Shown piece by piece: positions 1 to 64,000 of a stretch of 64,000 nt of DNA. Within the stretch, counting starts at the first letter, position 1. Each line of letters starts with the position of its first letter. The notes beneath the pieces were generated by a model that made no database searches, was not told where the DNA came from, and saw only the letters and a program-made list of their open reading frames with translations. The DNA lies in NCBI GenBank assembly GCA_035549295.1, contig DASZRG010000039.1, positions 31 to 64,030 on the forward strand. The letters are read 5' to 3'. This DNA is from Patescibacteria group bacterium (GTDB lineage: Bacteria; Patescibacteriota; Microgenomatia; Levybacterales; GWA1-39-11). The translations under genes and the position numbers were made by a program.

Positions 1-469
1 ATAAGCGCAAGTTTGATGAGTACTATATAGTAACTTGTAAGTGATTCGGAGTATGGGTCATTTCTCGTTTTCCTATATGTTGGAATAAAAGATATAACTT
101 CAGAAATTGTAACAATAGCTAGCGAAATAACAGGAAAATTTCGGACTAACACATACGTTAAAACTCCAATTACTGAAATGCTTAGACAAATCTTGTCCAG
201 GAATACAATATCTTTTGTCCCGTATCGAAAACAATAAAACAGAATAACAATATCAATTAAGTCTCCTATAAATGTTGGAATTGCACCAACTCCAGCGCCA
301 CCAATTAGCTGGATATACGCAACTATTGAAGTTACAAGCACAATACTTACCCATGTATACAAATGTGGCCTATTTTTACCTCGGAACATATCAACCAAAT
401 AAGGAATGTATGCAACAACTGCAATCATCGAAGCAACACTAGAAGCAATAACCTTCAAATCAACATTCA
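1..469 (-). CDS. hypothetical polytopic membrane protein, truncated by the window edge
   Basis: Reverse-complement translation from the ATG at 469..467 reads MNVDLKVIASSVASMIAVVAYIPYLVDMFRGKNRPHLYTWVSIVLVTSIVAYIQLIGGAGVG..., which is strongly hydrophobic. It is absent from the ORF track because it runs off the window start. Confidence 0.4.
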
Positions 470-744
470 TACAACAATTATAGTGTAAACCCATCCACAA
501 TATTAACTCGTTAACCTACATTTTTATTATTTAAAGTATCTTTTGTTTAGGGTCTACTGTCTACCGACTACTGTAGACAATAAGCCAATATGCTTAATAC
601 TTTCTACTTAATACTAAATACTCGCTTATTCCATATTCACAATTATTTAGCTCGTGATACCCTTGATACCCTTGATACTTCTGATACCTTTCCCCTAACC
701 CCTTGTATCCTAATCGCATAAGTATGCTATGCTATTAACTACCT

Positions 745-2145
745 ATGAAATACATCGTATTCACATTTGATGGATCAGGTACGCCAGTTGCACAACATCT
801 TCAATTGGAGGGTCAAGATGTTGTTCTCGCCATGGTCGAGAACATGAGGACTCTCGCACCTGACGATGACGAATATGTTGAGGACAAAGCTGACAAAGAG
901 GCCAGACTCTCCATATTTGATGGTCTCATCAAGAAAAAAAGCGCAGAGGAAATTATCAAAGAAATGAAGAAATACAAAAATCCTCAGGACTATTTCTTGT
1001 ACTTTGATACTAATGGCCTCTATCCACTTGCAGAACAAGTCAAAGATCTTGGATTTCATGGTAATTTTCCAACTGAGGAAGATTATCAATATGAAGTTGA
1101 CCGTGACAAAGCAAAAGATTTTGTTAAAAAATATTATTCCAAACTCAATATCGCACGCAAGAAAGAATTTAAAAAGCCAGCTGATGCCAAAAAATTCCTC
1201 GAAGGCACTGATGAAGTATGGGTGCTCAAAGGAAATAGCGACGACTCAAATGCCTTTGTTCCTGACGTAGATGATCCAGTTCTTGCAGCCAAACAGGTGA
1301 TTGAAGCGCTCGACAAAGACTCAAGCACATATGAGTCTGAGGGATTTATTCTAGAACTTCTTATCCCATCAGTTATGGAAATTACGCCGGAGAAGTTATA
1401 TTACGACGGGGTACCAATCGCTATGTCGATTGATATTGAAAATAAGCCGATTGGCAGCGGAAATATTTCTGTCCAGACAGGATGCGCGGCAGATATGGTC
1501 TTCCCTATCGCAGAAACTGACCGCATCGCCCAAATTGCTTTTCCGCCAATCGTTGACGAGCTAGCCAAAAAACACAAAGGGTTATTCTACTGGGATGCTT
1601 CAATTCTGATCAACAAGCGCGACGGAAAAATGTATTTTGGGGAGTTTTGCCCTAACAGACCTGGCTACAATGCTTCATTTACCGAATTCGCCCAGTGTGG
1701 CAGCGTACACGATTTTTTTGAAAAAGTCTCACAGCAAAAAAACCCATTCACCCTTGGCACAGTAGCTACTTCTATACGTATATTTAATTTACACCGTGAT
1801 ATTGATACTCAACAAACACTTGGAGGTCTTGCAATTCATTTTGCCCCAGAAGTTGAGAAAGACATATGGCTTTGGGACGTAAAAAAGAAAGGACAAAAAA
1901 TGGTTAATATTGGGTACGGTGATATTATTGCCGTTGTTACTGGTACCGGCGACTCAGTTGAAGAGGCAGTCAATAGAATGTATCGTAATTTGGATAAATT
2001 TTCGTTCTTAGGGGCATATTACAGACCAAAAGCAGACTATGTATCACTTGGCTACTCTACTTCAATTCTTAATCGTTTAAATTACGGAATGGAACGAGGA
2101 CTTTACCAGATACCGTTCAAAGTTAAAGTAGGCAATCTTCTGTAA
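745..2145 (+). CDS. ATP-grasp protein, divergent PurD (phosphoribosylamine--glycine ligase)-like
   Basis: 466 aa. The N-terminal Rossmann-like segment reads MKYIVFTFDGSG. The C-terminal VTGTGDSVEEAVNRMYRNL resembles the PurD C-domain. Canonical PurD motifs such as RFGDPE are altered (here FCPNRPGY). Confidence 0.45.
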   Translation: MKYIVFTFDGSGTPVAQHLQLEGQDVVLAMVENMRTLAPDDDEYVEDKADKEARLSIFDGLIKKKSAEEIIKEMKKYKNPQDYFLYFDTNGLYPLAEQVKDLGFHGNFPTEEDYQYEVDRDKAKDFVKKYYSKLNIARKKEFKKPADAKKFLEGTDEVWVLKGNSDDSNAFVPDVDDPVLAAKQVIEALDKDSSTYESEGFILELLIPSVMEITPEKLYYDGVPIAMSIDIENKPIGSGNISVQTGCAADMVFPIAETDRIAQIAFPPIVDELAKKHKGLFYWDASILINKRDGKMYFGEFCPNRPGYNASFTEFAQCGSVHDFFEKVSQQKNPFTLGTVATSIRIFNLHRDIDTQQTLGGLAIHFAPEVEKDIWLWDVKKKGQKMVNIGYGDIIAVVTGTGDSVEEAVNRMYRNLDKFSFLGAYYRPKADYVSLGYSTSILNRLNYGMERGLYQIPFKVKVGNLL

Positions 2146-2146
2146 A

Positions 2147-2584
2147 TTATCTTACTTTCCAGTTCTTGTTAGATTTTCTAGCAATTTTTTTCTTTGAAGG
2201 CTTTAATTTAACCTCAACGTTATAGACCTCTTTTTGGTATTCTTTCCAATCTAGCCCCATATTTTCGATAAATTGGCGCTCTATGTTGTTGGCCATTCTG
2301 TGATATTTACAATATAGCTTATATTGCTCGGGATACTTTTCCTGAGTTGTCTCATTTGTATCAAAACCATCTATCATTTTGACAGGGATACCTGCTGACC
2401 TAATAAGCGTATACTCTATAAATTCATGAAGCATAATCCCATTGTTATAAATAGGATTCTTCATGTCATACGAAATAATCGTGGAGTCAAAATAGTCCCC
2501 GACGTCATCGTACCTCATCGATTTACTAACTTTGAATTTAATCTTAGAGTAATCCACTAATTTGGCTAGATCTTGCTTTTTCAT
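2147..2584 (-). CDS. hypothetical protein
   Basis: 145-aa ORF converging on the ATP-grasp gene with a 1-nt gap. No recognisable motif. Confidence 0.3.
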   Translation of the reverse strand: MKKQDLAKLVDYSKIKFKVSKSMRYDDVGDYFDSTIISYDMKNPIYNNGIMLHEFIEYTLIRSAGIPVKMIDGFDTNETTQEKYPEQYKLYCKYHRMANNIERQFIENMGLDWKEYQKEVYNVEVKLKPSKKKIARKSNKNWKVR

Positions 2585-2735
2585 AGGCTTATATTATACC
2601 TCACAGGCACGGAGTTGTAAATAAGTCATTTTTGAGGCTAGAAGGCCAATTTCTCAGATTTAAACCTATAGTTTAAGGCTGATAAGTCTTTTAGAAGCTC
2701 CTGGACTTTATCCAGGCACGAATTGAGGCTAAATT

Positions 2736-4097
2736 CTACTCCGTAGTTTCATTCTGTGGCTGATCAATTGTCCTATTTCTTCTTGCTCGATCCATAAGCC
2801 TTATGGCCATTTTGCCGTCGGGTAAAATTCCAAGCCAGATCTGCTCTATTGATGTTACTTCACGGCCTTTTACATACATCTTAACAGATCCACATATGTC
2901 TGTTGCACCTCTCATTGAAACCATCTCTACCTTCATTTCAACTTCATCTCCTGGGAAAATAAATCCGCCTTTTCCACCCCCTGTAAAATCAACCTCTCCA
3001 CTCAGGCCATCAAGCGTTGCAGCAGCGCCTACGGCGTCTGGCTCAAGTCCCATGAATAGAAGGCCGACTGCTTGCCCTGCCATTTCAATACGCTCATGTG
3101 CAGGTACCAGTTTCCCACCATATTCTTCTTTAAAATGGCCTACTGCATCCTCGTCACGTGCTGTATACCAGGCTGTTCCAGACATTCTGTCAGCTGACGA
3201 CTCCCACCTATCAACCATGACCCTATTTCTGACTGAGTTATCGTACATCTCAAGCTTTGCCTCAATTTGTGCTCTATCAAGGATTACTGGACCAATATGC
3301 TCAGGCGGAAGAGGTTCCGCATTGTCACCTCCAGCAAAATAGACCTCTCCAGAATCGTGAGCTGAAAGCAAAAACTCGCGAAGACTGTCCCCGGTCTCCT
3401 TAGGAGTAGGCGATTTACCCTCTCGCTCCTCCATTGCCTTCACACCATCTTTAGAAATGTGAGACATTACGGAATAAGCCCCAGTTTCAGATACAAGGCG
3501 GGTTGAAAAAACGCTTAGGCGGTTTCCTTTTTTAGCCATTTCGTCACGCTTGGCGAGAAGTGAATCCTCTCCTGCTCTTTTTGACCTTGCAATTTCTCGG
3601 TAGAAAGGCGGAATTCGGACTGCACCATATCCATGTGCCCAATTACTTGTTACTAAGACCGTATCAGAATCTGAGTTCATGTGAGGAAGAGCCTCGTCCA
3701 GCAAGTCTACCTGGGCATAATTATTAATAACGTCTGCATATCCGTAGTCCTTATCTTTTTCGAAACCACCAGCCGCATTCAGAACCAAAACATCTATTCC
3801 CTGTCCCAAATCTGTGGCGGCATTAACGAGTGCTCTTCTCCCGTCCGCAGTAGTTATATCTGCCCGAACGGATACAAACTTCCCACCCATTGCCTCAATC
3901 TCTGTTCCAAGCGTATTTTGACGCTTTTCACTACCTTCACTCACATAACAACCAACAACAGTTGCGCCGGCTTCAGCAAGAGACAATGCAGTACCACGGC
4001 CTATTCCACGAGAGGTTCCTGTTATTACTGCTACTTTACCCGCAAGAGGTTTTATTTCTTTTATATCTGGGTTGGGCGTTAATTCAGATTCTGACAT
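2736..4097 (-). CDS. SDR-family Rossmann-fold oxidoreductase domain fused to a C-terminal hotdog (MaoC-like)-type domain
   Basis: The N-terminal segment carries GKVAVITGTSRGIGRG and LVLNAAGG (TGxxxGxG and NAG motifs) and a Y-x6-K-like FYREIARSK. The C-terminal segment reads GGGKGGFIFPGDEVEMKVEMV...GSVKMYVKGREV, which looks hotdog-like. GC is clearly higher than the surrounding DNA. Confidence 0.5.
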   Translation of the reverse strand: MSESELTPNPDIKEIKPLAGKVAVITGTSRGIGRGTALSLAEAGATVVGCYVSEGSEKRQNTLGTEIEAMGGKFVSVRADITTADGRRALVNAATDLGQGIDVLVLNAAGGFEKDKDYGYADVINNYAQVDLLDEALPHMNSDSDTVLVTSNWAHGYGAVRIPPFYREIARSKRAGEDSLLAKRDEMAKKGNRLSVFSTRLVSETGAYSVMSHISKDGVKAMEEREGKSPTPKETGDSLREFLLSAHDSGEVYFAGGDNAEPLPPEHIGPVILDRAQIEAKLEMYDNSVRNRVMVDRWESSADRMSGTAWYTARDEDAVGHFKEEYGGKLVPAHERIEMAGQAVGLLFMGLEPDAVGAAATLDGLSGEVDFTGGGKGGFIFPGDEVEMKVEMVSMRGATDICGSVKMYVKGREVTSIEQIWLGILPDGKMAIRLMDRARRNRTIDQPQNETTE

Positions 4098-4169
4098 AAG
4101 AAGTTAGAATAAGTGCAATATACATCAATAGATTTTGTTATGCAATATATAACACTAATCTACTGGAGG

Positions 4170-4769
4170 CTAAGAGTTTATATCGTGGGTTTCGACATTT
4201 CCTGCACGTCTGTATTTTGCGAAAATTACACCAGTTGGAGTTACTTTCGATTCTAAAAGCTCAAAAGCATAAGGCTTGGTACCATCCTCGAATAGTCTTT
4301 TCCCACTCCCTAGAGTGATAGGAAATGTTTTGAGCCAAAACTCATCGATTAAATCATGCTCCATGAGTGTCTGGACTAGATTTGCGCTTCCATAGACCTG
4401 CAAATCAGGACCATCAGAATTTTTAAGCGCTTTAAGTCCCTCAACATCCTTTATCACTTCTGTATTTTTCCATTTCGGGTCTTTCAGAGTTGAAGAAACA
4501 ACATATTTAGTAATTTCATTTACCTGAGGCCAGGATTCTGTGTGTGTCGGCCAAAAATTAACCCATATGTCGTAAGTTTTGCGCCCCAAAAGCAGTGCTG
4601 CAGTCGCCTTCATTTGCTCATCCATCTCCCGTCCTCCTACTTCCCCTTCAAAAAGTGGACCCATCCACCCACCGTATTTGAAACCCTCAGCTGCATCTTC
4701 ACGTGAACCACCTGGCGCTTGGATAACGCCGTCAAGGGTCATGAATTCTAGAACAAAAATCTTTCTCAT
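4170..4769 (-). CDS. dihydrofolate reductase family protein (RibD C-terminal domain type)
   Basis: MRKIFVLEFMTLDGVIQAPGG...FKYGGWMGPLFEGE...LLLGRKTYDIW...LQVYGSANLVQTLMEHDLIDEF is the typical RibD_C / YwjB-like signature. Confidence 0.7.
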   Translation of the reverse strand: MRKIFVLEFMTLDGVIQAPGGSREDAAEGFKYGGWMGPLFEGEVGGREMDEQMKATAALLLGRKTYDIWVNFWPTHTESWPQVNEITKYVVSSTLKDPKWKNTEVIKDVEGLKALKNSDGPDLQVYGSANLVQTLMEHDLIDEFWLKTFPITLGSGKRLFEDGTKPYAFELLESKVTPTGVIFAKYRRAGNVETHDINS

Positions 4770-5111
4770 TTAGTCTATTCTCTTGTGCTGCTCAGGATAC
4801 CATGCGGGTGAGCAAGAAATAATGAGCGTAAAATCCCCTTCCCAGGAGAATTTCTCACCTGGCTCGATTAGGACTTCTGAACCTTCATTAAGCTGGTATT
4901 CTTCGCCTTCCACGAAAATCTTACCAGACCCTTTTAAAACATATGCAAGTTCTTTGCATACGGTGTTCATAGCAGATCCACTCACGGGATATTTACCAAC
5001 CACCTCAACATAAGCGGCATCTATGTCCTTTTCGCCCAATGGATATTCATAAGCAACAACCGTCTCTCCGTTTTGAAGCTTTTTAGCCTGATCTTTTGAT
5101 GCAATCTTCAT
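4770..5111 (-). CDS. cupin domain protein
   Basis: 113 aa with a small cupin beta-barrel pattern (G-x5-E...G...P.G-like segments: VLKGSGKIFVEGEEYQLNEGSEVLIEPGEKFSWEG). It lies 0 nt from the upstream gene. Confidence 0.55.
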   Translation of the reverse strand: MKIASKDQAKKLQNGETVVAYEYPLGEKDIDAAYVEVVGKYPVSGSAMNTVCKELAYVLKGSGKIFVEGEEYQLNEGSEVLIEPGEKFSWEGDFTLIISCSPAWYPEQHKRID

Positions 5112-5140
5112 TTTTTTGTTTCAAAATTCATTCTACCGCT

Positions 5141-5512
5141 TTATTTAAAACTTTTCCACACGGGCCTCATAGCTAAATATAAGATTCCTAACACAATAAC
5201 GTTTACCCCCAGAACGAACAACAAACTTTCAGATACTATGATTATATTCGAAATGATATTCAACTCATTTATTGCCGTTACTAAAAATATTATAACTGCT
5301 GAAGATAGGTAAAGAGTAACACCGATCTTTTTCCACATGAAAAGCTGAACTATCGCATAAATTTGCACAAAACCGGCCGCAATTCCGAAAATACTTATAT
5401 AGTTTTTTGTCAAACTTATAATAGGAAGATATGTGAGGGAATCAATCGTGATTGCTACTGAGAAGAGAAGTATTAAAACCAACCATGTTGTTAAAAAAAG
5501 TGATCTTTTCAT
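5141..5512 (-). CDS. hypothetical membrane protein (4 predicted TM helices)
   Basis: 123-aa hydrophobic ORF overlapping the next gene by 4 nt (operon-like). Confidence 0.35.
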   Translation of the reverse strand: MKRSLFLTTWLVLILLFSVAITIDSLTYLPIISLTKNYISIFGIAAGFVQIYAIVQLFMWKKIGVTLYLSSAVIIFLVTAINELNIISNIIIVSESLLFVLGVNVIVLGILYLAMRPVWKSFK

Positions 5513-5898
5513 ATGTTTTTTGCTTTCGAATTCATCGCAACCGTTTCTCGTATAAGTTCTTTCAAACTCACCTCATTAATTGCATCATTCTCAGAAAAGT
5601 CTATTGCTCGAACAGATTTACTATCTAGTCGTGTATTGAACAGTTTTTTGGGATCTTTTATTAATGCACCTTTGGGAAACGTCAGACGCACAGCGCTTTT
5701 TAACGCCTCACCAATACAGATTATTCCGTCGTGGGACCAAACTGGTACTCCTTCGGGCTTTGAAGGCTTCTTCCATTTCACTTCCTCTATCAACTCTGGA
5801 TCTGCATCGTTAATTATTGTGCGGAGCTGCGACAACCTTTCGCCCCGCCAGTCGCTCATATTCTTGATGATGTTGTCAATTTCTTGAGAGGCACTCAC
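5509..5898 (-). CDS. DUF1801 (YdhG-like) domain protein
   Basis: WKKPSKPEGVPVWSHDGIICIGEALKSAVRLTFPKGALIKD matches the DUF1801 core by memory. Confidence 0.5.
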   Translation of the reverse strand: MSASQEIDNIIKNMSDWRGERLSQLRTIINDADPELIEEVKWKKPSKPEGVPVWSHDGIICIGEALKSAVRLTFPKGALIKDPKKLFNTRLDSKSVRAIDFSENDAINEVSLKELIRETVAMNSKAKNI

Positions 5899-5925
5899 AA
5901 ATTTATTATAGCAAATGAGGCCAAA

Positions 5926-6114
5926 TTACCTAAAGTGAATAAAACTATAAATTCCAATAGCAACTATTTCAATTAGACTGATGAAAAATATCAATAGTCC
6001 TCGCGAGTGAATCCTCGCATTCTTTCCACTGTTTTGAATAGCACGATACAAAACGAAATTATTAATGGATATGACAAGAGCGGCAAAGAGGATAAGGCTT
6101 GTTCTAGGATCCAT
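5926..6114 (-). CDS. small hypothetical membrane protein
   Basis: 62 aa with two hydrophobic helices. Weak support. Confidence 0.25.
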   Translation of the reverse strand: MDPRTSLILFAALVISINNFVLYRAIQNSGKNARIHSRGLLIFFISLIEIVAIGIYSFIHFR

Positions 6115-6115
6115 A

Positions 6116-6487
6116 TTATTTGAAGTAATTCATTTCCGGCCTCATGTCGATAAGCTCAAAAGCATTTTTCATCTCATCCGGAGTATTGATGCGGATGATT
6201 CTAAATTTACCCGATGTAGTTTTTTTAACATAATCCAGAGTAGTCTCGAGGACATGGACCAAGCCCCAATATATCCATTTTCCATCTCTGTTCTCAACGA
6301 AAAAATTTCTTGTTGGTGGTGTTTTATAAACTCTAATGTCTGGCTTATCGTGAAATTCAAAAATTTTATCTTTGAACTCCTCAAGGGTGTAGGGTTTATC
6401 TAGATGTTTCTCTAAAACGAGCTCTGATGGAAACCCTTGGTCTGAAGTCAACTGAAGCGTATCATTTAACTCTATAAAACTCCCCAT
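6116..6487 (-). CDS. hypothetical protein
   Basis: 123-aa ORF with good coding appearance and no recognised motif. Confidence 0.35.
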   Translation of the reverse strand: MGSFIELNDTLQLTSDQGFPSELVLEKHLDKPYTLEEFKDKIFEFHDKPDIRVYKTPPTRNFFVENRDGKWIYWGLVHVLETTLDYVKKTTSGKFRIIRINTPDEMKNAFELIDMRPEMNYFK

Positions 6488-6608
6488 AACATATTATACC
6501 AGTTTCGGATATCTACCTCGCTGGATATGTTGAACGCATTCGAAGCTATATTAATAAGCAAATTGAAGCCGGCGAGGTTTTTTTATATAATGTAACGCGC
6601 TGCCACAT

Positions 6609-6679
6609 TGCTGAATCGTCTAATGGTAGGACAACGGACTTTGGATCCGTTTATTCTGGTTCGAATCCAGGTTCAGCAG
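6609..6679 (+). tRNA. tRNA-Gln (anticodon TTG)
   Basis: Hand-folded cloverleaf. The acceptor stem TGCTGAA/TTCAGCA is 7 bp with U1-A72, as in bacterial tRNA-Gln. The D-stem is GTCT/GGAC. The anticodon stem is ACGGA/TCCGT with loop CTTTGGA. The T-arm is TCTGG-TTCGAAT-CCAGG. The discriminator is G. Confidence 0.65.
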
Positions 6680-6723
6680 CAATGTAAAGGTGTATAATCA
6701 GAGATGGTAAATGGTACCTTTTT

Positions 6724-8103
6724 ATGGCGGATAAGAAAATTACTTCAATTAATCCTTCAACCTACGAAACCCTCGGAGAGGTAGCTTACACTTCGGAAGA
6801 AGAAATCAAAAATATAATTGCAAAGGCTAATCAAGCACGAAAGGAATGGAAAGAATTAGGTCTTGGGGGAAGAGTAAAAGCATTAAGGAAAGTGTCAGAT
6901 AAATTAACTGAGAAAAAGGATGAACTAGCTAAATTAGGTGCTCAAGAAATGGGTATGCCCATTTCCCAAAGTAATGCAGATGTTCAAGATGGAATAAATT
7001 TCTTCAACTGGTATCTCGATAACGCATCAAAATACTTATCTCCAGAAGTTGTATATGAAGATAACAAGATTACTCAAACTGTCTACTATGAACCGATAGG
7101 GACAGCCGCCGTTATTACTCCTTGGAACTTCCCTGTATCAAATTTCGTTTGGGGTGCAGGGCAAAACCTGATTGCAGGGAATACGGTTATTTATAAGACA
7201 TCTGAAGAGTGTCCTCTATTTGGCAAGCTACTTGAAGAAACAATTAACAGCGCTGGGTTACCCGAAGGCGTTTTTTCAGAAATTTATGGTGACGGAACTG
7301 TGGGAGACTTCCTTACTCATCAAGATATAAATCTTATCAGCTTCACTGGTAGCACGAAGGTTGGTAAATACTTATATCAAGTGGGGGGAGAAAAATTCAT
7401 TAAAGTTGTCTGTGAGTTGGGTGGCTCTGCTCCTGGCATTGTTTTTTCGGATGCTGACCTGGATGAGGTAATTGAAGTTATCTATGGAAACAGATTCACT
7501 AACTGTGGACAGATGTGCGACGCCCTTAAGAGACTTATTGTTCATGACAGTATATTTGATAAAGTAGCAGAGAGATTAAGAAAAAAACTGGAATCTCTTA
7601 AAGTTGGAAACGCAGAAGATGAATCCACAGATATTGGACCATTAGTTGCAAAGAGACAGCTCGAGTTACTGGAGGAACAAATACAAGATGCAGTAGACAA
7701 GGGAGCAAAAGTAATAATTGGTGGTAAGCGACCTGAGGGTCTGAATGGGGCATATTACGAACCAACTATTTTAACTAATGTCACAAAGGAAATGAGAGTT
7801 TGGCAAGAGGAAGTCTTTGGCCCAGTGCTTCCCATCGTAGCCTTTGATACAGACGAGAAATCAGTTAAGATGGCAAATGATACAAACTATGGTTTGGGTT
7901 CTTATATTTACACAAAAGATAAAGAAAAAGCTCTTAAAGTGGCAACACAAATAGAAGCAGGAATGGTCAGTATTAATACTGCCAGCTACATTAACGCTTG
8001 CAGTCCATTTGGTGGATATAAAGATTCAGGTATAGGGCGAGAGCATGGTAAATTTGGATTTGCTGAATTGACTCAAGTTAAAGTCGTAGCAATAGAAAAA
8101 TAA
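6724..8103 (+). CDS. NAD(P)-dependent aldehyde dehydrogenase
   Basis: ELGGSAPGIVFSDADLD (catalytic Glu region) and FTNCGQMC (catalytic Cys). The length fits the ALDH family. Confidence 0.85.
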   Translation: MADKKITSINPSTYETLGEVAYTSEEEIKNIIAKANQARKEWKELGLGGRVKALRKVSDKLTEKKDELAKLGAQEMGMPISQSNADVQDGINFFNWYLDNASKYLSPEVVYEDNKITQTVYYEPIGTAAVITPWNFPVSNFVWGAGQNLIAGNTVIYKTSEECPLFGKLLEETINSAGLPEGVFSEIYGDGTVGDFLTHQDINLISFTGSTKVGKYLYQVGGEKFIKVVCELGGSAPGIVFSDADLDEVIEVIYGNRFTNCGQMCDALKRLIVHDSIFDKVAERLRKKLESLKVGNAEDESTDIGPLVAKRQLELLEEQIQDAVDKGAKVIIGGKRPEGLNGAYYEPTILTNVTKEMRVWQEEVFGPVLPIVAFDTDEKSVKMANDTNYGLGSYIYTKDKEKALKVATQIEAGMVSINTASYINACSPFGGYKDSGIGREHGKFGFAELTQVKVVAIEK

Positions 8104-8168
8104 ATTAACCCTTAAGAACCAACAGGGTATCTGTAGAAGTTATCCTATGAGTGAGACAATTTATCGGG

Positions 8169-8534
8169 CTATTTTCTGAGGATTTTGGCCATTTCTTTTC
8201 CGCGCGCGAGCTCATCGATGAGCTTATCTATATATCGAATTCCCTGCATAGTAGGCTCTTTTATCTCTTCTACTCGAACTCCGCAAATAAGACCCGTGAT
8301 AAGTCGTCTATTGGGATTCAACTTAGGAGCATCACTCAAGAACTTTTCAAAAGTCGTTTCTTTTTTAAGTTCCGTCTCAAATTGCTTTTGACTATACCCT
8401 GTTAACCAGCAAATAACCTCGTCGACTTCCCCTTTTGTCCGGCCTTTCTTCTTAGCTTTCGCAATATACAATGGATAAACGCTCGCCACACTCATCCCAT
8501 AAATCCTTTGCCTATTCTTATCATCTCCGCTCAT
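8169..8534 (-). CDS. DUF2200 domain protein
   Basis: [33 protein letters not shown]...[22 protein letters not shown]...[13 protein letters not shown] matches DUF2200 family members from memory. Confidence 0.5.
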
Positions 8535-8597
8535 ATTGACATTTTATCATTTTGTTTATGCATCAAATAGCTTAAGAACTTTTGATATACTTCAGTA

Positions 8598-9038
8598 ATG
8601 TCTGATGTGAAACGTTTTTTGCTTAGATCTGCGGTTTACCTAATTCCAATCAAAGACAATAAGATTTTACTTGCGAAAAGATTTAATACTGGATGGATGG
8701 ACGGAATGTATAGTTTGATCTCTGGGCATCTAGATGGAAATGAATCTGTGACTTCTGCGATTATTCGAGAGGCTTACGAAGAGGCAAAAATTAAAGTGGC
8801 GAAAAATGATTTAGAACCCGCCACAGTTCTCCACAGGAAGTCAGATCAAGAATACGTGGACTTCTTTTTTGTCACAAAGCGTTGGGACGGAGAACCATCC
8901 ATTGGCGAACCAGATAAATGCGACGACTTAAGATGGACATTAATAAATGATCTTCCAGATAATACTCTCCCATATATAAAAGACGTTATAGATAATTACA
9001 GAAATCGTGTTGCGTTTTCAGAAAGTGGCTGGGAATAA
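8598..9038 (+). CDS. NUDIX hydrolase
   Basis: Nudix box GHLDGNESVTSAIIREAYEEAKIKV (G-x5-E-x7-REUxEE). Confidence 0.7.
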   Translation: MSDVKRFLLRSAVYLIPIKDNKILLAKRFNTGWMDGMYSLISGHLDGNESVTSAIIREAYEEAKIKVAKNDLEPATVLHRKSDQEYVDFFFVTKRWDGEPSIGEPDKCDDLRWTLINDLPDNTLPYIKDVIDNYRNRVAFSESGWE

Positions 9039-9113
9039 ACTCTTACAAAATCGATCATTTTGATATATCCTGCAAAATCTCATTTTTATATATCGTCTTG
9101 ATATACTATAGCT

Positions 9114-10892
9114 GTGAGCAAAGAGTTTAAAGAAATTCTGATTGGTATAAGAAGGGCGATTAGCCTTCTCAGTGCTAGAGAAAAACGGAGTCTGTATATC
9201 GCAACGGGTCTGATGCTTATTATTGGTATACTCACCAATCTTCCAGCAGTCATATTGGGAAAACTCGTCGACACTCTTACGGGCACGAAAACAATTGATT
9301 TTAGCTTAGTAACACCCTTTGTCACGTTTATTGTTGTCATTATTCTTATACGTGAGAGTCTAAACGTTGTAAGAAAGTACCTCATCGAAAATATAGCCAC
9401 GCAAATAGATAAAGAGCAGACAGTAGAACTTATTGGAAGATTACTAAAAACTGATATTCGAGGATTTCTACAAGATCAACAAATTGGCGCGCTGCATGGA
9501 AGAATTTTCCGTTCTATGCAGGGTCTCATCTGGATTATCAAACTTACTTTCAACGAATTTGCGCCAATCTTTTTTAGTGCTTTGGCGGCAATTGCTATTG
9601 CTCTTTATCAGAAACCTCTTATTGCAACAATTATGGTTTTGGTCATCCCTTCAGGACTTTACCTTATTGTGAAGCAAGTGTCATCTCAAAAGGGAATACG
9701 AGTTGCTTTACTTCGTGGTAAAGAAAAGGTGGATGGAAAAGTTGTAGAAATGCTTTCTGGAATAGAAACAATTCGCGTATTGGATACTGTGGACTATGAA
9801 ATGCAGAAGGTAGAAGTCATAACTGAGCAACAAAGAAAAATTGAAATACGACATCACATTTATATGGCTTTATTCGACGCGGCCAAATATCTCAATGAAG
9901 GGTTTTTTTATATCTTTGTTATTGTTCTTTCCATCTTTCTTGCATCAAAGGGAATTATTACCAAGGGAGATATTCTCGTGTACTCGATATTGTTCTTGAG
10001 TATTACTGGTCCACTCCGAGAGATACACCGCATTTTAGACCAAACACATGAAAACTCTATAAGAGTAAATGACCTGTATGGCATGCTTCACGAACCTATT
10101 GACGAGGCATACAAGAATGGTAGAGAAACCCAGAGCTTGGAAAATGTCTCAGAAATTGTAAGGACAAAAGACCTCTCTTTTTCTTATGGAAATGAAACTG
10201 GTGGCTTGCTAGATAAAATAAACATACATATTAAACAGGGGCAAAGTATTGGTATCGCAGGTGCTTCAGGTTGCGGTAAAACAACATTTATACATATCCT
10301 TCTAAAACTTATTCACGGATACAAAGGAGATGTATTACTTTTCGGAGAAGATCTACGTGATATTGGCAGAAATGAAATTGCTCAAAAGATCGCTTACGTA
10401 CCACAAAGTCCTTTTATTTTTTCTGGGACAATCAGGGAAAACATAACTTATGGAGTGCAACGAAATACAACAGAGGAAGATATAGTCCATGCCGCAAAAC
10501 AGGCACATATCTACGATGAAATACTAAAGAGCCTTGGTGGCTTAGAAGGAAAAGTCACTGAGGCGGGAGGTAATCTAAGTGGAGGACAAAGGCAGAGACT
10601 TGCCATTGCTCGCGTGATGCTTTCATCAGCAGAGCTTCTGATATTTGACGAAGCCACATCTGCTCTTGATAATACAAACGAAGCAATTATCCAAGAAAAT
10701 ATTGAAAAACAGTTTAAGGATAAAACTATTATTACTATTGCACACAGGCTGACGACTTTAAAAAACAGCGACAAAATATTAGTTTTCGATAGAGGAAAAG
10801 TCGCCCAAGAAGGAAGCTTTAAAGAATTATCAAGCAAAAAGGGTCTCTTTCAAGATTTCCTTCTACAGAAAGCAGAAAGAAACCAAAACTAA
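9114..10892 (+). CDS. ABC transporter permease/ATP-binding protein (type I exporter, MsbA-like)
   Basis: Six N-terminal TM segments. Walker A is GASGCGKTT, the ABC signature is LSGGQRQR, and Walker B is LLIFDEATSALD. The start is probably GTG at 9114. Confidence 0.85.
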   Translation: MSKEFKEILIGIRRAISLLSAREKRSLYIATGLMLIIGILTNLPAVILGKLVDTLTGTKTIDFSLVTPFVTFIVVIILIRESLNVVRKYLIENIATQIDKEQTVELIGRLLKTDIRGFLQDQQIGALHGRIFRSMQGLIWIIKLTFNEFAPIFFSALAAIAIALYQKPLIATIMVLVIPSGLYLIVKQVSSQKGIRVALLRGKEKVDGKVVEMLSGIETIRVLDTVDYEMQKVEVITEQQRKIEIRHHIYMALFDAAKYLNEGFFYIFVIVLSIFLASKGIITKGDILVYSILFLSITGPLREIHRILDQTHENSIRVNDLYGMLHEPIDEAYKNGRETQSLENVSEIVRTKDLSFSYGNETGGLLDKINIHIKQGQSIGIAGASGCGKTTFIHILLKLIHGYKGDVLLFGEDLRDIGRNEIAQKIAYVPQSPFIFSGTIRENITYGVQRNTTEEDIVHAAKQAHIYDEILKSLGGLEGKVTEAGGNLSGGQRQRLAIARVMLSSAELLIFDEATSALDNTNEAIIQENIEKQFKDKTIITIAHRLTTLKNSDKILVFDRGKVAQEGSFKELSSKKGLFQDFLLQKAERNQN

Positions 10893-10934
10893 TATCTCCA
10901 AAACTTTATTTAAACACTTTGATATACTCAAAAT

Positions 10935-11780
10935 ATGGGTTGGCTTTATCTTACGCTTCTGAGCGTGGTTATTACTGCGTTTGCAAACATTCTTCAACGA
11001 GTGCTAATGAAGGATGACAAGAGCAATCCCTATTCATACGCTATTGCCTTCCATCTAGTTGTCACCGTTTTCTATTTTGCATTCTCTTCTATAAACGGGT
11101 TTTCTCTACCTGCTTTCAGCATCAAGTTTTTATTCATGCCACTTGCCTCAATGCTTTGGGGACTTGGAACGGTTTTTTTGTTTAGAGCCCTTAAATTGCT
11201 TGAGATATCAGAAGTTACCATAATTGGCTCGACGCGTACGTTAGTAACTATTGTTGGTTCTGTCCTTTTTCTAGGAGACACCTTTGGTTTCCAAAAAATC
11301 GTAGGTACGGCTATCATGTTCCTATCCGTCTTCCTAGCAACCAATCTCAAAAATGGTATTAAGTTCAATAAGGGCATCACGTATTCATTCGGGATGGCAA
11401 TTTGTTATGGTCTAGGACTAGTCTTTGATGCATTCAACATCAAATCATTTGATCCCATATCTTATCTTGCGATAGGAAATTTAATGATAAGTCTATTTTT
11501 ATTGCTGTTATTCCCACAAACAGTTAAGGCTTGGAAAGAATACGTCAACCCACCATTCCTTAAGAAAATGCTTCCGCTTGGGATCTTAAGCTCGACACAA
11601 GCCGTAGCATATTATTTTGCAATAAAATATGGACCAACATCCCAAATAGCATCCATTAACCTTTCACTCATTATTGTTACGGTATTACTTGCAGCCATTT
11701 TGCTAAAAGAAAGGGACAACCTTTTCAAAAAAATTATCGCTGCACTGTTAGTTACTCTTGGAATATTTCTTCTGAGATAA
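10935..11780 (+). CDS. EamA/DMT family transporter
   Basis: Ten predicted TM helices in two repeated halves, with an N-terminal MGWLYLTLLSVVITAFANILQRVLMK EamA-like segment. Confidence 0.6.
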   Translation: MGWLYLTLLSVVITAFANILQRVLMKDDKSNPYSYAIAFHLVVTVFYFAFSSINGFSLPAFSIKFLFMPLASMLWGLGTVFLFRALKLLEISEVTIIGSTRTLVTIVGSVLFLGDTFGFQKIVGTAIMFLSVFLATNLKNGIKFNKGITYSFGMAICYGLGLVFDAFNIKSFDPISYLAIGNLMISLFLLLLFPQTVKAWKEYVNPPFLKKMLPLGILSSTQAVAYYFAIKYGPTSQIASINLSLIIVTVLLAAILLKERDNLFKKIIAALLVTLGIFLLR

Positions 11781-11840
11781 ACCTACGAAAAAGAGGCATC
11801 TCGATCCGAGATACCTCTTTACACAGTAATTTTTTTAAAA

Positions 11841-12179
11841 TTACATTGGTAATGCTTCGTAGACGCGGACTGCGCCTGTGTTTTCTTGAGCTAAAGGACA
11901 ACCTTTCGCAATTTCAACTGCATCATCCATGCTATTCGCGTTGATGATGGTATAACCTGTTGCAGGTGTCATTTCAGCTGAAACTGTCTCGACGCCCTTT
12001 GAAGTCACAGACTTTCCGCTTGGCGCAAATGGATTTCCGCCATCGACCATTTTGTCGTGGAATGTTCCAAACCATGCCATCCACTTGTCTTTTGAGGCTG
12101 CCATGACTTCTGAGCTAGCATTAGCATCAACATCGCTCCCATGATATACAAATACAAATTTCTTCATCTTTTTATTCAC
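11841..12179 (-). CDS. YciI-like / DGPF-type small domain protein
   Basis: 112 aa. KFVFVYHGSD...DKWMAWFGTFHDKMVDGGNPF...GCPL resembles the YciI family. Confidence 0.4.
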   Translation of the reverse strand: MNKKMKKFVFVYHGSDVDANASSEVMAASKDKWMAWFGTFHDKMVDGGNPFAPSGKSVTSKGVETVSAEMTPATGYTIINANSMDDAVEIAKGCPLAQENTGAVRVYEALPM

Positions 12180-12359
12180 CTCCTTTCGTTAGAATTTGTT
12201 TACGAACTTGTGAGTAATTACAAATTCTTACGTCCGCCAAAGCGAAGTTTCGACTGCATGGATGTAACCCATGAGGCGAACCTGAGCGACGGCGGAACAC
12301 TTTCATTTTTCTTAAGCCTCGCCACGGTCCCATTTGACGGGATGAAGGCGGTCACTTAA

Positions 12360-12713
12360 TCACTTCCCATTTTTCTTCGAACTCTTTAGAAACGTTGTGT
12401 AATTTTCGAGCGTTGCATTGTTACCGCCCCAATACGTGTGGTACTGAGCAAGCCAATCTTGCAATATGTGAAGGGTTATTTTGTTGAGTGTCAAAAAATG
12501 AGTTCTACCAATCTTTTTGTCTTGTACCAAGTTCGCAGTTTTTAGTATTCGGATATGCTTGTGGATGGCCTGAAGTGATAAATCTCGCATTGATGCAAGC
12601 TGGTGAACTGAATAGGGCTGAAGCCCGAGGACATAAACAATGTCTCGCCTATGCTCGTTTGCAAGAGCTTCAAAAATAAGATTTAGTTCGTTTGGAATAT
12701 GTTGGTCTGGCAT
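12360..12713 (-). CDS. ArsR/SmtB-family winged-helix transcriptional regulator
   Basis: ALANEHRRDIVYVL...SVHQLASMRDLSLQAIHKHIRILKTANLV is the ArsR HTH signature. Confidence 0.6.
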   Translation of the reverse strand: MPDQHIPNELNLIFEALANEHRRDIVYVLGLQPYSVHQLASMRDLSLQAIHKHIRILKTANLVQDKKIGRTHFLTLNKITLHILQDWLAQYHTYWGGNNATLENYTTFLKSSKKNGK

Positions 12714-12827
12714 AAACTTAACTCAGAAGTTAAGTTTACAACCAAAAAATATTTCTGTCAATCTTTGGAATTTATTGTTCAACTGACTCACAGTCCCACA
12801 GCGTTACGTTTCACTGAATTAGGAGAT

Positions 12828-15800
12828 CTATTTCTTCTCTGTCGTAGGAGTTACCACTGGAGTTTCTGTGGACGCCATTGTTGGCGTCGCCGCGGGTGTC
12901 GGGGCTTGGGCCTGTCCTGATATTGTCGGGGTCGGTATTGAAGTCGGAGCTAAGGTCGGAGTTGGCGTAATTTTTTGTGTTGGAGTTGGAGTTGAAGTCG
13001 GTGACTGTGTCGGTGTATTAACCACGCTTTGAGACATCGCTGGTGCTTGGGAAGGAATTGGCGTCGCAACAGGTGTTGTTGCGGGAAGCAACAAGCCTTG
13101 ATCAGAACACCACGTAATTTTTCCAGCAGAAATTGTTATATCATTCTGCCAAGAAGCTGTTTGCCCCTCTGTGTTAGAGTTTTTTATTGACGCCCCAGTT
13201 GTCGTACTTCCAGTACCACAATCTGTTTGCTTCCATCCCCCTGTCAGACCATTTTCATAAACAAGTATCCCATAATTACCTGCAGGAATTTGGTCAAAGA
13301 AAACCCACCCATCATCTGTACCGACAGTTTTTGAGGTAGCTGTCTGAATAACAGTATTTCCTGTAGTGTCTGTTAGTTTTGCCGTTGCACCATTTACATA
13401 TTTACCATCTGGCGAACCATTGCTCCCAATTTCTCGGACTCTAAAATGGATTCCACCTGCTGCTTGTGTATTTGGATTTTTGAGACCTACATCAGAACAC
13501 CACAAGATGTCGCCGCCAGGAATATGCAAATTTGATTGCCAAGCTGCTGTTTGATTTTCAGTGTTGTCGTTTTGTATGGTAACTGAATTCGTAGTGCCAC
13601 TATTGTTGCAGTCTGTTTGTCGCCAATATCCTGTGTACCCTTTTAAGTAAGTTGCGGCTCCATAGTATCCAGCCTGCACATTATCAAAGAATACCCAGCC
13701 ATCCTCACCATTCACTGTTTTTGAAGTTGTTGTTTGAAGCACGGTGTTTCCAGTTGTATCAGTCAGCTTCGCCGTTGCACCATTTATATATTTCCCAGTC
13801 CAATTTCCCGAACTATCAAATTCCTTTACTCGATAGTGAACTCCCCCATTACCGTGGAATCCAAGGTCGTAGCAATAATTTGTAACTCCTGCAACAATAA
13901 CTACACTATTATTCCATGCAGCCTTATTGTTCTCAGTTTGTGAATTTTGAATAGAGGCATTTGGGTCTGATGCTCCTGCACAGCTTGTCATTTTCCAAAA
14001 TCCTTCAAATCCCGCCTTGTACGCCATAAGGCCATAATTTCCAGCTGGAATATTTTGGAAAAAGGCCCATCCATCTTGACCATTGGATGCTTGAGTTGTT
14101 GTGCTTTGGATGACAGTAGAGCCTGTTGGATCGGTGAGCTTAACCGTCGCACCGTTCACATGATCTGTTGCAAGATACGATTTTGGAACATTTGGATCAT
14201 TCTCTATTAGATCTACTCTCATCGCCAAATTTCCAGATGTAACCGTTTGCAACCCCTCATCAGAACACCACGTTATTTGATTTGGCATAACTTTCAAATT
14301 ATTCTGCCAAGCAGCCGTGAAATTGTTCGTATTTTGATTTTTAATATTTGCGCTTTGCGTAGTGCCTGCGCCGTCACAAGTTGTTTGTTTCCAAGCGCCT
14401 ATCGAATTCCCTTTGTAAGTAAGTGCTCCATATTGGCCGGATGGTACATTGTCAAAAAATACCCAACCATCTTGCCCATTTACTGTTTTTGAGGTTGTTG
14501 TTTGAAATGCAACAGTACCGGTAGTATCAGTCAAAACCGCCGTAGCATCGTTAACAAACTTTCCAGTTGGATTACCATTTTTGTCTATATCCCGAACTCT
14601 AAAATGTATGCTTCCATTGCCAGTTGGCGTTTCGGTGAAACTAACAAGATATGCAGAGCTTGTCGCAGGAGTTGTGAAGTTATGAGACTGAGCGAGTTTG
14701 TCAGACCACGCGTTAAAGTTATAGTTAAAACCGTTCAGCGTTTGAAGGTTTGGAGTATCAAGACCGTGTATAAAACCTACAACACTTTCTACATTATACG
14801 GAGTGCTATGCGGGATACCATCTAGCATAAAAGTAAGACCGCTTACCGGGTAGCTATCAAACGTAAGATTAACCGTGTTCGGAGAAATAATCCTACTTGT
14901 GGTTGCTGATAGACCTGACGAGTCAACTACAGTTAGTATTATTTCATAACTTGTCTCGGCTGATGGCTCGCCAGTATTCGGAATTACAAAAGTTCCATTT
15001 TTAACTCCCTGTATTTGGTCTATGAATGGATGAATATGTGTTTGATGATGAAAAATAACACTCCAGGTGAAATCACTTGCTGGTAGGTCTCCGTCTTGCG
15101 CGTCGTTTGCTTCTCCGGAAAACGATATTGTATCTCCAGCGTTATAATGTGTCCCGTCAATCGGTGTGTCTATCTTTGGCACAGGAAGAGTCTTGCCGAC
15201 TGTTATTTTAGTGCTAGCGTTTGTCTTGCCTTTTGCATTACTAACCGTGAGTACAACTGTATATGTTCCATTGTTTTGATAAGTATGGGTAGGATTGGCT
15301 GATGTTAACTTTGAACCATCTCCAAAATCCCAGGAATAGGTAAGATTTCCACCTAGAGGATCGCTTGATCCTGCACTCGAAAAGGTTACTTTCAAAGGAG
15401 CAAGTCCGGCAATAGGATTTGCCGTAATTGCCGCAACGGGGGGAAGATTTGTTGCATTGTAAGTAATTTTGTACATTGATCCGGTATTTGAGCTAAAAGT
15501 CGAGTCAGCAACAGTTACGAAATACATGTTGCCATCTGGCCCATTCATCAAATCAACAACCTCACCAGCAGCATCATCAAAAGCATTGTCAGAAATAAAA
15601 TCTCCCTCAGAGTCAATTTTTAGGTATCTTATAAACCCCTTTGCGTAATCTCCATAAAAATAAACGCCTTGCATACTAGATCCAAGACTAGTCGACGAGT
15701 TAACATATCCACCGACAACTGCTGCCGATCCACCGTTATGCTGATAAGTAAAGAGAGGATCTATATATTTTCCGTTCGGAGGCGTACACGGACCCTCACA

Positions 15801-16556
15801 ATCAGGCCATCCGTAGTCTCCGCCTTTTTGAATTATATTAACCTCCTCAGTCGTCGCCTCACCGACGTCTCCAACAATTGGTCTACCATCAGGCAAAAAG
15901 TTAAATCTAAAAGGATTTCGAAATCCATATGCCCAAATACTTGCCTGTCCACCAGCAAGGCCGTAGAATGGATTGTCAGTTGGTATAGACCCATCAGAGT
16001 TAATCCTCAAAAGCTTTCCCTGTATATTTGATAAATCTTGTGAATTGGCGTTATTCGCGTTATTTCCAACTGATACCCAAAGCTTTCCATCCGGACCAAA
16101 GCGAAGTGTCCCTGATATATGATAAGTATTTAGTGTCTGAGTCGACTTTAGAAGAATCTTCTCGCTTCCAGCATTTATCGTATCCCCTGTTACAGTAAAC
16201 CTTGAAACTCTAAATTCATTAGGGGAAGCATTTACATATGCGAGGTAGACATAGTTGTTTGACGCAAACGATGGATCAAAAGCTATACCAAGCAGCCCAT
16301 GTTCTCCATTAGCATCAACGGGAAGTGTTATAGCCGGTGTTGCAGCAAGCGTTCCATTTTTATATATTTTGACCTCACCTGTCTTTTGAAGAATAAATAT
16401 CCGCCCATCAGGCGACTGACCCAATGCGTCTGGAAAGTTAAGACCTGAGACTACAGTGCTTTTTTGAAAACCTGTAGGTAATGCCGCCTGTACCTTTGGT
16501 ACAAAAAGCAATGACAAAAAAACTAAATATACTAGTACAAATAACTTCTTGAACAT
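12828..16556 (-). CDS. secreted 1242-aa multidomain surface protein: signal peptide, glucose/sorbosone-dehydrogenase-like beta-propeller, PKD domain, four ~128-aa Cys-containing CnaB-like (SpaA/carboxypeptidase-regulatory-type) repeats, and a Pro/Thr/Ser-rich C-terminal tail
   Basis: The signal peptide is MFKKLFVLVYLVFLSLLFVPKVQA. GLNFPDALGQSPDGRIFILQKTGEVKIY is the SGDH-type propeller start. LTYSWDFGDGS...HTYQNNGTYTVVLTVSNAKG is a PKD signature. Four repeats match the pattern HFRVRDID.NGNPTGKFVNDATA.LTDTTG..V.QTTTSKTVNGQDGWVFFDNVP.G.YG......W.QT.C......WCSD.GL. The tail is ...TPTQSPTSTPTPTQKITPTPTLAPTSIPTPT... Confidence 0.7.
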   Translation of the reverse strand: MFKKLFVLVYLVFLSLLFVPKVQAALPTGFQKSTVVSGLNFPDALGQSPDGRIFILQKTGEVKIYKNGTLAATPAITLPVDANGEHGLLGIAFDPSFASNNYVYLAYVNASPNEFRVSRFTVTGDTINAGSEKILLKSTQTLNTYHISGTLRFGPDGKLWVSVGNNANNANSQDLSNIQGKLLRINSDGSIPTDNPFYGLAGGQASIWAYGFRNPFRFNFLPDGRPIVGDVGEATTEEVNIIQKGGDYGWPDCEGPCTPPNGKYIDPLFTYQHNGGSAAVVGGYVNSSTSLGSSMQGVYFYGDYAKGFIRYLKIDSEGDFISDNAFDDAAGEVVDLMNGPDGNMYFVTVADSTFSSNTGSMYKITYNATNLPPVAAITANPIAGLAPLKVTFSSAGSSDPLGGNLTYSWDFGDGSKLTSANPTHTYQNNGTYTVVLTVSNAKGKTNASTKITVGKTLPVPKIDTPIDGTHYNAGDTISFSGEANDAQDGDLPASDFTWSVIFHHQTHIHPFIDQIQGVKNGTFVIPNTGEPSAETSYEIILTVVDSSGLSATTSRIISPNTVNLTFDSYPVSGLTFMLDGIPHSTPYNVESVVGFIHGLDTPNLQTLNGFNYNFNAWSDKLAQSHNFTTPATSSAYLVSFTETPTGNGSIHFRVRDIDKNGNPTGKFVNDATAVLTDTTGTVAFQTTTSKTVNGQDGWVFFDNVPSGQYGALTYKGNSIGAWKQTTCDGAGTTQSANIKNQNTNNFTAAWQNNLKVMPNQITWCSDEGLQTVTSGNLAMRVDLIENDPNVPKSYLATDHVNGATVKLTDPTGSTVIQSTTTQASNGQDGWAFFQNIPAGNYGLMAYKAGFEGFWKMTSCAGASDPNASIQNSQTENNKAAWNNSVVIVAGVTNYCYDLGFHGNGGVHYRVKEFDSSGNWTGKYINGATAKLTDTTGNTVLQTTTSKTVNGEDGWVFFDNVQAGYYGAATYLKGYTGYWRQTDCNNSGTTNSVTIQNDNTENQTAAWQSNLHIPGGDILWCSDVGLKNPNTQAAGGIHFRVREIGSNGSPDGKYVNGATAKLTDTTGNTVIQTATSKTVGTDDGWVFFDQIPAGNYGILVYENGLTGGWKQTDCGTGSTTTGASIKNSNTEGQTASWQNDITISAGKITWCSDQGLLLPATTPVATPIPSQAPAMSQSVVNTPTQSPTSTPTPTQKITPTPTLAPTSIPTPTISGQAQAPTPAATPTMASTETPVVTPTTEKK

Positions 16557-16646
16557 GAAACCACATTATATTATAGGTTTATACATTTTACAACAATCCG
16601 ATGTATACTCAGCTAAAATTAAGGTATATGGTAGAACTATAGGGGA

Positions 16647-17222
16647 TTAAATACTGACTGGCTTTCCAACTGCAACAAACCTCTGCGTATCAAGAAATCC
16701 CGTACAAGTGTATATAGTAATTCTTGCATCCCCTGTCGAGTCCAGAATACTGGTATTACTAGGTGCAACAACCGTCGTATAGACAATTTTAAATGTCTTT
16801 TTAGCACCATTCGTATAGGTAATATCGACCAAATCGCCAGGCTTAACGCCCGTAAGCGGTCCTAAAAGACTTGTCCAATTATGACCGTAAAGCACACTAT
16901 TTCCAAGCATTCCTGGAATAGGTGAGCTAATAAGATATGATACGCCACTTGTTGTTGCCTGCCATGAATTGTTCTGTATTTGAGCAGGATATATCGGAAG
17001 ATTGATTTTGACTTTCTTTATGACTATCTGGCGTGGAAGCGTACCTGTCGATACGCTAGGCGTCTCCAAAACATTTTCAAAAGACAGATTTTGGGGACTA
17101 TATCGCTGAACCATCAAAAAACTGCCGAATGCAATAAGTAGGATTCCTATAAATAATGAGGTTTTCGCGAAAAAGCGCATAAGTGCTCCTTTACTTGTTT
17201 TCGCGGGATTTAAGAAGACCAA
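16647..17222 (-). CDS. sortase (class E-like transpeptidase)
   Basis: N-terminal TM anchor. The active-site His is in VLYGHN, the Cys is in the TLxTC motif (ITIYTCTG), and the Arg is in RFVAVGKP. It overlaps the upstream LAXTG substrate gene by 32 nt. Confidence 0.8.
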   Translation of the reverse strand: MVFLNPAKTSKGALMRFFAKTSLFIGILLIAFGSFLMVQRYSPQNLSFENVLETPSVSTGTLPRQIVIKKVKINLPIYPAQIQNNSWQATTSGVSYLISSPIPGMLGNSVLYGHNWTSLLGPLTGVKPGDLVDITYTNGAKKTFKIVYTTVVAPSNTSILDSTGDARITIYTCTGFLDTQRFVAVGKPVSI

Positions 17223-17823
17223 TTACTACAAAGAGTATACCCGCTCCAAAAATAGAAGCTATGAACTGCAGATTACCTGTGTTAGCAAGTCCAAATGCAG
17301 ACGCACCTAGAACCGCGTTGTCTGATCGGCCATCTGAGCGACCGTCTGAACGACCATCAGAAAGGCCATCTCCTGGACCGCCAGGGTTGCCGCCCCCTAC
17401 TTGTGGGTCTCCACATGTAAAATTGGCATTTTGGGCCAAATATGGCTCAGGTTCAAGACCCCATGCAGATCCATCTGGAACATATATCCAACCTTGACTT
17501 GTCATGACCTGAATTTGAGCAGGATCCATATTGCCGACTTTTTGCCAGTTTGTCTGAATACCTGCTCCATTGTCTGCACAGAAACATTGCATTAGATTGC
17601 CATCTGAGAGTGTATAAACAGTATCTTTTCCTGTGTGAGTCGCAGAATCTCCTACGATACCGTGAGTACCCGAATCGAAATTCTCTTTTACAGTTCCTTG
17701 AGGATTAACACAATTAGGGAAGTCAGCGTTCGTCGCAGCTGAGGCATGGCTTACTGCGCTTATCAATAAAGCTATATTTAGAAGTCCAATTTTTATACCG
17801 TTTTTAATATTCATATTAGGCAC
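17191..17823 (-). CDS. LAXTG-type sortase-anchored surface protein
   Basis: N-terminal signal peptide, a Cys-containing domain, a Gly/Pro-rich linker with (SDGR)x3, then the sorting signal LANTG, a hydrophobic segment NLQFIASIFGAGILFVVIGLL and a positive tail KSRENK. Confidence 0.7.
   Translation of the reverse strand: MPNMNIKNGIKIGLLNIALLISAVSHASAATNADFPNCVNPQGTVKENFDSGTHGIVGDSATHTGKDTVYTLSDGNLMQCFCADNGAGIQTNWQKVGNMDPAQIQVMTSQGWIYVPDGSAWGLEPEPYLAQNANFTCGDPQVGGGNPGGPGDGLSDGRSDGRSDGRSDNAVLGASAFGLANTGNLQFIASIFGAGILFVVIGLLKSRENK
17321..17368. repeat. in-frame 12-bp tandem repeat x4 (tctga-cg-cc-) encoding the (SDGR)n linker of the LAXTG protein
   Basis: Units are tctgatcggcca / tctgagcgaccg / tctgaacgacca / tcagaaaggcca. 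Confidence 0.6.
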
Positions 17824-17899
17824 AAAAATGTGTAAGAGTAGTATTATAATATATTATTATAGGTTTGTCAATAGGCATGCCGATACCTAGACTTTAGGT

Positions 17900-19150
17900 T
17901 TATTTTATGCCTAAGAAGAATTTACGGAGCTTAAATATAATATCCTCTTTTTCGCGTTTAAGGGTGATCGTCTGCTTACCGGATGGTTTGACTGAAATAG
18001 TCGTTCCGAAGTAGTTATCAGCCTCAACACGTGCACTCTCAGAGACTCCCACTATAGGTACTGTAAACATACCATTTTTATCAGTAAAGTATGTTTTATC
18101 GCCAATTATTATATATGCATTTGAAATACCATCTCCTAACTCATCAGAAATAACGCCACTCGCATTCTCAGGATTATAGGCTGTTTTGATAACTTCGGAA
18201 ACAGATCTTGCAGTTCCATTATCATTCCAGATAGATGTCGTACTGCCAATATTTGTCCAGTAGTTAACTCCAATAAGCTCTGGAGTACTTATTAGCTTTG
18301 AAAAAGCATCTGCGACCCACTGTTTTTGCTGTTCATCAGTCATATCTCCATTTATGTCCGGTATTGGTGCACCAAATTCACCCAAAACTATGCTCCCACC
18401 TGATTCTGCAGAAATGGCCTTTATATCTGACGTTAACTTTTCGGGAGTCGAAACGTAATGGTCAATAGTTACTACTCCATCCATTGCGGCTGTTGTCGCA
18501 TGATCCATAACAGCTCGAGCAACATCCCCGTTCATCGAGTCATAATTTGAAGCCACATTTTTGCCTATTGAGTGAAACGCTGACTTCGTAACCTTATATT
18601 CATCGATCATAAACTGTCGAAAACCATCAATGTCTCCTGTTTGTCTTGGGTCACCCGGTCCTCCATTCTCACACTCAGGACATGCAGTAAATATGTCTCC
18701 ATTTTCAAAAATGTCAGGGTGTTTGAGTATGAAGCTTTTCGTCATACTCATATGCTGTTCTCGAGTAATTTTGCTGTAGTTAAACCACCCTTCCCACCCC
18801 GAAAAATTACCTCTAAACCAAACATTTAAGTGGTATTTTCGCGCAGCAGCAACCCAATGCTCGAGCATGGGATAAAACTCCTCGTCATATGGCGTCGCAA
18901 TCGCGACATGTGTCGCGCCTAGATCTGCAATATTTTTAACCTGAGCATCAATTGTCGCCATAAAAGCTGGGTCGTTTAGCTTTTCGCGCGAAAGGTCACG
19001 AGAAAACTTCATCGTATCAATCGACTGGAATCTCCACCAACGCGTCACTGGACTGGAGGAAGCCCTATGACTCGTAAATAGTACAATTAAAAATATGATT
19101 GGAACGATAATAAGTAATTTACTTTTCATTTTTCTGAGTGTTTTCTTCAT
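17900..19150 (-). CDS. secreted putative glycoside hydrolase (clan GH-A-like TIM barrel) with a C-terminal beta-sandwich domain
   Basis: N-terminal TM/signal region. A candidate acid/base Glu lies in PECENGGPG and a candidate nucleophile in VLGEFGAP (xxExG), as in GH5/GH113-type enzymes. The C-terminal YIIIGDKTYFTDKNGMFTVP is carboxypeptidase-regulatory-like. The family assignment is tentative. Confidence 0.4.
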   Translation of the reverse strand: MKKTLRKMKSKLLIIVPIIFLIVLFTSHRASSSPVTRWWRFQSIDTMKFSRDLSREKLNDPAFMATIDAQVKNIADLGATHVAIATPYDEEFYPMLEHWVAAARKYHLNVWFRGNFSGWEGWFNYSKITREQHMSMTKSFILKHPDIFENGDIFTACPECENGGPGDPRQTGDIDGFRQFMIDEYKVTKSAFHSIGKNVASNYDSMNGDVARAVMDHATTAAMDGVVTIDHYVSTPEKLTSDIKAISAESGGSIVLGEFGAPIPDINGDMTDEQQKQWVADAFSKLISTPELIGVNYWTNIGSTTSIWNDNGTARSVSEVIKTAYNPENASGVISDELGDGISNAYIIIGDKTYFTDKNGMFTVPIVGVSESARVEADNYFGTTISVKPSGKQTITLKREKEDIIFKLRKFFLGIK

Positions 19151-19167
19151 ACTCTATAAATTAGTTT

Positions 19168-19230
19168 TTAGCGTTTAGCGTTTGGCACTTATTTAAAGCT
19201 ACCAACCCCCAAGAGCTAACAGCTAACTCC
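19168..19230. repeat. dispersed ~70-bp intergenic element with inverted ends (TTAGCGTTTAGC ... ACCAACCCCCAAG ... GCTAACAGCTAA), copy A
   Basis: ttagcgtttagcgtttggcacttatttaaagctaccaacccccaagagctaacagctaa. Confidence 0.55.
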
Positions 19231-19231
19231 A

Positions 19232-20863
19232 TTACTTCTGGTACCCAAGCGTCGGTTTGGTGTTTATGGTTTTAAGAAACTGTGGCTTGATCTCATAGAT
19301 ATCGGCAAACGGATAGTGATTGACAAGTGTATAATCCCCATTTTTATATGCCGCCGTTTTACTCACGAGCTTAAAAGTTTGGTCGTTATTGTCATTTGTA
19401 CGCATAACTATCCATCTAGCCCACCTGTCGGGAGCAGTTGTCGCACTTATCCAGTAGGCGCCCGTTCCTTCGTGTATAAATTTACTCATTGGCAAACCAG
19501 ATGAGAAGATAATAGCATCGTGGGATGCGGCAGAGATCAAAACAAATCCAGGCTTATTTTTAGCATTAGCAGCAAGCCACCCAGAAACCTCAGTAACGTT
19601 TTTCTGACTTGAACCAACTCTCGCATCGTCAATAGTTACTGCATCGGCATTCGCAAATGAAAAGTAAAGAACAAACGCAAGAAGCGCAATAACAATAATC
19701 TTTAATTTATCAATTTTTTGAGTAAGATAGCCTATAAATATGGCAATCGAAGGCATCATGAGAATGCCGTATCGAACATTAAACCAGGTGTTTCCTGATA
19801 AGCCCTGAATAAACAAAACTGATTGTCCAGCATAGAGGGCTATTACGTTAAAAACAAGAGGCACAAAGAGTGCTGTGGCCGCAATTTTTATGTCAGTTTT
19901 TATCTTCTTATCAAGCCACAAAAATGCCGCACCTATTACCGAAAGAACTGAAATAAACGCGTTTGAGTTATATGCAAGTGCAAAAAGATAAACTTTTATT
20001 GAAAATAATAGATCGCCTTTTGTAGGTAGATTTCCAGCCTCAGAAAGCTGCGATTGTTGAGTCGCAGCAGCATAAGGTCCAAAAATAAAGTATAGAGGAT
20101 CTTTGAAGATCAAAAGATTCCACAAGAACCAAAGAGCTATTCCAAGCCCTGCAAGCGTACAAAAAAGAATAACGGTCCCCTCAGCTGCTTTGTATCCCTT
20201 TTTACGGAAGACTTGCAAAGCGATTAGACCGCTTGAGAAAACGAACAAAAACCAACCATCATAACGAATAAGGGTTGCGAGCATAACAAAGAACGCTGCT
20301 TTTATAAGGTGGAGAGTGTCGTCATATTTGAACCATTTAAGAAGCTGGTATATAGACGCCGTCATAGTTGCAATGAGGAGAAGTTCTGTCATTGCGGTCG
20401 ACTGAAGGTAAAGGACATTTAAATTTGCAGCAAAAACAACTACTCCCACAACTCTACCTAGAATTCCCACTCCAAGCTCCTCCAAGAATTTATATATAAG
20501 AAGTCCCGTTGCGACAAAAGATATCATCGAAACAATCGCCCCAGATAAACCTGAATGCCACATAAAATCATTCCAGATAGTCAAAACCATTAGTATGTGC
20601 GGCAAAGGAAGCCACACTGATCCAAGCTGAGCAGCACCAGGTTTCAAACCTTCGACAACACGACGTCCTATATCAAGATGTGACCTTGCATCGTTATATG
20701 CGAGACCTAATCCGTTTTTCAAGAAGAATAAGTAGTAAAATGTTGCCGCTGACACTAGAAGAAAAAGCAAAGCTTCAAATGTATGCTTTTGGACAAACTT
20801 ATTAATCGTACCAATGGTACTTTTATTAAACTCAAACTCTGATAAAAATTTATTCATTTTCAT
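19232..20863 (-). CDS. GT-C fold membrane glycosyltransferase (ArnT/PMT, GT39/GT83-like)
   Basis: About 12 TM helices with an N-terminal loop DARSHLDIGRR and a C-terminal periplasmic domain. The start probably lies at internal Met codons near 20863/20857 rather than 20908, which gives minimal overlap with the upstream ORF. Confidence 0.45.
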   Translation of the reverse strand: MKMNKFLSEFEFNKSTIGTINKFVQKHTFEALLFLLVSAATFYYLFFLKNGLGLAYNDARSHLDIGRRVVEGLKPGAAQLGSVWLPLPHILMVLTIWNDFMWHSGLSGAIVSMISFVATGLLIYKFLEELGVGILGRVVGVVVFAANLNVLYLQSTAMTELLLIATMTASIYQLLKWFKYDDTLHLIKAAFFVMLATLIRYDGWFLFVFSSGLIALQVFRKKGYKAAEGTVILFCTLAGLGIALWFLWNLLIFKDPLYFIFGPYAAATQQSQLSEAGNLPTKGDLLFSIKVYLFALAYNSNAFISVLSVIGAAFLWLDKKIKTDIKIAATALFVPLVFNVIALYAGQSVLFIQGLSGNTWFNVRYGILMMPSIAIFIGYLTQKIDKLKIIVIALLAFVLYFSFANADAVTIDDARVGSSQKNVTEVSGWLAANAKNKPGFVLISAASHDAIIFSSGLPMSKFIHEGTGAYWISATTAPDRWARWIVMRTNDNNDQTFKLVSKTAAYKNGDYTLVNHYPFADIYEIKPQFLKTINTKPTLGYQK

Positions 20864-22334
20864 AATCTTTTTTAGGTGTAAAAATAAAATACGCACCTGC
20901 TGCAACAACCAAAGCTAAAATAACGAAGTAATAAGCGACGGCTGGGATGCTTTTTTGCAAAACAAAGTTATAGAAAAATGAGTCAAGCTCACCCTTCTGA
21001 AGCATTCGAATGTTGATTATGTACCACGAATCAAGATTGATATATCTAGCCTCAACGTAAGGTGGAATAACATTTGTTGTCAGGGGAGCAAGGAGCGAAA
21101 TAGCTGCGCTGTATGTAAAGACCACGATGTATATAATTTTTACTAAAAGATTTTTTGCAAAACGCTGCAGTCCAACCCCAGCAAGAATACAAAGCTCGGG
21201 AAGTACTGCGATCATATATCGAGATCCAAACGCCCATCCACCATATGGATCTCCAAACATTGAATAAAGGACAAGACAAGTTGCAGGTAGAGCGAGTAAT
21301 CCTGCCTCCTCCCATTTTTTACTTTTTTTCAGATACCCTACTCCAAAAATAAATAACAAAACAACTGGTGAGTAAACCAAGATCCCACGGTCATGACTAA
21401 CTGTGAAAGAAGTAAGTCCATTCAGCAAATTCCTAGTTCTCAATGCACCCGTCGCATCAGTTCCTGATTCAGGAGCTGAAAGGTCAGTATTTTTAAGATC
21501 TTTTACTCTTGGAATGGTATTACTAAATTTAAGAGGGCTTCCGAAATGAATATAGTTGTAGTAACCATAAACAGTCATGAGTGCAAGAAATATAATCGGC
21601 GCAAAGATTACAAACCAATTTATTTTTATCTTAAATTTCTCTTTAAACTCTGTAATATTTACCATCTTGAGTGTTGCAAGCCCAACGATAGGCAAGAATA
21701 TAAATAGATTTGGAAAATCGACAAATACCGCCATACTATACAAAAACCAAGCGAGAATAGCCTTTATTCCACGCTTTTTGTCATCAAGCGGCAACACGAC
21801 GAAAAGCCCCAATAAGAGTAGAAATGCTGAAACTAAATGCGCATATAACGTAACCGAATAACCCCACGCGTTTGTTGCAAACCCAAATGCTACTGCTGCA
21901 AATGCTGATATGCTCCAGTGCAAACCAAGTCTCTTTGAGAACAGAAATATCATAATAATTGTCAAAAAGGAGAATATCGTTGAAATTGAAAAAGTGAATA
22001 TCTGAGCTGCTCCAAGTTGAGTTCCCAGAATATACAAAGGAATGGCCATCATAGATACGGCAGGCGGGAAAAAAGAGTAATAGTGACCTTTTAATGCACC
22101 AATGTCAGGCGTTCCCATTGAGGCATAGTTGTCTATCGCAAAAGAATGGTCATTGATAAGTGATAAAATTATTGCGTATCTAGACCTCTCCTGGGACGTT
22201 TCAAAAGCTTGACCAGAAGAATTCTCCTCAAACTCAATTTGATGCGGCGTAGGATTACCTGCTTGTCCACGAAAAGTAAGCGCAAATAAAAACAACGAAA
22301 ATACAACTAAAAATGGAAAAATATACTTTTTCAT
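20850..22334 (-). CDS. GT-C fold membrane glycosyltransferase (ArnT/PMT-like), second paralog
   Basis: 494 aa with many TM helices and a first-loop acidic motif (NDHSFAIDNYASMGTPD), in the typical GT-C arrangement. Confidence 0.45.
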   Translation of the reverse strand: MKKYIFPFLVVFSLFLFALTFRGQAGNPTPHQIEFEENSSGQAFETSQERSRYAIILSLINDHSFAIDNYASMGTPDIGALKGHYYSFFPPAVSMMAIPLYILGTQLGAAQIFTFSISTIFSFLTIIMIFLFSKRLGLHWSISAFAAVAFGFATNAWGYSVTLYAHLVSAFLLLLGLFVVLPLDDKKRGIKAILAWFLYSMAVFVDFPNLFIFLPIVGLATLKMVNITEFKEKFKIKINWFVIFAPIIFLALMTVYGYYNYIHFGSPLKFSNTIPRVKDLKNTDLSAPESGTDATGALRTRNLLNGLTSFTVSHDRGILVYSPVVLLFIFGVGYLKKSKKWEEAGLLALPATCLVLYSMFGDPYGGWAFGSRYMIAVLPELCILAGVGLQRFAKNLLVKIIYIVVFTYSAAISLLAPLTTNVIPPYVEARYINLDSWYIINIRMLQKGELDSFFYNFVLQKSIPAVAYYFVILALVVAAGAYFIFTPKKDYENE

Positions 22335-22336
22335 AT

Positions 22337-24118
22337 TTATGCAAAAGAACTTTTCAACTTTAATAATCTCATAAAATTACTATTGAAGAGAAGTCCCAAA
22401 TCTGATATCAAAGTTTGAAACTGGCGAGTATCAACTCTGCCTTCAATACAAATTCTATCGATCGTAAATTTGTCAGCATCTGACACTTGTCCACCATCCG
22501 TTGAAAATGCCGCTTCAAATCCAGCTTTCTTAACTACTTCTTTTACCTGGTCTGTATACTCACCCATAGGATACGCAAAGTATTTGAGTTTAAAACCAAG
22601 CTTTTTTTCAAGTCTTTTTTTGCCATCAATTATCTCTGATTTGAGTGCGGCAGCAGATAATGCCGAGAGCTTCGCGTGCGTGCTTGAATGGAAACCCACT
22701 TCCCACCCCATAGATTTAATCTTCCTCATATCCTCAATGGACATAAGCTCTTTTGTGTTTGCAAGAGTCTCTCGATTCGGCTCCTCGCTCGCTCCGAGGA
22801 CGAAGATCGTCCCGACAACACCTTCCTTTTTCATAATAGGGAGGGCGTCTGTCATGAAATCACGATATCCATCGTCAAATGTAATAGCTATGTTTTTGGT
22901 ATTATTTGGTTCATTAAGCATCTGATCAAGACTTACAATGTCTCGCATTTTTTTGATATATGCTATTTGCTTTTTAAAATTGTCTTCATTAACCGAATAC
23001 CTCCAACTATCATTGCTAATTGAATGGTAGCAAAGAATCGCAGGCTGCTCTGAAGCCTTTGACTTAAGAAGATTGTTGAGAAAACTTAAAACATTTAGAC
23101 CGCCAAAATAAATTTTTTCACCAAAGGTTGTTTTGTTAATAACTCCAAGATCAACTGCAACAGATTCCATATGCTTTTTAAGGAAGTTTTCCGCCTCGAT
23201 ATAATCTGGGTCGTTTTTTGCTCTAATCGCCATCATTTGAATAGCGTAATAGATAGATAGAGCGACAAATTTTTTCTTTTCTTGAGGTTTATCAAAAAAG
23301 CTACCGAATAGCTCGACCAAAGTTTTATGAGGTAATTCTTCAGAAAAGTATCGAACTGAATGAGCTGCATCTGTTTCAGGATCTGCTAGAACACAAATTT
23401 CAGGGTCAATAACATAAGCTTTTTTTCCTTTTATCAAAATATTTTGTGAATGTAGGTCTTTATGAGCTAAAATGTATTGCGTTCTAAATATAGAAGAATT
23501 TGCATATAGGCTCAAAAAACTACGCAAGTAAGAAAAATAACTCTTTATATTTTTAAAATCTCGCAATGTAACAAGCGTCAAGAATACTGGAAACGTCAAA
23601 GTTATTTGTAGTGAAGATCTCTTCGGAAGTTTTCTTAGCGTTTCAGAGGGTATATTTTTTGAGATATTTTTAAAGTCCTCGAGTATTCCTTTTATTGTTA
23701 CAACTTTTACCTTTTCGCTTACTTTGACAAGCGGTGTACCGTCAATTAACTCTGTCACAAGATGCAGGCTCGCAATGTTTGAGATAAATTCAAGAACTTT
23801 TGGAAAGGCTACTGTTTTTTTACCAGGTAGATTAGATAGTAGCTTGAGCATGTTACCTTCATTTAAAAGCTGTTCGTAAGCAAGATTTTTAGCACCAAAT
23901 TCAACAGTTTTTATAATAGCTTTTTTATTTTTTTTAGAACTAAATACTCCAACCGAAGTCCAACTTTCATCATTCTGCGCTTTTATAAGGTTGACAAGCT
24001 TATACCCGGCAACGCGATTAACATCTGAGGGTCTAGGGCTCTTCTTGAAAAGTCTTTCGTAAGCACCCATTATGCTACCTTTTAAGTAGTATTTTGCTGT
24101 TAAAAAATGCTCTTCCAT
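22337..24118 (-). CDS. bifunctional protein: N-terminal protein-kinase-like/APH-fold domain fused to a C-terminal polysaccharide deacetylase (NodB/CE4) domain
   Basis: The kinase-like catalytic loop is ILAHKDLHSQNILIKG (compare HGDLHPGNIL) plus a YVIDPE metal-binding-like motif. The CE4 motifs are ITFDDGYRDF, FHSSTHAKLS and YFAYPMGEY. The probable start is an internal Met at 24118. Confidence 0.55.
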   Translation of the reverse strand: MEEHFLTAKYYLKGSIMGAYERLFKKSPRPSDVNRVAGYKLVNLIKAQNDESWTSVGVFSSKKNKKAIIKTVEFGAKNLAYEQLLNEGNMLKLLSNLPGKKTVAFPKVLEFISNIASLHLVTELIDGTPLVKVSEKVKVVTIKGILEDFKNISKNIPSETLRKLPKRSSLQITLTFPVFLTLVTLRDFKNIKSYFSYLRSFLSLYANSSIFRTQYILAHKDLHSQNILIKGKKAYVIDPEICVLADPETDAAHSVRYFSEELPHKTLVELFGSFFDKPQEKKKFVALSIYYAIQMMAIRAKNDPDYIEAENFLKKHMESVAVDLGVINKTTFGEKIYFGGLNVLSFLNNLLKSKASEQPAILCYHSISNDSWRYSVNEDNFKKQIAYIKKMRDIVSLDQMLNEPNNTKNIAITFDDGYRDFMTDALPIMKKEGVVGTIFVLGASEEPNRETLANTKELMSIEDMRKIKSMGWEVGFHSSTHAKLSALSAAALKSEIIDGKKRLEKKLGFKLKYFAYPMGEYTDQVKEVVKKAGFEAAFSTDGGQVSDADKFTIDRICIEGRVDTRQFQTLISDLGLLFNSNFMRLLKLKSSFA

Positions 24119-24119
24119 A

Positions 24120-25013
24120 TTATTTGGTACTTGAGATCTGTGACCATGAACCACCTATTTTTCGTGGGCTTATAAATGAGACTAAATGCACATAAACTTG
24201 CACAAGTAAATATGCGAGAGAAACAATTAGATCTTTATTAAAGTAGATCATAAGAGTTCGAATTTTTTGGACAACTGTGAAGTGCGGACGCTTGTTTGGC
24301 AGAAAATCTAGCTCTTGATCTGATATATGACGCGATAAATAGCGACTCATTTGTTTTACATAATCTTTTAAATTTGCGGGTAACGAAAAATATACAACAG
24401 CACCCTTTTCAAACCCTATTCGTTTTCCAAGACTTTTTGCATAAAGGTAGTAAAACTCGTCATGCATATAGTTATATTTTTTAATTCTTGCTTCTGGGAA
24501 ATCTGCAATTCTGAGTATAATAACTGGGTCTGAACTTCGAAAAAACATTTGGTCTACTTTTGCTTTTTGCACCATATCTTCCCAGACATAAAACCCTAAC
24601 TGGCCAATTTTTTGTGCCAAGTTTTCAGCTTTTATAGGCTTTGCGAAGCCAGATACGGCAATCAGTTGGTTATTTGCTGTAATTTTTTTGAACAGCTTTG
24701 AAACAATTAAGTTCGATTTTATTTGAAGGTCTGCATCCAAAATTACCAAGAAGCTATATTTTTCGGTTTTTGCCTTTGAGATTAAGGCTTTGATTGCGGC
24801 GGTTTTGCCAACCTGTTTTTTTGATTCGATAACCTCAACGTATTTATTTTTGATATTTTTTATAATCTCAACTGATTTATCACGACTTCCATCCGAAAAA
24901 ACAGCAATTCTCCTATCAAAATTGCCCTTCTGGGAAAGCGCAGACATCACAACGCTCTCGATCGAACGTTCTTCGTTGTAGGCTGGAATTCCAATTAAAA
25001 TTCTTTTTTTCAT
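24120..25013 (-). CDS. family 2 glycosyltransferase
   Basis: ILIGIPAYNEERSIESVV...VFSDGSRDKSVEI...ILDADL (GT-A DxD). Confidence 0.75.
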   Translation of the reverse strand: MKKRILIGIPAYNEERSIESVVMSALSQKGNFDRRIAVFSDGSRDKSVEIIKNIKNKYVEVIESKKQVGKTAAIKALISKAKTEKYSFLVILDADLQIKSNLIVSKLFKKITANNQLIAVSGFAKPIKAENLAQKIGQLGFYVWEDMVQKAKVDQMFFRSSDPVIILRIADFPEARIKKYNYMHDEFYYLYAKSLGKRIGFEKGAVVYFSLPANLKDYVKQMSRYLSRHISDQELDFLPNKRPHFTVVQKIRTLMIYFNKDLIVSLAYLLVQVYVHLVSFISPRKIGGSWSQISSTK

Positions 25014-25019
25014 AACGAG

Positions 25020-25628
25020 CTAAATTGATGCAGATAAATTAGAAATTCTGTTGAAAAATATCATTCTCTGCCTCACGTATTGCCTAACAGACGAACCATT
25101 GAGTTTCTTTTTCATTTCCACATACTCCCTAAGCAACTTATTATTTGACTTTATTAGCTGATCTTGCTTTATCGTACTTGAAAAGCTTCTCAGGGATGGA
25201 TCAGCAAGCAAAACTTCTACTTTTATGTTATTTCGCATGAATTTCCACTCAACAAATCGTTTTCTTTCTTTTGTCGGTTCTCCAAACAGCTTACTAAGCT
25301 TAGGTGTATACTTTTCAAACTTTTGCGGTGGGCAAGCGATCAAGAGGTCCACATCATTAAGGCCAAGTATTTTATAACTGGCTGAGCCAACAAAATACAC
25401 TTTTAGAGTTGGTGTTATGTGCTTAATTTTAGCTATAATCTTCTGACCCGTTGTTGATAAATCTTTTCTGAAAGGCTTCATTACAACACGTCGCTTATTC
25501 GAATACGTATATAGATATAAATAATCTTTTGGAGATTCACATAAAAGTTTAAGATCAACCGCCACGTACTTAGCCAAGCTATTGAATCGTCTAATTATTT
25601 TTGAAGTAAAGCCTGCGATATTTTTCAT
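25020..25628 (-). CDS. nucleotidyltransferase-fold protein (GrpB / aminoglycoside-lincosamide NTase-like)
   Basis: YFVGSASYKILGLNDVDLLIACP fits the pol-beta-type GS-x9-DxD pattern. The start is taken at the internal Met (25628) to avoid a 50-nt overlap. Confidence 0.4.
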   Translation of the reverse strand: MKNIAGFTSKIIRRFNSLAKYVAVDLKLLCESPKDYLYLYTYSNKRRVVMKPFRKDLSTTGQKIIAKIKHITPTLKVYFVGSASYKILGLNDVDLLIACPPQKFEKYTPKLSKLFGEPTKERKRFVEWKFMRNNIKVEVLLADPSLRSFSSTIKQDQLIKSNNKLLREYVEMKKKLNGSSVRQYVRQRMIFFNRISNLSASI

Positions 25629-25632
25629 AAGC

Positions 25633-27633
25633 TTAAATCTCCACGATAACTTTCGTGCTCGTTGCAATCTCCCACATTCCATATGAATTTAAGCTGTCTG
25701 TGTATGGAGTGATTTTTAATATTAGGTTTAGCGCTACTGCCAAAGGTACATAGACTGGGTTTTTGAAAAGTGTTTTAAAAAGTCCTCGTAGCTTGTACAC
25801 CATTGAGATGTCGTGCAACTTCTCTACATCTTCACCAAAATATTCAACAAGTACGTCGCGTTCATTAAGAAACCTCTTGCCTTGCAATACAACTTCGCGC
25901 ACGTTTTCCGGTGTTTTAAAGAGAATTGAAACATTTTTAAGGAATCTAAATCCATTTTTCTCTTTCGCTTTTACATATAGATATTCTTCATCGCAGGTAA
26001 TATCTGAAGGATAAATGAAAGATTTTGAAAACTTTTTTCTTAGCATGCTCGCTCCTCCATAAAGGTTTGCGATATGATCCCCGCCGTTTATATCTTCCCT
26101 TGTATTATTCCAGAGCAAATTGTTCGCATAGATTATGCGACCCATCACGCTTTTTGCCTTAGCGGGAATAAAATTGCCTGCTGCAACTTGTGCTTTTTTA
26201 TCTTTTAAAAACACTTCAACCATTTTACCGAGTGTTTCCTCGTCCCTTAAATAAACATCGGCGTCAAAAGTTGCGAGCAAATCACTTTTGTTTATTTTGT
26301 AGATTTCATTTAAGCGGTGCGGCTTCCCACGCCTTACTATTCCCCCCATTACTTTTATTCGCTTATCACTTTTTGCGAGTTTCTTTGCAACCGACAAGGT
26401 TTTATCACTCGACCCGTCAATATTTATATAAATTCTTTCAAGTCTGAAATTTGAATTTTTCTGCTTTTTAATTGAAGCGATTAATTTCGACAAGTTACCC
26501 TCTTCGTTATATGCTGGAATGCCAACGCTTACAGAAACTGTATTTGACTTTATCGTATCTAAAATAACGTTTACTATCTTTCTGATTGTTTCCATGTTTA
26601 TGTCGTGAAACATAGGAAGACAGAGGATCCTCTTTGCAACTGATTCAGAAACAGGACAAGCTACATACTCAACATAAGGCATAGTGTTAAGTGATGGATA
26701 GAAATACCTTCTTGGAAATATGTTTTCTGCTTCAAGAGCTTTCTTAACAAGAAGAAGCTCTTCTTCACTTTTAAAAACAACTGGGAAATATGAGTAATTG
26801 TAAATAACGCTATTCAAATACTTAATTTCGTGAAGACCACTGTCCTTAAGAAGCCTTTTATACTCGTCGTACGCACGATTTCTAACCTCACGTATGGCAG
26901 GTACATATTTTAGGTTAGCAAGACCCATTGCAGCGTGCATTTCAGAGTTTTTAGCATTAATACCAAGTTCTGTTGGAAAACCTTCACGAGAAAGCCCAAA
27001 ATCACGCATTCTACGCACTTTCTTGGCGACTTTGTCGTTATCTGTTATTACAAATCCTCCCTCAACTGTGTGGAACAATTTTGTTGCATGAAGACTCAGC
27101 GTTGAAACATCACCGTATTTAAATATTGATCTGCCGTTAATTTTTACCCCAAACGCATGTGCCGCATCGTATATAACCTTGAGATTGTGCTTTTTAGCTA
27201 TTTTTTCAATTTTTTCAACGTTACAGGGATATCCAAACACGTGCACCGCAAGAATAGCTGTTGTTTCAGGCGTTATAGCAGCTTCAATCTTTTCCTCATC
27301 AATTGTAAGATCGTCTTCTTTGATGTCGACAAAAACAGGCTTACAATTCTCCCATACAATTGATGTAGTAGTCGCAGCAAATGTAAAAGGTGTAGTTATG
27401 ATTTCTCCACGAAGATCAAGCGCGCGTATTGCAAGTTGTATTGCAACTGTACCGTTTGTAACAAAAAAAGCATGTTTAACTTTTAGGAGCTTTTTGATGT
27501 TATTTTCAAGCTCCTGCGCGAGCACTCCGTGATTTGTAATCCAGCGAGATTCCCATGCACGCTTTAAAATCTTTTCGTACTCCTCAAAAGGTGGAAGAAA
27601 GGTCCTTGTAACTAATACTTTTTTACTTTGCAT
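25633..27633 (-). CDS. fusion: DegT/DnrJ/EryC1/StrS-family PLP-dependent sugar aminotransferase (N-terminal) + family 2 glycosyltransferase (C-terminal)
   Basis: The N-terminal segment carries FFVTNGTVAIQLAIRAL...AILAVHVFGYPCN...DAAHAFG (DegT). The C-terminal segment carries VSVSVGIPAYNEEGNLSKLIASI...YINIDGSSDKT...ATFDADV (GT2). Confidence 0.65.
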   Translation of the reverse strand: MQSKKVLVTRTFLPPFEEYEKILKRAWESRWITNHGVLAQELENNIKKLLKVKHAFFVTNGTVAIQLAIRALDLRGEIITTPFTFAATTTSIVWENCKPVFVDIKEDDLTIDEEKIEAAITPETTAILAVHVFGYPCNVEKIEKIAKKHNLKVIYDAAHAFGVKINGRSIFKYGDVSTLSLHATKLFHTVEGGFVITDNDKVAKKVRRMRDFGLSREGFPTELGINAKNSEMHAAMGLANLKYVPAIREVRNRAYDEYKRLLKDSGLHEIKYLNSVIYNYSYFPVVFKSEEELLLVKKALEAENIFPRRYFYPSLNTMPYVEYVACPVSESVAKRILCLPMFHDINMETIRKIVNVILDTIKSNTVSVSVGIPAYNEEGNLSKLIASIKKQKNSNFRLERIYINIDGSSDKTLSVAKKLAKSDKRIKVMGGIVRRGKPHRLNEIYKINKSDLLATFDADVYLRDEETLGKMVEVFLKDKKAQVAAGNFIPAKAKSVMGRIIYANNLLWNNTREDINGGDHIANLYGGASMLRKKFSKSFIYPSDITCDEEYLYVKAKEKNGFRFLKNVSILFKTPENVREVVLQGKRFLNERDVLVEYFGEDVEKLHDISMVYKLRGLFKTLFKNPVYVPLAVALNLILKITPYTDSLNSYGMWEIATSTKVIVEI

Positions 27634-28750
27634 AAGAAGCCTCCTTTTTTAGAACCATGTAGAAAAATTCTTCAAATTCGCTTGCAACGCGTGACCATGT
27701 GAACTTTGCAGCGTATCGACGAGCTTCTTTTCCGAGCTTGCCGTTTTGGTTTTTTTTGACTGCATCAAGCAACAGGCTTGCATACTCGTTTACATTGAAA
27801 GCTTTAGCCTTTGATGCAACATTGTCGCCTGTCCAAGAAATTCCTGGTATATCAAACGCAACGAGTGGAAGCTGTGAAGCCAAAGCTTCTAGTGCAAAAC
27901 ATGAAAATGTTTCATTTCTTGAAGGAAAAGCAACAAAAAGTGATTCTGACAAATATGCGGCTTTTTTGTCACCATAAGTTGGACCGACCATCGAAACTTT
28001 ATTTTCGAGTTTCAATTTCTTAATAAGTTCGGCAACCTTCTTCTCATCGGGACCATTTCCTGCTATAACAAGCGGATATTTAACTTTGTTTGCTATTTTT
28101 GCATAAGCATGGAGAAGCAGATCGATTCCTTTTTGATCCATATCAAGTCTGCCGAGAAAAAGAATATGCTTTGAGCGCTTTTTCTTTATTTTGAAGAATT
28201 CTTCACCGACACCTTCTGGTATAACTGTTGAGATAACTTTTGGGTTGGAAACCTTCATTTTCTTTTCAAAAAATATAGTCAACGCTACAAAATATTTGTA
28301 AAAACGAAGCCCAAAACGCTCGACTAGATAAAATGGAAGGTGGTACATTTTTGAAAAACGATCCGCTTCAAAAGACGTTGAAAGACCAACGACAGGAATA
28401 TTTGTAAACAAAGGCGAAAGAAGCGTTGAAACAGGAGCCGTAAAGCACTCGAGAATAACATCTACATTTTTGAGGCTTGTTACGGCAAGCGGTGCAGCAG
28501 CAAGATATGCGAAATTATTTACCTTAATGTTGCCCGTGCCAATACCGATATGCTTGTAATAAATTCCATTCTCAAATCTATCCTTATACCCTGGGTACTT
28601 TGAGCAAAGGACTGTGACTTTGTGTCCTTTCTCAACCAGACGACCACCAACCTCATAAGTTGCCCTTGCTTGGCCACCGTTAAGTATTGGATTTTTAACA
28701 TCATCAAGATCCAAAAACACAATATGCAGTCTTTTATTTATTTTCTTCAT
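27623..28750 (-). CDS. family 4 (GT1-clan) glycosyltransferase
   Basis: N-terminal LHIVFLDLDDVKNPILNGGQARATYEVGGRLVEKGHKVTVL. The C-terminal E-x7-E-like region is FPSRNETFSCFALEALASQLPLVAFDIPG. Confidence 0.7.
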   Translation of the reverse strand: MKKINKRLHIVFLDLDDVKNPILNGGQARATYEVGGRLVEKGHKVTVLCSKYPGYKDRFENGIYYKHIGIGTGNIKVNNFAYLAAAPLAVTSLKNVDVILECFTAPVSTLLSPLFTNIPVVGLSTSFEADRFSKMYHLPFYLVERFGLRFYKYFVALTIFFEKKMKVSNPKVISTVIPEGVGEEFFKIKKKRSKHILFLGRLDMDQKGIDLLLHAYAKIANKVKYPLVIAGNGPDEKKVAELIKKLKLENKVSMVGPTYGDKKAAYLSESLFVAFPSRNETFSCFALEALASQLPLVAFDIPGISWTGDNVASKAKAFNVNEYASLLLDAVKKNQNGKLGKEARRYAAKFTWSRVASEFEEFFYMVLKKEASYAK

Positions 28751-28751
28751 A

Positions 28752-31241
28752 TTAAAAAAGTGAGATTATTCGAGAGAATGCAGTTGTTGCTTTCGCAAAT
28801 GAAAATCTTGATTTTCTGGCCTCAACTTCCTCATAAGCGGTTAGGTAGAAGCTGTTTGCGCTATTTTTCCAGTTAAATTGCTTCGCCCACTCAAAGGCAT
28901 TCTTAGAAGTGGTATTTCTAAAAGATTTGTTTGTCAAAATTTTGTTAAGAGCTGCTGCAAATTCATTAACGTCCCCTACGCGCGCAAGAAGTCCAGTTCG
29001 AGTGTCAATTATCGAATCCCTCAACCCATTTGTGTCAGATGCAACGACAGGAGTCTTACACGCATTTGCCTCGATAACAGTTATTCCCCATCCCTCAACC
29101 TGTGAAGGCTGCACAGCAACCCATGCTTTTGACATAAGCTCGATTTTCTTAGAATTTGTGACTTTACCAAAGAACTTTACTTTTTTGGTAAGACTTTGCT
29201 CTACAACTATATCCCTTAGAATATCTCCCATATCACCTTCGCCTACGATCCAAAATTCAGCATTTTTAAGACGTTTTAGAATTTTTTTGAACGCATGGAT
29301 TGCAACATCGATATTTTTGTATGCCTTGAGTCTGCCAACATACACAACAGATGGGTATGTTGTTTTTTTGTATTTCCTGGAAGGAAGATCAATTCCTGGG
29401 TTGATTATTTGAATATTTGCCTCATTTGCAATTCCATTTTTTACTATTTCCTCTTTTGTCGAGGAAGAAACCGTAATCACTGTTCGGTTGCGATAGACGA
29501 ATGGCATTATTTTGCCCTCGATAAATCTTCCGATATATGAAAGGGGGAACTTCATTTGCGAAATAAACACGTCTTGGTGCACGTGATGGATCAGAAGAAG
29601 CACTGGTTTTGTTGAAAAAAGCGGTGTAAAAAATGGTATTCCATTCTCAGAGTCAACAACTACATCAAAATTTTTTCTAAATTTAAATATGTAGTAAAGC
29701 GCGGCCCAAATATATACCGTGTAAAATCCACCACGTCTTATCACTTTAACTCCATCGACAGTTTGGTTGCGTGCGCTCTTGCGATCATTCCCACAAAATA
29801 AAGTGACCGAATTACCCTCTTTCACCCACTGTTTTGCAAGTTCATGCACATATACTTCTGCGCCCCCTGCCCACATGTGCTTTGTGTCGCGCCAATTAAA
29901 TATCAGAATTCTAAGTCCGCGAGTATTTTTTTGGTTTTTCCATGGCAAAAACGCCTCAAAAAAGTCGTAAAGGTTGATTGCAACTGTTTCATATGTTGAT
30001 TCAAACATATATAAAAGTCCCAAAACAACAAGGTTTACAAAACCCATGACAATCATAACGTTTGCAATAGCAGCCATTGAATTGTGGTAAAGATTTATTC
30101 CAAGAATCTGAACAAGCGCTAGAAGAAAGCTTACAATTGGAAGTAAATGCTTACCTTTGATCTGCTGGAAAGCTACGATATTCGTTGCAATTGTAAAGGC
30201 AACCATAGATAGTGCGTATCCCGAGATTAGTGGCACAATAGGAAGCGCCTTACTTCCAAAAACAAGCGGCATTGTGATAAAACCAAGAGCTCCGAAGAGA
30301 ACATAGGCAGCGAAGCTTGAAACAAATGATGCAGCAAGAAGTTGATAGAAGACTTTTCTCGAGCTTCCACCCGCACCCTCTTTGTGGCTGACTATAGGTA
30401 AAATAAACTGGGCAAATAAATATCCAGCAAAGAAAACCATCTTACCTGAGAGAGATAAAAGTGCATAAAGTCCTGCTTGCTCTTGAGACAAAAAGTGCTT
30501 TGCAAGAACAACGTCAATCGAAAGATAAACAACTGTTGAAATTCGAGTCAAGGCTGAGGACAAATAAAAACCTGCTGGAAATTTTTCTTTTGCTTTAGTT
30601 TTAGCTTTCTCTGGAACTACTTTTACCCTCTGCGCGGCTATTGTAATCAATGAAAATGAAACAAATGTAGAGAAAACTACGGCTGCATATACATACTTCT
30701 CAAAGCCTAAAATAACCAAAACAAATGAAGCAACAAATTTTACAACAGACTCAATTACAGCGATTGTCGCCAAATAGTTAAACTCCAAATTTCCTGTTAG
30801 ATATCCTCCATCAACTGAAGCAACTATCGTGAAGAACCAGATTGGCGTAAATGCCAAGATAGGAAGTACACTTCCAATATTAAAAAAGTTAGCAATTTGT
30901 GAAGCAATAGCGAGCCATGCAACAGTTATAACTACTGCTAAAAGTATTGACCTGCCTCTAAGGTACTTCCAAAACCGCGTCGCAGGCTGCTTATACTTTC
31001 CAAATAAATATGCACTTTTATAAGTAACTGTTTTACCAAGGGCTCCTATTGGAATATCTGACAAGCTCAGGATACTTCCAAACAACGAAATTAAGGCGAA
31101 GTTCTCGATACTTATACTTCTTCCAAGATATGCGTTGTAAAGAAGGTTAAAAAAGTTTGAAAACACAGCTGCGCCGACAAGGTACGCACCTCTCTTTTGT
31201 GTTTTATCAGCATTTAAGATTTTTTTTGCGAATGATTTCAT
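28752..31241 (-). CDS. fusion: polysaccharide-biosynthesis/Wzx-like multi-TM flippase domain (N-terminal) + GT4 glycosyltransferase (C-terminal)
   Basis: About 12-14 TM helices in the first ~480 aa. The C-terminal segment carries RILIFNWRDTKHMWAGGAEVYVHELAKQWVKEGNSVTLF and EGWGITVIEANACKTPVVASD (GT4). The start is taken at ATG 31241 (MKSFAKK), 1 nt after the upstream stop. Confidence 0.6.
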   Translation of the reverse strand: MKSFAKKILNADKTQKRGAYLVGAAVFSNFFNLLYNAYLGRSISIENFALISLFGSILSLSDIPIGALGKTVTYKSAYLFGKYKQPATRFWKYLRGRSILLAVVITVAWLAIASQIANFFNIGSVLPILAFTPIWFFTIVASVDGGYLTGNLEFNYLATIAVIESVVKFVASFVLVILGFEKYVYAAVVFSTFVSFSLITIAAQRVKVVPEKAKTKAKEKFPAGFYLSSALTRISTVVYLSIDVVLAKHFLSQEQAGLYALLSLSGKMVFFAGYLFAQFILPIVSHKEGAGGSSRKVFYQLLAASFVSSFAAYVLFGALGFITMPLVFGSKALPIVPLISGYALSMVAFTIATNIVAFQQIKGKHLLPIVSFLLALVQILGINLYHNSMAAIANVMIVMGFVNLVVLGLLYMFESTYETVAINLYDFFEAFLPWKNQKNTRGLRILIFNWRDTKHMWAGGAEVYVHELAKQWVKEGNSVTLFCGNDRKSARNQTVDGVKVIRRGGFYTVYIWAALYYIFKFRKNFDVVVDSENGIPFFTPLFSTKPVLLLIHHVHQDVFISQMKFPLSYIGRFIEGKIMPFVYRNRTVITVSSSTKEEIVKNGIANEANIQIINPGIDLPSRKYKKTTYPSVVYVGRLKAYKNIDVAIHAFKKILKRLKNAEFWIVGEGDMGDILRDIVVEQSLTKKVKFFGKVTNSKKIELMSKAWVAVQPSQVEGWGITVIEANACKTPVVASDTNGLRDSIIDTRTGLLARVGDVNEFAAALNKILTNKSFRNTTSKNAFEWAKQFNWKNSANSFYLTAYEEVEARKSRFSFAKATTAFSRIISLF

Positions 31242-31242
31242 A

Positions 31243-33603
31243 TTAGATAAGAACGGACATAGCGAATTTAAGCGGCTTTTCAAAAGTTCTCCATCCAAAA
31301 TTACCAACGACATAAACAGCACGCACAGGTGCAGCTGCAACGCTTCTAACACTAATGCTTGGAAGTGCAGGAATATCAATCCAACCAAAAGTTTTTCTAG
31401 GTTGTTCGTCGACCTTCTTCTCAGGTTTCGCAGCAACTACCTGAGGCTTGGTCTTGAGAAGATGCAATCCGTGAACAGTCTTCTCCCAGTAATGAGGTTT
31501 GAAAAGAAGCTGGTACAATGCAATAAACGCTGAAATACTTATCATGATCCAGTAAATCGGGATCAAGTAAACATATTTCATGAGACTCCACTGACCCTTT
31601 TTTGCAACTCCGATCATGTAGTAATACAAGAACATGAAATTACCAAACACGAGTGAAAATACAGCCATATAGAAAACTGCGCTTGGGTAAAGAGCTTCAA
31701 TTTGTGGCCCTACGTAAGCATAGAGCGCAAAATATGCAATTGTTGCAAGCCATAAGAATGGATTTATCAAGACGAATGCAATTTTTCCACCGATAAGAAG
31801 CTGGAACATCAGTGAATGCTTCTGGGTCATTCTTGATTCGGATGGTCTCGTGTGAACGAGATATGTCTGCATGTAACCCTTGATCCATCTAGACCTTTGT
31901 CGCAACCAGTTACCAAAGCGGCTATTTGCTTCCTCAAGTGTTACAGAATCAATAATCGCAGTTTTAAAACCCTTCTTAAAAAGCCTTACACCAAGATCGG
32001 CGTCTTCAGTAACATTGAACGGATCCCATCCTTCAACGGCGCGAAGACTTTCTATCTTAAAGTGATTTGACGTACCACCAAGAGGAATAGTCGTATCGAC
32101 CGACTGTAATCCAGTAAGTGTTACATCAAACCAAAGCGAATATTCGGCTGTAAAGAATCGAGTTAGTAAATTTTGGTTAGGGTTGTAATAATTAAGTTTT
32201 GCCTGAAGACAAATAGTCTCGGCTGATACTTTCGAAAAGGCAACATATGCTTTTTTAAGCTGAAGTGGGTCAGGCATATCCTCAGCATCATAAATAACCA
32301 AATATTCACCCTTTGCATGCGATAGACCATAATTACAAGCCTTTGGTTTTGTTTTTGGTGCGGAATCAGGAACTATAAGAGTTCTTACGTATGATGGTAA
32401 GCTCATTTTTTTAACTGCCTCAATTGACTCTTGGTCGTCTGCTTCAAGAAGCAAGATCACGTCTAGTTTTTTCTTAGGCCATGAAATCTTTTCTATGGCG
32501 CTCATAAACTGAGGTATAACGTGAGCCTCTTTATATAGCGGACATAAAATCGTGTAGATCGGTAGATCACGATCATTAAGTCTTGCAATCTCGCTTTTTG
32601 TCGATGTAATCTCCTGTGGGTGTGCCAAACTTTTACCGATAAGGTACATGTTGAAAAGTACGTCGGCAAAATAAATCGAAGACAAGGTTGCAACTACGAT
32701 CTGTAAAGTTAGCTTTGTATTAATGTAAAGCCCAAGTAAAACGTCAAGAATTATAAGTCCTGAGATGATCTTTTGAGCAAGTGTAAACGTCGTAAGAGCT
32801 GATGCATCATGCTTTATCGTTGTGTGCGTTGTGTACTTTCTTTGTTTGTATCCAATACCCGCACCAACCATAGCCTGTCCAGTAGGCGCAAAATGAATAG
32901 GTTCTATTTTTTTCGCACGAACTCTTATTGCATTTATTCCTATCTCAAGAGTCTGTTTAACAAAGTTCATCTTTGACTCGCCATTTACACGAGGAGCAAA
33001 AGTAATATTCTGGTTGACTATCTTGAATCCCGCCTCTTTTGCACGGTGAAGAAATTCAAGATCAAAAGTCCAAGGAGACGTTGGGTCAAACTTGACAGAA
33101 TCAACAACTTCTTTTTTGAAAAGCTTCAAACCTGACTGGATATCATGTTTTAAGTTAAATAGAGTGCTTCCGAAGACAAATCGAAACACACGGCTAAAAA
33201 CTCTTCTCGAAACGGAATCTTGGTAATTCTTCCTGTTTGTGACAACAATATCTGCAGTATTTAACTTTTCAATCATTTCAGGCAACGCCTCAGGCGGATA
33301 TTGCAAGTCAGCATCAATCATCGCAACGCTTTCGTATTTCGCGTGACGCATACCCTCATAAATTGAATATGACTTACCTTTTTTACCCTGCTTGAGAAAA
33401 TATGAGACAGGATAAAACATCGCCATAGCAGAAATAGCTGAAAGCGTACTGTCTGTTGAATGATCATCAATGAAGATGATTTCGTATTTTATATTTCTTT
33501 TTGACAAAGTTTTGTGAACGCGCTTTATAAGATTCTCAACGCTTCCTTCTTCGTTGTATGTTGGAACGATAATTGAAACTGATTTTTTAAGTGTTTTACC
33601 CAT
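31243..33603 (-). CDS. dual glycosyltransferase: N-terminal GT2 (DPM1-like) + membrane-embedded processive GT2 (cellulose/chitin-synthase-like, QxxRW)
   Basis: The N-terminal segment carries VSIIVPTYNEEGSVENLI...IFIDDHSTDST...IDADLQY. The C-terminal segment carries TEDADLGVRLFKKGFK and the processive-synthase motif QRSRWIKG, with several TM helices. Confidence 0.65.
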   Translation of the reverse strand: MGKTLKKSVSIIVPTYNEEGSVENLIKRVHKTLSKRNIKYEIIFIDDHSTDSTLSAISAMAMFYPVSYFLKQGKKGKSYSIYEGMRHAKYESVAMIDADLQYPPEALPEMIEKLNTADIVVTNRKNYQDSVSRRVFSRVFRFVFGSTLFNLKHDIQSGLKLFKKEVVDSVKFDPTSPWTFDLEFLHRAKEAGFKIVNQNITFAPRVNGESKMNFVKQTLEIGINAIRVRAKKIEPIHFAPTGQAMVGAGIGYKQRKYTTHTTIKHDASALTTFTLAQKIISGLIILDVLLGLYINTKLTLQIVVATLSSIYFADVLFNMYLIGKSLAHPQEITSTKSEIARLNDRDLPIYTILCPLYKEAHVIPQFMSAIEKISWPKKKLDVILLLEADDQESIEAVKKMSLPSYVRTLIVPDSAPKTKPKACNYGLSHAKGEYLVIYDAEDMPDPLQLKKAYVAFSKVSAETICLQAKLNYYNPNQNLLTRFFTAEYSLWFDVTLTGLQSVDTTIPLGGTSNHFKIESLRAVEGWDPFNVTEDADLGVRLFKKGFKTAIIDSVTLEEANSRFGNWLRQRSRWIKGYMQTYLVHTRPSESRMTQKHSLMFQLLIGGKIAFVLINPFLWLATIAYFALYAYVGPQIEALYPSAVFYMAVFSLVFGNFMFLYYYMIGVAKKGQWSLMKYVYLIPIYWIMISISAFIALYQLLFKPHYWEKTVHGLHLLKTKPQVVAAKPEKKVDEQPRKTFGWIDIPALPSISVRSVAAAPVRAVYVVGNFGWRTFEKPLKFAMSVLI

Positions 33604-33605
33604 AG

Positions 33606-33836
33606 TTATTTATTTTTTTTGTTTTTTACAATATGGAATTCGATGAATTTAGAAAGAGAGGATTTTCCGATACGGTAGTGACCGCCAAATTCAATGGCTT
33701 CAAGTTTTTGAGCTCTGATATACTTATATATAGTGAGCTCGGATAGCTTCAAGAGATTCGAGACGTCCTTAACAGTAAGGAAGTCGTTTTCGTTATAATA
33801 TCTCATAGTTTTGGCAAGAATTGTCATATATACCAC
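33606..33836 (-). CDS. excisionase/Xis-family helix-turn-helix DNA-binding protein
   Basis: 76 aa. LTVKDVSNLLKLSELTIYKYIRAQKLEAIEFGGHYRI is a MerR-like HTH_17/excisionase-type domain. It is the first gene of the long minus-strand operon. Confidence 0.55.
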   Translation of the reverse strand: MVYMTILAKTMRYYNENDFLTVKDVSNLLKLSELTIYKYIRAQKLEAIEFGGHYRIGKSSLSKFIEFHIVKNKKNK

Positions 33837-34043
33837 ACTTTTCTCACCTTGTCAATACTATGAGTTACTTTTGTAGGCTATTTTGTTATCTTATAATCTG
33901 CAATTAATCTGAGTTATATTGGGTGATATGAGGTGATGTTGAGTAGTATTTGTCGAAAGTATCACAAGATAGAGATTGCGAATAATGAATAAAGAAGAAT
34001 GAATAATGAAAATGCGATAACTCGTTAACACGCCCACTAGCTA

Positions 34044-34110
34044 TTAGCGTTTAGCAGTTAGCTTTTAGTTAAGAATACCTACCAACCCCCAAGCGCCAAC
34101 CGCCAACCCC
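34044..34110. repeat. same element, copy B (divergent promoter region between the Xis-like gene and typA)
   Basis: ttagcgtttagcagttagcttttagttaagaatacctaccaacccccaagcgccaaccgccaacccc. Confidence 0.55.
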
Positions 34111-34116
34111 TTACAC

Positions 34117-34147
34117 CTGATACCCGTTTTGGGCGATCTGTTATAAT
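34117..34147 (+). promoter_or_regulatory. putative sigma70-type promoter of typA (TGATAC -35-like ... TATAAT)
   Basis: cTGATACccgttttgggcgatctgtTATAATat with ~18-nt spacing, 40 nt upstream of the typA ATG. Confidence 0.35.
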
Positions 34148-34187
34148 ATAGGTCAGCACCGCATTCGCCCATCGCGGTGTTTTATTT

Positions 34188-36002
34188 ATGATAAATATAC
34201 GAAACGTTGCCATTATTGCTCACGTTGACCATGGAAAAACAACCTTGGTTGATGCGCTTCTTAAACAGTCAAAGACGAAGATGCATAAGGATACCGCGGA
34301 ATCCCTTATCATGGACTCAAATGAGCTCGAGCAGGAGCGTGGTATAACCATTTTTTCTAAAAATGCGTCAGTCGTTTTCAACGATACAAAGATAAATATT
34401 ATTGACACCCCAGGCCATGCCGATTTTGGCGGAGAAGTCGAGCGTGTATTAAAAATGGCAGATGGGTGTCTATTGTTGATAGACGCCAAAGAAGGGCCTA
34501 TGCCACAGACTCGTTTTGTTCTCAAGAAGGCTCTTGAAATGAAACATAAGATAATAGTCGTTGTTAACAAAATAGACAAGCCAGACGCAAGAATTCACCA
34601 TGTACTTGATAAGACCCTTGAGCTCTTTTTTGATCTAGGTGCGGATGATGAGGCTGCCGACTTTCCTATAGTCTACGCATCGGCCAAAAACGGCGTCGCC
34701 GGGCTTGAGCCTGATATATCTACGATGTCTGACATAACTCCCGTTTTTGATGCCATTTTGAGCCAAATCCCGGCTCCTACAGGAGATCCTGAAAAACCGC
34801 TTCAAATGCTTGTCACAACACTCTCCTCAGACTCTCACCTTGGGAGAATTGCTATAGGGCGCGTCTATAATGGCCGCATGCGTCAGAGCCAGGAAATCGC
34901 CCAGATTACACGTGAAGGTAATATCAATAAATTCAAGGTAACGTCCCTCATGACCTTTGAAGGTCTAGATCGAGTAACAACCGAAGAGATTAGCGCAGGA
35001 GACATAGTCGCAGTTGCTGGGGTTGCGGATCCTGTCATCGGAGAGACAATTGCCGACCTTCAGAATCCGATTGCGCTTCCGCTTCTTAATATTGAAGAGC
35101 CTACAATTCGTGTAACATTTACGGTTAACAGTTCACCATTTGGTGGTCGTGAAGGTGAATTTAAGACTTCAAGACAGATTGAGGAGAGACTATATAAAGA
35201 GCTAGAGACAGATATGGCGCTACGAGTTGAAAACAATCCCTCGGGTGGATGGACAGTGTCTGGACGTGGAGAGCTTCATTTGGCCATACTCATGGAACGA
35301 ATGAGGCGCGAAGGATATGAATTCCAAGTCGCAAGACCTCAAGTTATTGACCGAGTAATTGATGGTAAGACACTTACGCCGTACGAAAAAGTCTACATCG
35401 AAGTGCCTGAGGAATTTTCGGGAGCGGTTATCCAAAAAATGGGGGAGAGACGCGGAGATTTGAAGGATATGAAAAATGAAAATGGGATAGCATTCATGGA
35501 ATTTGTTATCTCAACTCGTGGTTTATTTGGTTACAGAAGTGAGTTTGTAACCGACACACGAGGTCTGGGAATAATTAACACTCTCTTTTTCGAATACGCT
35601 CCGGATAATGGATTCTCTTATGAGCGCCAACAAGGCTCCATCACAGCATTTGAAACAGGAGTTTCAAATGGTTATGCGATTACGAGCGCCCAAGACCGCG
35701 GTCAACTCTTTATAGGACCTGCTGAAAACGTATATAAAGGTCAAGTTATAGGCCAGAATGCTAGAAGCGAAGATATATCTATTAATATATGTAAAACAAA
35801 AAACCTCACTAATATGAGATCGAAAGGTGAAGGCGTGAATGTCCACGTGAAAGCGCCTCGTCGCATGGGTTTAGAAGACGCATTGGAATATATAGCGGAT
35901 GATGAGCTTGTTGAAATCACTCCAAAGAGCATCCGCATACGAAAAGTAATTCTCGATGAGAATGAAGCACGCCGCCTCAGATCGCAGGGAAAACAAGTAT
36001 AA
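34188..36002 (+). CDS. typA: translational GTPase TypA/BipA
   Basis: VAIIAHVDHGKTTLVDALL, DTPGHADFGGEVER and NKIDKP. 604 aa with EF-G-like domain order. Confidence 0.9.
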   Translation: MINIRNVAIIAHVDHGKTTLVDALLKQSKTKMHKDTAESLIMDSNELEQERGITIFSKNASVVFNDTKINIIDTPGHADFGGEVERVLKMADGCLLLIDAKEGPMPQTRFVLKKALEMKHKIIVVVNKIDKPDARIHHVLDKTLELFFDLGADDEAADFPIVYASAKNGVAGLEPDISTMSDITPVFDAILSQIPAPTGDPEKPLQMLVTTLSSDSHLGRIAIGRVYNGRMRQSQEIAQITREGNINKFKVTSLMTFEGLDRVTTEEISAGDIVAVAGVADPVIGETIADLQNPIALPLLNIEEPTIRVTFTVNSSPFGGREGEFKTSRQIEERLYKELETDMALRVENNPSGGWTVSGRGELHLAILMERMRREGYEFQVARPQVIDRVIDGKTLTPYEKVYIEVPEEFSGAVIQKMGERRGDLKDMKNENGIAFMEFVISTRGLFGYRSEFVTDTRGLGIINTLFFEYAPDNGFSYERQQGSITAFETGVSNGYAITSAQDRGQLFIGPAENVYKGQVIGQNARSEDISINICKTKNLTNMRSKGEGVNVHVKAPRRMGLEDALEYIADDELVEITPKSIRIRKVILDENEARRLRSQGKQV

Positions 36003-36293
36003 AGTATTAAGCAATTACTTTTTAGTGATTAAGACTAAAGGAATTAGTGATTAAGATAATTGACTAATCACTTTAATCTTTTAATCCTAATCACTAGTAG
36101 AGACTTCTAGTATCTCGCATTCTCTTTATTAATTTAACCTAGTACATAAGGACCTAGTACTTAGTGCGCAGTTAAGTACAATAATTAACTACGAACTATG
36201 TTCTATTTCCTGCGTACTAGAGAGTTGCTCTTGATACTTTTGATACCCTTCACTATACTCTCCTTATACTTATCCGAGAGGAGGTGATATTAG

Positions 36294-36503
36294 ATGAAAA
36301 TACTACACATCGCTTCATACATTTTAGTCTTTATCGGCGGTCTTAACTGGGGGCTTATGGGATTGTTCAATCTTAATTTAGTCGACGCATTGATTGGCTC
36401 AGCTCCTCAGGTTGAGAAAATCGTATATATCTTGGTAGGTGTTGCTACAATATATTTGATCGCAACTCACAAGACATACTGTAAATACTGCAGTACAAAA
36501 TAG
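36294..36503 (+). CDS. DUF378 family small membrane protein
   Basis: GGLNWGLMGLFNLNLV matches the DUF378 signature. A strong RBS (gagaggaggtgat) lies upstream. Confidence 0.6.
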   Translation: MKILHIASYILVFIGGLNWGLMGLFNLNLVDALIGSAPQVEKIVYILVGVATIYLIATHKTYCKYCSTK

Positions 36504-36543
36504 CTTTCCAAAGTAATATAATTGTAGCCAGTTTTATTACGCT

Positions 36544-37446
36544 ATGGCAAGGAAGCGCAAAATAGACGAAAAAGGTTCTTCGTATTATTATTATCTTGGT
36601 ATCGTTATTGGTTTGATCATTGTTGTATGCTTCTCTCTTTTATTCATAACCAAACTCTCGGAGAGAAAAGCTCGCTTGTATTTCGCACTACGTAGTCAAC
36701 CAACTTTAATTACATTCAATAATCCACGAAATTTTAACATTCCTATACTTCTTTACCACTACATAGAAATTGTGCAGGATCAGAATGATACTATAAGAAA
36801 ATCCCTAAACATCCTTCCTTATACTTTTGAAAATCAGGTTTCAACCCTCAAAAATGCAGGCTATACATTTCTAACTCCCGCCGATATTAATTCTATTCTT
36901 GAGAACCATATGAGTATCCCCAAAAAACCAGTCATACTCTCCTTCGATGATGGGTATGGAGATTTTTATACAGACGTGTTACCTATTCTAAAAAAATACA
37001 AGGTTCGCGCTGTGGAATATGTTATCTCTGGCTTTTTGGACCACCCTAATTATATGACTCGAGATCAGGTACGGGAAGTTATAGACAGCAAATTGGTAGA
37101 AATCGGCTGTCATACAGTAGACCATCCTGCACTTAAAACGGTTTCAGCAGAAGATGCTACGCGAGAGATAGAGGGTTGCGAGGAGGATATAAATCGAGAT
37201 TTTGGATTCAGACCTGTTTCATTTGCGTATCCTTATGGCTCATATGCCGATTTTCTTTTTCCGATTCTAGCAAAGGCTGGTCTTAAAAATGCAGTAACTA
37301 CAGATTCAGGGACAGAAATTGCATCAACAAGTCTTTATGCAATACCAAGAATAAGGCCTGGAGAAAGAGTAGGGATTGAACTGCTAACTTACCTTACGAG
37401 CGAAATCGCCCATATCCAAAAGGACCTATCGATCGTCGTAAGATAA
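36544..37446 (+). CDS. polysaccharide deacetylase (NodB/CE4), membrane-anchored
   Basis: N-terminal TM helix. VILSFDDGYGDFYTDVLPIL, IGCHTVDHPAL and FAYPYGS are CE4 motifs. Confidence 0.7.
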   Translation: MARKRKIDEKGSSYYYYLGIVIGLIIVVCFSLLFITKLSERKARLYFALRSQPTLITFNNPRNFNIPILLYHYIEIVQDQNDTIRKSLNILPYTFENQVSTLKNAGYTFLTPADINSILENHMSIPKKPVILSFDDGYGDFYTDVLPILKKYKVRAVEYVISGFLDHPNYMTRDQVREVIDSKLVEIGCHTVDHPALKTVSAEDATREIEGCEEDINRDFGFRPVSFAYPYGSYADFLFPILAKAGLKNAVTTDSGTEIASTSLYAIPRIRPGERVGIELLTYLTSEIAHIQKDLSIVVR

Positions 37447-37674
37447 AGAATGTATCACGAGTTTAATACTACAAATAAGCAAAGTTCAATTAAGCAAATT
37501 AATCTATAAATGAATCAATGGATAAATTTATATTTAGAATTTTATACATTTAACAATTTAGAATTCATTTGAACTTTATCATTTGCATATTTGATTACTA
37601 AGATTGGCAGTGTTACCCATCTTAACTTTCTCCCCCGCACCTTTTCCAAAACCCTAGTATCTAATATCTAGTTT

Positions 37675-37902
37675 CTAGTCCCGCGTCTTACGTTTGTCGA
37701 CCTCTCCTTTGAGTATCTTAGTTACCCGTTCAAAATCTTCTTTTCTCACGTTCAATCTAAATCTCGCCGGCACACCATATTTCTGGATAGGAACACCTTC
37801 GAAATTATCCTCGCTTATGGACGTTTCAACTCCTAACTTTTTCAAAACTTCTTGAGCCCTTTCCGCCTCTATCCTCGTCCTAAATATCCGTATCCACACC
37901 AT
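37675..37902 (-). CDS. small hypothetical protein (DUF2007-like)
   Basis: 75-aa ORF ERAQEVLKKLGVETSI...FRLNVRKEDFERVTKIL. Weak similarity by memory. Confidence 0.3.
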   Translation of the reverse strand: MVWIRIFRTRIEAERAQEVLKKLGVETSISEDNFEGVPIQKYGVPARFRLNVRKEDFERVTKILKGEVDKRKTRD

Positions 37903-37991
37903 AGAGAAATTATATCACCCCCCAACCTCCCAAACTTCCCCAACTACCCTAACTCTTGAAAATAACCTCTTCGGAAATGTAGAATCATAAT

Positions 37992-39212
37992 ATGCTGGTG
38001 AGACGTATCAAAAACATCGCACATGGTGTTGAAGCGGAACTCGCAAATGCAATCTACGGATTTGGAAGAAAACAAATTCCAACAATTGGTGTCACCGGCA
38101 CAGATGGTAAGACGACTACAACTAGCCTTATATTTCATATTTTAAAAACGGCAGGATTTAATCCCGCTATGGTAACAACAGTCGGAGCACAAATTGGCGA
38201 CACAACATATGAAACAGGACTTCACACTACAACACCGTCACCGTTTGCTTTACAGAAATATATCAAGAAAGCATCGGATGCTAACTGTGACTATCTAGTT
38301 TTGGAAGTTACATCTCACTCGCTTGACCAGAATAGAACTCGAGGCGTTGACTTCAAAATAGGAGTGCTCACCAATATCACACATGAACATCTAGATTACC
38401 ACGGAACTTACGAAAAATATGCTAGAACAAAAGGGAGACTATTCAAGCGATCTGATATTTCACTTATTAACAAAGACGATGACTCATATAAATTGCTTAA
38501 GCCACTCCTCTCAAACAGAAATGTACTCACATACTCCATAAAAGGTCCCGCTGATTATACGAGTAAGTCAGTGGGGATTAAATTTCCAGGTGAGTACGAT
38601 TTTAATTATGAAAATTTTTTAGCAGCCGTCTCGACTGCCGAGATTTTGGGGATAAAAAAAGAAATGGTACAGAAAGCTTTAGAGACATTTAAATTTCCCA
38701 AAGGCAGACAAGAAATTGTTTATGACCGTGATTTTCGGGTGATTATAGACTTTGCCCACACCCCAAATTCATTTGAACGGATTTTGCCTACGTTAAAGAA
38801 AAATACGAAAGGAAGACTAATTCATATTTTTGGCGCTGCGAGCAAGAGAGACGCTACCAAGCGTCCTCTCATGGGCCATGCATCAGCTTCCCATTCAGAT
38901 ATCATTATTTTGACAGCAGAAGATAGTCGAAACGAAAAAGTTCTTGATATTAACACCCAAATCAAACTCGGCATAACGGGATTTGAAGAGATTGATACCG
39001 AAGAGGCAATTCAGAAGAACAAAAAATTGCTTTTTGAAATATCAGATCGCGCGCGGGCGATTGAGTTTGCCGTTTCGATTGCCCAAACAGGTGACACAGT
39101 TGCTATTACTGGAAAAGGGCATGAACAATCCATGAATCTAGGACACGGTGAAATCCCCTGGAGCGACCACGAAGCCGTTGAAAAAGCAATCAAATTAAAG
39201 TTAACGAGTTAA
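37992..39212 (+). CDS. Mur ligase family protein, MurE-like but lacking the N-terminal domain
   Basis: The P-loop IGVTGTDGKTTTTSLI sits at residue ~33. THEHLDYHGTYEKYARTKGRLF matches the MurE catalytic region and DFAHTP the C-terminal domain. Confidence 0.55.
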   Translation: MLVRRIKNIAHGVEAELANAIYGFGRKQIPTIGVTGTDGKTTTTSLIFHILKTAGFNPAMVTTVGAQIGDTTYETGLHTTTPSPFALQKYIKKASDANCDYLVLEVTSHSLDQNRTRGVDFKIGVLTNITHEHLDYHGTYEKYARTKGRLFKRSDISLINKDDDSYKLLKPLLSNRNVLTYSIKGPADYTSKSVGIKFPGEYDFNYENFLAAVSTAEILGIKKEMVQKALETFKFPKGRQEIVYDRDFRVIIDFAHTPNSFERILPTLKKNTKGRLIHIFGAASKRDATKRPLMGHASASHSDIIILTAEDSRNEKVLDINTQIKLGITGFEEIDTEEAIQKNKKLLFEISDRARAIEFAVSIAQTGDTVAITGKGHEQSMNLGHGEIPWSDHEAVEKAIKLKLTS

Positions 39213-39371
39213 CGCGTTTGCGTGTTAACGAGTTCAATATTTAAAAATTCCAAATTTCTAATAGCTAGTTACTAATCAAGTTTTAATAAATTAACAAATT
39301 ATCAATTTCTATTTTTTAGAAATTAAAAATTAGTAATTAGAAATTCCAACGATGCTCTGATACCCTATGAC

Positions 39372-40388
39372 CTATACCTTCCTTATCTTCCGTCTCAATT
39401 TCTCAAACCAATAATCCACAAGGTATCTCTTACCCTCTACTACCAAGTCTTGTGCGGGCAAATACGCAACGTCTTGTCCTCCAAATCCCCTCTTAAAGAG
39501 AGAGAGTCCTGCGAACCTGTGGTCCTTTGAGCCTTCAGGTGAGACTCCCCAAAAGTTATATCGACTCATTCCTCTTTTTTTTGCCTCGCATATTGCCTCC
39601 CACTGGAGAAGGTATGCTCCAGGGTATCTGCGTCCATCCTCAGTACTTGCCCCATAGTGATATACGGCTTCTTGCCCATAAAAAATAATGAAGGCTTGAG
39701 CTAGTATTTTTCCTTCAAATTTTGCAGTATAAAGGATTGCTTTTTCGTCTTTAATAAAGATATCGAATTGGTTCAAAAGAAATTTCTTAGAAAATGGGAC
39801 AAATTTTTGACGATTTGCAGTTTCAATTTGTAGATCGTAAAACTTTTCAATATTTTTTTCTCCATTTTTCTCAATTTTTATTTCTAACTTTTCTGCTTTT
39901 TTGACCTCGTATCGAGTTGCTTTTCGCATATTAGCGAGTAGCTCTTCTTCGCTTTTTGTTATATCAAGCTGACGAGTAAGCTCAGCATGAAGATACATCG
40001 GAGCAGGCTTAAATCCCAATTTATTAAACGTTACTTGTGAAAAATTATCATCCACGAGTTGCGGACGACATCTTACAAAAACGCATGAATTATCACTTGC
40101 GATTTTTCTAAGTTCCTCGGCAAACTTTTTTAACAAATCTTTGTCTTTCCAATCAACGATGGGGCCTCCAGGAACAACTAGAAATTTACCACGTTTTGAA
40201 GTTTCAATATACGCAAACATCAGACCAAGAAGTTTTTGATTTTCAAAAAAACCAACTCTAAATATTTTTCGAGATAGAGAGGCCTGGAAGTCTCCCCAAA
40301 GCCAACTTTGTAAAAAATTAGCCTCAGTGTGATCGTCCAAAAACCCCTCCCAAGTATTTTTCTCAGATATCTCCCTTGATTCAACCAT
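39372..40388 (-). CDS. FemAB-family peptidoglycan interpeptide-bridge aminoacyltransferase
   Basis: 338 aa. FLQSWLWGDF...AVYHYGASTEDGRRYPGAYLLQWEAICEAKKRG...FKRGFGG is FemX/FemAB-like. Confidence 0.65.
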   Translation of the reverse strand: MVESREISEKNTWEGFLDDHTEANFLQSWLWGDFQASLSRKIFRVGFFENQKLLGLMFAYIETSKRGKFLVVPGGPIVDWKDKDLLKKFAEELRKIASDNSCVFVRCRPQLVDDNFSQVTFNKLGFKPAPMYLHAELTRQLDITKSEEELLANMRKATRYEVKKAEKLEIKIEKNGEKNIEKFYDLQIETANRQKFVPFSKKFLLNQFDIFIKDEKAILYTAKFEGKILAQAFIIFYGQEAVYHYGASTEDGRRYPGAYLLQWEAICEAKKRGMSRYNFWGVSPEGSKDHRFAGLSLFKRGFGGQDVAYLPAQDLVVEGKRYLVDYWFEKLRRKIRKV

Positions 40389-40395
40389 ATTTTGG

Positions 40396-40466
40396 TAGTG
40401 TCATTCTGAACTTGTTTCAGAATCTCATGTCTGAAACCCCGGATCAAGCCCGGGGTGACAAAAAGT
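40396..40466. repeat. dispersed ~65-bp hairpin element, copy 1 (gtcattctgaa..ttcagaatctcat..cccggatcaagcccggg..tgaca); supplies the stop codon and last 4 codons (SPRA*) of the DegT gene
   Basis: Near-identical to copy 2 at 41617-41685. It has nested inverted repeats. In gene-sense RNA it forms CCCCGGGCUUGAUCCGGGG followed by UUU, which is terminator-like. Confidence 0.6.
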
Positions 40467-41610
40467 TATTAATAATTGTGCAGATACGCATCGCATCCTT
40501 TTCCCGCACATTAATATGCGTGGGCAGGTTGACTATTATTTTCGAGTCGGCAACGGCGTTTGGACATTCTGGTGCAACATCAACATACCAAATATCCTCA
40601 AGATAAATCCCCTGCTCTTTTAGTTTTTTTAGGAGTTTGCTTCTCTGTTCGACAAAAATTGGGAACCGCAAGTTTGATGACAGCTTAACTGCTTCCAAAG
40701 TTTTTTGCTTGTCAAACATAAACATGGAGTCAGAAAGCTCCTCGACATATATCGAAGCAATTTTTCTTCTATGCGATAACTGCTCTGATAGCGTCTTAAA
40801 CTGAAATACCGCAAGTGATGCATTCCATGAAGGCAACGAATAATACTCATACAGAGATTCATCCATGATATTTGATAAAAATCCCATTTTCTTTAACAAA
40901 AAATGATAAGCCTTACCAAGCCCCACACCATACATTTCCCTAATTTTGTAAGTAAAACTAGGATAAAACCTCTCCCTTAATCCGCCTGCATTTTTTTGAT
41001 ATTTGATATTTGATATTTGATATTTGATATTCCTAACAACTACCGCTCCTCCCGATACCGCATCAATTATCTTGTCTTGGCTAAAAGAAAGGACTACAAA
41101 ATCGCCAACAGTCCCCGCCTCTTTTCCATTTTTATACTTCGCGCCAATACAATGAGCAAGATCCTCTATCAAGATCAGCTTATGCTCTTTACATATTTTT
41201 TGAATTTCCTCAATATTACATGGGTATCCAAGCGTATTCTGCACAACAACCGCCTTTATTTTTTTATTCATCCTTAAAGACTTCAGGAGACCTTCAGGTG
41301 TGAAATTTAAACCACCGGTCTCTTCTAGATCGATGCAAACAGGCTCAGCTCCCGCGGTTCTAATAGCATTAAAAACCGCAACGCATGTAAAGCCATTTAT
41401 CGCAATTTCAGCATCTTCGGGTAAATCGAGCGCTTTGATTGTTGCCGTTAAAGCCTCTCGCCCCTTGTAAAACAAAGTGGCTTTCCCGCCATATTTTTCC
41501 TCAAGAAGATTTGTAAGCTTGTTTTTATCAGAAGCAGAACCAACGGTCGCAAGGGACTTTAGAACATATGATAAATTGTAATTTGATCCTAACGAATTAA
41601 ATATCGCCAT
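40444..41610 (-). CDS. DegT/DnrJ/EryC1/StrS-family PLP-dependent aminotransferase
   Basis: GFTCVAVFNAIRTAGAEPVCIDLEE...LAHCIGAKYKNGKEAG...DFVVLSFSQDKII. It contains an internal 7-bp tandem repeat and a repeat-derived C-terminus. Confidence 0.75.
   Translation of the reverse strand: MAIFNSLGSNYNLSYVLKSLATVGSASDKNKLTNLLEEKYGGKATLFYKGREALTATIKALDLPEDAEIAINGFTCVAVFNAIRTAGAEPVCIDLEETGGLNFTPEGLLKSLRMNKKIKAVVVQNTLGYPCNIEEIQKICKEHKLILIEDLAHCIGAKYKNGKEAGTVGDFVVLSFSQDKIIDAVSGGAVVVRNIKYQISNIKYQKNAGGLRERFYPSFTYKIREMYGVGLGKAYHFLLKKMGFLSNIMDESLYEYYSLPSWNASLAVFQFKTLSEQLSHRRKIASIYVEELSDSMFMFDKQKTLEAVKLSSNLRFPIFVEQRSKLLKKLKEQGIYLEDIWYVDVAPECPNAVADSKIIVNLPTHINVREKDAMRICTIINNFLSPRA
40998..41031. repeat. heptanucleotide tandem repeat (gatattt) x~5 inside the DegT coding sequence
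   Basis: The DNA reads tttttttGATATTTGATATTTGATATTTGATATTTGATATTcc. It encodes NIKYQISNIKYQ on the minus strand. The 7-bp unit is not a multiple of 3. Confidence 0.7.
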
Positions 41611-41616
41611 ATTTTA

Positions 41617-41685
41617 GATGTCATTCTGAATTTATTTCAGAATCTCATTATCGAGATCCCGGATCAAGTCCGGGATGACAGAAAA
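41617..41685. repeat. dispersed ~65-bp hairpin element, copy 2; supplies the stop codon and last 4 codons (SSRT*) of the alpha/beta hydrolase gene
   Basis: atgtcattctgaatttatttcagaatctcattatcgagatcccggatcaagtccgggatgacag, in the same orientation as copy 1. Confidence 0.6.
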
Positions 41686-42398
41686 CCATTTACTATCTCA
41701 AAAACTTCTTTTGTATTTGTAAATTGAGGAGAATGTTTAGCATTGTCAATAACGAATAGTTTAGACCCGCTAATTAGCTTATTTATTTTAATTCCTCCTG
41801 AAAGAGGAGTAAGCTTATCTTGCTTTCCCCATATTATTAAAGTAGGTGACTGAATTTTTTCGTAAAATTGACCACAATCTATTGAAATCAGATTTAACAT
41901 TGTCATTTTCACTATCGGATTAGCTTTTTCATAATCGTGTTCACCGGCCAGTCTGTAAACCAATTTGCGCAAAATTGGAGCCTGCGTAAACTTCTTGCCA
42001 GATTTAGCCAATATTTTAAAGAAGTTCTTTCTGAATGTTGTAGCTAAATCTTTTCTAAGAATTCCTGCCGCACCAATAAATATTATCTTCTCAACTTTTG
42101 CGGGATATTTAGAAGCAAAAGCTGAAGCAATTCTTGCTCCATTTGAGTGTGCAAGTAGAATGATTTTCTTTTCGCTCTTTGTTTCGCTAGTGAGCCATTC
42201 AACATAATCGTTAATTTCCCAAACAGTATCAAGTGGCGCTGTTAGACCTGGAATCTTGAGCATTTCATAATCCGTTTTATTTTTATCGAGCAGGTCCAGA
42301 AATGGTTTCCATTTTTCTGTTGAGTAAGACCACCCATGCAGTATATATACTTTGATATTTTTGCCTATAGTCCCCATTGTTTTCTTCTTATTTCCCAA
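41664..42398 (-). CDS. alpha/beta hydrolase fold protein
   Basis: GxSxG nucleophile elbow ILLAHSNGARIA. 244 aa. Confidence 0.6.
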   Translation of the reverse strand: MGNKKKTMGTIGKNIKVYILHGWSYSTEKWKPFLDLLDKNKTDYEMLKIPGLTAPLDTVWEINDYVEWLTSETKSEKKIILLAHSNGARIASAFASKYPAKVEKIIFIGAAGILRKDLATTFRKNFFKILAKSGKKFTQAPILRKLVYRLAGEHDYEKANPIVKMTMLNLISIDCGQFYEKIQSPTLIIWGKQDKLTPLSGGIKINKLISGSKLFVIDNAKHSPQFTNTKEVFEIVNGFLSSRT

Positions 42399-43630
42399 AT
42401 CTTTTCGCGACGAGATAGCTTTGACGCTTCCTGCTTGTTTTTAAGGATATTTTCAATAATACCCTCCATAAATCGAGCTCCTTTGAAAAGTATAGTTTCT
42501 CCACCTTTTATATTTACCGTCAGGTAATCTAAGACATCCTTAGGTGATACAAATGAAACAACATTTTTCCCATAGTGGTTTTCGAGAATTGAAAAACCAT
42601 GCTTTTTAATTCTAGGACCTAGCAAAATTACCTTTTCGTAATCTGACTTAACGACAAGTTTTGCCAATTTCTCATGCTCCTCTTTTTCTTCCTCTCCTTG
42701 CTCAAGCATGTCTCCAATAACAGCCCATTTGTTATCTGCCTTTATTAGATTGAACATGTTGATGATCTCAGTTGCCGAGGAAAAGCTTGAATTGTAGCAA
42801 CTATCGACTATCGTTGTATTTTTTACACCTTCAAATATGCTGCTTCGACCTGGCGGAATATCAAATTTGTCAAACTTATCATCAAACGAAAAACCAAGAT
42901 AATTTGTTAATTCCAATATTGCCGATATGGAGTATGAAATTGCCCTGGGAAGTAAAAATCTAAATTTGTATATATCATTTTTAAGCTGATATTCTGTTCC
43001 ACCCGTCGAAACCTTGTAGCTTTTTAGACTTTTTTCTGTGACTTTAATTACATCTGCTTTACTTCTAATAAGTTGCGACATTATTAAATCTGAATCAGAA
43101 TTAATAATTACAAGCTTTGATGTATTTTCTAGGAAATATCCGTATTCGTACGCAATAGCTTCTTCAACATTTTTAAACTTACCAGATGAAACTAAATAAT
43201 CAAAATTCATGCTGTGCGTTCTAGATGAGGATAGCCAAATTGTCACTTCGGGTTTTAAGAATTCTGAAAGAAATATTCCTTCGTTAGGTCTATCACAATC
43301 TGCTTCCACAACATATATTTTCTGTCTCGGAACACTCGAAAAAGCTTTAATTGGTGCGCTCAAAAAAATATTAATCCATTCTAACTTCTGTAAGGTTTCA
43401 CGATGGATTCCAAGAATATTAAATGGGATACCAAATGAGCTGTTCGCATGATGAGAATAAGTAGCGTTTTCCCTCAACTGCGCAATAGCAAGATTCATAG
43501 TTGTCGTTTTACCTGCTGATCCAGTAATAACAACGACTCGCGGCTTCCACCGTGCGAGTTTTATCTTCGCAAAGAAGCGAAAATACCCCGCGATCGGAAA
43601 ATACAATAATTTCTTTATTGATCCCAACAT
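42365..43630 (-). CDS. Mur ligase family protein, MurF-like
   Basis: P-loop VVVITGSAGKTTTMNLAIAQL. The C-terminal DSCYNSSFSSATEIINMF resembles MurF DDSYNAN. Confidence 0.5.
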   Translation of the reverse strand: MLGSIKKLLYFPIAGYFRFFAKIKLARWKPRVVVITGSAGKTTTMNLAIAQLRENATYSHHANSSFGIPFNILGIHRETLQKLEWINIFLSAPIKAFSSVPRQKIYVVEADCDRPNEGIFLSEFLKPEVTIWLSSSRTHSMNFDYLVSSGKFKNVEEAIAYEYGYFLENTSKLVIINSDSDLIMSQLIRSKADVIKVTEKSLKSYKVSTGGTEYQLKNDIYKFRFLLPRAISYSISAILELTNYLGFSFDDKFDKFDIPPGRSSIFEGVKNTTIVDSCYNSSFSSATEIINMFNLIKADNKWAVIGDMLEQGEEEKEEHEKLAKLVVKSDYEKVILLGPRIKKHGFSILENHYGKNVVSFVSPKDVLDYLTVNIKGGETILFKGARFMEGIIENILKNKQEASKLSRREKIWEIRRKQWGL

Positions 43631-44073
43631 TTGAATTTATTATACCAAGAACTACTAAAACAATGTCATTGCGAGCGAGCAAACGAACGCAGTGAAGTAC
43701 AGCGAAGAGAAGCAATCTCAGGTTATTCGATTTTCGGTTACGATGCCAGTATCGTTAGCAGGTCTACGTTAAACGTATGACTTAACCGATACGGGCCTCG
43801 CTACCTTACACCACAACCAATTAAAATTAGCCCGTAATACACGTGATACCCGTTATGCACTTGATACTCTTAATCACTTATTCTTTTACTGGTATACCGG
43901 TATATAAGTAATAAATGTGACCCAGCCTACAAATATATTTTAATACTAGTATACATGTATACCTGTGGCAATTAGCTCATGATACTCTTGATACTCGTGG
44001 TACCCTTGATACTCTTGGTACTTCTAAACTCCCTCTTGATTTACTCCCCGCGCTTCAACTATATTAGATACTT

Positions 44074-44598
44074 ATGAATGACGAAGATGTTGTAGCGGCC
44101 GAAGAAGAAATAGAGACCCAAAGCGATACAATCGAGACTCCAGAGGAAATGATTCAAGAAGGCCAAGTTGTTGGAGCTGATATCCCAGATTCAACTATGA
44201 CGGGCTCCTCAAGCGCAATGGTACTTGAAAGCCTTGAAAGCCTTATTCGCGAAAATCTGGCTAAAACTGACAAGCTCAATATCGAGCTCAATCAGCAGAA
44301 AGAAATGCTTGACTCGGTCCTTGAGAATGACGAGACATACAAGCTCCATTCAGAAGCCGCCAAGCAAGCTGCAAAGGTAAAAAGCTCAACAAAAAGTGAA
44401 ATAATAAAAAGGCCAGAAGTTGCTCATGTTGCTAGAAAAGTTCAAGATATTTCAACCGAAATTAAAGAAATCAAAGATTCGATGAATTCCTATCTCCAGG
44501 AATACCAGAGACTCTCAGGAAGCAATGAGATAGATGATGCCAACGGTGAACCAATGCAAATCATCTCCTCCGTTAAATTAGTTAAACGCCGCCCATAA
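44074..44598 (+). CDS. hypothetical acidic coiled-coil protein
   Basis: 174 aa, with an N-terminal Glu/Asp-rich low-complexity segment and a heptad-like middle region. Confidence 0.3.
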   Translation: MNDEDVVAAEEEIETQSDTIETPEEMIQEGQVVGADIPDSTMTGSSSAMVLESLESLIRENLAKTDKLNIELNQQKEMLDSVLENDETYKLHSEAAKQAAKVKSSTKSEIIKRPEVAHVARKVQDISTEIKEIKDSMNSYLQEYQRLSGSNEIDDANGEPMQIISSVKLVKRRP

Positions 44599-44603
44599 TT
44601 TTT

Positions 44604-44672
44604 GCATTTAGCAGCTAGGGGTTGGCAGTTAGTTTTATTACTAACACCCAAAAGCCAAGCGCTAAACCCTAA
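44604..44672. repeat. same element, copy C (inverted orientation; convergent gene ends)
   Basis: gcatttagcagctaggggttggcagttag...ccaagcgctaaaccc contains ggggttgg, the reverse complement of ccaacccc. Confidence 0.45.
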
Positions 44673-44675
44673 AAA

Positions 44676-45266
44676 TCATTTTTTTGCGAGTACAAGCGTC
44701 CATGCGAAGGGGGCTTTTGACGCAGAAATTTTGTAGTGGTTTTTCCTCAAAAAGCTTTTAAACCCAGGGTTGGTCCAATGGTTAATATGCTCGGGATGAT
44801 TTCCGAATCTTGTTATATATTGACCTCGGGCAAGATGAGCAAGCATGAAAAACGGTTCGTTCGGAACAGAGAACACAACATATTTACTCGTTACACGCCT
44901 CAACTCTTTTACCGCGGCGGCAGGATCTTCTAAATGCTCCAAGACTTCCGTGCAGATAAGTAAATCAAATGAATTGTCTTTATAAGGAAGCTTGTAAATG
45001 TCTCCAATTTTTATGTTTATATTCGGATACTGTTTTTTACCTATCTTTATCGCATCTTCAGAATTGTCTACACCCTCATAGCTTTTACCAATTTTTGCGC
45101 GAGATAGCCTCACAATCGTGATGCCCTCCCCGCAACCAACATCCAGGATCTTGACAGGCCTTACGGGTTTTAAGGTTTTGAAAAGTTGACGGTAGAAATT
45201 GTCAATAAGAAGACGCTGAATTGGGTTCTTGGATGAGTGTTTTGTGTAGTTTGTCGTCTCAGGCAT
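44676..45266 (-). CDS. class I SAM-dependent methyltransferase
   Basis: Motif I is KILDVGCGEGITIV and the post-I acidic residue is in YEGVDNSE. About 196 aa. Confidence 0.7.
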   Translation of the reverse strand: MPETTNYTKHSSKNPIQRLLIDNFYRQLFKTLKPVRPVKILDVGCGEGITIVRLSRAKIGKSYEGVDNSEDAIKIGKKQYPNINIKIGDIYKLPYKDNSFDLLICTEVLEHLEDPAAAVKELRRVTSKYVVFSVPNEPFFMLAHLARGQYITRFGNHPEHINHWTNPGFKSFLRKNHYKISASKAPFAWTLVLAKK

Positions 45267-45312
45267 ATAAAGTATAGATTATATATGAAAGAAAGTTTAT
45301 TATATAGTACCA

Positions 45313-46260
45313 ATGAAAAAATTAGTGCTGCTCATTTTGCTAATTATTACAGCAGCAGGCCTTGTATATTTTCAAAACCCCAAACCTAAAAACTTTAATA
45401 TAACTTCACCTCTCCCCGACCTTCTAACACACGCTTTTCCAAAAGTGTTGGGTGAAGAAAATATTTGGAAACCAAGGGATATAACGATCGCATCAAGCAT
45501 AAAACAGCCTGATTTGACTGCCAAATCTGCAGCCGCATATGACATTACCACAAACCAATACCTATATAAAAAAGATGTCGACACAAAAAGACCAATAGCC
45601 TCACTTACCAAGATTATGACGGCTATTATTGCACTCGAAAACGAAGACATAAATAAAGAATTTACTGTCAGTCATGCAGCAGCAAATATTGGCGAAGATT
45701 CAATGGGCTTGTCGGAAGGCGAAAAATTTGCTCTAAGCGACCTACTTTACGGTCTCGTTCTCAATTCAGGAAATGATGCAGCTGAAACAATTGCACAAGA
45801 TTCACAATTTGGCCGCGCCAACTTTGTATATCTCATGAACAAGAAGGCAGAAGATCTAGCGCTTTCTGGAACCCATTTCACCAACCCCACCGGTCTTCAG
45901 GGGGATGGCAATCAATACAGTACTATTTCAGATTTGTTGTCGATAACTCACTATGCACTCCAAAATTCTACTTTTGCAAAAGTTGCAGCAACATATGAAT
46001 ATGATATTCCAGAGTCGTCCACTCACAAGGCATATACTCTGTATAATGAGACAAACCTACTTACAACCTACCCAGGCGTTAAAGGTGTTAAAACAGGGTT
46101 TACTGACGAGGCTGGCATGTGTCTTGTGACATATCTTGAATATGACGGGCATAAGATCATAGCAATCGTCTTAAACGCAGAAAACAGACGCGAAGAAATG
46201 AAAGAACTCCTCGACTATTCACTCAAAACAGAAGGCATCACCCCACCACCGCACGATTAG
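45313..46260 (+). CDS. D-alanyl-D-alanine carboxypeptidase (PBP5/S11 family)
   Basis: Signal/TM N-terminus. SxxK is in ASLTKIMTAI, SxN in LNSGND and KTG in VKGVKTGFT. Confidence 0.75.
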   Translation: MKKLVLLILLIITAAGLVYFQNPKPKNFNITSPLPDLLTHAFPKVLGEENIWKPRDITIASSIKQPDLTAKSAAAYDITTNQYLYKKDVDTKRPIASLTKIMTAIIALENEDINKEFTVSHAAANIGEDSMGLSEGEKFALSDLLYGLVLNSGNDAAETIAQDSQFGRANFVYLMNKKAEDLALSGTHFTNPTGLQGDGNQYSTISDLLSITHYALQNSTFAKVAATYEYDIPESSTHKAYTLYNETNLLTTYPGVKGVKTGFTDEAGMCLVTYLEYDGHKIIAIVLNAENRREEMKELLDYSLKTEGITPPPHD

Positions 46261-46300
46261 CGAACCTGTCAGGCATAATACTCCTGTCATTTCCGCGCAC

Positions 46301-47791
46301 GTGGGAATCCAGAGTAAATTTTTCCAATATCTAACTTTGAATCAGAATTGGTATTGCTGTAAAATCGCACTTATGGCAACTTATGAATCCGAAACTCAGG
46401 TAACCGCCGAACGAACAGCCGAACAAGACGTAAAGTTTAATGTTGTTCGTAATCTAAAATTTGGCAGTTTACTTCCACTCCCCAACGGGAAACCATTCGG
46501 TGGGGAGACTGTCACTGCATACAGATATCAACAAGGCGCCAGAACGGAATACCTCATCGTTTTTGGTCCACTTAGTGGGTATCAATTATACAAGAGACTA
46601 AATGACGTAGCACGCGTAAAAGACGAGTTTGATGGTGTAAGAGCCGATTTCAGTGGAATTCTTTCAAGTGCAGAACTTTGGAAGCGACACAATGCTGACA
46701 TGCCAGAAGCGTGGGCAGAATATGCGTCCTCAATTCAGCGTCAAAATGATGTAATGCAAACATTCAAACCTAGCGGGCTGCCTATTATACCCCACCAAGC
46801 ATATATGCAATTGGAGAGAGCCAGGAACTCTTACTCAGCACTTGCGGAACACCAATCACAAGCTGACAACACAGTCGATAAAGCTTACAACCAAGCAACT
46901 AGAATGCTTTCTGGAGATATGCCTGTAGATATTCAATTTATCTCCCACTTTCTTCAAATTAGTAGCAGCGACATTGGAATGCGAGGGGTTAGTAGGGGGG
47001 ATTTTACCAGATTAGTAAATGGGTTTGGATCACCTAAAATTAGAGAACAATTCCTTAATCGTTTCAAGAAGGTAGTTGCAGAAAAGTCGAGGGACGAGAA
47101 TGGTGATTTGGATAAAACTAAATTAAGAAGTTACGCAGAACAAACGACCACAACACCCAAAGGCCTAATTAGGAAAAAAATTGACGACAAATATTTCTTG
47201 TATCCTACACACCTCGAACCATATTTAAATTCCTGGCATGTTCAGCAAATATCGGGTGTACAACTTAATGAGAATGGGGAATTCGTTATTCCACCTGATG
47301 CCAAAGAGAAAGTAGATGCAGAAATCAAAAGATTAGACGGAGATATTTTAAGAAAGCGTTCAATAATACCCATAATTCGCTTTGCAGAAACAGATCAGGG
47401 AGTTTCGGGTTTTGTGTTTAGTCATTCTGAAGCAAGTACGCCCCTGCCTTCATCTGTTCTAAAAGACATTGATAGCTCTACTGCCCGAGAAGCTTTGGAT
47501 ACAGAAGAATTTCACGAAGGCTGGCTATCAGGCGCAGTAGGAAATTTACTACTCATAGGTAGTCATCCCAAAATTAAGGAAATTAATGACTCTTGGAGCA
47601 GAATTTGGCAGAGAACTATGATTAGACGATCAGAAGCGGCTGGGCTTGATTCTACACTCCACGAACCACTGAATATTAATGGGCCTGTTCAAGTAGGTCT
47701 TATAGCAACCGTTGCACTCGCAAGATATCCCCAACACTTCAACCACTTTAAAGAAGCAGTCAAGAATCAGTTTGGAAGAATTAGAGATTAG
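46301..47791 (+). CDS. large hypothetical protein with no recognisable domain
   Basis: 496-aa ORF. The real start may be the internal Met near 46373 (MATYESE). It ends 53 nt from the 3' end of the tRNA-Leu. Confidence 0.4.
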   Translation: MGIQSKFFQYLTLNQNWYCCKIALMATYESETQVTAERTAEQDVKFNVVRNLKFGSLLPLPNGKPFGGETVTAYRYQQGARTEYLIVFGPLSGYQLYKRLNDVARVKDEFDGVRADFSGILSSAELWKRHNADMPEAWAEYASSIQRQNDVMQTFKPSGLPIIPHQAYMQLERARNSYSALAEHQSQADNTVDKAYNQATRMLSGDMPVDIQFISHFLQISSSDIGMRGVSRGDFTRLVNGFGSPKIREQFLNRFKKVVAEKSRDENGDLDKTKLRSYAEQTTTTPKGLIRKKIDDKYFLYPTHLEPYLNSWHVQQISGVQLNENGEFVIPPDAKEKVDAEIKRLDGDILRKRSIIPIIRFAETDQGVSGFVFSHSEASTPLPSSVLKDIDSSTAREALDTEEFHEGWLSGAVGNLLLIGSHPKIKEINDSWSRIWQRTMIRRSEAAGLDSTLHEPLNINGPVQVGLIATVALARYPQHFNHFKEAVKNQFGRIRD

Positions 47792-47843
47792 CTCGTGATA
47801 CACTTGGTACCCTTGATACTCGTGATGCTTTTGACTAACTCGG

Positions 47844-47958
47844 TGCCTGGGGTGGGACTCGAACCCGCATGACGTAAGTCACACGCTCTTAAGGCGTGCG
47901 TGTATACCATTCCACCACTGGCCCAATTCTGCTGGATGGATTATTCCACCACCCAGGC
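47844..47958 (-). tRNA. tRNA-Leu (anticodon TAA) with a ~33-bp insertion/duplication in the D-loop region (possible pseudogene)
   Basis: Hand-fold. The anticodon arm is CACGC-CUUAAGA-GCGUG. There is a variable-arm hairpin UGAC-UUAC-GUCA (type II). The T-arm is GCGGG-UUCGAGU-CCCAC with one C-A mismatch. The 3' acceptor strand is CCCAGGC+A. A perfectly matching 5' acceptor GCCUGGG-UG-GUGG-AAU exists only at 47943-47958. A degenerate duplicate (GCCAGUG-GUGG-AAU) lies at 47909-47922. Confidence 0.5.
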
Positions 47959-48011
47959 TAGTGTGTCCAAACATTTTATCTCAAAGTAGTTCGGTAGACA
48001 ATATAAAGCTT

Positions 48012-48875
48012 TTATGCCGCTGGAATTAGTATTTCAACGTCCACGGTAGACTTTGGAGCATTGGGGTTTTTGAGCATCCCGCCTTTTTTAGCAAAAAACA
48101 TAATAGCAATATTATCCTGTTGATGTTCAGAAAACTTGGGATAAATTTGCCGATTGATGCGAAGCGCGCTACTTCGCAGCGCTCCATGATGACTCCTGAC
48201 ATCGTCTTCAGAGTAGTAACCGTACACATACTTTATTAAATTAGGGTAAGGAACAATTACCCCTTCATTAAGGGAAAGTATTTTCAATAATCTACCATCT
48301 ACTGGTGCCACTTTTACCTGAGTCTGATCTTTTCTAGTAAGAACCCTCAATTCTTCGTTGTAAGTGAAATCAGGATGATAGTAAATATTATCATCTAGAT
48401 TATGCGTACTCTCCTGGAGCACGTTTAATCGTTCATCAATGAATCTGTACCCACTTTCTCTTACCGTTTCTATCGGATTTGAGTCAAATCTAACAATCTT
48501 ATCTCTAACTTTACACACTACTGTTCTAACTGTCGCGTGGTCATCTTCCAACATATTTTCACTTTCCCAAAGCGCAAATGCAATCTTTTTAATAGGTGTC
48601 ACTCTGTTTGGTCTAAGCTGTAACTCATGCAGGACCTTTGCTTCAGTTTTAGTTAAGTGAATTTTGTTTAAATGATTACCGCTTTCATCTTCGCCTTTAT
48701 ATAACTCGCTTGTATTTGAATTTGGGTTGAATTTGAAACTATAGCTGGGATAGTGCCAGGTTACATTAGGTTGTTCCGAAAGATATTTTCCCGGTGGAAT
48801 TGAATTCGGGGTATTTAAACCTCGCGGTCTCTGAATTTCCCTTATCCTAGGGACAGTTTGTAGCCGCTCACTCAT
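48012..48875 (-). CDS. putative transcriptional regulator with two tandem OmpR/PhoB-type winged-helix (trans_reg_C-like) domains and no receiver domain
   Basis: LTKTEAKVLHELQLRPNRVTPIKKIAFALWESENMLEDDHATVRTVVCKVRDKIV...IETVRESGYRFI matches the OmpR C-terminal domain. A second, weaker copy is LTRKDQTQ...LLKILSLNEGVIVPYPNLIKYVYG...ALRSSALRINRQI. Confidence 0.5.
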   Translation of the reverse strand: MSERLQTVPRIREIQRPRGLNTPNSIPPGKYLSEQPNVTWHYPSYSFKFNPNSNTSELYKGEDESGNHLNKIHLTKTEAKVLHELQLRPNRVTPIKKIAFALWESENMLEDDHATVRTVVCKVRDKIVRFDSNPIETVRESGYRFIDERLNVLQESTHNLDDNIYYHPDFTYNEELRVLTRKDQTQVKVAPVDGRLLKILSLNEGVIVPYPNLIKYVYGYYSEDDVRSHHGALRSSALRINRQIYPKFSEHQQDNIAIMFFAKKGGMLKNPNAPKSTVDVEILIPAA

Positions 48876-48946
48876 TTTAGAAGCATATTATCAAAATCTA
48901 AATTGAGTATCAATATTTTAGGCAGATACATCTGTTAAAATGGGCT

Positions 48947-50872
48947 ATGACCGATATTGTCCTATTAAAAAATGCCACCGAAGTTGGAACTTTTGGAGGC
49001 AAGGCAGTGAATCTTGCAAAACTATTGAACGCGGGACTTCCTGTACCAAACGGTTTTGCGGTTGGACTTGGCGCATTCGGACCTGATGGCAAACTGTTCG
49101 CTGGGGCTAAAGAAGAAATAAGCAAACTTACCAAAGACCAGCCTTATGCAGTTCGATCTTCTGCTACTGCTGAAGACGCTGAAAATTCTTCCTGGGCCGG
49201 CCAATTCGAAACATTCCTCAATGTAAAGCCAAGTGACTTGATTTCAAATATCGAAAAATGTCACGCATCGGCAAAAATAAGAGCTAAATCATACGCAGAT
49301 CAAAAGGGTGAGAAAGCAGTATTCCAAGTTGCCGCTGTAGTACAAGAAATGCTAAATCCTGAGTACGCTGGCGTACTATTTACCAAAGACCCTATCTCAG
49401 GCGAGAGTAAATTTGCTACTGAATATATCGAGGGTCTTGGCGAGGAATTAGTAAGTGGTCGAGCTGACCCAAAGCAAATTAGTTGGCAGAAAGACAAAAT
49501 GCCTGACGCACCTTTTGATGTCAAGCAATTGAGCGAATTGGCTAAAAAGACAGAGAAACTCTTTGGCGAGCCGCAGGATATAGAATGGGTTTGGGCGGAT
49601 AATAAAATTTGGCTAGTACAGGCTCGTCCAATTACAACAAAAGGGGGAATCAACAATGGTTATTATCTAGGTGAACCAGATGATCTTTTTTACTGGGGAC
49701 CATCCCGAGCAAAACCACTCTATATGAGCGACTACATGCAAGCAGTTGAAAATTTTCTTCTCGAGTCGTCATTTCATAAAAACTTACCCAAACCACCCAA
49801 GACACTAGTTTTATTCCATGAGGGAAAAATGGTATGGCTAAATAATGCACATGCATTTGTCGAATTTGTAGAGAAGGTCTTCGAAGCCTATGAATTAAAA
49901 AATCGAATTGAAGAGGATATAAAAGCATGGCAAAATTCCATCGAAATATTGCCAACTCTAAAAGGTGAACACTTCAAAAAAGAGCTACTAAAGGCATGGA
50001 AATTGACTTTATTTGCGGAATTTTCGCTATATGGCGCAGATAGCGTGATAACCAGACGCTTAAGTCGCTTCGATGTTGCAACTCGACAAAAAATTTTTGG
50101 GACTTTTACCATACCAGATAAACAAACATTTCTGACCAGGATTGATGAAGAGTTACTCGAGTCGAAAGATCCACAAAGCCTATCCAAGAAGTACCCATGG
50201 ATAAATGACGGTTATGATGGTGTACACGATACTGCCGAAAGTTATTTTGCAGATAGACTCAAGATTTTGCTTCAAGATAACACGAACAGCCATCTATCAA
50301 AACCAGATAAGTCGGCTCTCGAACACGAATTTTCTTTAAGCGGTGAAGAAATTAAGGTTTTGACTCTAACAAGAAGGTTAGCAGAATTTATGGATGATAG
50401 AAAGGAGTGGATGATGAAAACACGCAGATTAATAGAAGAGTTTTCGATATACATTGAGCATGGATGGATGCTTGACGACGGTAAAGCATCAAAAATAGAT
50501 GAAGCAAATACAACAGACCTGTGGCAACGCTATATAAATTTCAAAGGGTCTACAAATGCAGTTACCGGCATCGTTGCGAGCAATGGAGGACGACATTTTG
50601 TAACGGGTGAGATTGTGATCGTTTCAGGTCCGACAGATACGGTTGCAAGCGGCATGATTCTAGTCGTTCCATCTACAAGCCCAAGCTATGTCCCCCTTAT
50701 GAGGAGTGCAAAAGCACTTATCACAGACCATGGCGGCATGATGTCTCATGCGGCTATTGTCGCGCGCGAGTTCGGTCTACCATGTATTGTAGGCACAAAA
50801 CACGCAACAAAAGTCCTAAAAACAGGCGATAAAGTAGTCCTGGATCTCGTCAAAGGCGAAGTCAATAGATAA
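48947..50872 (+). CDS. PEP-utilizing enzyme (PEP synthase / rifampicin-phosphotransferase-like: N-terminal ATP-grasp PPDK_N domain + C-terminal phospho-His swivelling domain)
   Basis: N-terminal segment GGKAVNLAKLLNAGLPVPNGFAV. C-terminal segment GGRHFVTGEIVIVSG...DHGGMMSHAAIVAREFGLPCIVG. Confidence 0.75.
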   Translation: MTDIVLLKNATEVGTFGGKAVNLAKLLNAGLPVPNGFAVGLGAFGPDGKLFAGAKEEISKLTKDQPYAVRSSATAEDAENSSWAGQFETFLNVKPSDLISNIEKCHASAKIRAKSYADQKGEKAVFQVAAVVQEMLNPEYAGVLFTKDPISGESKFATEYIEGLGEELVSGRADPKQISWQKDKMPDAPFDVKQLSELAKKTEKLFGEPQDIEWVWADNKIWLVQARPITTKGGINNGYYLGEPDDLFYWGPSRAKPLYMSDYMQAVENFLLESSFHKNLPKPPKTLVLFHEGKMVWLNNAHAFVEFVEKVFEAYELKNRIEEDIKAWQNSIEILPTLKGEHFKKELLKAWKLTLFAEFSLYGADSVITRRLSRFDVATRQKIFGTFTIPDKQTFLTRIDEELLESKDPQSLSKKYPWINDGYDGVHDTAESYFADRLKILLQDNTNSHLSKPDKSALEHEFSLSGEEIKVLTLTRRLAEFMDDRKEWMMKTRRLIEEFSIYIEHGWMLDDGKASKIDEANTTDLWQRYINFKGSTNAVTGIVASNGGRHFVTGEIVIVSGPTDTVASGMILVVPSTSPSYVPLMRSAKALITDHGGMMSHAAIVAREFGLPCIVGTKHATKVLKTGDKVVLDLVKGEVNR

Positions 50873-50890
50873 TATGCGTCAACTCAGCTC

Positions 50891-50956
50891 TTAGCGTTTA
50901 GCAGTTAGTAAAATCACCAACCTGCTGCAAGTACCAATCGCAAACCCTTAACAGCC
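50891..50956. repeat. same element, copy D (convergent gene ends between the PEP-enzyme gene and rarA)
   Basis: ttagcgtttagcagttagtaaaatcaccaacctgctgcaagtaccaatcgcaaaccc. The first 18 nt are identical to copy B. Confidence 0.55.
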
Positions 50957-51019
50957 AGGAATCTCCCTAATACCTTATACCAGACACTTGATACCCACGA
51001 TACTGAATACTGATGCGGC

Positions 51020-52267
51020 TTACTTCCAGTCCTCCTTATAGTACTTCTTCCCCACAAGATTCTTTGGCATATATTCTTGATCTACTTTTTCACCAGTCTC
51101 GCGTTCTACTTTCCAGGTATACCTAATGTGCCCCTTTCCGTAGTCGAGCTTTTTCATAACTTTGTTTGCCGCGTTTCGTAGGTGAAGAGGTATAGGATCC
51201 AAATTTTCTTCGTCGATGTCAGCCATCGCCTCACCTATTCCGACAGTCGATGCAATAGACTTTTTGGCAGTAGCAAGGTATGTTGCTGTTTGGGCCAGAA
51301 TGAGCTGCGCCTCAGGCATTCCTATCATGTTTACCGCTTGCATACATGCTGTTGCAAGCACCATTGCGGTTGGCTGGGCATTCCCTACATCTTCAGAGGC
51401 AAAAATAAGCATACGTCTTGCAATAAACATCGGGTCTTCGCCAGCCTTCAACATACGAGCAAGATAATGAAGCGTGGCATCTGGCTGACTGCCACGCATT
51501 GATTTTATAAATGCTGATATAGTGTCGTAATGCCAATCCCCTTTTTTGTCATAAAAAATTGCTTTTTGCTGAACAGCAAGTTCTGCTGTCTTGAGATCTA
51601 CCTTTTTACTTATCGATGCCGCGAGCTCTACAGCATTTATAGCTGTACGAGCGTCACCATTTGACTGATTTATAACGTGAGCAATAGCATCCTTGGACCA
51701 TTTTGATTTGGTTTCCCTTATTGCGCGATCAACTATTGCTTCAAGCTCTTCGTTCGATAAAGAATTCAGAACATACACCTGCGAACGAGAAATAAGGGGA
51801 GCATTTACACGAAATCCAGGATTTTCTGTGGTTGCTCCAATCAAAATTATCGTGCCATCCTCAACGCTTGGCAGAAATGCATCCTGTTGAGATTTGTTAA
51901 AGCGATGTATTTCGTCAACAAACAATACGGTCTGCTGCTGCTCGAGTCCACGTCGAAGATTTTTTGCATCATCTATCACGCGGCGGACATCCGCCACTCC
52001 ACTCGTAACAGCTGAAAAGGATACAAATGCAGCATCAATATAATTGGCGATAAGTGATGCTAGGGTCGTCTTACCAACTCCAGGAGGTCCCCAGAGGATC
52101 ATGGAGGTAACTTTTCTGTTCTCAATCATCCGCCTAATAGGGCGCCCTTCACCCAACAGATGTTGTTGCCCAATATAGTCTTCAATCTTTTGTGGCCTCA
52201 ATTTTTCGGCGAGAGGAACTGTTGTATTTGTCATCCTGGATACGTATATTCTAACATGCATGCTCAA
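51020..52267 (-). CDS. rarA: replication-associated recombination protein A (AAA+ ATPase)
   Basis: Walker A is ILWGPPGVGKTTLASLIA and Walker B is LFVDEIHRFNKSQQDAFLP. MgsA C-terminal region (~415 aa). Confidence 0.85.
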   Translation of the reverse strand: MSMHVRIYVSRMTNTTVPLAEKLRPQKIEDYIGQQHLLGEGRPIRRMIENRKVTSMILWGPPGVGKTTLASLIANYIDAAFVSFSAVTSGVADVRRVIDDAKNLRRGLEQQQTVLFVDEIHRFNKSQQDAFLPSVEDGTIILIGATTENPGFRVNAPLISRSQVYVLNSLSNEELEAIVDRAIRETKSKWSKDAIAHVINQSNGDARTAINAVELAASISKKVDLKTAELAVQQKAIFYDKKGDWHYDTISAFIKSMRGSQPDATLHYLARMLKAGEDPMFIARRMLIFASEDVGNAQPTAMVLATACMQAVNMIGMPEAQLILAQTATYLATAKKSIASTVGIGEAMADIDEENLDPIPLHLRNAANKVMKKLDYGKGHIRYTWKVERETGEKVDQEYMPKNLVGKKYYKEDWK

Positions 52268-52305
52268 CCCTACTCCAAATGTAAATATGGGTTATAATTC
52301 GCACC

Positions 52306-53112
52306 ATGACAGTTGAAACAAGAAATCCTAAATTCTTTCCAGGGATTCGCCGTACACACAACCCAATACCTTTTAACCCAGAGGACCCAACCTCAACACT
52401 ACCAGATTATCGCAGGTTCCACGCTCTTCCACGTCTTGACTTTATGAACGATTATACATATGGGGATTTACAAACTTTGAGAAGAATTGCTGAAGAACTC
52501 GGCAAGGGAGTCCCACTTGATGAAATAGGCCGTGGGGAAGATATGGCAGCATATTCTCGTGCTGACTTAAATTTCATAGTTAAATTTCCTTACGATGACT
52601 CTACCTGGCAACCAACAACGTTTAATTACAGAATGAACTATGGATACAGCATTTCAAAAGAATATTTAGGAGAACTTTTTGTTCCAAGCATGGATGTTTA
52701 TGGAAAATTCACAAATTATCGCGGCGAAGAACAAAATGTATTGGCGATAGTTCAACATAAGGTGCAAACAGTCGCGAAAGTATTATCTCAGCTAAGAAAT
52801 GAAGGTAATGAGGATAGAATTAAAAAAGTTAAACAAGATTTTTTAGATTTCAATCGACGAGCCTGGGAGTTAGGAATACTTGATGCTGATAGCAACTGGG
52901 AAGAAAATTATGGATACATGAGCGACGGGTCATTCAGATTAATCGATTTCGGAAGAATAACAGACGACCCTGCGCAATTTGCTTTTTTTGAAGGCCTACC
53001 CCGCACCAGTCAGTACGAAAGAGACCTTAGAGATTATTTTACAAATGAAAATTTCATGAAATTTTTTGGTTCACGCACCAGCTCACGCACTAGATCTTCA
53101 AATCCAAAGTAA
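52306..53112 (+). CDS. hypothetical protein (possible minimal atypical kinase-like fold)
   Basis: 268 aa. A DFG-like motif GSFRLIDFGRI lies near the C-terminus. No other canonical kinase motifs were verified. Confidence 0.3.
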   Translation: MTVETRNPKFFPGIRRTHNPIPFNPEDPTSTLPDYRRFHALPRLDFMNDYTYGDLQTLRRIAEELGKGVPLDEIGRGEDMAAYSRADLNFIVKFPYDDSTWQPTTFNYRMNYGYSISKEYLGELFVPSMDVYGKFTNYRGEEQNVLAIVQHKVQTVAKVLSQLRNEGNEDRIKKVKQDFLDFNRRAWELGILDADSNWEENYGYMSDGSFRLIDFGRITDDPAQFAFFEGLPRTSQYERDLRDYFTNENFMKFFGSRTSSRTRSSNPK

Positions 53113-53446
53113 TCCTCTCGTTAACAATAATTTGATATATTTATTTCCCAAATTATTTTGTTACAATGAACTTAGTTTTGGGCTACCGTAGAAAAATTTA
53201 AAAGATTTTTCTATAAATTGTTAACAACACCTTAGGATGTATCTGTTCAGAGAGTCTGCAGGCTCTTTGGACAAGATTTAACAAACAAATCTCCGCTACA
53301 AACGGCTTGCTTCTTTAGTATCTTTAAATATTTTCTGATATAATTTTCTGAAACTTGGAGGGGTTTACCACATGAAAATGTAAACATTTTCAGTGCGAGC
53401 CTGAAAAGTTTTAAATAAGTTTACATTTAATTTTGTAAACTTTTGA

Positions 53447-53519
53447 GGGCCTATAGCTCATTTGGTAGAGCGCCTGCATGGCATGTAGGAGGTGAGGGGT
53501 TCGAGCCCCCTTAGGTCCA
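53447..53519 (+). tRNA. tRNA-Ala (anticodon GGC)
   Basis: The acceptor GGGCCTA/TAGGTCC carries the G3-U70 Ala identity pair. The D-arm is GCTC-ATTTGGTA-GAGC. The anticodon arm is CCTGC-ATGGCAT-GTAGG. The T-arm is AGGGG-TTCGAGC-CCCCT. The discriminator is A. Confidence 0.8.
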
Positions 53520-54650
53520 CTAATCTTTTTTTGTAGGTTGTCTACTTCTTTTGAATTCCACGGCCACCATTGAGGCAATGAATGTAACAATTGGTACGGC
53601 AAGTATGAGTCCTAGCGATCCTGCAACAGTTGACACTATTTCTCCACTTATTGTCTCTGTATTAAATATTACCCAGTATGGCACCTTCCCTGGATTTAGC
53701 ACTAAGAATATAAAAATGAAAAGAGACGAACCGGCATATGCTAATACCAACGTGTTTACCAGAGACAAAATGTGCTCGCGCCCCACATTAAATCCTTTTT
53801 TAAAAAGATCATAGGCTTTTATTTTTTCGTGAGCTTCTGCAAGCTCAAAAATAGTTGCGGATTGGCTTATTGTTACGTCATTTAAAGCACCAAGTGTACC
53901 AATTATAATTCCGCTCAAGAAAAGCCCTTTCAGATTTATGATTTTTGTCGCGCCAATCGCAAGTTGTGCTATGTCTTCATTCCCTACGCCTGTCAATGTT
54001 GCGAAATCTGTAAAAAGCATCGCTATTACTGTCGCAATAAGAAGAGAAATAAACGTAGACGCTAGTGCTACGCTTGTTTTTTTACTAATTCCGTGTGCTA
54101 CGTATGTACTTATGATAAGTATTATCACCGCCCCAACTAGTGTTACAACGAGTGGACTAACCCCATTTAAAATATTAGGAACAATAAAGAACAGAATCAC
54201 AGATAGACTTATCAAAAGACCCAGAAGCGAACCTAATCCCGCAACACCCGTTACAATAAGCAACATAACAACAAAAACAGCAAGTATTATAAAAATATTC
54301 ATAGATCTATATTTGTCGTACACCGAATAGACTGTTTTTCCATTCATTGTTTGCCTCAATAGCACTACCGTATCTCCTTCTGAGACTTCATGGTCGAGAG
54401 TTAAAGTGTCAGGGTCGCCAATATGAATATTTAGTGTTTTATTTTCTTCGCTGCCACTAAGGATCTTAACTTTTAAATCTTGATAGTAATTAGTCTGACC
54501 AGAGGAAACTACTTTTCCAGAATCGACAACACTAACAATCTGTGCCTTTGAATACTCTTCTTTTACTGAAGGTGATTGAGCAAATGCGCGAGGCGAGAAA
54601 ATGAGTATAAATAAAAACAGCGAGAAAAAGATTCTCTTCAAACGACCCAT
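53520..54650 (-). CDS. YibE/F-like polytopic membrane protein
   Basis: Signal peptide, a ~110-aa extracytoplasmic segment, then ~8 TM helices. The family call is by memory and tentative. Confidence 0.4.
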   Translation of the reverse strand: MGRLKRIFFSLFLFILIFSPRAFAQSPSVKEEYSKAQIVSVVDSGKVVSSGQTNYYQDLKVKILSGSEENKTLNIHIGDPDTLTLDHEVSEGDTVVLLRQTMNGKTVYSVYDKYRSMNIFIILAVFVVMLLIVTGVAGLGSLLGLLISLSVILFFIVPNILNGVSPLVVTLVGAVIILIISTYVAHGISKKTSVALASTFISLLIATVIAMLFTDFATLTGVGNEDIAQLAIGATKIINLKGLFLSGIIIGTLGALNDVTISQSATIFELAEAHEKIKAYDLFKKGFNVGREHILSLVNTLVLAYAGSSLFIFIFLVLNPGKVPYWVIFNTETISGEIVSTVAGSLGLILAVPIVTFIASMVAVEFKRSRQPTKKD

Positions 54651-54673
54651 AAGGGTAATTTTATATTTTCCTG

Positions 54674-55429
54674 CTAAACAAATCTAGTGACTGTAAAAAT
54701 AAAGATAACTCCAAGAATTGTAAGTCCAATCATTTTGTAAGAGCTATGTTCAGAATGGGCCTCTGGAAGCAGATCGCTTGCTCCAATATAAAGTAAAAAT
54801 CCTGCGAAGAACCCAAGATACGAAACAAGCCATGCCTCAGGAATTTTAAACACAAATGTCGATAAAACTCCAAGGATTGGTGTTACTGCGTCCAGTAGCA
54901 AAAACTTAATAGCACGCTTATTACTGTTTTTGTTGGTTAAAAGAAGTGTGACCGTATTTAGTCCATCTGAAAAATCATGAGCGATAACTGCAAAAGCGAT
55001 TAGCAAACCCACATGAGGATTCACCTGAAATCCAAGCCCAATTCCGACGCCATCAAGAAAACTATGAAAAGATAGGCCAGATGCCCCTAGAATGCCGATT
55101 GATGGGTGTTTATGGCTTGCGTACTCATCTTCATGCGCATGGTGAATAATGATAGTCTTCTCAAGAACATGGAAGACTAAAAAGCCAATAACTGTCGCGA
55201 TAAGCATTTGAGTTACATCAAGGTGACGCTCAACTACCATTTCAAAAGCCTCAGGCATGATATCAAAAAAGCAGACAGCTAGCAGAACCCCTGCCGTAAA
55301 ACTCATGATATAGTGCAGCTTGCTTTTATTCTTGAGTGCGAACAGTCCACCGGCGGTTGTCGATAAAAACGTAAAAAATGACAATAAAATCGCTTCCATA
55401 TTAATTCTGGCAAGTATTACAGAGGCCAA
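54674..55429 (-). CDS. ZIP family zinc/iron permease (ZupT-like)
   Basis: HSFLDGVGIGLGF, HDFSDGLN and a His-rich loop HHAHEDEYASHKH. Confidence 0.8.
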   Translation of the reverse strand: MASVILARINMEAILLSFFTFLSTTAGGLFALKNKSKLHYIMSFTAGVLLAVCFFDIMPEAFEMVVERHLDVTQMLIATVIGFLVFHVLEKTIIIHHAHEDEYASHKHPSIGILGASGLSFHSFLDGVGIGLGFQVNPHVGLLIAFAVIAHDFSDGLNTVTLLLTNKNSNKRAIKFLLLDAVTPILGVLSTFVFKIPEAWLVSYLGFFAGFLLYIGASDLLPEAHSEHSSYKMIGLTILGVIFIFTVTRFV

Positions 55430-55820
55430 AAAACTCTATATTGTGTTTTTCTATCGTAAATTTAGTATTCGTCTGAATCTTTTCTTCTTGCGTTTTAAAA
55501 ATAAAATCAAAATCATCAAGGTCCTCTACTCGTCCGCAACTCAAACACACTATATGGTGGTGATGGTTTTTTGTTTTTAGCTCATATCTCTTTTTACCAT
55601 CGCCAAACTCTATCTCAATCACAATATTCTGACACTTCAGAAAATCTAGTTCACGATATATGGTTGTTTTATTCGCTGAAAGATCTTTCTTGTAAAGATT
55701 AGTGATGATCTCACTAACAGATAGTGGCTTTTGGGTAGAGTTTAGAATTGAAAGTATCGAATCACGAATCTTGGTAACTCTAAATCCTTTATTTTTGAGA
55801 TCAATGCTGTTTTTATTCAT
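55401..55820 (-). CDS. Fur-family metalloregulator (Zur/Fur-like)
   Basis: RVTKIRDSILSILNSTQKPLSVSEIITNL...TIYRELDFL...HHHHIVCLSCGRVEDLD...CNTCQ. The start is taken at the internal Met (55820) because the upstream palindromic operator would otherwise lie inside the ORF. It overlaps the ZIP gene by 29 nt. Confidence 0.7.
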   Translation of the reverse strand: MNKNSIDLKNKGFRVTKIRDSILSILNSTQKPLSVSEIITNLYKKDLSANKTTIYRELDFLKCQNIVIEIEFGDGKKRYELKTKNHHHHIVCLSCGRVEDLDDFDFIFKTQEEKIQTNTKFTIEKHNIEFFGLCNTCQN

Positions 55821-55821
55821 T

Positions 55822-55862
55822 TTGCAACTTGGTTGCATTTAGTATATGCAACTCAGTTGCAC
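55822..55862. promoter_or_regulatory. two tandem 7-3-7 palindromes (TTGCAAC ttg GTTGCA / ATGCAAC tca GTTGCA), candidate Fur-family operator
   Basis: They lie directly upstream of the inferred start of the Fur-family gene in the fur-ZIP-yibEF operon. Confidence 0.4.
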
Positions 55863-55986
55863 TTGTCAACCCGCAATTCATAATGGCGCCTTGAGTTCGA
55901 GTATGAAAATAGTTAAAATATACAATCAAGCTTTTTAGAAGTTTGGTTAGTTTGTTGTTTTCGTTAATTTGTTAATTGTCGGACTA

Positions 55987-56058
55987 CGGGGTGTAGTTCA
56001 TCGGTAGAACGCTCGCTTTGGGAGCGAGAAGTAGCAGGTCCAATTCCTGTCACCCCGA
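55987..56058 (+). tRNA. tRNA-Pro (anticodon TGG)
   Basis: The acceptor is CGGGGTG/CACCCCG. The D-arm is GTTC-ATCGGTA-GAAC. The anticodon arm is CTCGC-TTTGGGA-GCGAG. The T-arm is GCAGG-TCCAATT-CCTGT. The discriminator is A. Confidence 0.75.
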
Positions 56059-56082
56059 CAAACAAGTTCAAGATGATAGTTT

Positions 56083-56640
56083 TTATACCTCTTCCGATCT
56101 TCGAGGAATAAACCTTGATAGAATCAATCCGTTTTGTCCAGCCTGCATGCTAAGATTACTCACCCTTGGCAATCCAAATCTAACGGGCGCCACGTAACCC
56201 TCGCCCTCCCAAAAGCTTTGTAAAATTCCCATACCGTAAGTGACGTTGTAAGAAACAACGTCTTCTGGTTGATATCGATCTGATTTTAAGTCTAGTGCTA
56301 ACTGTTCATTCGGCGCAAGACAAACAATTTCTAACTCCCCAGCTTCAGCATCTATGCTGAATCTTTCTGGATCATATTCACGTCTAGTAACCGGGGCATT
56401 CAATCCCACTTCTATAATAAGGTTTGGAAAAGTTGTCGAACCCAAAAAAGTTCTTGGATTTTTGCCATCATCCTTTTCAGAGGCAACTTTAAAATCTTTA
56501 AAACCAAAATAATGAGCTTTCACATTCGGTACCTTGGGAATCATAGGCTCTTTTACTCCCAAGCCGTCAGGTCCTGGAAATCCGTTATACTCAACGACTA
56601 ATTCTTTTTCCGGTGCAAAAGACTCTGTTTCAGTTGCCAT
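56083..56640 (-). CDS. hypothetical protein
   Basis: 185-aa ORF lying between tRNA-Pro and tRNA-Gly. No recognised motif. Confidence 0.35.
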   Translation of the reverse strand: MATETESFAPEKELVVEYNGFPGPDGLGVKEPMIPKVPNVKAHYFGFKDFKVASEKDDGKNPRTFLGSTTFPNLIIEVGLNAPVTRREYDPERFSIDAEAGELEIVCLAPNEQLALDLKSDRYQPEDVVSYNVTYGMGILQSFWEGEGYVAPVRFGLPRVSNLSMQAGQNGLILSRFIPRRSEEV

Positions 56641-56740
56641 AGAGTGTATCTTAATAGCTTGCAGGAATCATGTCAAATAAGACGAGGAGCGGGCAGCCCA
56701 CCTTTGGTGTCTAGCTTCGCTCAAATTTTTGAACAATTTG

Positions 56741-56812
56741 AGCGGGATACCGGATTCGAACCGGTGACCTCCTCCTTGGAAGGGAGGCATTCTACCACTG
56801 AACTAATCCCGC
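56741..56812 (-). tRNA. tRNA-Gly (anticodon TCC)
   Basis: Reverse complement GCGGGAU-UA-GUUC-AGUGGUA-GAAU-G-CCUCC-CUUCCAA-GGAGG-AGGUC-ACCGG-UUCGAAU-CCGGU-AUCCCGC-U. The discriminator is U, as is typical for tRNA-Gly. Confidence 0.8.
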
Positions 56813-56904
56813 AATAGCATAACATTATATCAGTTAGGAAAGCCCACCTCAAGAAACTCAAACAATTCAGATTATTTGCTTATTAAGTTTGCTATACTTT
56901 TTCC

Positions 56905-58020
56905 ATGGGGAAGGAGTTTAAGAATTTATTTCTCTTCTATACTTCTTATCAGTGGTTTAACAGGATTAGCACTGCTATTCTGCCTACTATATTTCTGGCC
57001 TCAAATCTTACACTTCAAGAAATGGTCTTTGGTATTGCGCTCTGCTTTACTGCTCAGTCCCTCTTGCTTCTATTTGTTAGAAAGCTTTCTTCAAAACTAT
57101 CTTGGAAGATTGCCCTTATTTGTGTTGCTATATATATCTGTCTAATTATATCCATCAAGTCGCCGCTTCAATTCTATCTGGGCTCATCTATAAATGGCTT
57201 TGCGTTGTTTTTCTTTTTTGTTGTCTACAACATTGCTCATTTTGCAAATACGCCAAAACGCAAGCGCGGTCACAGCTCAGCCCTTATGTTTGCAATTCCA
57301 AGCGCAATTGGTGTAGTCGCGCCAATTATTGCAGGGTTTTTCGCGCAACTTAACGTCACTTATCTCTGGGCCATTTCTTTAGCATCCTTCATCCTTTCCT
57401 TCTCGTTTATAAACAGACAAGAAGATTTTAAGGTCAATATTGATATTAGAAAATCTCTCAACTCTATTGAGGCAACTAGGGCTCTAATTTTCATAGAAGG
57501 CGTATGGGAAGCTTTAATATTCGCAGTGATACCCATTTACACACTGTATTTTATCCAAAAACCCCTTAACTACGGAGTCTTTGCTTCATACCTCGCTGTG
57601 CTCAGCGTTATCGCAAACCTAACACTTGGAAGATTGACGGACAAGCTTCAGAAAAGAAGTGTCTTCTTATTTCCTCTGACAATCATCATGGGAGTGGCAA
57701 CCACACTCTTCGCTGTATTTCCACAAAACCTAACCTATTGGATAATAATGACTGGTGTTATTCAATTTCTGCTTCCTCTTTTCTGGAATCTTACCATGGC
57801 TATGGTTGTCGATTCTCACGCAAATCTTAAATTAGCCATTCCGGGACGTGAAATTTTACTTGCAGCGGGGAGAACACTAGGCGCAAGTTTTGTAATAGTG
57901 AGTCTTTGTCTTGAACCCTACCCTCACTACATTTTTATACTACTCGGTATTATCATGTTCGCATTCACAGGAGTTCTGTATTACAACAAGCACCTCACAA
58001 AACGCCACAGCTACCTTTAA
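56905..58020 (+). CDS. MFS transporter
   Basis: 371 aa with ~12 TM helices in a 6+6 arrangement. Confidence 0.55.
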   Translation: MGKEFKNLFLFYTSYQWFNRISTAILPTIFLASNLTLQEMVFGIALCFTAQSLLLLFVRKLSSKLSWKIALICVAIYICLIISIKSPLQFYLGSSINGFALFFFFVVYNIAHFANTPKRKRGHSSALMFAIPSAIGVVAPIIAGFFAQLNVTYLWAISLASFILSFSFINRQEDFKVNIDIRKSLNSIEATRALIFIEGVWEALIFAVIPIYTLYFIQKPLNYGVFASYLAVLSVIANLTLGRLTDKLQKRSVFLFPLTIIMGVATTLFAVFPQNLTYWIIMTGVIQFLLPLFWNLTMAMVVDSHANLKLAIPGREILLAAGRTLGASFVIVSLCLEPYPHYIFILLGIIMFAFTGVLYYNKHLTKRHSYL

Positions 58021-58154
58021 TAATCAGTAACCAAATTCCAATTAACAAACCAATTTTTAAAATCAAAACTGAAAAAACGATTTCTTAATTTAGAATTGAA
58101 AATTTGTTAATTGGTTTGATCAATTGGTAACAGGATATTGGTAAATTCTAGCTA

Positions 58155-58331
58155 CTAAATTCCGAGTGCTCCTGTCACGAGGAAATGATAGAGGATGTAA
58201 GCAATTGCTATCAGAACTACAGCTATCAATATGGGGCGAATAAAGTCGACGAGATATGTGAAAGCCATAAAAAGAAGGCTTATTATGACAATAATAACTA
58301 TTACTCTCAATAAATTCGGATCAATGATCAT
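58155..58331 (-). CDS. small hydrophobic membrane protein (58 aa, below the ORF-track cutoff)
   Basis: Reverse-complement translation MIIDPNLLRVIVIIVIISLLFMAFTYLVDFIRPILIAVVLIAIAYILYHFLVTGALGI*. Confidence 0.25.
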   Translation of the reverse strand: MIIDPNLLRVIVIIVIISLLFMAFTYLVDFIRPILIAVVLIAIAYILYHFLVTGALGI

Positions 58332-58374
58332 TGGTATTATTTAACACAAATTTACAAACTAATGTCAACTGGGG

Positions 58375-58440
58375 TTAGCATTTAGGTTTTAGCTCTTGGT
58401 TCAATTTCTAACACCTAACCCCCAAAACCCAACGCCAAAA
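58375..58440. repeat. same element, copy E (upstream of gdhA)
   Basis: ttagcatttaggttttagctcttggttcaatttctaacacctaacccccaaaacccaacgccaaaa. Confidence 0.5.
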
Positions 58441-58459
58441 TTTCGCTCCGGTTTTCCCC

Positions 58460-59779
58460 TTGCATCTTGTCTCCAATCATTCTAAAATATTTTGTTCAAT
58501 GGATAAAAATTCACTTTACAACGCAAGCGCGGACCAAATCAGAGAAATAGCAAAAAAATTTAAACTCCCCAAAGACAAGGTCGATAACTTCTTAAAACAC
58601 GAAAGGATAGTCGAACTCAATATTCCTTTTACTAATGCTTTGGGAAAAACGGAAAAGATCCCAGGATACAGAATACAGCACAATAGTAAGCTTGGCCCAT
58701 ACAAGGGGGGCATCAGATTTCATCAAAATGTCACTCGCGATGAAGTTATGGCGCTTTCTCTCTGGATGAGTCTCAAATGTGCGGTTGTAAATATCCCCTT
58801 CGGCGGTGGAAAAGGTGGGGTCACAATCGACCCAAAAAGTCTTTCAGAGGAAGAGCTCGAAACTCTTTCACGTGCTTATTCAAGAGCAATTTATGACATC
58901 ATAGGTCCTGACATAGACGTTCCAGCACCTGATGTTAACACTAACGCGAAGATCATAAATTGGATGACAGATGAGTACATAAAAATCGCAAAGAAGAGAA
59001 AAGAATACACCTCCAAAAGTATAGGGACATTTACTGGAAAGCCTGTTAAAAAAGGTGGTCTTGAAGCTCGCGAAGAAGCAACTGGTTTTGGTGGCGCTGT
59101 AATTCTTGATCACCTTGCAAAACAACTCAAACTAAAACCCGAAAAGACAACAATTGCTGTTCAGGGTTTTGGGAATGTCGGGTATTTCTTCGCCCATCAT
59201 GCAGCTGCACGTGGCTTTTTAGTTACCGCACTTTCTGATTCAAAGGGAGGTATCACCAAAAAAGGCACAACTGCAACAGTTTCGCTTGATATAGAAAAGG
59301 TGATGGAATGCAAAAATGAACAAGGATATCTCGCTGGTTGCTACTGCGTCGGCGGCGTTTGCGATATAAGCGAGGGGCGCGTGATAACCAACGAAGAATT
59401 ACTAGCACTTCCAGTTGATGTACTCGTCCCGTCAGCACTTGAAAATGTGATTAATAAAGACAACATGAAAAATATAAAAGCCAAAATTATCATAGAGATG
59501 GCAAATGGTCCCGTTACACCTGAGGCTTATGACTATCTCACCAAAAAAGGAGTAATCATAGTTCCTGATATTCTTGCAAATGCCGGTGGAGTCACAGGAT
59601 CATGGATCGAATGGAAGCAAAACGTAGAGACTAAAAACTACACCAAAAAACAAGGACTCGATCTTCTTGATAAAAAAATGGAGACAGCATTTTCTGAGAT
59701 CTGGTCAACAATGAAGAAAAACAAAAGCACAATGCGCGAGGCAGCACTTCTTGTTGCACTTGCTCGCTTGATGGACTAA
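58460..59779 (+). CDS. gdhA: Glu/Leu/Phe/Val-family dehydrogenase (glutamate dehydrogenase)
   Basis: KGGIRFHQNVTRDEVMALSLWMSLKCAVVNIPFGGGKGGV and GFGNVG. The start may be the internal Met at 58499. Confidence 0.85.
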   Translation: MHLVSNHSKIFCSMDKNSLYNASADQIREIAKKFKLPKDKVDNFLKHERIVELNIPFTNALGKTEKIPGYRIQHNSKLGPYKGGIRFHQNVTRDEVMALSLWMSLKCAVVNIPFGGGKGGVTIDPKSLSEEELETLSRAYSRAIYDIIGPDIDVPAPDVNTNAKIINWMTDEYIKIAKKRKEYTSKSIGTFTGKPVKKGGLEAREEATGFGGAVILDHLAKQLKLKPEKTTIAVQGFGNVGYFFAHHAAARGFLVTALSDSKGGITKKGTTATVSLDIEKVMECKNEQGYLAGCYCVGGVCDISEGRVITNEELLALPVDVLVPSALENVINKDNMKNIKAKIIIEMANGPVTPEAYDYLTKKGVIIVPDILANAGGVTGSWIEWKQNVETKNYTKKQGLDLLDKKMETAFSEIWSTMKKNKSTMREAALLVALARLMD

Positions 59780-59788
59780 CATACGTCT

Positions 59789-60985
59789 ATGGGCGTCAAC
59801 GAAGACTCGGTCAAACTCCACCAGAAACTCCACGGAAAACTCTCTGTAAAGCCGAAGATAAAAGTTAAGACAAGAGAAGATCTTTCACTTGCCTACACTC
59901 CCGGTGTCGCTGAGGTCTGTCGAGAAATTAAAAATGACCCTGATCAAGTTTATGAACTTACAATCAAACGAAATTCGGTCGCCGTCGTATCTGACGGGTC
60001 GGCTGTACTTGGCTTGGGAAATATAGGTGCAAGTGCAGCAATTCCGGTTATGGAAGGGAAAGCACTACTTTTCAAAGAATATGCGGATATTGACGCATTT
60101 CCTATTACTGTCGAAACTCAAAGCGCATTTGAAATAATCAGTCTTGTCAAAAATATTGCTCCAGTTTTTGGAGGGATAAATCTTGAGGACATCTCAGCTC
60201 CAAGGTGTTTTGAAATAGAACAAGCTCTTCAAGATATTGGTATTCCGGTATTCCATGATGACCAACACGGTACGGCGATTGTCATCCTCGCAGCACTTAT
60301 CAATGCCTGCAAACTTACAGACAAAAAACTTACAGATTTAAAAGTAGTTATACTGGGAGCAGGAGCGGCAGGCACAGCAATCGCGAATCTCCTACTCTGC
60401 GTTGGGCAGGATAAAAAAGTGTGCGAACCAGTTCGCGAAGTTATAGTGGTCGATTCCAAAGGGATTATCAATCGTAGTCGTCCAGACCTTCTGAATAATT
60501 CATCAAAAATGAGACTTGCTGGAATTACCAACAGGCAAGATACCACAGGATCACTTGAAAACGCAATAGTTGGTGCTGATGTATTTATTGGAGTCTCATC
60601 TGGTGGTAAATTACCAGGTAGGCTTATCAAGAAAATGGCAGAAAAGCCAGTTATTCTAGCGATGGCCAACCCAACACCGGAAATAATGCCGGATGAGGCC
60701 CTCAAAAATGGCGCTTATATCGTTGGGACAGGCCGATCTGACCTACCTAATCAGGTTAACAATGTTCTCGCATTTCCAGGGGTTTTTCGAGGCGCTCTTG
60801 ATGCCCGGGCCAAAATTATAACGAGTGGGATGAAGATAGCAGCGGCGTTTGCTCTAGCCAAATCAACCAAAAATTTATCGATTAATAATATCCTACCCTC
60901 TCCTCTCGATAAATCAGTACCAAAGCAGATAGCAAAAGCTGTTCAGAAGACCTACTTGACCGAACAAAAACTCTACAACCTCTAG
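59789..60985 (+). CDS. NAD(P)-dependent malic enzyme (short form)
   Basis: LSLAYTPGVAEVC, VVSDGSAVLGLGNIGA, FHDDQHGTAIV and ILGAGAAGTAI. Confidence 0.8.
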   Translation: MGVNEDSVKLHQKLHGKLSVKPKIKVKTREDLSLAYTPGVAEVCREIKNDPDQVYELTIKRNSVAVVSDGSAVLGLGNIGASAAIPVMEGKALLFKEYADIDAFPITVETQSAFEIISLVKNIAPVFGGINLEDISAPRCFEIEQALQDIGIPVFHDDQHGTAIVILAALINACKLTDKKLTDLKVVILGAGAAGTAIANLLLCVGQDKKVCEPVREVIVVDSKGIINRSRPDLLNNSSKMRLAGITNRQDTTGSLENAIVGADVFIGVSSGGKLPGRLIKKMAEKPVILAMANPTPEIMPDEALKNGAYIVGTGRSDLPNQVNNVLAFPGVFRGALDARAKIITSGMKIAAAFALAKSTKNLSINNILPSPLDKSVPKQIAKAVQKTYLTEQKLYNL

Positions 60986-61701
60986 AATCTGACAACGACT
61001 GCTGTTGCGTCATCGTTTGAAAATCCAAATTCAGCTGCTTCTTTCTCCGATCGTGTGGCGGGCTGAATACTACCCAGACCAATGCCAATTCTTCTTCTGG
61101 CAGCATTTACAATAGCGGCTGCGGGATCATCTTCGATCATGCATCTCTCTATTTCTTCTTGAGTTAAATTTCGCCAAATCCCATCTGTAACTAGCACAAG
61201 GCGATCCGCAGGTTTTATATCCAAATGATTAAACTTGGGCTGTAATTGTGCTTCATGACTTCCCAACACGGGTCCAGCTGAGCTATCAATGGCTTCAAAA
61301 AAACATCCGTCAGACAGTAGATACGCTCGGGCATCTCCAACATTTGCCAAATACACATCATTACATGCACTTGACGGGTGGGCGCTGTTGGGTTTTTGCA
61401 CTAGCGCAATCAGACCAGTTGACTCGCCACCCTCGGATAATTTTGAAACTATTGTAGATACTTTATTTAGAACACCTTTAAGACTGTCACGCTCCGAAGT
61501 ATTGAATAGTCCGACAAAACTATCTGCAGCAACATTCGCTGCAAGTCGACCCTCACCATCTCCTCGTCTTCCATCAAATACTCCATATATTCCCAAAAGT
61601 CGCGCGTCAATAAATCTATCTGCGTTTGTCTCTGGACCATTTCTACCCATACTACTCGCCCAAGAATTTATTTCAGGAAGTCTCTCCAATCTTTCTCTCA
61701 T
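60982..61701 (-). CDS. PP2C-family Ser/Thr protein phosphatase
   Basis: GVFDGRRGDGEGRLAANVAADSF (GVFDGHGG-like) and LVLVTDGIW (DG metal-binding motif). Confidence 0.55.
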   Translation of the reverse strand: MRERLERLPEINSWASSMGRNGPETNADRFIDARLLGIYGVFDGRRGDGEGRLAANVAADSFVGLFNTSERDSLKGVLNKVSTIVSKLSEGGESTGLIALVQKPNSAHPSSACNDVYLANVGDARAYLLSDGCFFEAIDSSAGPVLGSHEAQLQPKFNHLDIKPADRLVLVTDGIWRNLTQEEIERCMIEDDPAAAIVNAARRRIGIGLGSIQPATRSEKEAAEFGFSNDDATAVVVRF

Positions 61702-61739
61702 AGATATTAAGCAAGTAAAACTTTAAGGTACTAAGAGGA

Positions 61740-62261
61740 TTATATCTCAAAGACAGTAAGTTGGGAGTGACCATCGTAAACAATTCTTCTATGATTCATT
61801 TTTCTCCTCATAAACATTCTTTCGTAGTTTGATCGATGCCCCGGATTATTTGAACCGCGTTCTTCATAAGTAAATATATCATCACCCTCCACCGACTGCA
61901 GGCTTACTGATTCCGCTCCGGCCCTGACTACTCCAGGATTGTCCATTACGAAATTATGCTGCGCAATATCTACATTTCTCCCAACAGTTAGACCATACTG
62001 AGTATTACCACCAGCGTATTGAAGAACATAGAATTTACCATCAGTTGATATTCTCTCGACATACTCTTGCCCAGCGAACCTTCCTTTATGCTCCGTAGAA
62101 ACATCGACGTATCTCATTCCAGACTTTTCGTATTTAAATCCGTACTCATTAGCCTTTCCGGTCGGATAATTTGGTTCTCCACCAATCTTATAGCTCTTTC
62201 GTCTTGATTCGGCAACGAATTCTTGCACATCCTCTGGTACAGCTCTCAAAAGTTCACTCAT
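61740..62261 (-). CDS. hypothetical protein
   Basis: 173-aa ORF with GC somewhat above the window background and no recognised motif. Confidence 0.3.
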   Translation of the reverse strand: MSELLRAVPEDVQEFVAESRRKSYKIGGEPNYPTGKANEYGFKYEKSGMRYVDVSTEHKGRFAGQEYVERISTDGKFYVLQYAGGNTQYGLTVGRNVDIAQHNFVMDNPGVVRAGAESVSLQSVEGDDIFTYEERGSNNPGHRSNYERMFMRRKMNHRRIVYDGHSQLTVFEI

Positions 62262-62558
62262 TCCGGAATATTATCAAACAACTATTCTTAAGTCAATGCT
62301 ATAGGCCTCTATATTTTTGGTAATAGCCTAAAGCCATAGTCTCCCTCTCCTTATTTATTGTAATGACTTAAACATTGATTTCCTTCTCCCTGGAGGGGAG
62401 AAGGTTAGGATGAGGGTGGGCGAAAATACAATGCAAATTAGGGAGAGGATTTGATGAGGTAAGAATAACTTTCGAAGCTAATACTGGCAAGGACGGACCC
62501 TACCACAGATGGGCGGTAGTTTTACTATCCTATAGCGGTTTGGTATAATTCATGCCAT

Positions 62559-63233
62559 ATGGGTTGCGAACAGGAAGCATTTACATCGATTGCCAGTGGT
62601 CTACAGAGTCCTGGAGTCAAAGAGGCATTTTCTTCGGCTGCCGCAGGCAAAGGCGAGATAAATCTACCTCAGGAGCTGAGGGTTATTAATAGATGCTTTG
62701 AAAAGGTAAATGTGATGCTCGCAAGCACAGATCCTATTCACCGCGATTTTGCCGGAGTTAGAGACACAAAAATCTTGCTGCAGATAAACAATACTACCCC
62801 GGCCATACTCCCCAACCCATTTGCTGGAACTGATTCAAGAAGAACTTGGATTCTAAACTGGTCCGAAACTCTTAATGAAACTATCAAGACAGGTAATGAA
62901 GAAATTAAGCCAGCTGGGACGGTATACATGGATCCTTCTGAAATAAATGGCGGAAATCCACTGAGCGTATTTGAGTGGTATCTCTACGATGGTGCGGCTC
63001 GCATGGTCGCAATTCACTTAGGCTTCCAAAATAAAGATCAAGAGCAAGAAAATGCAGGAGACTCAATCGCATGCGCACTTACTGAGGCGGCTGTAGTCCT
63101 GGCAGAAGAGGGGGATTCAGAAGCACGCGATGTAGTCAAAAACATGCTTGATATGAAATTTATTGTTCACGATTGGGCTTTCGCCCATGAACTAGTTGTG
63201 CGCGCTGAAAAAGTTGCTAATAGTCAAACCTAA
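62559..63233 (+). CDS. hypothetical protein
   Basis: 224-aa ORF preceded by TTTACT-17-TATAAT promoter-like elements. Confidence 0.3.
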   Translation: MGCEQEAFTSIASGLQSPGVKEAFSSAAAGKGEINLPQELRVINRCFEKVNVMLASTDPIHRDFAGVRDTKILLQINNTTPAILPNPFAGTDSRRTWILNWSETLNETIKTGNEEIKPAGTVYMDPSEINGGNPLSVFEWYLYDGAARMVAIHLGFQNKDQEQENAGDSIACALTEAAVVLAEEGDSEARDVVKNMLDMKFIVHDWAFAHELVVRAEKVANSQT

Positions 63234-63651
63234 AGTTTTCCAGAAGTGTTCTTCCGTCATTTGAGAGATTGAGTTCCAAAGCTTGATCTTTACTCATCCA
63301 CTTATATTCATCGTGTTCCCAATTGAGCACCACTTCTTCGGAATCAACTTTACATCTGTAACCAACAATTAAAACGAAGTCATTATCCCGGTTTGTGTAT
63401 GTGTGTAGAAAATATGGAGACAGGTCAGCGACAGAAAGCTGAGTCTCCTCTTCTATTTCACGCTTCACAGCCGCATATGGCTCTTCGCCGTTTTCAAGAG
63501 ATCCACCAGGTAGTGACCATTTGCCTGCCCCACCCACTTTATCTGATCTCAAAAGAACCAAGATTTGGTTTTTACTGTTTAGAATTATCGCCTTTTGCCC
63601 TATGAGTGCGAAGTCTTTTTTGTGGACATGATTTGGATCATAGTCATTCAT
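63217..63651 (-). CDS. NUDIX hydrolase
   Basis: Nudix box GGSLENGEEPYAAVKREIEEETQL. The start is taken at the internal Met (63651), 2 nt after the upstream stop. Confidence 0.65.
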   Translation of the reverse strand: MNDYDPNHVHKKDFALIGQKAIILNSKNQILVLLRSDKVGGAGKWSLPGGSLENGEEPYAAVKREIEEETQLSVADLSPYFLHTYTNRDNDFVLIVGYRCKVDSEEVVLNWEHDEYKWMSKDQALELNLSNDGRTLLENFRFDY

Positions 63652-63652
63652 T

Positions 63653-63994
63653 TTAAGCTGCGCTCGGCACTTGGAGGACCCAATTTTTTGAGACGCGGGG
63701 ATCACTGCATAGATTTCGATTGAAGCAGCACGGTCTTCGCATGCCTTTATTGAGCTTATCAAGCATCACATCGAGGTGTTTTTGGCGAGTCTCCTCAGTT
63801 TTTACAGCGCGCACCCATCTTACCCAGTCCCAGTGCGCAAGCGGCGTTGTATCGTCCCATAAAGCCTTGGCTTTAGGAGAAGTTTCAAGTGCTTTCTGCA
63901 TGTCGACTGGAACTTCTGGCTCAACCCAGTCTTGAGTAGGCTCTAGTGAAACCTTAACTGTATCACCCTCTTTTGCCTTGGCATCGACAAGCAA
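63653..63994 (-). CDS. YdeI/OmpD-associated family (DUF1905-type) protein
   Basis: ALWDDTTPLAHWDWVRWVRAVKTEETRQKHLD matches the YdeI-like C-terminal signature. Confidence 0.45.
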   Translation of the reverse strand: MLVDAKAKEGDTVKVSLEPTQDWVEPEVPVDMQKALETSPKAKALWDDTTPLAHWDWVRWVRAVKTEETRQKHLDVMLDKLNKGMRRPCCFNRNLCSDPRVSKNWVLQVPSAA

Positions 63995-64000
63995 TTTTTT

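Follow-up and report, generated by a model that had tools for sequence, protein, structure and literature searches.

A translationally coupled pair of GT-C-fold membrane proteins in a conserved cell envelope cassette of Microgenomates bacteria: a possible core of a surface glycan pathway

Introduction

What do two neighboring membrane glycosyltransferases encoded in the genome of a Patescibacteria group bacterium glycosylate: a protein, a lipid, or a glycan? The window, i.e., the whole stretch of DNA that was analyzed, comprises 64,000 nucleotides of contig DASZRG010000039.1 (assembly GCA_035549295.1). According to the original prediction, the two enzymes are paralogs of the PMT/ArnT type that stand beside Pro/Thr-rich surface proteins, and the operon may specify a pathway of protein O-glycosylation, in place of or besides a free polysaccharide, with the tail of one of these, a 1242-aa protein, as a candidate acceptor. 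The question matters because Patescibacteria make up a very large, almost wholly uncultivated share of bacterial diversity, and their cell surface mediates an episymbiotic lifestyle. Membrane proteins specific to patescibacterial lineages are mostly annotated as "hypothetical" (PMC6744442). When we searched the literature, no paper turned up that deals with GT-C enzymes of the candidate phyla radiation or with protein glycosylation in Patescibacteria, and the cassette described below was not found in papers on sortases of Microgenomates or Patescibacteria.

Results

Positions 19232 to 22334 are filled exactly, as had been predicted, by two open reading frames on the same strand:

20850 to 22334, minus strand: gene A, an uncharacterized GT-C-fold membrane glycosyltransferase of 494 aa (NCBI tag VG965_05665, "hypothetical protein")
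19232 to 20857, minus strand: gene B, a GT-C-fold enzyme with a C-terminal soluble alpha/beta domain, 541 aa (NCBI tag VG965_05660)

An alternative B start, the ATG at 20863, gives a protein of 543 aa. The stop codon of A (20852-20850) overlaps the ATG of B (20863 or 20857), and the two reading frames share 8 to 14 nt. In 76 of 76 related loci, the A stop codon and a possible B start are at most 7 nt apart or overlap, and in 65 of 68, A is the gene immediately ahead of B. One protein (P0242) is a single-chain A-B fusion, with 32% identity to A (E value, 5e-59) and a match to the B profile with an E value of 1e-250. We propose that A-B is a translationally coupled pair and that its products probably form a heteromeric complex.

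Both A and B are polytopic membrane proteins. The AlphaFold2 model of A has a pLDDT of 92 and a pTM of 0.93; that of B is of moderate quality (pLDDT, 74; pTM, 0.72), and its lowest confidence coincides with the most conserved loop, residues 49 to 97. When the models were compared with PDB structures by Foldseek, A gave 15 matches with E values of ≤1e-3 (probability of 1.0; TM-scores of ≤0.51), and B gave 10 matches with E values of ≤1e-3 (TM-scores of ≤0.51). Every one of these significant matches is a GT-C enzyme, which bears out this part of the original prediction. The matches of A include AglB (E value, 3e-5), Pmt4, STT3, EmbA, and ArnT, which has the highest TM-score (0.51); those of B include STT3 (E value, 5e-5), ALG12 (TM-score, 0.47 to 0.51), and PglB. 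Judged from these models, A and B are GT-C enzymes of two uncharacterized families.

The assignment to the PMT/ArnT type is not upheld by profile searches. Neither A nor B matches any Pfam model, even at E values of ≤10, so that the two families are apparently unclassified GT-C families, and sequence and profile searches of the PDB gave nothing meaningful for either protein. Classification against GT39, GT83, DUF2079, and YfhO models likewise yielded only one or two marginal matches in the families: PMT (PF02366) is matched marginally by 1 of 51 A-family members (6.3e-5), PMT_2 (PF13231) by 1 of 51 A homologs (2.1e-5) and by 1 of 39 close B homologs (3.2e-3), and YfhO by neither protein at E values of ≤10 and by none of the 51 A-family or 39 B-family members at E values of ≤0.01. 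For NCBIfam model NF047440 (LA_3751/LA_3752 putative glycosyltransferases), A scores 49.7 bits and B scores 26.7 bits against a curated cutoff of 200; by these scores, A and B are related to this family but are not members of it. Among more distant B-family proteins, 20 of 36 long ones match PMT_2, with 27 to 35 bits in the six that were listed (gathering score, 26.1 bits), which links B to PMT_2 by transitive homology.

The description of the two enzymes as paralogs was not confirmed either. A BLASTP comparison of A with B gave an E value of 0.46, hmmsearch with the family profiles in both directions found nothing significant except for one fusion protein, and hhalign found a weak collinear match (E value, 0.0096; probability, 4%). 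This absence of detectable paralogy suggests that A and B have a common fold without recent shared ancestry.

The Asp-Glu dipeptide expected in the first loop of PMT-type enzymes occurs in neither protein; A comes closest to it with Q48-E49-R, and B does so with N55-D56-A-R. The expectation of conserved acidic residues in that loop does hold for both: E45, S47, E49, P76, and D77 are invariant in an alignment of 51 A sequences, and D56, D62, and E69 are invariant in the 39 sequences of the close B family. The Asp of a Y-x-D-A-x-S-H motif, the counterpart of B D56, is invariant in 36 of 36 long distant B relatives. Based on Lys-rich N termini, we predict that these acidic loops face outward. The dipeptide WW is found nowhere in B or A, and B thus has no WWDYG motif.

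The two families differ in conservation. B is 60 to 76% identical in at least 549 species-representative genomes, across orders, and its wider family comprises 2614 representatives at 50% identity clustering, Chloroflexota included; for A, the identity from one locus to another is mostly only ~32%. The degree of conservation suggests that B handles an invariant part of the product and A a variable part.

Downstream of B lie three further genes and one promoter-like site:

17900 to 19150, minus strand: gene C, 416 aa, with an N-terminal membrane anchor, a TIM barrel resembling those of clan GH-A, and a CarboxypepD_reg-like domain
17843 to 17871, minus strand: perfect (12/12) match to a sigma-70-like site, TTGACA-17-TATAAT, between C and the next gene (consensus match only)
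17191 to 17823, minus strand: small secreted protein of 210 aa, a predicted sortase substrate
16647 to 17222, minus strand: sortase (Pfam Sortase, 1.5e-17), with the catalytic motif TIYTC and the His in LYGHNW

The barrel domain of C has the aligned motifs DHY and LGEFG. In the C family, Glyco_hydro_cc, GH5, or GH10 is weakly matched by 9 of 35 members, and CarboxypepD_reg is matched by 18 of 35. The 210-aa protein has a signal peptide, a domain of ~110 aa with four invariant Cys residues, a low-complexity linker, LANTG, a transmembrane segment, and a basic tail; LAxTG is present in 52 of 55 orthologs, in 26 of them as LASTG. For neither C nor this LAxTG protein did sequence and profile searches of the PDB give anything meaningful. 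With its LAxTG signal, hydrophobic segment, and basic tail, the protein has the features of a sortase substrate and is paired with the adjoining TIYTC sortase. The LAxTG signal is that of class E sortases (PMC5148588); this sortase scores higher against the models for classes C, GN, D, and F than against that for class E, with every score far below the cutoff. Scans for promoters and terminators gave background frequencies overall, and the 12/12 site upstream of the LAxTG-protein gene is the sole outlier.

C is downstream of B in at least 59 of 72 loci, the LAxTG-protein gene in 49 of 64, and a sortase is present in 46 of 64; in about 25% of loci, there is no sortase pair nearby. Together, the genes for A, B, C, the LAxTG protein, and the sortase make up a conserved five-gene envelope module. 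The synteny of the last two genes, seen in ~75% of loci, suggests a link to a wall-anchored protein and runs counter to a glycan as the acceptor. The same is true of the linkers of the LAxTG proteins, of which 30 of 52 contain at least 30% Ser+Thr (median fraction, 0.30, versus 0.17 in the globular part). Nine of the 52, including that encoded in the window (12%), contain <15%, and some linkers are purely acidic or purely basic.

Upstream of A, the window carries glycan-assembly genes:

22337 to 31436, minus strand: variable glycan-assembly block, whose content differs between loci
31243 to 33603, minus strand: double GT2 protein of 786 aa (assigned by Pfam, NCBIfam, and motifs)

The block encodes a fusion of a kinase-like domain with a CE4 deacetylase (605 aa), a GT2 (297 aa), a GrpB-like protein (220 aa), a DegT aminotransferase-GT2 fusion (666 aa) with ArnB-type matches in the aminotransferase, a GT4 (375 aa), and a fusion of a polytopic membrane domain with a GT4 (894 aa); the CE4 polysaccharide deacetylase is directly upstream of A. 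We had considered the membrane domain of the 894-aa protein as a flippase and withdrew this assignment since it has no match in Pfam or the PDB. No flippase of the GtrA or Wzx type was identified within the window. The N-terminal domain of the 786-aa protein belongs to the class of polyprenyl-phosphate-sugar synthases (NCBIfam PgfS, ArnC, AglJ, Dol-P-hexose transferase, and PpgS), which agrees with the polyprenyl-phosphate-sugar route of the original prediction; PgaC_IcaA ranks highest for this domain, followed by PgfS (3.5e-25), and ArnC is matched at 4.7e-25. PgfS itself belongs to a protein glycosylation system with two GT-C enzymes, a further observation at odds with a glycan acceptor. The C-terminal domain is of the processive beta-glycan synthase type, with DAED, TED, and QRSRW motifs followed by transmembrane helices and with CelA/PgaC-type matches. 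In 32 of 54 loci, a double GT2 gene precedes B at a distance of no more than 10 kb; in locus L003, it adjoins A.

Among the 150 best B-family representatives, 36 are long proteins, and we surveyed these for fused domains. GT2 is present in 9 of the 36 (in 8 as Glyco_tranf_2_3, the CesA/PgaC-like type), GH5 in 8, CarboxypepD_reg in 3, and GH113, Glyco_hydro_cc, GH2, and GtrA in 1 each. One protein (P0251) combines B with Glyco_hydro_cc and CarboxypepD_reg, which is the domain set of B plus C, and another (P0297) is a GT2-GT2-B fusion. These relatives are distant (25 to 40% identity), and their function may differ. Together with synteny, the fusions connect A and B with a processive GT2 synthase as well as with a glycoside hydrolase-like protein, which points to a glycan polymer.

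The proposed protein acceptor lies outside the conserved cassette:

12828 to 16556, minus strand: secreted protein of 1242 aa, with a PQQ-type sugar dehydrogenase beta-propeller, a PKD domain, four repeats of ~125 aa, and a Pro/Thr-rich tail

The tail is real (~87 aa, at about 12831 to 13090; 25% Thr, 20% Pro, and 10% Ser). The gene is not beside the enzymes, as had been supposed: it follows B on the same strand at a distance of 2.7 kb, and C, the LAxTG-protein gene, the sortase gene, and two promoter-like sites intervene, one of them its own (16593-16565). The immediate secreted neighbor, the 210-aa protein, is not Pro/Thr-rich. A homolog of the 1242-aa protein is encoded near the cassette in only 1 of 81 related loci, and this homolog has the dehydrogenase domain only (25% identity), with no repeats or tail. 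The closest ortholog (P0395; 66% identity) is Pro/Thr-tailed, as is P0396, but it is encoded on a different contig than the cassette of the same assembly (L005; GCA_964651815.1), and A, B, and C are absent from the neighborhoods of P0395 and P0407. Nor is the tail conserved: among 19 full-length orthologs, 3 have a long Pro/Thr/Ser tail and 10 have none, an outcome that the original prediction itself had named as grounds for its refutation. An open reading frame with a 40-aa window of ≥70% Pro/Thr/Ser occurs near the cassette at 11 of 81 loci, a count that is weak evidence because the screen had no background control.

Discussion

Since one and the same fold serves GT-C families with protein, lipid, and glycan acceptors, the acceptor cannot be read from sequence. 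Based on the gene fusions and synteny, the cassette, which is common to hundreds of related species, most likely builds or decorates a cell surface polysaccharide rather than glycosylating the Pro/Thr-tailed protein encoded nearby. In the explanation that we consider best, and to which we would give about an even chance, A-B is an outer-face GT-C pair that uses polyprenyl-phosphate sugars and forms the conserved core of a Microgenomates cell envelope glycan machine. The PgfS/ArnC-like N-terminal GT2 of the 786-aa protein would place a sugar on polyprenyl phosphate on the cytoplasmic side, and the lipid-linked sugar would be flipped to the outer face. A and/or B would then move it, by means of first-loop acidic residues (E45, E49, and D77 in A; D56 in B), onto a glycan polymer. 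Synthesis of this polymer would fall to the QRSRW-type processive GT2 domain together with the remaining glycosyltransferases encoded in the locus, and C, with its membrane anchor and GH-A-like domain, may trim or remodel it.

Of the original prediction, the GT-C enzymes are supported, and a donor-class GT2 is encoded in the locus, but the acceptor is not supported. It now seems very improbable that A/B are dedicated to the tail of the 1242-aa protein: a co-stranded gene and two Pro/Thr-tailed orthologs are compatible with it, but it is contradicted by synteny, by the tailless orthologs, by the separate location of the closest ortholog, and by the promoter-like site ahead of the gene. A broader version, in which the GT2 makes a polyprenyl-phosphate sugar and A and/or B, in the manner of Pgf or PMT systems, attach it to Ser/Thr residues where secreted or wall-anchored proteins have disordered linkers, is a serious alternative that we nevertheless consider rather unlikely. 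In that case the LAxTG protein would be the better candidate, as the principal or founding acceptor, and Pro/Thr tails, that of the 1242-aa protein for example, would be modified opportunistically. Streptococcus mutans offers a suggestive analogy, in that the GT2 PgfS and the GT-C enzymes PgfM1/PgfM2 glycosylate Ser/Thr-rich regions, among them those of sortase-anchored adhesins of the same cluster (PMC12041528, PMC5856776). The PgfS match, the LAxTG protein and sortase genes that follow A-B-C, the Ser+Thr content of many linkers, Pmt4 and Pmt1-Pmt2 among the structural matches, and the Pro/Thr/Ser-rich open reading frames are all consistent with such a system. However, A and B match none of the YfhO, PMT, and PMT_2 models, the linker encoded in the window and eight others are poor in Ser+Thr, about a quarter of loci have no sortase pair nearby, and known systems of protein O-glycosylation have no place for the processive GT2, GH5, and GH113 fusions or for the obligatory GH-like C.

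Glycosylation of a membrane glycolipid or lipid-anchored polymer, comparable with the action of ArnT on lipid A or the decoration of lipoteichoic acid or lipoglycan, appears decidedly improbable. The ArnT match of A, the ArnC-like GT2, and the DegT aminotransferase with ArnB-type matches would fit it, as would the membership of distant B relatives in PMT_2, a Pfam family that includes ArnT-like proteins. Against this, A and B themselves do not match the PMT_2 model, the neighborhood has no ArnA/D/E/F set and no arn operon architecture, and the fusions with processive GT2 and GH domains favor a free or wall-bound polymer over a lipid head group. In addition, Patescibacteria are regarded as monoderm-like and as having no LPS. 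It is also conceivable, if improbable, that the five genes encode one machine in which the glycan is built on, or moved en bloc to, the small sortase substrate, which the sortase would then link to peptidoglycan. If so, the main Microgenomates wall glycopolymer would be tethered not by an LCP phosphotransferase but through a protein adaptor that a GT-C enzyme has loaded. B would play the part of an OST-like transferase, in keeping with its structural resemblance to STT3 and with its being extremely conserved while the glycan genes vary.

With ArnT and other PMT_2 (GT83-type) enzymes, A and B have in common a GT-C fold, an ArnC-like GT2 in the locus, and distant B relatives that match PMT_2; unlike them, A and B are coupled, have a GH-like partner, and include processive GT2 fusions among their relatives, in a neighborhood of GT2/GT4, CE4, and sortase genes that has no lipid A context. 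The GT39 PMTs (yeast Pmt1-Pmt2 and Pmt4) share the fold, use polyprenyl- or dolichyl-phosphate-sugar donors outside the cytoplasm, and in Pmt1-Pmt2 form a two-subunit GT-C complex (PDB 6p25), but A/B have no PMT match, no DE dipeptide, no detected MIR or PMT_4TMC domain, and no conserved Pro/Thr acceptor. The Pgf locus of S. mutans likewise combines a PgfS-class GT2, two GT-C enzymes, and a sortase-anchored protein. PgfM1/PgfM2, however, belong to the YfhO family, whereas A and B have no Pfam match, and Pgf includes no processive GT2 or glycoside hydrolase, while the linkers here are not uniformly Ser/Thr-rich. STT3/PglB/AglB are the best Foldseek matches for B and resemble it in having a C-terminal soluble domain after the transmembrane bundle and an invariant first-loop Asp; B differs in lacking WWDYG and an STT3 HMM match, and the TM-scores are only ~0.46.

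The mycobacterial EmbA-EmbB/Aft enzymes are paired GT-C enzymes that make cell wall polysaccharide from polyprenyl-phosphate-sugar donors, and Emb/Aft structures are among the Foldseek matches (7bvc, 7bvf, and 9dlh). Emb proteins carry carbohydrate-binding domains; they are larger (~1,050 to 1,090 aa in the matched PDB chains), have no sequence similarity to A or B, and come from another taxon and gene context. What the present analysis adds is a fold and a pathway context for two "hypothetical" families, one of them highly conserved across hundreds of species, and a defined five-gene module whose partners are testable. That GT2 synthase, GT-C, and GH domains are fused to one another in Chloroflexota and elsewhere suggests that a polysaccharide machine of an unstudied type is widespread. 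In the GtrA/GtrB/Gtr and CsbB-YfhO systems, a GtrB-class GT2 makes the polyprenyl-phosphate sugar, which a GT-C enzyme then attaches to a premade polymer outside the cell; YfhO acts on teichoic acids (cited in PMC12041528). Unlike these systems, the window has no recognized GtrA gene, and its GT-C enzymes, two in number, have a processive synthase and a GH-like protein as fixed partners. The B relative that is fused to a GtrA domain is a point of resemblance to them.

Proteins A and B are divergent GT-C enzymes

The interval from 19232 to 22334 is filled by two minus-strand ORFs, A and B, in agreement with the original prediction that two enzymes are encoded here. The features considered in this analysis are listed by window position.

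Features of the glycan locus and its surroundings
12828-16556, minus strand: 1242-aa secreted protein (PQQ-type sugar-dehydrogenase propeller, PKD domain, four repeats, ~87-aa tail)
16647-17222, minus strand: sortase, conserved neighbor of the LAxTG-protein gene
17191-17823, minus strand: LAxTG protein, predicted sortase substrate
17843-17871, minus strand: promoter-like site, perfect TTGACA-17-TATAAT (12/12), preceding the LAxTG-protein gene
17900-19150, minus strand: C, membrane anchor plus a domain with GH-A-like invariant residues
19232-20857, minus strand: B, ORF of 541 aa per the NCBI annotation
20850-22334, minus strand: A, ORF of 494 aa
31243-33603, minus strand: 786-aa GT2-GT2 protein (PgfS/ArnC-like GT2, QRSRW-type processive GT2, C-terminal TM helices)

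Both candidate ATG codons of B (20863 and 20857) lie upstream of the A stop codon (20852 to 20850), and the genes therefore overlap by 8 to 14 nt. Identical public entries, VG965_05665 for A and VG965_05660 for B, are annotated "hypothetical protein" in a Patescibacteria-group MAG. The G+C content of the window is ~39%.

A Pfam search produced no match to A or B even at an E value of ≤10, and neither protein matched a PDB sequence, whether used as a single query or as a family profile. NCBIfam model NF047440 ("LA_3751/LA_3752 putative glycosyltransferase") matched A with 49.7 bits and B with 26.7 bits, both below its cutoff of 200. For A, an alignment of 51 sequences yielded an AF2 model with high confidence (pLDDT 92, pTM 0.93). 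The model of B, computed from 39 rather similar sequences, is of moderate confidence (pLDDT 74, pTM 0.72), and its low-confidence loops include an invariant stretch, residues 49 to 97. Foldseek searches against the PDB matched the A model to AglB, ArnT (TM 0.51), ALG3, Pmt4, STT3, EmbA, and PglB, and the B model to STT3/OST, ALG12 (TM 0.47/0.51), PglB, ALG9, AftB, and Pmt4. Since all significant matches of both models are GT-C enzymes, we conclude that A and B are GT-C proteins, as had been proposed.

The narrower description of A and B as PMT/ArnT-like holds at the level of the fold but not in HMM classification, where neither has a Pfam match. When the whole families were scanned, marginal PMT_2 or PMT matches were found in 1 of 51 A-family members and 1 of 39 B-family members. 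However, PMT_2 is matched at an E value of ≤0.001 by 20 of 36 long, distant B-family proteins, which ties B to PMT_2 by transitive homology as a very divergent branch. The suggestion that A and B are paralogs found no support: BLASTP of A against B gave an E value of 0.46, reciprocal hmmsearch of the two families detected nothing significant except one fusion protein, and hhalign returned a weak collinear match (279 columns, E value of 0.0096, 4% probability). The Asp-Glu motif expected in the first loop is also missing, as the DE dipeptide is absent from both proteins, and inspection of the two sequences detected no WW(DYG) motif in either. The loop after TM1 carries invariant acidic residues E45, E49, and D77 in A and D56, D62, and E69 in B, the latter within YNDARSHLDIGRRVVEGLKPG; the equivalent Asp of the B loop is also invariant among distant relatives. 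A and B are a new, very divergent variant of GT-C enzymes.

The conservation of B is exceptional. B is 66 to 76% identical to all of its best 120 clusters (90% identity clustering), with a mean column identity of 74% in the alignment, and the best 80 B loci are 59 to 74% identical. Two B peptide patterns were found in at least 549 species-representative genomes of the GTDB collection, and an exhaustive profile search found 2,614 representatives (50% identity clustering) at an E value of ≤1e-3 and 815 at ≤1e-30. Those of the best 80 loci that have informative titles belong to Levy-, Woese-, Davies-, Gottesman-, Ames-, Curtiss-, and Chisholmbacteria. Among loci L005 to L076, many GenBank MAG records with a Microgenomates-type cassette (B 60 to 74% identical) bear the title "uncultured Gammaproteobacteria," "Pseudomonadales," "Bathyarchaeia archaeon," or "Eisenbacteria"; such third-party assemblies have probably been assigned to the wrong taxon.

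A and B belong to a conserved five-gene module

Window proteins were compared by tblastn with 81 nonredundant related loci. A lies directly upstream of B in 65 of the 68 loci with enough flank, and in 76 of 76 loci the A stop overlaps a possible B start or is ≤7 nt from it. C (330 to 440 aa) was found in 74 loci overall and, in at least 59 of 72, follows B within a narrow offset window. Farther downstream are the ~200-aa LAxTG protein (49/64 loci) and the sortase (46/64 loci). Relative to the window proteins, median identities are 65% (B), 58% (GT2-GT2 protein), 51% (C), 41 to 44% (LAxTG protein and sortase), and only 32% (A). This five-gene module is a new association.

The invariant residues in the C alignment include R51, N115, DHY (230 to 232), E258 in LGEFG, and W298, a set that resembles the catalytic set of clan GH-A. 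Among 35 C orthologs, 7 have weak Glyco_hydro_cc matches, 1 matches GH5, 1 matches GH10, and 18 have a C-terminal CarboxypepD_reg domain. The LAxTG protein consists of a signal peptide, an ~110-aa domain with four invariant Cys residues, a variable low-complexity linker, a sorting signal of the pattern V-L-G-L-A-x-T-G-N, a TM segment, and a basic tail. LAxTG, present in 52 of 55 orthologs, has been described as the sorting signal of class E sortases (PMC5148588). Pfam and PDB searches with this protein gave no match, and its globular domain seems to represent a family not described before. About 75% of related loci retain the sortase-substrate pair beside the GT-C cassette. In six loci (L031, L032, L038, L044, L046, and L052), the sortase gene is directly followed by a small ORF whose Pro/Thr repeat is extreme, reaching 88% Pro/Thr/Ser over 40 aa in a screen run without a background control.

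Upstream of A-B, the loci carry variable GT2, GT4, and sugar-modifying enzymes. The 786-aa double GT2 is upstream in 32 of 54 loci and, in locus L003, a gene of this type directly adjoins A. The top NCBIfam match of its N-terminal GT2 is PgaC_IcaA, followed by PgfS, ArnC, AglJ, Dol-P-hexose transferase, and PpgS, the last five of which are polyprenyl-phosphate-sugar synthases. Its second GT2 matches CelA, PgaC, and XrtG-associated synthases and has the motifs DAED, TED, and QRSRW ahead of TM helices, the signature of a processive β-glycan synthase.

Other genes lie in this upstream region, all on the minus strand. The gene directly upstream of A encodes an APH/protein-kinase-like domain fused to a CE4 polysaccharide deacetylase (605 aa, 22337 to 24154) and has a homolog near B in 31 related loci. 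Another encodes a DegT/DesI-type sugar aminotransferase fused to a GT2 domain (666 aa, 25633 to 27633), which suggests an amino-deoxy sugar in the glycan. An 894-aa protein (28752 to 31436), which 45 of 54 loci also encode upstream of the cassette, joins a GT4 domain to an ~500-aa polytopic membrane domain for which Pfam and PDB searches gave no match; this protein may act as the missing flippase or polymerase.

Some B-family proteins are fused to synthase and glycosidase domains

A Pfam scan was made of the 36 proteins of >690 aa among the best 150 B-family representatives. Nine contain a GT2 domain (Glyco_tranf_2_3 type in eight), eight contain GH5, three contain CarboxypepD_reg, and GtrA, GH113, Glyco_hydro_cc, and GH2 occur once each. 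P0297 is a GT2-GT2-B fusion, P0335 (Ktedonobacteraceae) is a GT2-B-GH113 fusion, and P0242 is an A-B fusion. P0251, in which B is joined to Glyco_hydro_cc and CarboxypepD_reg, has the domains of B and C combined. These GT2/GT-C/GH fusions are new associations. As Rosetta-stone proteins, they repeat the Microgenomates synteny and link B both with a processive synthase and with a domain that binds or cleaves glycans. The 786-aa GT2-GT2 type is, in other lineages, fused to a B-type GT-C plus GH113 or GH5 (P0297, P0335, and P0339).

Possible acceptors of A and B

We infer the function of A, B, and the cassette from this context, and a search of the accessible literature found no paper describing either family or the cassette. 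The reading that we favor, and to which we give an even chance, is that A and B work as a coupled GT-C pair, probably a heteromer, with a polyprenyl-phosphate sugar as donor and a glycan outside the cell as substrate. The PgfS/ArnC-like GT2 domain would make the donor, the glycan would come from the processive GT2 domain together with the variable glycosyltransferases of the cytoplasm, A-B would act on it at the outer face of the membrane, and C would then trim or remodel it. Pmt1-Pmt2 and EmbA-EmbB, both among the structural matches, are known GT-C pairs. Teichoic acids (YfhO) are an established case of polymer decoration outside the cell by a GtrB-class GT2 and a GT-C enzyme, as cited in PMC12041528.

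The main rival reading, protein O-glycosylation of the Pgf or PMT type, which we consider rather unlikely, has a precedent in Streptococcus mutans, where sortase-anchored adhesins of the same cluster are among the proteins whose Ser/Thr-rich regions are glycosylated by PgfS and two GT-C enzymes, PgfM1 and PgfM2 (PMC12041528). The linker of the syntenic LAxTG protein has a median Ser+Thr fraction of 0.30 and reaches ≥0.30 in 30 of 52 orthologs, but the fraction is <0.15 in 9 of the 52, including the DGRS-repeat linker of the window, and O-glycosylation leaves the processive GT2 and GH partners unexplained. A lipid acceptor for A and B is less likely still, and we regard it as improbable. The version originally predicted, in which the acceptor is the tail of the 1242-aa protein (~87 aa, 25% Thr and 20% Pro), is highly improbable: although the observation behind it was largely right, this specific interpretation is contradicted by both synteny and tail conservation. 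The 1242-aa protein does not belong to the cassette. A homolog lies within 10 kb in only 1 of 81 loci, and that match covers no more than residues 90 to 366, at 25% identity. The closest ortholog, P0395 (66% identity, with a Pro/Thr tail), is on contig CAZYWG010000013, and the cassette of the same assembly (locus L005) is on a separate contig, CAZYWG010000001; no A, B, or C was found in the neighborhoods of P0395 and P0407. Long Pro/Thr/Ser tails occur in 3 of 19 full-length orthologs; another 5 end in low-complexity tails that are short or different, in 1 the Pro/Thr linker is internal, and the other 10 lack a tail. The original prediction had itself named a tail not conserved in orthologs as an outcome that would refute it. 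The LAxTG protein is a much better candidate acceptor.

The propeller of the 1242-aa protein is of the PQQ-type glucose/sorbosone-dehydrogenase β-propeller class, and its four repeats of ~125 aa are SpaA/prealbumin-like, each ending in a conserved Cys...WC-x-D-x-GL. Repeat number varies from 3 to 7 among orthologs, and the Pro/Thr tail comes and goes. A promoter-like site also precedes this gene. A few kilobases from the glycan locus, a peptidoglycan/envelope gene cluster (36544 to 43630) includes two genes of the Mur-ligase family and one of the FemAB family, along with a second CE4 deacetylase and a further DegT aminotransferase.

Follow-up and report, generated by a model that had tools for sequence, protein, structure and literature searches.

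For its proposed extracytoplasmic step, this locus shares the logic of the known three-component systems (PMC11127046), with a GT2 domain resembling ArnC, GtrB and DPM1 (GT2a) and a PMT_2-type GT-C protein (GTC2). The Arn pathway offers a second comparison: it includes an N-acylation step, whereas the DegT-GT2 route proposed below would proceed without one. The deacetylation proposed for the CE4 domain would be like that of NodB and ArnD; PgaB/IcaB-type CE4 enzymes, by contrast, act outside the cell, while the CE4 domain described here is predicted to be cytoplasmic, a point that counts against the proposal.

The original prediction placed three in-frame enzyme fusions in the window (the whole 64-kb stretch of DNA that was analysed). 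The three are single ORFs, and the six domain calls were correct, as judged by HMMs, catalytic residues and predicted folds:

22337..24118, minus strand: fusion (i), 593 aa, cytoplasmic kinase-fold domain plus CE4/NodB de-N-acetylase
about 23054-24118, minus strand: kinase-fold domain of fusion (i), aa 1-355 (Pfam/NCBIfam, AF2, Foldseek)
about 22340-23053, minus strand: CE4/NodB de-N-acetylase of fusion (i), aa 356-593 (Pfam Polysacc_deac_1)
25633..27633, minus strand: fusion (ii), 666 aa, DegT-type PLP sugar aminotransferase plus GT2
about 26551-27633, minus strand: DegT half of fusion (ii), aa 1-361 (Pfam DegT, 293 bits, aa 20-357)
about 25636-26550, minus strand: GT2 half of fusion (ii), aa 362-666 (Pfam GT2, 74 bits, aa 369-536)
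28752..31241, minus strand: fusion (iii), 829 aa, 12-TM MOP-superfamily flippase-fold module plus cytoplasmic GT4
about 29949-31241, minus strand: MOP domain of fusion (iii), aa 1-431 (AF2/Foldseek, NCBIfam TuaB)
about 28755-29906, minus strand: GT4 of fusion (iii), aa 446-829 (Pfam GT4 domains)

None of the three ORFs contains an internal stop. Each ATG start (24118, 27633 and 31241) comes immediately after the preceding gene's stop codon or overlaps that gene's final bases; for fusion (iii), a single base separates the TAA at 31245-31243 from the ATG. With lengths of 593-829 codons in DNA of 36-39% GC, and domain E-values down to 1e-87, chance is not an issue. Could one or more of the joins nevertheless reflect an assembly, sequencing or gene-calling error, such as a missed frameshift or stop? 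The window does belong to a metagenome-assembled genome. However, homologues in NCBI, JGI, ENA and Logan assemblies keep the three joins at 35-61% identity over 88-100% of their length, and identical architectures of near-equal length recur in dozens to hundreds of independent assemblies (5 full-length relatives for fusion (i), 27 for fusion (ii) and 119 for fusion (iii)). The linkers are short, and the alignments indicate purifying selection on both sides of each junction. The full-length homologues in independent assemblies rule out frameshift artefacts, so that an error of this kind is effectively refuted and we give it next to no credence. All three fusions are real, in-frame, lineage-typical variants of known enzyme types. 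For each of them, HMMs, conserved catalytic residues or predicted folds back up the two halves, and no domain has lost the catalytic residues that mark its family. We think it probable that selection has maintained all three as true multidomain enzymes, and that the operon they belong to, of a kind typical of Microgenomates-type Patescibacteria, serves a glycan or glycoconjugate of the cell surface.

These architectures had also been thought uncommon. This holds outside the Microgenomates lineage, but within it MOP+GT4 is the usual architecture: the 120 best homologues of fusion (iii) are all full-length MOP+GT4 proteins. There are 44 kinase+CE4 clusters among the best 150 relatives of the fusion (i) kinase domain, and 27 full-length cluster relatives for DegT+GT2.

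The operon that holds the fusions has 12 genes, and seven related loci (L001, L002, L003, L004, L083, L084 and L085) carry it too. Its other members in the window are as follows:

31243..33603, minus strand: GT2a-GT2b fusion, 786 aa, first gene of the operon (Pfam Glycos_transf_2, 129.6 bits, two stretches)
about 32899-33603, minus strand: GT2a, aa 1-235, resembling polyprenyl-phosphate glycosyltransferases and followed by two TM helices
about 31246-32706, minus strand: GT2b, aa about 300-786, membrane-embedded synthase-type GT2
27623..28750, minus strand: stand-alone GT4 of the conserved frame, 375 aa (Pfam Glycos_transf_1, 87 bits)
25020..25682, minus strand: GrpB-like protein with a polymerase-beta-type nucleotidyltransferase fold, 202-220 aa, likely start ATG 25628
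24120..25013, minus strand: stand-alone GT2, 297 aa (Pfam Glycos_transf_2, 71.6 bits), C-terminal TM helix 263-281
20850..22334, minus strand: GTC1, polytopic membrane protein, 494 aa, putative GT-C-type glycosyltransferase, at least 9 predicted TM helices
19232..20863, minus strand: GTC2, polytopic membrane protein of PMT_2-type GT-C, about 540 aa, start codon uncertain
17900..19150, minus strand: exported or membrane-anchored protein, 416 aa, N-terminal hydrophobic anchor, conserved in the operon
17191..17823, minus strand: secreted protein, 210 aa, DGRSD repeats and C-terminal LANTG sorting signal (from the translation)
16647..17222, minus strand: sortase, last gene of the conserved block (Pfam Sortase, 64 bits)

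The outer parts of the operon are constant and form a frame: GT2a-GT2b, MOP-GT4 and GT4 at one end; the GT-C-like membrane proteins GTC1 and GTC2, the exported protein, the LAxTG protein and the sortase at the other. The sugar-modifying genes between them make up a cassette that varies. Fusions (i) and (ii) lie in this cassette, fusion (iii) in the frame. In the syntenic loci the same domains also stand unfused, or are joined to different partners or in a different order. This coexistence of split and fused forms, together with the reversed domain order, is good support for a functional coupling of the fused partners, and substrate channelling is a reasonable inference. Domain searches of the 64-kb window found no priming phosphoglycosyltransferase, NDP-hexose 4,6-dehydratase, Wzy-type polymerase or N-acyltransferase. 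The conserved sortase-ended operon, the GT2+GT2 fusion, the GrpB-like gene and the recurrence of the kinase-like domain as a partner go beyond the original prediction.

In fusion (i), the CE4 half is recognized by Pfam with 90.4 bits (E 1e-25), and H365, D415/D416, H477 and H481, corresponding to the Asp-His-His triad and the catalytic His and Asp, are invariant in its alignment; the nearest solved CE4 structures are 6dq3 and IcaB (4wcj). The full protein has no predicted signal peptide or TM helix, which places it in the cytoplasm. In the kinase half, the motif HKDLHSQNILI...YVIDPE, already singled out earlier, lies at aa 219-240. Pfam APH scores 28.5-30.5 bits (cut-off 23.2), covering the C-lobe alone (aa 215-269), and NCBIfam APH(3') matches aa 51-274 (E 1.8e-5). 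The AF2 model (pLDDT 85.2) has APH(2'')-Ia, APH(9)-Ia and APH(3')-Ia as top Foldseek matches (E about 1e-9). Related loci contain CE4 without kinase (L004), stand-alone kinase (L085) and a 750-aa triple fusion kinase-CE4-GrpB (L084), and the reverse order CE4-kinase occurs in P0007.

Which substrate would this kinase phosphorylate? The domain belongs to a small family with all catalytic residues kept: K70, E87, H219, D221, N226 and D238 (fusion (i) numbering) are conserved in 120-135 of its 135 members. Profile and Pfam searches place the family between APH, choline kinase and the protein kinases, with APH matched in 54, Pkinase in 30 and Choline_kinase in 22 of the 59 stand-alone members. Unexpectedly, the domain turns up again and again joined to almost all of the operon's enzyme types, namely CE4 (in both orders), GT2, GT4, MOP, DegT and a GrpB-type nucleotidyltransferase; CE4 is the commonest, in 44 of the 57 fused members typed.

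Rather than tailoring the glycan, the domain could be a precursor-activating small-molecule kinase, either an anomeric sugar kinase of the NahK/AmgK/MTR-kinase type or a LicA-type enzyme, which with the GrpB-like nucleotidyltransferase would salvage and activate a sugar or substituent for the operon's glycosyltransferases. The fusions would then form a supply chain instead of acting on a shared intermediate. The motifs H-x-D-L-H-x-x-N and I-D-P-E, which we take to be closer to the motifs of MTR kinase, choline kinase and APH than to the protein-kinase H-R-D-L-K, point this way, as do the APH and Choline_kinase matches of the stand-alone members, weak NCBIfam matches to MTRK and thiamine kinase, and the best structural matches of fusion (i), which are enzymes phosphorylating amino-sugar hydroxyls. 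GrpB occurs in the window, L003 and L083 and, joined to kinase-CE4, in L084; salvage is plausible given the reduced biosynthesis of Patescibacteria. For the pairing of kinase-like domain and GrpB-type nucleotidyltransferase, precursor activation would indeed fit at least as well as glycan tailoring. However, the prevalence of CE4 as a partner argues against it, since the substrates of CE4 enzymes, to our knowledge, are oligosaccharides, polysaccharides or lipid-linked sugars and not free monosaccharides. The direct fusions to MOP and GT4 are to enzymes of membrane steps, and we know of no polymerase-beta-fold enzyme that makes NDP-sugars from sugar-1-phosphates. We regard this reading as unlikely.

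A regulatory role, as a protein kinase or pseudokinase scaffold controlling or assembling the glycan machinery, seems more improbable still. The best PDB matches of the family profile are bacterial and eukaryotic Ser/Thr kinases (4eqm, E 2e-8, and MARK2), and most members have H-R-D-L besides the Pkinase matches noted above. The many different partners are those expected of a docking or regulatory module, and MviN, the mycobacterial MurJ homologue with an attached pseudokinase domain, is a precedent for a MOP-kinase fusion. Yet the strong conservation of every catalytic residue does not suit a pseudokinase, the predicted fold, helical C-terminal subdomain included, is closest to the APH-type small-molecule kinases, and in an informal look at the alignments we noticed no activation-loop or APE-type motif.

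The DegT half of fusion (ii) has DesI as its nearest NCBIfam relative and closest solved structure (2po3, E 4e-60), its 'SLHATK' aligning with the DesI 'SFHATK'. All 28 full-length members share K185, D156, D406/D410 and D457-x-D459, among them the PLP lysine and the DxD motif, and the linker spans about 5-10 residues. This protein too has no predicted TM helix or signal peptide and thus appears to be cytoplasmic. Its GT2 half bears a weak likeness to GtrB and DPMS (E 4e-4 over about 100 residues). The same type of GT2 occurs without DegT in L004, and a stand-alone GT2 in L085; the cassette of the latter also contains FdtA and genes resembling 4,6-dehydratase and RmlD, which together with DesI suggest the substrate class of the aminotransferase. 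The stand-alone GT2 of the window is a paralogue of the fusion (ii) GT2 (27-35% identity).

In fusion (iii), a linker of about 15 aa joins the two domains. Pfam supports the GT4 (two domains, 138 and 61 bits), as it does both halves of the other fusions, but the N-terminal module has no Pfam match of its own, PST included. NCBIfam TuaB aligns with 315 of its residues (E 5.8e-7) at 28.9 bits against a cut-off of 580, and no NCBIfam PST-family cut-off is reached. The module spans about 430 aa instead of the 480 or so first suggested, with 12 predicted TM helices and an AF2 model of pLDDT 91.6. All 49 Foldseek matches at E<1e-3 are MATE, MurJ or WzxE (TM-scores 0.6-0.73), a comparison without power to separate Wzx, MurJ and MATE. 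The proposed Wzx-like flippase is thus borne out as far as a MOP fold with a weak PST-family signal, and nothing finer. From the 12 helices and the basic N-terminus, we infer that the GT4 faces the cytoplasm. Its E-x7-E motif ('EGWGITVIE') is nearly invariant, as are the intramembrane charged residues R41, K168, D243 and K267.

Directly upstream lies a fourth fusion, GT2+GT2. It also matches Pfam Glyco_tranf_2_3 and Glyco_trans_2_3 and, in NCBIfam, ArnC (aa 7-216, E 4.7e-25), AglJ, PpgS, CelA and PgaC; it has predicted TM helices at 276-316 and 598-696, and its translation contains 'TEDADLG' and 'QRSRW'. In 51 of the 120 best homologues of fusion (iii) (about 40%), GT2b is fused to MOP-GT4, and in L083 GT2a-GT2b-MOP-GT4 form one 1630-aa protein.

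It is possible, though in our view doubtful, that the MOP domain is not a Wzx-type flippase of lipid-linked oligosaccharides. It might instead flip a polyprenyl-phosphate monosaccharide or a glycolipid that GT2a or the fused GT4 has made, as the flippase of a three-component system does. Another possibility is that it chiefly provides GT2b with a platform in the membrane, the polymer being exported by GT2b. The missing PST match and the non-discriminating fold are compatible with this; the operon combines a GtrB/ArnC-like GT2a with GT-C proteins yet lacks both Wzy and a small flippase of the GtrA type, the GT2b so often fused to MOP-GT4 shows the TED and QxxRW motifs known from synthases that export their own product, and the GT4 also matches glycolipid synthases (PimA, PimB, BgsA type, MGlcDAG synthase). 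On the other hand, Pfam assigns Polysacc_synt, Polysacc_synt_3 or MatE to homologues, which JGI names 'O-antigen/teichoic acid export membrane protein', the TuaB alignment is extensive, and the near-invariant charged residues are those expected of a working transporter.

Taking fusion (iii) as a flippase with its own GT4 and fusion (i) as a glycan-tailoring enzyme, we can propose a pathway, each step of which is drawn from family membership and gene context. The DesI-like aminotransferase would convert an NDP-4-keto-6-deoxyhexose into an NDP-amino-dideoxyhexose, which the attached GT2 would transfer at once to a membrane-bound acceptor, pulling the unfavourable transamination forward. On the cytoplasmic side, kinase-CE4 would remove the N-acetyl group from a nascent or lipid-linked glycan and add phosphate from ATP, giving a glycan with free amines and phosphate. 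At the inner leaflet, the GT4 of fusion (iii) would add a sugar to the lipid-linked intermediate; the 12-TM MOP domain tethered to this GT4 would flip the product, in many relatives with a synthase-type GT2 in the same polypeptide. Outside the membrane, the GT-C enzymes would complete or attach the glycan; this step is suggested by the likeness of GT2a to ArnC/GtrB/DPM1-type enzymes (NCBIfam) and by the PMT_2-type homology of GTC2. The target may be sortase-anchored repeat proteins.

The remaining genes are likewise conserved. The GrpB-like protein scores 22.4 bits with Pfam GrpB (cut-off 25.5) and shows the motif 'GS...x10...DVD'. Aa 551-736 of the L084 triple fusion match it at 37% identity (E 3e-33), and its homologues in L003 and L083 lie elsewhere in the operon; the gene belongs to the same module as the fusions. 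Orthologues of the stand-alone GT4 (55-68% identity) hold the same position in L001, L003, L083, L084 and L085. GTC1 has no Pfam match and an NCBIfam match below cut-off to the LA_3751/LA_3752 putative glycosyltransferase (E 2.5e-13); it keeps its position in all 6 related loci that reach that far. GTC2 has orthologues in L001-L004 (60-75% identity) and is 40% identical to the N-terminal 545 aa or so of two L083 proteins (E 3e-115 and 9e-123) that carry Pfam PMT_2 and a GH5 domain. The 416-aa exported protein, with no Pfam or PDB sequence match, has orthologues in L001-L004 and L084 (38-65% identity). The DGRSD-repeat protein ends in 'GLANTG', a hydrophobic stretch and 'KSRENK', and is a probable sortase substrate; its homologues end in LASTG or MASTG, and the LAxTG protein adjoins the sortase in the window, L001, L002, L083 and L084.

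Twelve minus-strand genes run tightly together at 16.6-33.6 kb of the window, with the stops and starts of neighbours abutting or overlapping. The features discussed here are the following:

31243-33603, minus strand: GT2a-GT2b, first gene of the operon, 786 aa
28752-31241, minus strand: MOP-GT4 fusion, 829 aa
25633-27633, minus strand: DegT-GT2 fusion, 666 aa
25020-25682, minus strand: GrpB-like ORF
22337-24118, minus strand: kinase-CE4 fusion, 593 aa
19232-20863, minus strand: GTC2, a PMT_2-type GT-C membrane protein
17900-19150, minus strand: exported protein of 416 aa

The kinase-CE4, DegT-GT2 and MOP-GT4 ORFs lie exactly where the original prediction had placed three unusual enzyme fusions. 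None of them has an internal stop, and the ATG of each directly follows, or overlaps the end of, the preceding gene's stop. Searches of NCBI, JGI, ENA and Logan assemblies returned 5 full-length relatives of kinase-CE4 (35-48% identity) and 27 of DegT-GT2 (42-61%), while all 119 of the other listed matches to MOP-GT4 are full length (40-61%). Because the same architectures are conserved across independent assemblies, we rule out a frameshift or misassembly in this metagenome-assembled genome. The annotations of close relatives (Curtiss-, Levy-, Gottesman-, Ames-, Roizman- and Shapirobacteria) are all of Microgenomates. Each of the six domains originally called was recovered when HMMs, catalytic residues and predicted folds were considered, and catalytic residues are kept on both sides of each junction. 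The fusions are thus very probably real, active and functionally coupled, within a conserved operon for an envelope glycan.

The GT4 half of MOP-GT4 matches Pfam Glyco_transf_4 and Glycos_transf_1 above cut-off (61.2 and 138 bits), and its E-x7-E motif, 'EGWGITVIE', is nearly invariant among 63 aligned sequences; on these sequence features its assignment as a retaining GT-B-fold glycosyltransferase is unambiguous. Pfam has no match to the N-terminal ~430 aa, even at E-values up to 10. The NCBIfam TuaB model matches this region with an E-value of 5.8e-7, yet its 28.9 bits lie below the cut-off of 580. About 20 of 120 homologues carry PF01943, PF13440 or PF01554 (Polysacc_synt, Polysacc_synt_3, MatE), and JGI names some 'O-antigen/teichoic acid export membrane protein'. 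The module has 12 predicted TM helices, and several of its charged intramembrane residues are nearly invariant. An AlphaFold (AF2) model of the N-terminal 455 aa, built from 63 sequences, reached a pLDDT of 91.6, and all 49 matches with E<1e-3 in a Foldseek search of the PDB were MATE, MurJ or WzxE, with TM-scores of 0.6-0.73 over about 430-450 columns. A MOP-GT4 profile searched against PDB sequences gave GT4 matches alone, and none for the membrane module. The model assigns the module to the 12-TM MOP-superfamily fold, so that 'Wzx-like', as the module had been described, is secure as a fold and only suggestive at the family level. The basic N-terminus, together with the count of 12 TM helices, should leave the GT4 half facing the cytoplasm.

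Domain typing of the 120 best matches to MOP-GT4 gave 69 proteins with MOP-GT4, 49 with GT2b-MOP-GT4, one with GT2a-GT2b-MOP-GT4 and one, P0327, with an extra C-terminal kinase-like domain after MOP-GT4. A synthase-type GT2 is joined to MOP-GT4 in 51 of these 120 homologues, which reach up to 1630 aa; at this length, a single protein of locus L083 (one of seven related loci found in other assemblies) contains GT2a, GT2b, MOP and GT4. MOP-GT4 is therefore the normal state in Microgenomates, and the fusions, which had not been recognized as common architectures, are less unusual within this lineage than was thought. From the same typing, it follows that the upstream gene is a fourth fusion, which the original list of three did not include; it is separated from MOP-GT4 by a TAA and one base (31241-31245). 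Its GT2b part contains the motifs 'TEDADLG' (TED) and 'QRSRW' (QxxRW), matches Pfam Glyco_trans_2_3 and Glyco_tranf_2_3, and has TM helices on both flanks. These features class it as a GT2 of the synthase type (BcsA, NodC, PgaC), which would be processive, and GT2a resembles polyprenyl-phosphate glycosyltransferases in its sequence.

The kinase domain of kinase-CE4 matches Pfam APH with 28.5-30.5 bits (cut-off 23.2), over the C-lobe alone. The NCBIfam APH(3') model aligns to aa 51-274 with an E-value of 1.8e-5, and the score for the resistance equivalog NF033068 (22.7-24.4 bits) falls short of its cut-off of 205. This low score and the glycan-synthesis genomic context led us to reject aminoglycoside resistance as a function. 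An AlphaFold model of aa 1-355 had a pLDDT of 85.2 and a pTM of 0.80, despite only six sequences being available. Its best Foldseek matches in the PDB were APH(2'')-Ia, APH(9)-Ia and APH(3')-Ia (E about 1e-9), among 1298 matches with E<1e-3, and the predicted fold is that of APH and eukaryotic-like kinases (ELK); in sequence, the family is intermediate between APH, choline kinase and protein kinases. Is this domain an enzyme or a pseudokinase? Each of six catalytic residues (the beta3 Lys, the alphaC Glu, those of H-x-D-x4-N and the Mg-binding Asp) is retained by 120-135 of the 135 family members, and the Mg-binding D238 is present in all 135. Since the catalytic set is almost invariant, we reject the pseudokinase and predict an active enzyme family.

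A word-indexed protein search had suggested that kinase-CE4 was extremely rare, with about seven proteins. This view was overturned when 1.84 billion cluster representatives were scanned exhaustively with HMMER, using the kinase domain as query: 445 relatives were returned (207 at E<=1e-10). We typed the best 150 of these, plus earlier matches, by phmmer.

Domain architectures of 152 typed proteins of the kinase family (number of proteins)
Stand-alone kinase: 95
Kinase-CE4: 44
Kinase-GT2: 4
GT4-kinase: 2
Kinase-kinase: 2
GT2-kinase: 1
DegT-kinase-GT2: 1
Kinase-GT4: 1
MOP-kinase: 1
CE4-kinase (reverse order): 1

Among the matches listed, GTDB species representatives mostly have CE4-only loci, and a full-length relative occurs only in L003; this listing provides no dependable frequency.

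The CE4 half matches Pfam Polysacc_deac_1 (PF01522) above cut-off, with 90.4 bits. Residues H365, D415/D416, H477 and H481 are invariant in seven sequences and align with those of 6dq3 and IcaB (4wcj); the half thereby displays the Asp-His-His triad and the catalytic Asp and His of a NodB-homology de-N-acetylase, as which we class it. It shares the triad with NodB, IcaB, PgaB and PplD, and its N-terminal 'CYH' histidine aligns with IcaB. No TM helix or signal peptide is predicted in kinase-CE4 or DegT-GT2, and both should therefore be cytoplasmic. An extracellular deacetylase of the PgaB/IcaB type was rejected on this ground, on its sub-cut-off scores (54.6 against 321.9 bits for PgaB, 51.8 against 248 for IcaB) and on its fusion to an ATP-dependent kinase. 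The cytoplasmic location is that of NodB and ArnD, unlike that of IcaB, PgaB and PplD. The CE4 relatives matched (P0008 and P0026) include SAM-methyltransferase-CE4 and GT2- or GT4-CE4 fusions, so that beyond this operon, too, CE4 is often joined to glycan enzymes.

In DegT-GT2, two domains less than 10 residues apart match Pfam above cut-off: DegT (PF01041) with 293 bits and GT2 (PF00535) with 74.4 bits. The nearest solved structure to the DegT half is DesI (2po3, E 4e-60), with whose PLP lysine motif it aligns through K185 of 'SLHATK'. K185 and D156 are invariant in 28 sequences. With the PF01041 match, this lysine places the half among the sugar aminotransferases with a catalytic PLP lysine, and not in the histidine dehydratase subgroup. 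DesI is also the best NCBIfam match (TIGR04427), with 279.6 bits against an equivalog cut-off of 650, and differs in having no fused GT2. The GT2 half, in which D457-A-D459 (DxD) is invariant in the same 28 sequences, is on its PF00535 match and DxD a GT-A-fold GT2. Its best PDB matches, GtrB (5ekp) and DPMS (5mlz), are weak (E 4e-4 to 2e-3 over ~100 residues), and no TM helix was predicted in it at the threshold used.

Gene order is common to the window and the seven related loci. The constant frame comprises, on one side, GT2a-GT2b, MOP-GT4 and a GT4 and, on the other side, two polytopic membrane proteins, the exported protein of ~416 aa, a secreted protein of ~200 aa and a sortase. The middle of the operon contains DegT-GT2, a GT2 and kinase-CE4 in the window, L001, L002, L003 and L084. 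In L004 (Levybacteria), we found a CE4 without kinase and a GT2 without DegT; L083 has no kinase-CE4; and L085 contains a stand-alone kinase, stand-alone GT2s, FdtA, a different DegT and genes resembling 4,6-dehydratase and RmlD. Kinase-CE4 and DegT-GT2 therefore belong to a variable 'sugar cassette', and MOP-GT4 to the conserved machinery.

The GrpB-like ORF, located between DegT-GT2 and the next GT2, displays a polymerase-beta type nucleotidyltransferase signature (GS...DxD). Its absence from L001 and L002 could have indicated a chance insertion specific to the window. However, L003 and L083 have a GrpB-like gene at other positions of the operon, and L084 encodes, at 13037-15289, a 750-aa kinase-CE4-GrpB triple fusion, in which GrpB is C-terminal (37% identity to the window ORF, E 3e-33); we thus rejected this explanation and count the ORF as part of the cassette. 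Together with such a nucleotidyltransferase, the kinase might act in salvage or activation. This is the main rival to a role of the kinase in glycan tailoring, although we hold it to be rather unlikely; a regulatory role is more improbable still.

How might the tailoring reading work? The enzyme set parallels two schemes that are already known. One couples a CE4 to a synthase-type GT2, as in NodC/NodB and PgaC/PgaB. The other is the three-component or Arn logic, in which an amino sugar is made by an aminotransferase, a GT2 loads a sugar on polyprenyl phosphate, a cytoplasmic CE4 deacylates it, and a flippase and an outside GT-C follow (PMC11127046; ArnC structure, PMC12690121). The mechanism that we prefer is inferred. 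DegT-GT2 would make an NDP-amino-dideoxyhexose and transfer the sugar at once, a joining that may draw an unfavourable transamination forward. Kinase-CE4 would de-N-acetylate and phosphorylate a nascent or lipid-linked glycan at the inner membrane face; MOP-GT4 would add a sugar and flip the product; and GT-C enzymes would complete the glycan or attach it on the outer side, perhaps to sortase-anchored repeat proteins. Each specific step is plausible but falls somewhat short of probable, and the MOP cargo may be either an oligosaccharide or a monosaccharide or glycolipid carrier. The window (64 kb) contains no priming phosphoglycosyltransferase, 4,6-dehydratase, Wzy-type polymerase or N-acyltransferase.

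More speculatively, the operon could represent an undescribed envelope-glycopolymer pathway of Microgenomates, in which a self-exporting synthase GT2 and a Wzx-type MOP flippase, each the hallmark of a different textbook route, have merged with a GT4 (up to 1630 aa) and the active kinase family serves as a mobile tailoring or activating module, fused onto nearly every enzyme. The product could be a zwitterionic amino-/phospho-glycan on sortase-anchored proteins.

No protein attains an equivalog cut-off, whether of DesI, APH(3'), PgaB, IcaB, NodB, ArnC or TuaB. In function, the nearest analogues are WbdD, AAC(6')-APH(2''), the Arn pathway and MviN. The 12-TM MOP fold, TM-scores of up to 0.73, a weak similarity to TuaB and the location in a glycan locus liken the transporter to the PST/Wzx proteins (WzxE, TuaB) and to MurJ. 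However, it reaches no PST cut-off, and a complete cytoplasmic GT4 is attached to it covalently; among characterised Wzx and MurJ proteins, none is known to us that bears a glycosyltransferase. Mycobacterial MviN is a MurJ with an added pseudokinase domain, an arrangement echoed by the kinase-like domain that follows MOP-GT4 in P0327.

The Arn pathway has the same enzyme types (DegT aminotransferase, a GT2 like polyprenyl-phosphate glycosyltransferases, cytoplasmic CE4, flippase and GT-C). Its enzymes are all separate proteins, and its flippase is the small ArnE/F (or of GtrA type), whereas here it is a MOP protein. We rejected membership in the pathway, as the 64 kb contain no ArnA-like formyltransferase/decarboxylase gene, the ArnC model reaches 88 bits where 529 are required and matches solely GT2a, not the GT2 fused to DegT, and no NCBIfam ArnD model matches the CE4 domain. 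The host most probably has a single membrane and no lipid A. As in NodC-NodB and PgaC-PgaB, the CE4 lies near a synthase-type GT2; that of the window differs in its fusion with an ATP-dependent kinase.

WbdD, the bifunctional kinase-methyltransferase with which E. coli O9a caps its polyprenol-linked O-antigen (PMC3482155), likewise combines a kinase-fold domain with a second glycan-tailoring domain on the cytoplasmic side of glycan assembly. Its partner domain is a methyltransferase, in an ABC-transporter pathway, whereas here the partner is a CE4 deacetylase and the transporter a MOP protein. We saw no coiled-coil ruler, a feature of WbdD, in kinase-CE4, and no similarity to WbdD was detected among the structural and PDB-sequence matches listed for the kinase domain. 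AAC(6')-Ie/APH(2'')-Ia, the phosphotransferase domain of which is our top structural match, is also a fusion of two enzymes acting on amino-sugar substrates. It is a resistance enzyme, however, with an N-acetyltransferase partner, while the partner here removes acetyl groups in a context of glycan biosynthesis.

The domains all belong to well-known families whose functions we infer, and no concept is changed yet. Full-text searches, whose incomplete coverage of the literature makes them weak evidence of novelty, found no published description of these fusions in CPR, Patescibacteria or Microgenomates, nor of Wzx-GT or DegT-GT fusions. Patescibacteria constitute a large share of bacterial diversity and their envelope chemistry is almost unknown; an operon that recurs across Microgenomates-type lineages, built largely of fused enzymes, provides natural 'Rosetta-stone' evidence on which glycan enzymes cooperate. 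The main interest lies in the synthase-flippase-GT4 megaproteins and in the partner-switching kinase family. MOP-GT4, in which the flippase is bound to the glycosyltransferase presumed to make its substrate, could help in studies of cargo recognition by MOP/Wzx proteins, which is still debated. DegT-GT2 would allow a direct test of channelling, or of thermodynamic pulling of an unfavourable transamination, and the small kinase family moving between partners is a concrete, unstudied biochemical target.

The far end of the operon (16647-17823, minus strand) encodes a small secreted DGRSD-repeat protein with a LANTG sorting signal, followed by the sortase. Across loci, DGRSD or Thr/Pro repeats of the secreted protein lead up to a C-terminal [L/M]A[N/S]TG, after which come a hydrophobic segment and a basic tail. 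After the sortase lies a 1242-aa surface protein (12828-16556, minus strand) with GSDH, PKD and SpaA-like domains; its C-terminal tail is rich in Pro and Thr, and we saw no sorting motif there. The repeat regions of these surface proteins could be glycosylation targets.

GTC2 is 40% identical to PMT_2-type GT-C proteins of L083 that are themselves fused to GH5. The latter are two paralogous proteins of ~890 aa (L083 14131-16818 and 19044-21713), combining the PMT_2-type GT-C with an extracytoplasmic GH5 (cellulase/mannosidase), and so add one more fusion to this system. The 416-aa exported protein has no match in Pfam or among PDB sequences; its motifs 'CPECENGG' and 'LGEFGAP' hint at a clan GH-A glycosidase. 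We rejected its identification with the GH5 domain of the L083 proteins, to which it shows no BLASTP similarity, as well as no Pfam or PDB match.

Beyond a BipA/TypA gene lies a second cell-wall cluster (36544-43630), which contains a stand-alone CE4 (36544-37446), a pair of Mur-ligase-like genes, one gene of the FemAB family, another DegT aminotransferase (40444-41610) and an alpha/beta hydrolase; a gene for a D-Ala-D-Ala carboxypeptidase is found at 45313-46260. Among the GTDB species representatives listed, L003 (CAYUPO010000002.1, 111 kb) is the only one with a complete operon including kinase-CE4. It is labelled 'uncultured Gammaproteobacteria bacterium', which is probably a binning or naming error; its locus has a GC content of 32.7%, and its proteins share 37-60% identity with their counterparts in the window.

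Follow-up and report, generated by a model that had tools for sequence, protein, structure and literature searches.

The repeat-bearing operon

The window, i.e. the whole 64-kb stretch of DNA analyzed here from a Patescibacteria metagenome-assembled genome, contains a minus-strand operon in which a Mur-ligase-like gene is followed by genes for an alpha/beta hydrolase, a DegT-family aminotransferase and a FemAB-family protein, as judged from the ORF list and Pfam matches (Table 1). The nearest named relatives of the DegT protein, by protein similarity, come from Levybacteria. The Mur-ligase-like gene overlaps the hydrolase gene, and that junction is free of repeats. The hydrolase/DegT and DegT/FemAB junctions are gaps of 53 and 55 nt, respectively, each occupied almost entirely by one copy of an element of approximately 62 nt, and 10 nt past copy 1 comes the FemAB start codon. 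A repeat search recovered both of the similar copies reported in an earlier sequence-only reading of this DNA, placing them at 40399-40464 and 41619-41684 with 83% identity; the elements as delimited in Table 1 are 83-85% identical, and in a MAFFT alignment of about 100 nt the identity is 85%. Used as patterns, the two halves of the element each match solely these two places in the 64 kb, and none of 100 shuffles contained a match. Beyond the four hairpin units that make up the two elements, no copies in the window were found by a mismatch search, a generic hairpin scan or a search with the covariance model R1 (see below) with filters off. An NTS-like sequence at 46285-46308 was considered as an extra unit and discarded as not significant (10 bits, E = 3.8).

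The stop codons of the DegT and hydrolase genes do fall at the same offset of the element, as had been claimed: in both cases the TGA constitutes the last three bases of a CTTGA loop in a GC-rich hairpin, and the translated proteins end in NNFLSPRA and NGFLSSRT, respectively. The nested inverted repeats of the earlier description, on the other hand, are better described as two hairpins side by side, with a short GTCA/TGAC pairing enclosing them. DNA folding yields these two hairpins on both strands (z = -3.8 to -5.1, 0 of 200 shuffles being equally good), and RNA folding, which had been suggested as a check, likewise gives two hairpins on both strands (z = -3.0 to -4.0 relative to shuffled sequence).

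Anatomy of the hairpin units

In a hairpin scan each element resolves into two 25-nt units that are inverted relative to each other. All units follow one plan: the tag TGTC is followed by a stem of 8 bp that encloses a loop of 5 nt, and a CTC-type tail closes the unit. Unit A, on the plus strand, has the general form TGTC-ATTCTGAA-(CTTGT or TTTAT)-TTCAGAAT-CTC, and unit B, on the minus strand, the form TGTC-A(T/C)CCCGG(A/G)-CTTGA-TCCGGG(A/G)T-(C/T)TC. These are variants of a single design (GTCAT, 8-bp stem, YTTRN loop, return stem, ATC), and their stems differ by compensating changes. The differences between copy 1 and copy 2 are also mostly paired: in the loop C..G is replaced by T..A, and in the stem a U-A pair by C-G and an A-U pair by G-U. 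In each copy one unit lies on each strand, a 12-nt spacer separates the two, and the tags point outward, making it a head-to-head heterodimer.

The two copies further have in common a 9-nt flank, AAAATATGG, which extends over the downstream gene's start codon and is absent in that form from the orthologues; the flank may have travelled with the element when it was copied, or may just represent the local start-codon context. No target-site duplication can be called at either copy, as the flanks are mirror-symmetric and not direct repeats, being T-rich ahead of each tag and hence A-rich past the dimer.

Table 1. Genes and repeat units at the locus, in window coordinates. Scores are from the covariance model R1, built without window sequences.
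Feature	Position	Strand	Description	Evidence
FemAB-family gene	39372-40388	-		ORF list; Pfam PF02388, E = 9e-43
Copy 1, whole element	40399-40460			
Copy 1 unit A	40399-40426	+	tag TGTC 40399-40402; stem ATTCTGAA 40403-40410; loop CTTGT 40411-40415; stem TTCAGAAT 40416-40423; tail CTC 40424-40426	R1 44.8 bits, E = 3e-8
Copy 1 unit B	40433-40460	-	tag TGTC 40460-40457; stem ACCCCGGG; loop CTTGA 40448-40444; stem TCCGGGGT; tail TTC; DegT TGA stop = loop bases 40446-40444	R1 30.6 bits, E = 6e-5
DegT/DnrJ/EryC1-family aminotransferase gene	40444-41610	-	four terminal codons and stop supplied by copy 1 unit B	ORF list, Pfam, homologue C-termini
Copy 2, whole element	41619-41680			
Copy 2 unit A	41619-41646	+	tag TGTC; stem ATTCTGAA; loop TTTAT; stem TTCAGAAT; tail CTC	R1 40.0 bits, E = 4e-7
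Copy 2 unit B	41653-41680	-	tag TGTC; stem ATCCCGGA; loop CTTGA 41668-41664; stem TCCGGGAT; tail CTC; hydrolase TGA stop = loop bases 41666-41664	R1 42.8 bits, E = 9e-8
Alpha/beta hydrolase gene	41664-42398	-	four terminal codons and stop supplied by copy 2 unit B	ORF list, Pfam, ortholog junctions
Mur-ligase-like gene	42365-43630	-	first gene of the operon	ORF list, Pfam

Relationship to CGTC-tagged REPs and Ssn-related motifs

The two repeats are real copies of an already described family, the CGTC-tagged REPs, also known as Ssn-related motifs (SRMs), and their membership is shown both by their anatomy and by model score. CGTC-tagged REPs are characterized by an unpaired CGTC tag (with the variants TGTC and CCTC), by stems that start with A-T and are 8-9 bp long, by 4-5 nt loops and by a 3-nt tail with the consensus CCA, the type CGTC-2 combining an 8-bp stem with a 5-nt loop (Di Nocera, De Gregorio & Rocco 2013, PMC3733652). 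They occur mostly as head-to-head dimers, with heterodimers predominating in type CGTC-2, and REPs often abut or overlap ORF ends, where they can provide stop codons (PMC3733652). The window elements resemble CGTC-2 in their TGTC tag, 8-bp stem beginning A-T, 5-nt loop and tail length of 3 nt, in forming head-to-head heterodimers with a short spacer that has complementary ends, and in lying near or overlapping ORF 3' ends. They differ from it in their Patescibacteria host, as the published CGTC hosts come from five phyla and are mostly Alphaproteobacteria (PMC3733652), in their tails (CTC in three units and TTC in one, as opposed to CCA), and in one of the four stems, where an initial AC, matched by a compensating change on the partner side, stands in place of the AT of the other three. 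Their copy number stands at 4 units in 64 kb of this genome.

[quoted passage not shown] The dRS3 elements differ from those of the window in belonging to the type with a 4-nt loop (CGTC-1) and in forming large clusters. RPEs are known to contribute coding sequence to host genes, typically as in-frame insertions within them; the window elements similarly give coding sequence to their host genes, in the form of two C-termini, but are situated at gene ends.

The pattern used in the published search for SRMs is HGTCWYN(0-2)YYVSBRHN(0-5)WNVSBRGN(0-2)RNCYNB (Chenal et al. 2025, PMC11893778). On simulated sequence it gives 0.12 matches per window, and here it matches one of the four units (copy 2 unit B, at 41652-41680 on the minus strand); the other three miss it at one or two positions, in the CTGAA stem or in the tail. 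The window units share with SRMs the oriented hairpin, the HGTC head and the C directly after the palindrome, and the repeat-gene-repeat layout of SRMs is also present around DegT. The differences are that the 64 kb are without an ssn gene and that the published pattern leaves out three of the four units.

Distribution and conserved features of the family

A scan of other genomes, one per species, with the pattern GTCATYCYGRANNNNNTYCRGRATC detected near-identical units at no fewer than 120 loci across many phyla, the matches listed including Patescibacteria, Saccharibacteria, Gracilibacteria, Sphingomonadaceae, Rhizobiaceae, Treponema, Bacteroidota, Melainabacteria, Elusimicrobiota, Dehalococcoidia and others. 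Among the 148 units in the matches listed, the stem is fully paired in 144, where the search pattern by itself would lead one to expect about 42%, and T or C precedes GTC in 134. The loops, which the pattern leaves free, are CTTGT in 46 of these units, CTTGA in 40 and TTTAT in 19, all three of which occur in the window; CTC is the commonest tail (48), and CCA is found in 42. Pairs of neighboring units in the matches listed, as delineated by a generic unit finder, comprise 54 head-to-head, 14 tail-to-tail and 11 tandem arrangements, and 50 of the 54 head-to-head pairs are heterodimers with two different stems. The type with the CTGAA stem is the commonest among the matches listed.

An alignment of 140 distinct units from the matches listed shows that seven of the eight stem pairs vary on both sides, a count that is partly circular as pairing had been a criterion for choosing the units. 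No such selection applies to positions 1 and 4 of the loop, which are C-G in 110 of the 140 and T-A in 26, and are paired in 137. Paired changes of this very kind also distinguish the two window copies. The covariance model R1, built from 140 units of other genomes with the window sequences left out, retrieves all four units from the 64-kb window (E = 3e-8 to 6e-5), the sole other match below E = 0.1 being the reverse strand of copy 2 unit A. These observations bear on the idea that the resemblance of the two copies is a matter of local duplication or of chance similarity confined to the locus. Such an origin would agree with the occurrence of just two copies in 64 kb, 1.2 kb apart, and with their common flank that takes in the downstream start codon; as a complete explanation, however, it is refuted by the occurrence of near-identical units at the 120 or more loci elsewhere and by the detection of all four units by a model that contains no window sequence, and we regard it as scarcely tenable. 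The second copy may nevertheless have been copied from the first, with the element still not being private to the locus.

Insertion at tight gene junctions

The contigs available for comparison carry the closest homologues of the window DegT, which are only 64-69% identical to it. Three of these relatives (L122, L123 and L125) keep the order Mur-ligase-like, hydrolase, DegT, FemAB. Their hydrolase and DegT genes overlap by 11-14 nt in L122 and L123 and are 3 nt apart in L125, and their DegT and FemAB genes overlap by 16 nt in L125 and are 9 nt apart in L122; there are no repeats at either junction in L125. Alignment of C-termini, another check that had been suggested, shows that most DegT homologues end in LINQWKQK, as opposed to IINNF followed by LSPRA in the window protein. 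The start of the gene, ATGGC(R)ATATTTAATTC, is conserved and on this account native. Given that the junctions of the relatives overlap or nearly abut, the elements are insertions, and judging from these sequence comparisons the native 3' ends and C-termini of both genes have been replaced by a dispersed, probably mobile repeat. Of the earlier proposal that a mobile or duplicated terminator cassette replaced the native 3' ends, the replacement by a dispersed and probably mobile repeat thus survives and the terminator does not. Nor are the two copies direct repeats around a DegT cassette, as had also been proposed, because DegT occupies its place in the same gene order in the relatives, including the repeat-less L125. 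As the comparison genomes share just 64-69% DegT identity, the insertions are old.

In L122 and L123 other YGTC-tagged hairpin-like units start at the same DegT codon, directly past the Phe, and the DegT proteins end in FLSMRAK and FTSLRESEVNAAI, respectively; L123 carries one more dimer (R1 E = 0.003). This common insertion point reflects either a single insertion long ago, with later replacement of its sequence, or a favored landing site.

The terminator part of the earlier proposal, an intrinsic terminator or attenuator cassette, had its basis in a GC stem followed by UUU. This holds for copy 1, where in mRNA sense an 8-bp GC-rich stem is followed by UUUC (GGGGUUUC), and fails for copy 2, which reads GGGAUCUC. 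A scan of positions 39000-44000 returned nine terminator-like sites, none of them at the elements on either strand, and a T-run is missing after the stems, which are followed by UUUCAG in copy 1 and AUCUCG in copy 2. Moreover, the tails of the family are CTC or CCA and not T-runs among the matches listed, and the copies lie between genes that in the relatives overlap or are 3-9 nt apart. A terminator is accordingly very improbable.

Association with GIY-YIG nucleases

Among the genome-scan matches listed, small GIY-YIG ORFs adjoin the units in 4 of the 5 loci that have such an ORF. An independent sample consisted of 80 metagenomic loci picked solely by similarity to the GIY-YIG protein, in which R1 gave 183 hits. 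A unit is located within 120 nt of the GIY-YIG gene in 50 of the 80 loci, and units are found on both sides in 34; unit density amounts to 5.7 per kb near the gene versus 0.105 per kb at more than 500 nt from it, a 54-fold enrichment. Units upstream of the GIY-YIG genes are mostly on the plus strand (42 vs 16) and those downstream mostly on the minus strand (36 vs 14), and the tags of the flanking units face outward. The proteins encoded at the sampled loci match Pfam PF01541 (E = 2e-18), and one of the ORFs is 38% identical (E = 5e-22) to a 94-aa ORF in the gonococcal NTS/dRS3 array. The same layout is seen in isolates, namely on pNL2 of N. aromaticivorans, in A. lipoferum, where the GIY-YIG gene lies between sufB and sufC, and in the dRS3 array of N. 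gonorrhoeae. Stem types of the window themselves flank GIY-YIG genes elsewhere, ATTCTGAA in locus L144 and ACCCCGGG in locus L184.

This link between GIY-YIG genes and such units, which we reached independently, has already been published by Chenal et al. 2025 and is not new. Ssn proteins are GIY-YIG single-strand DNA nucleases of about 94 aa, whose hairpin targets are named NTS in Neisseria and SRM generally, and the SRM-associated ssn genes encode small, single-domain GIY-YIG (cd10448) nucleases (PMC11893778). SRMs were found near 71% of ssn homologues and on both sides of 42% (PMC11893778), with which the 62% and 42% of our sampled loci agree. Binding by Ssn requires the hairpin to be single-stranded DNA in one particular orientation and involves recognition of the stem sequence as well as of the hairpin shape; the cut is made a few nucleotides 5' of the tag (PMC11893778). 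In N. meningitidis, transformation by DNA that carries NTS is lowered by the system (PMC11893778). As the stem sequence is also recognized, the presence of two different stems in each dimer would call for a tolerant enzyme or for two enzymes. No GIY-YIG or ssn gene was detected in the 64-kb window by hmmsearch of all stop-to-stop ORFs of at least 50 aa.

The layout of the elements also recalls REPIN/RAYT systems and the BIMEs of E. coli, in which inverted hairpin doublets similarly lie between genes, and all of these presumably depend on a nuclease or transposase that recognizes single-stranded hairpins. The GTAG-tagged REPs of Pseudomonas and E. coli are of the REPIN/RAYT type. The possibility that the window elements are REPINs proper, that is, REP doublets moved by a RAYT, a Y1 HUH transposase, would account for the two inverted units, the short spacer and the intergenic position. 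We nevertheless consider it highly unlikely, as the tag is YGTC (TGTC in the window) and not GTAG, the CGTC class has been reported to be without an associated transposase gene (PMC3733652), and the gene between outward-facing units in the 80 protein-selected loci encodes a GIY-YIG nuclease and not a Y1 HUH transposase.

Functional and evolutionary implications

Taken as a whole, the evidence very probably points to head-to-head CGTC-REP/SRM heterodimers, acting as DNA-level hairpins, that were inserted at two junctions and gave the upstream genes new ends. By analogy with the characterized systems, the copies would be DNA-level hairpin elements and putative targets of Ssn, and with one unit per strand a cuttable site is predicted whichever strand turns single-stranded. 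On this reading the two dimers entered just upstream of the DegT and FemAB start codons, with loss of that part of the upstream gene which formerly overlapped the next gene; the upstream frames now enter a GC-rich unit, have gained 4-5 element-encoded residues and end at the TGA of the loop. We infer that this genome may possess an Ssn, that the units may be cut or moved in it, and that they may affect the operon mRNA.

An alternative is that the hairpins have been selected for a role at the RNA level, either stabilizing the upstream mRNA against 3' exonucleases or uncoupling the translation of genes that formerly overlapped, as has been described for the REPs of E. coli. Both copies have the same polarity inside one minus-strand operon, and their mRNA-sense strand folds better than shuffled sequence (z = -3.0 to -3.25). 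Among the matches listed, 35 of 129 repeat clusters contain an ORF stop codon or lie within 20 nt of an ORF 3' end, although this is a crude count, based on raw ORFs in GC-rich loci, and many REPs have been argued to be transcribed, near ORF 3' ends (PMC3733652). However, G-U pairs make up less than 1% of stem cells in the 140 units (9 of 1120), which is unlike selected RNA helices, and both strands fold equally well; these two features are better accommodated by a role at the DNA level. Furthermore, the characterized partner, Ssn, binds single-stranded DNA and does not bind RNA (PMC11893778), and Rfam gave no match at the gathering score across the whole window and none at E <= 1 at the locus. 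Selection for an RNA-level role therefore appears improbable, and an incidental effect on the operon mRNA or on translational coupling is possible.

Within the preferred explanation of inserted DNA-level hairpins, it is conceivable, though we are inclined to doubt it, that such dimers are gene-less but still mobile derivatives of repeat-ssn-repeat cassettes, which prefer tight junctions and are replaced there over time by other subtypes. This proposal is prompted by the different YGTC-tagged units at the same DegT codon in three related genomes, by the CTGAA-stem subtype, which is outside the published SRM pattern and yet flanks GIY-YIG genes, and by the fact that Patescibacteria are not discussed in either of the two studies of the family (PMC3733652, PMC11893778).

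The case in the window is tidy but ordinary, and the family to which it belongs has already been described. For annotation it means that the last residues of the DegT and hydrolase proteins are repeat-encoded, that the 53-55 nt gaps are repeat insertions and not regulatory regions, and that DegT is not a mobile cassette. Beyond this, it joins two literatures that do not cite each other, on CGTC-tagged REPs (2013) and on Ssn-related motifs (2025), and adds to the family a host group, the Patescibacteria, and a subtype with the CTGAA stem, which escapes the published SRM pattern. The clean comparison of filled and empty junctions is the kind of evidence needed for asking whether these repeats move. 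If the dimers were indeed gene-less mobile derivatives, Ssn would be the engine of a new system of single-strand DNA transposition or homing, with the candidate phyla radiation included in its range.

Structure and placement of the hairpin units

In the alignment of 140 hairpin units from other genomes the first and fourth loop positions (columns 14 and 17) covary, with C-G in 110 units and T-A in 26, which implies that they form a ninth pair that would close a 2-nt mini-loop and leave one extra 3' base. The stability of CTTG and TTTA mini-loops in DNA hairpins is known. The covariance model derived from these units (R1) gives the NTS-like candidate at window 46285-46308, which resembles a decayed form with a 4-nt loop, a score of just 10 bits (E = 3.8).

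The same 9 nucleotides, AAAATATGG, come after either element in the mRNA sense, and the following gene's start codon is part of them; this exact context is absent from the orthologous junctions. At the DegT 3' end in two loci of related genomes with the same operon order (L122 and L123) there are units different from those of the window, which begin at the same DegT codon as the window element and likewise supply the stop codon. The contig end of L123 falls within a further dimer. Elsewhere, the placements of GIY-YIG genes in an Azospirillum and a Planktothrix replicon (L207 and L210) look like insertions into operons.

Features in the window and in compared loci
Feature	Location	Remarks
Flank common to both elements, AAAATATGG	window 40386-40398, 41608-41618	9 nt
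Candidate unit, GTCATTTCCGCGCACGTGGGAATC	window 46285-46308	NTS/CGTC-1-like
YGTC-tagged hairpin units	L122 4975-5010; L123 3920-4022	
ssn-like GIY-YIG gene, repeat dimers on either side	L207, A. lipoferum 4B AZO_p3, 254521-256790	between sufB and sufC
GIY-YIG gene	L210, Planktothrix plasmid p1	between MmeI-type enzyme gene and drmA of DISARM system
Heptanucleotide TTTGATA, 5.3 perfect tandem copies	window 40995-41031	DegT coding region; TRF score 74
Arrays of 9-bp period (GATACYCKT)	window 647-715, 36230-36274, 43827-44034, 47788-47841	
Element rich in TTAGCG/GCTAAC, 3 copies	window 19162-19230, 34038-34110, 44638-44669	~70 nt; intergenic

Other repeats of the window

Upstream of the operon, the divergent region contains one of the 9-bp-period arrays; another immediately adjoins tRNA-Leu (47842-47922). 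The third copy of the TTAGCG/GCTAAC element, which sits between convergent genes, is the only one to fold better than shuffled sequences (z = -2.6).

The heptanucleotide repeat encodes the peptide RNIKYQISNIKYQK, positioned in a variable loop of the DegT protein. Because the gain or loss of a single TTTGATA unit would result in a frameshift in DegT, this repeat could be a slipped-strand on/off switch of a surface-glycan gene.
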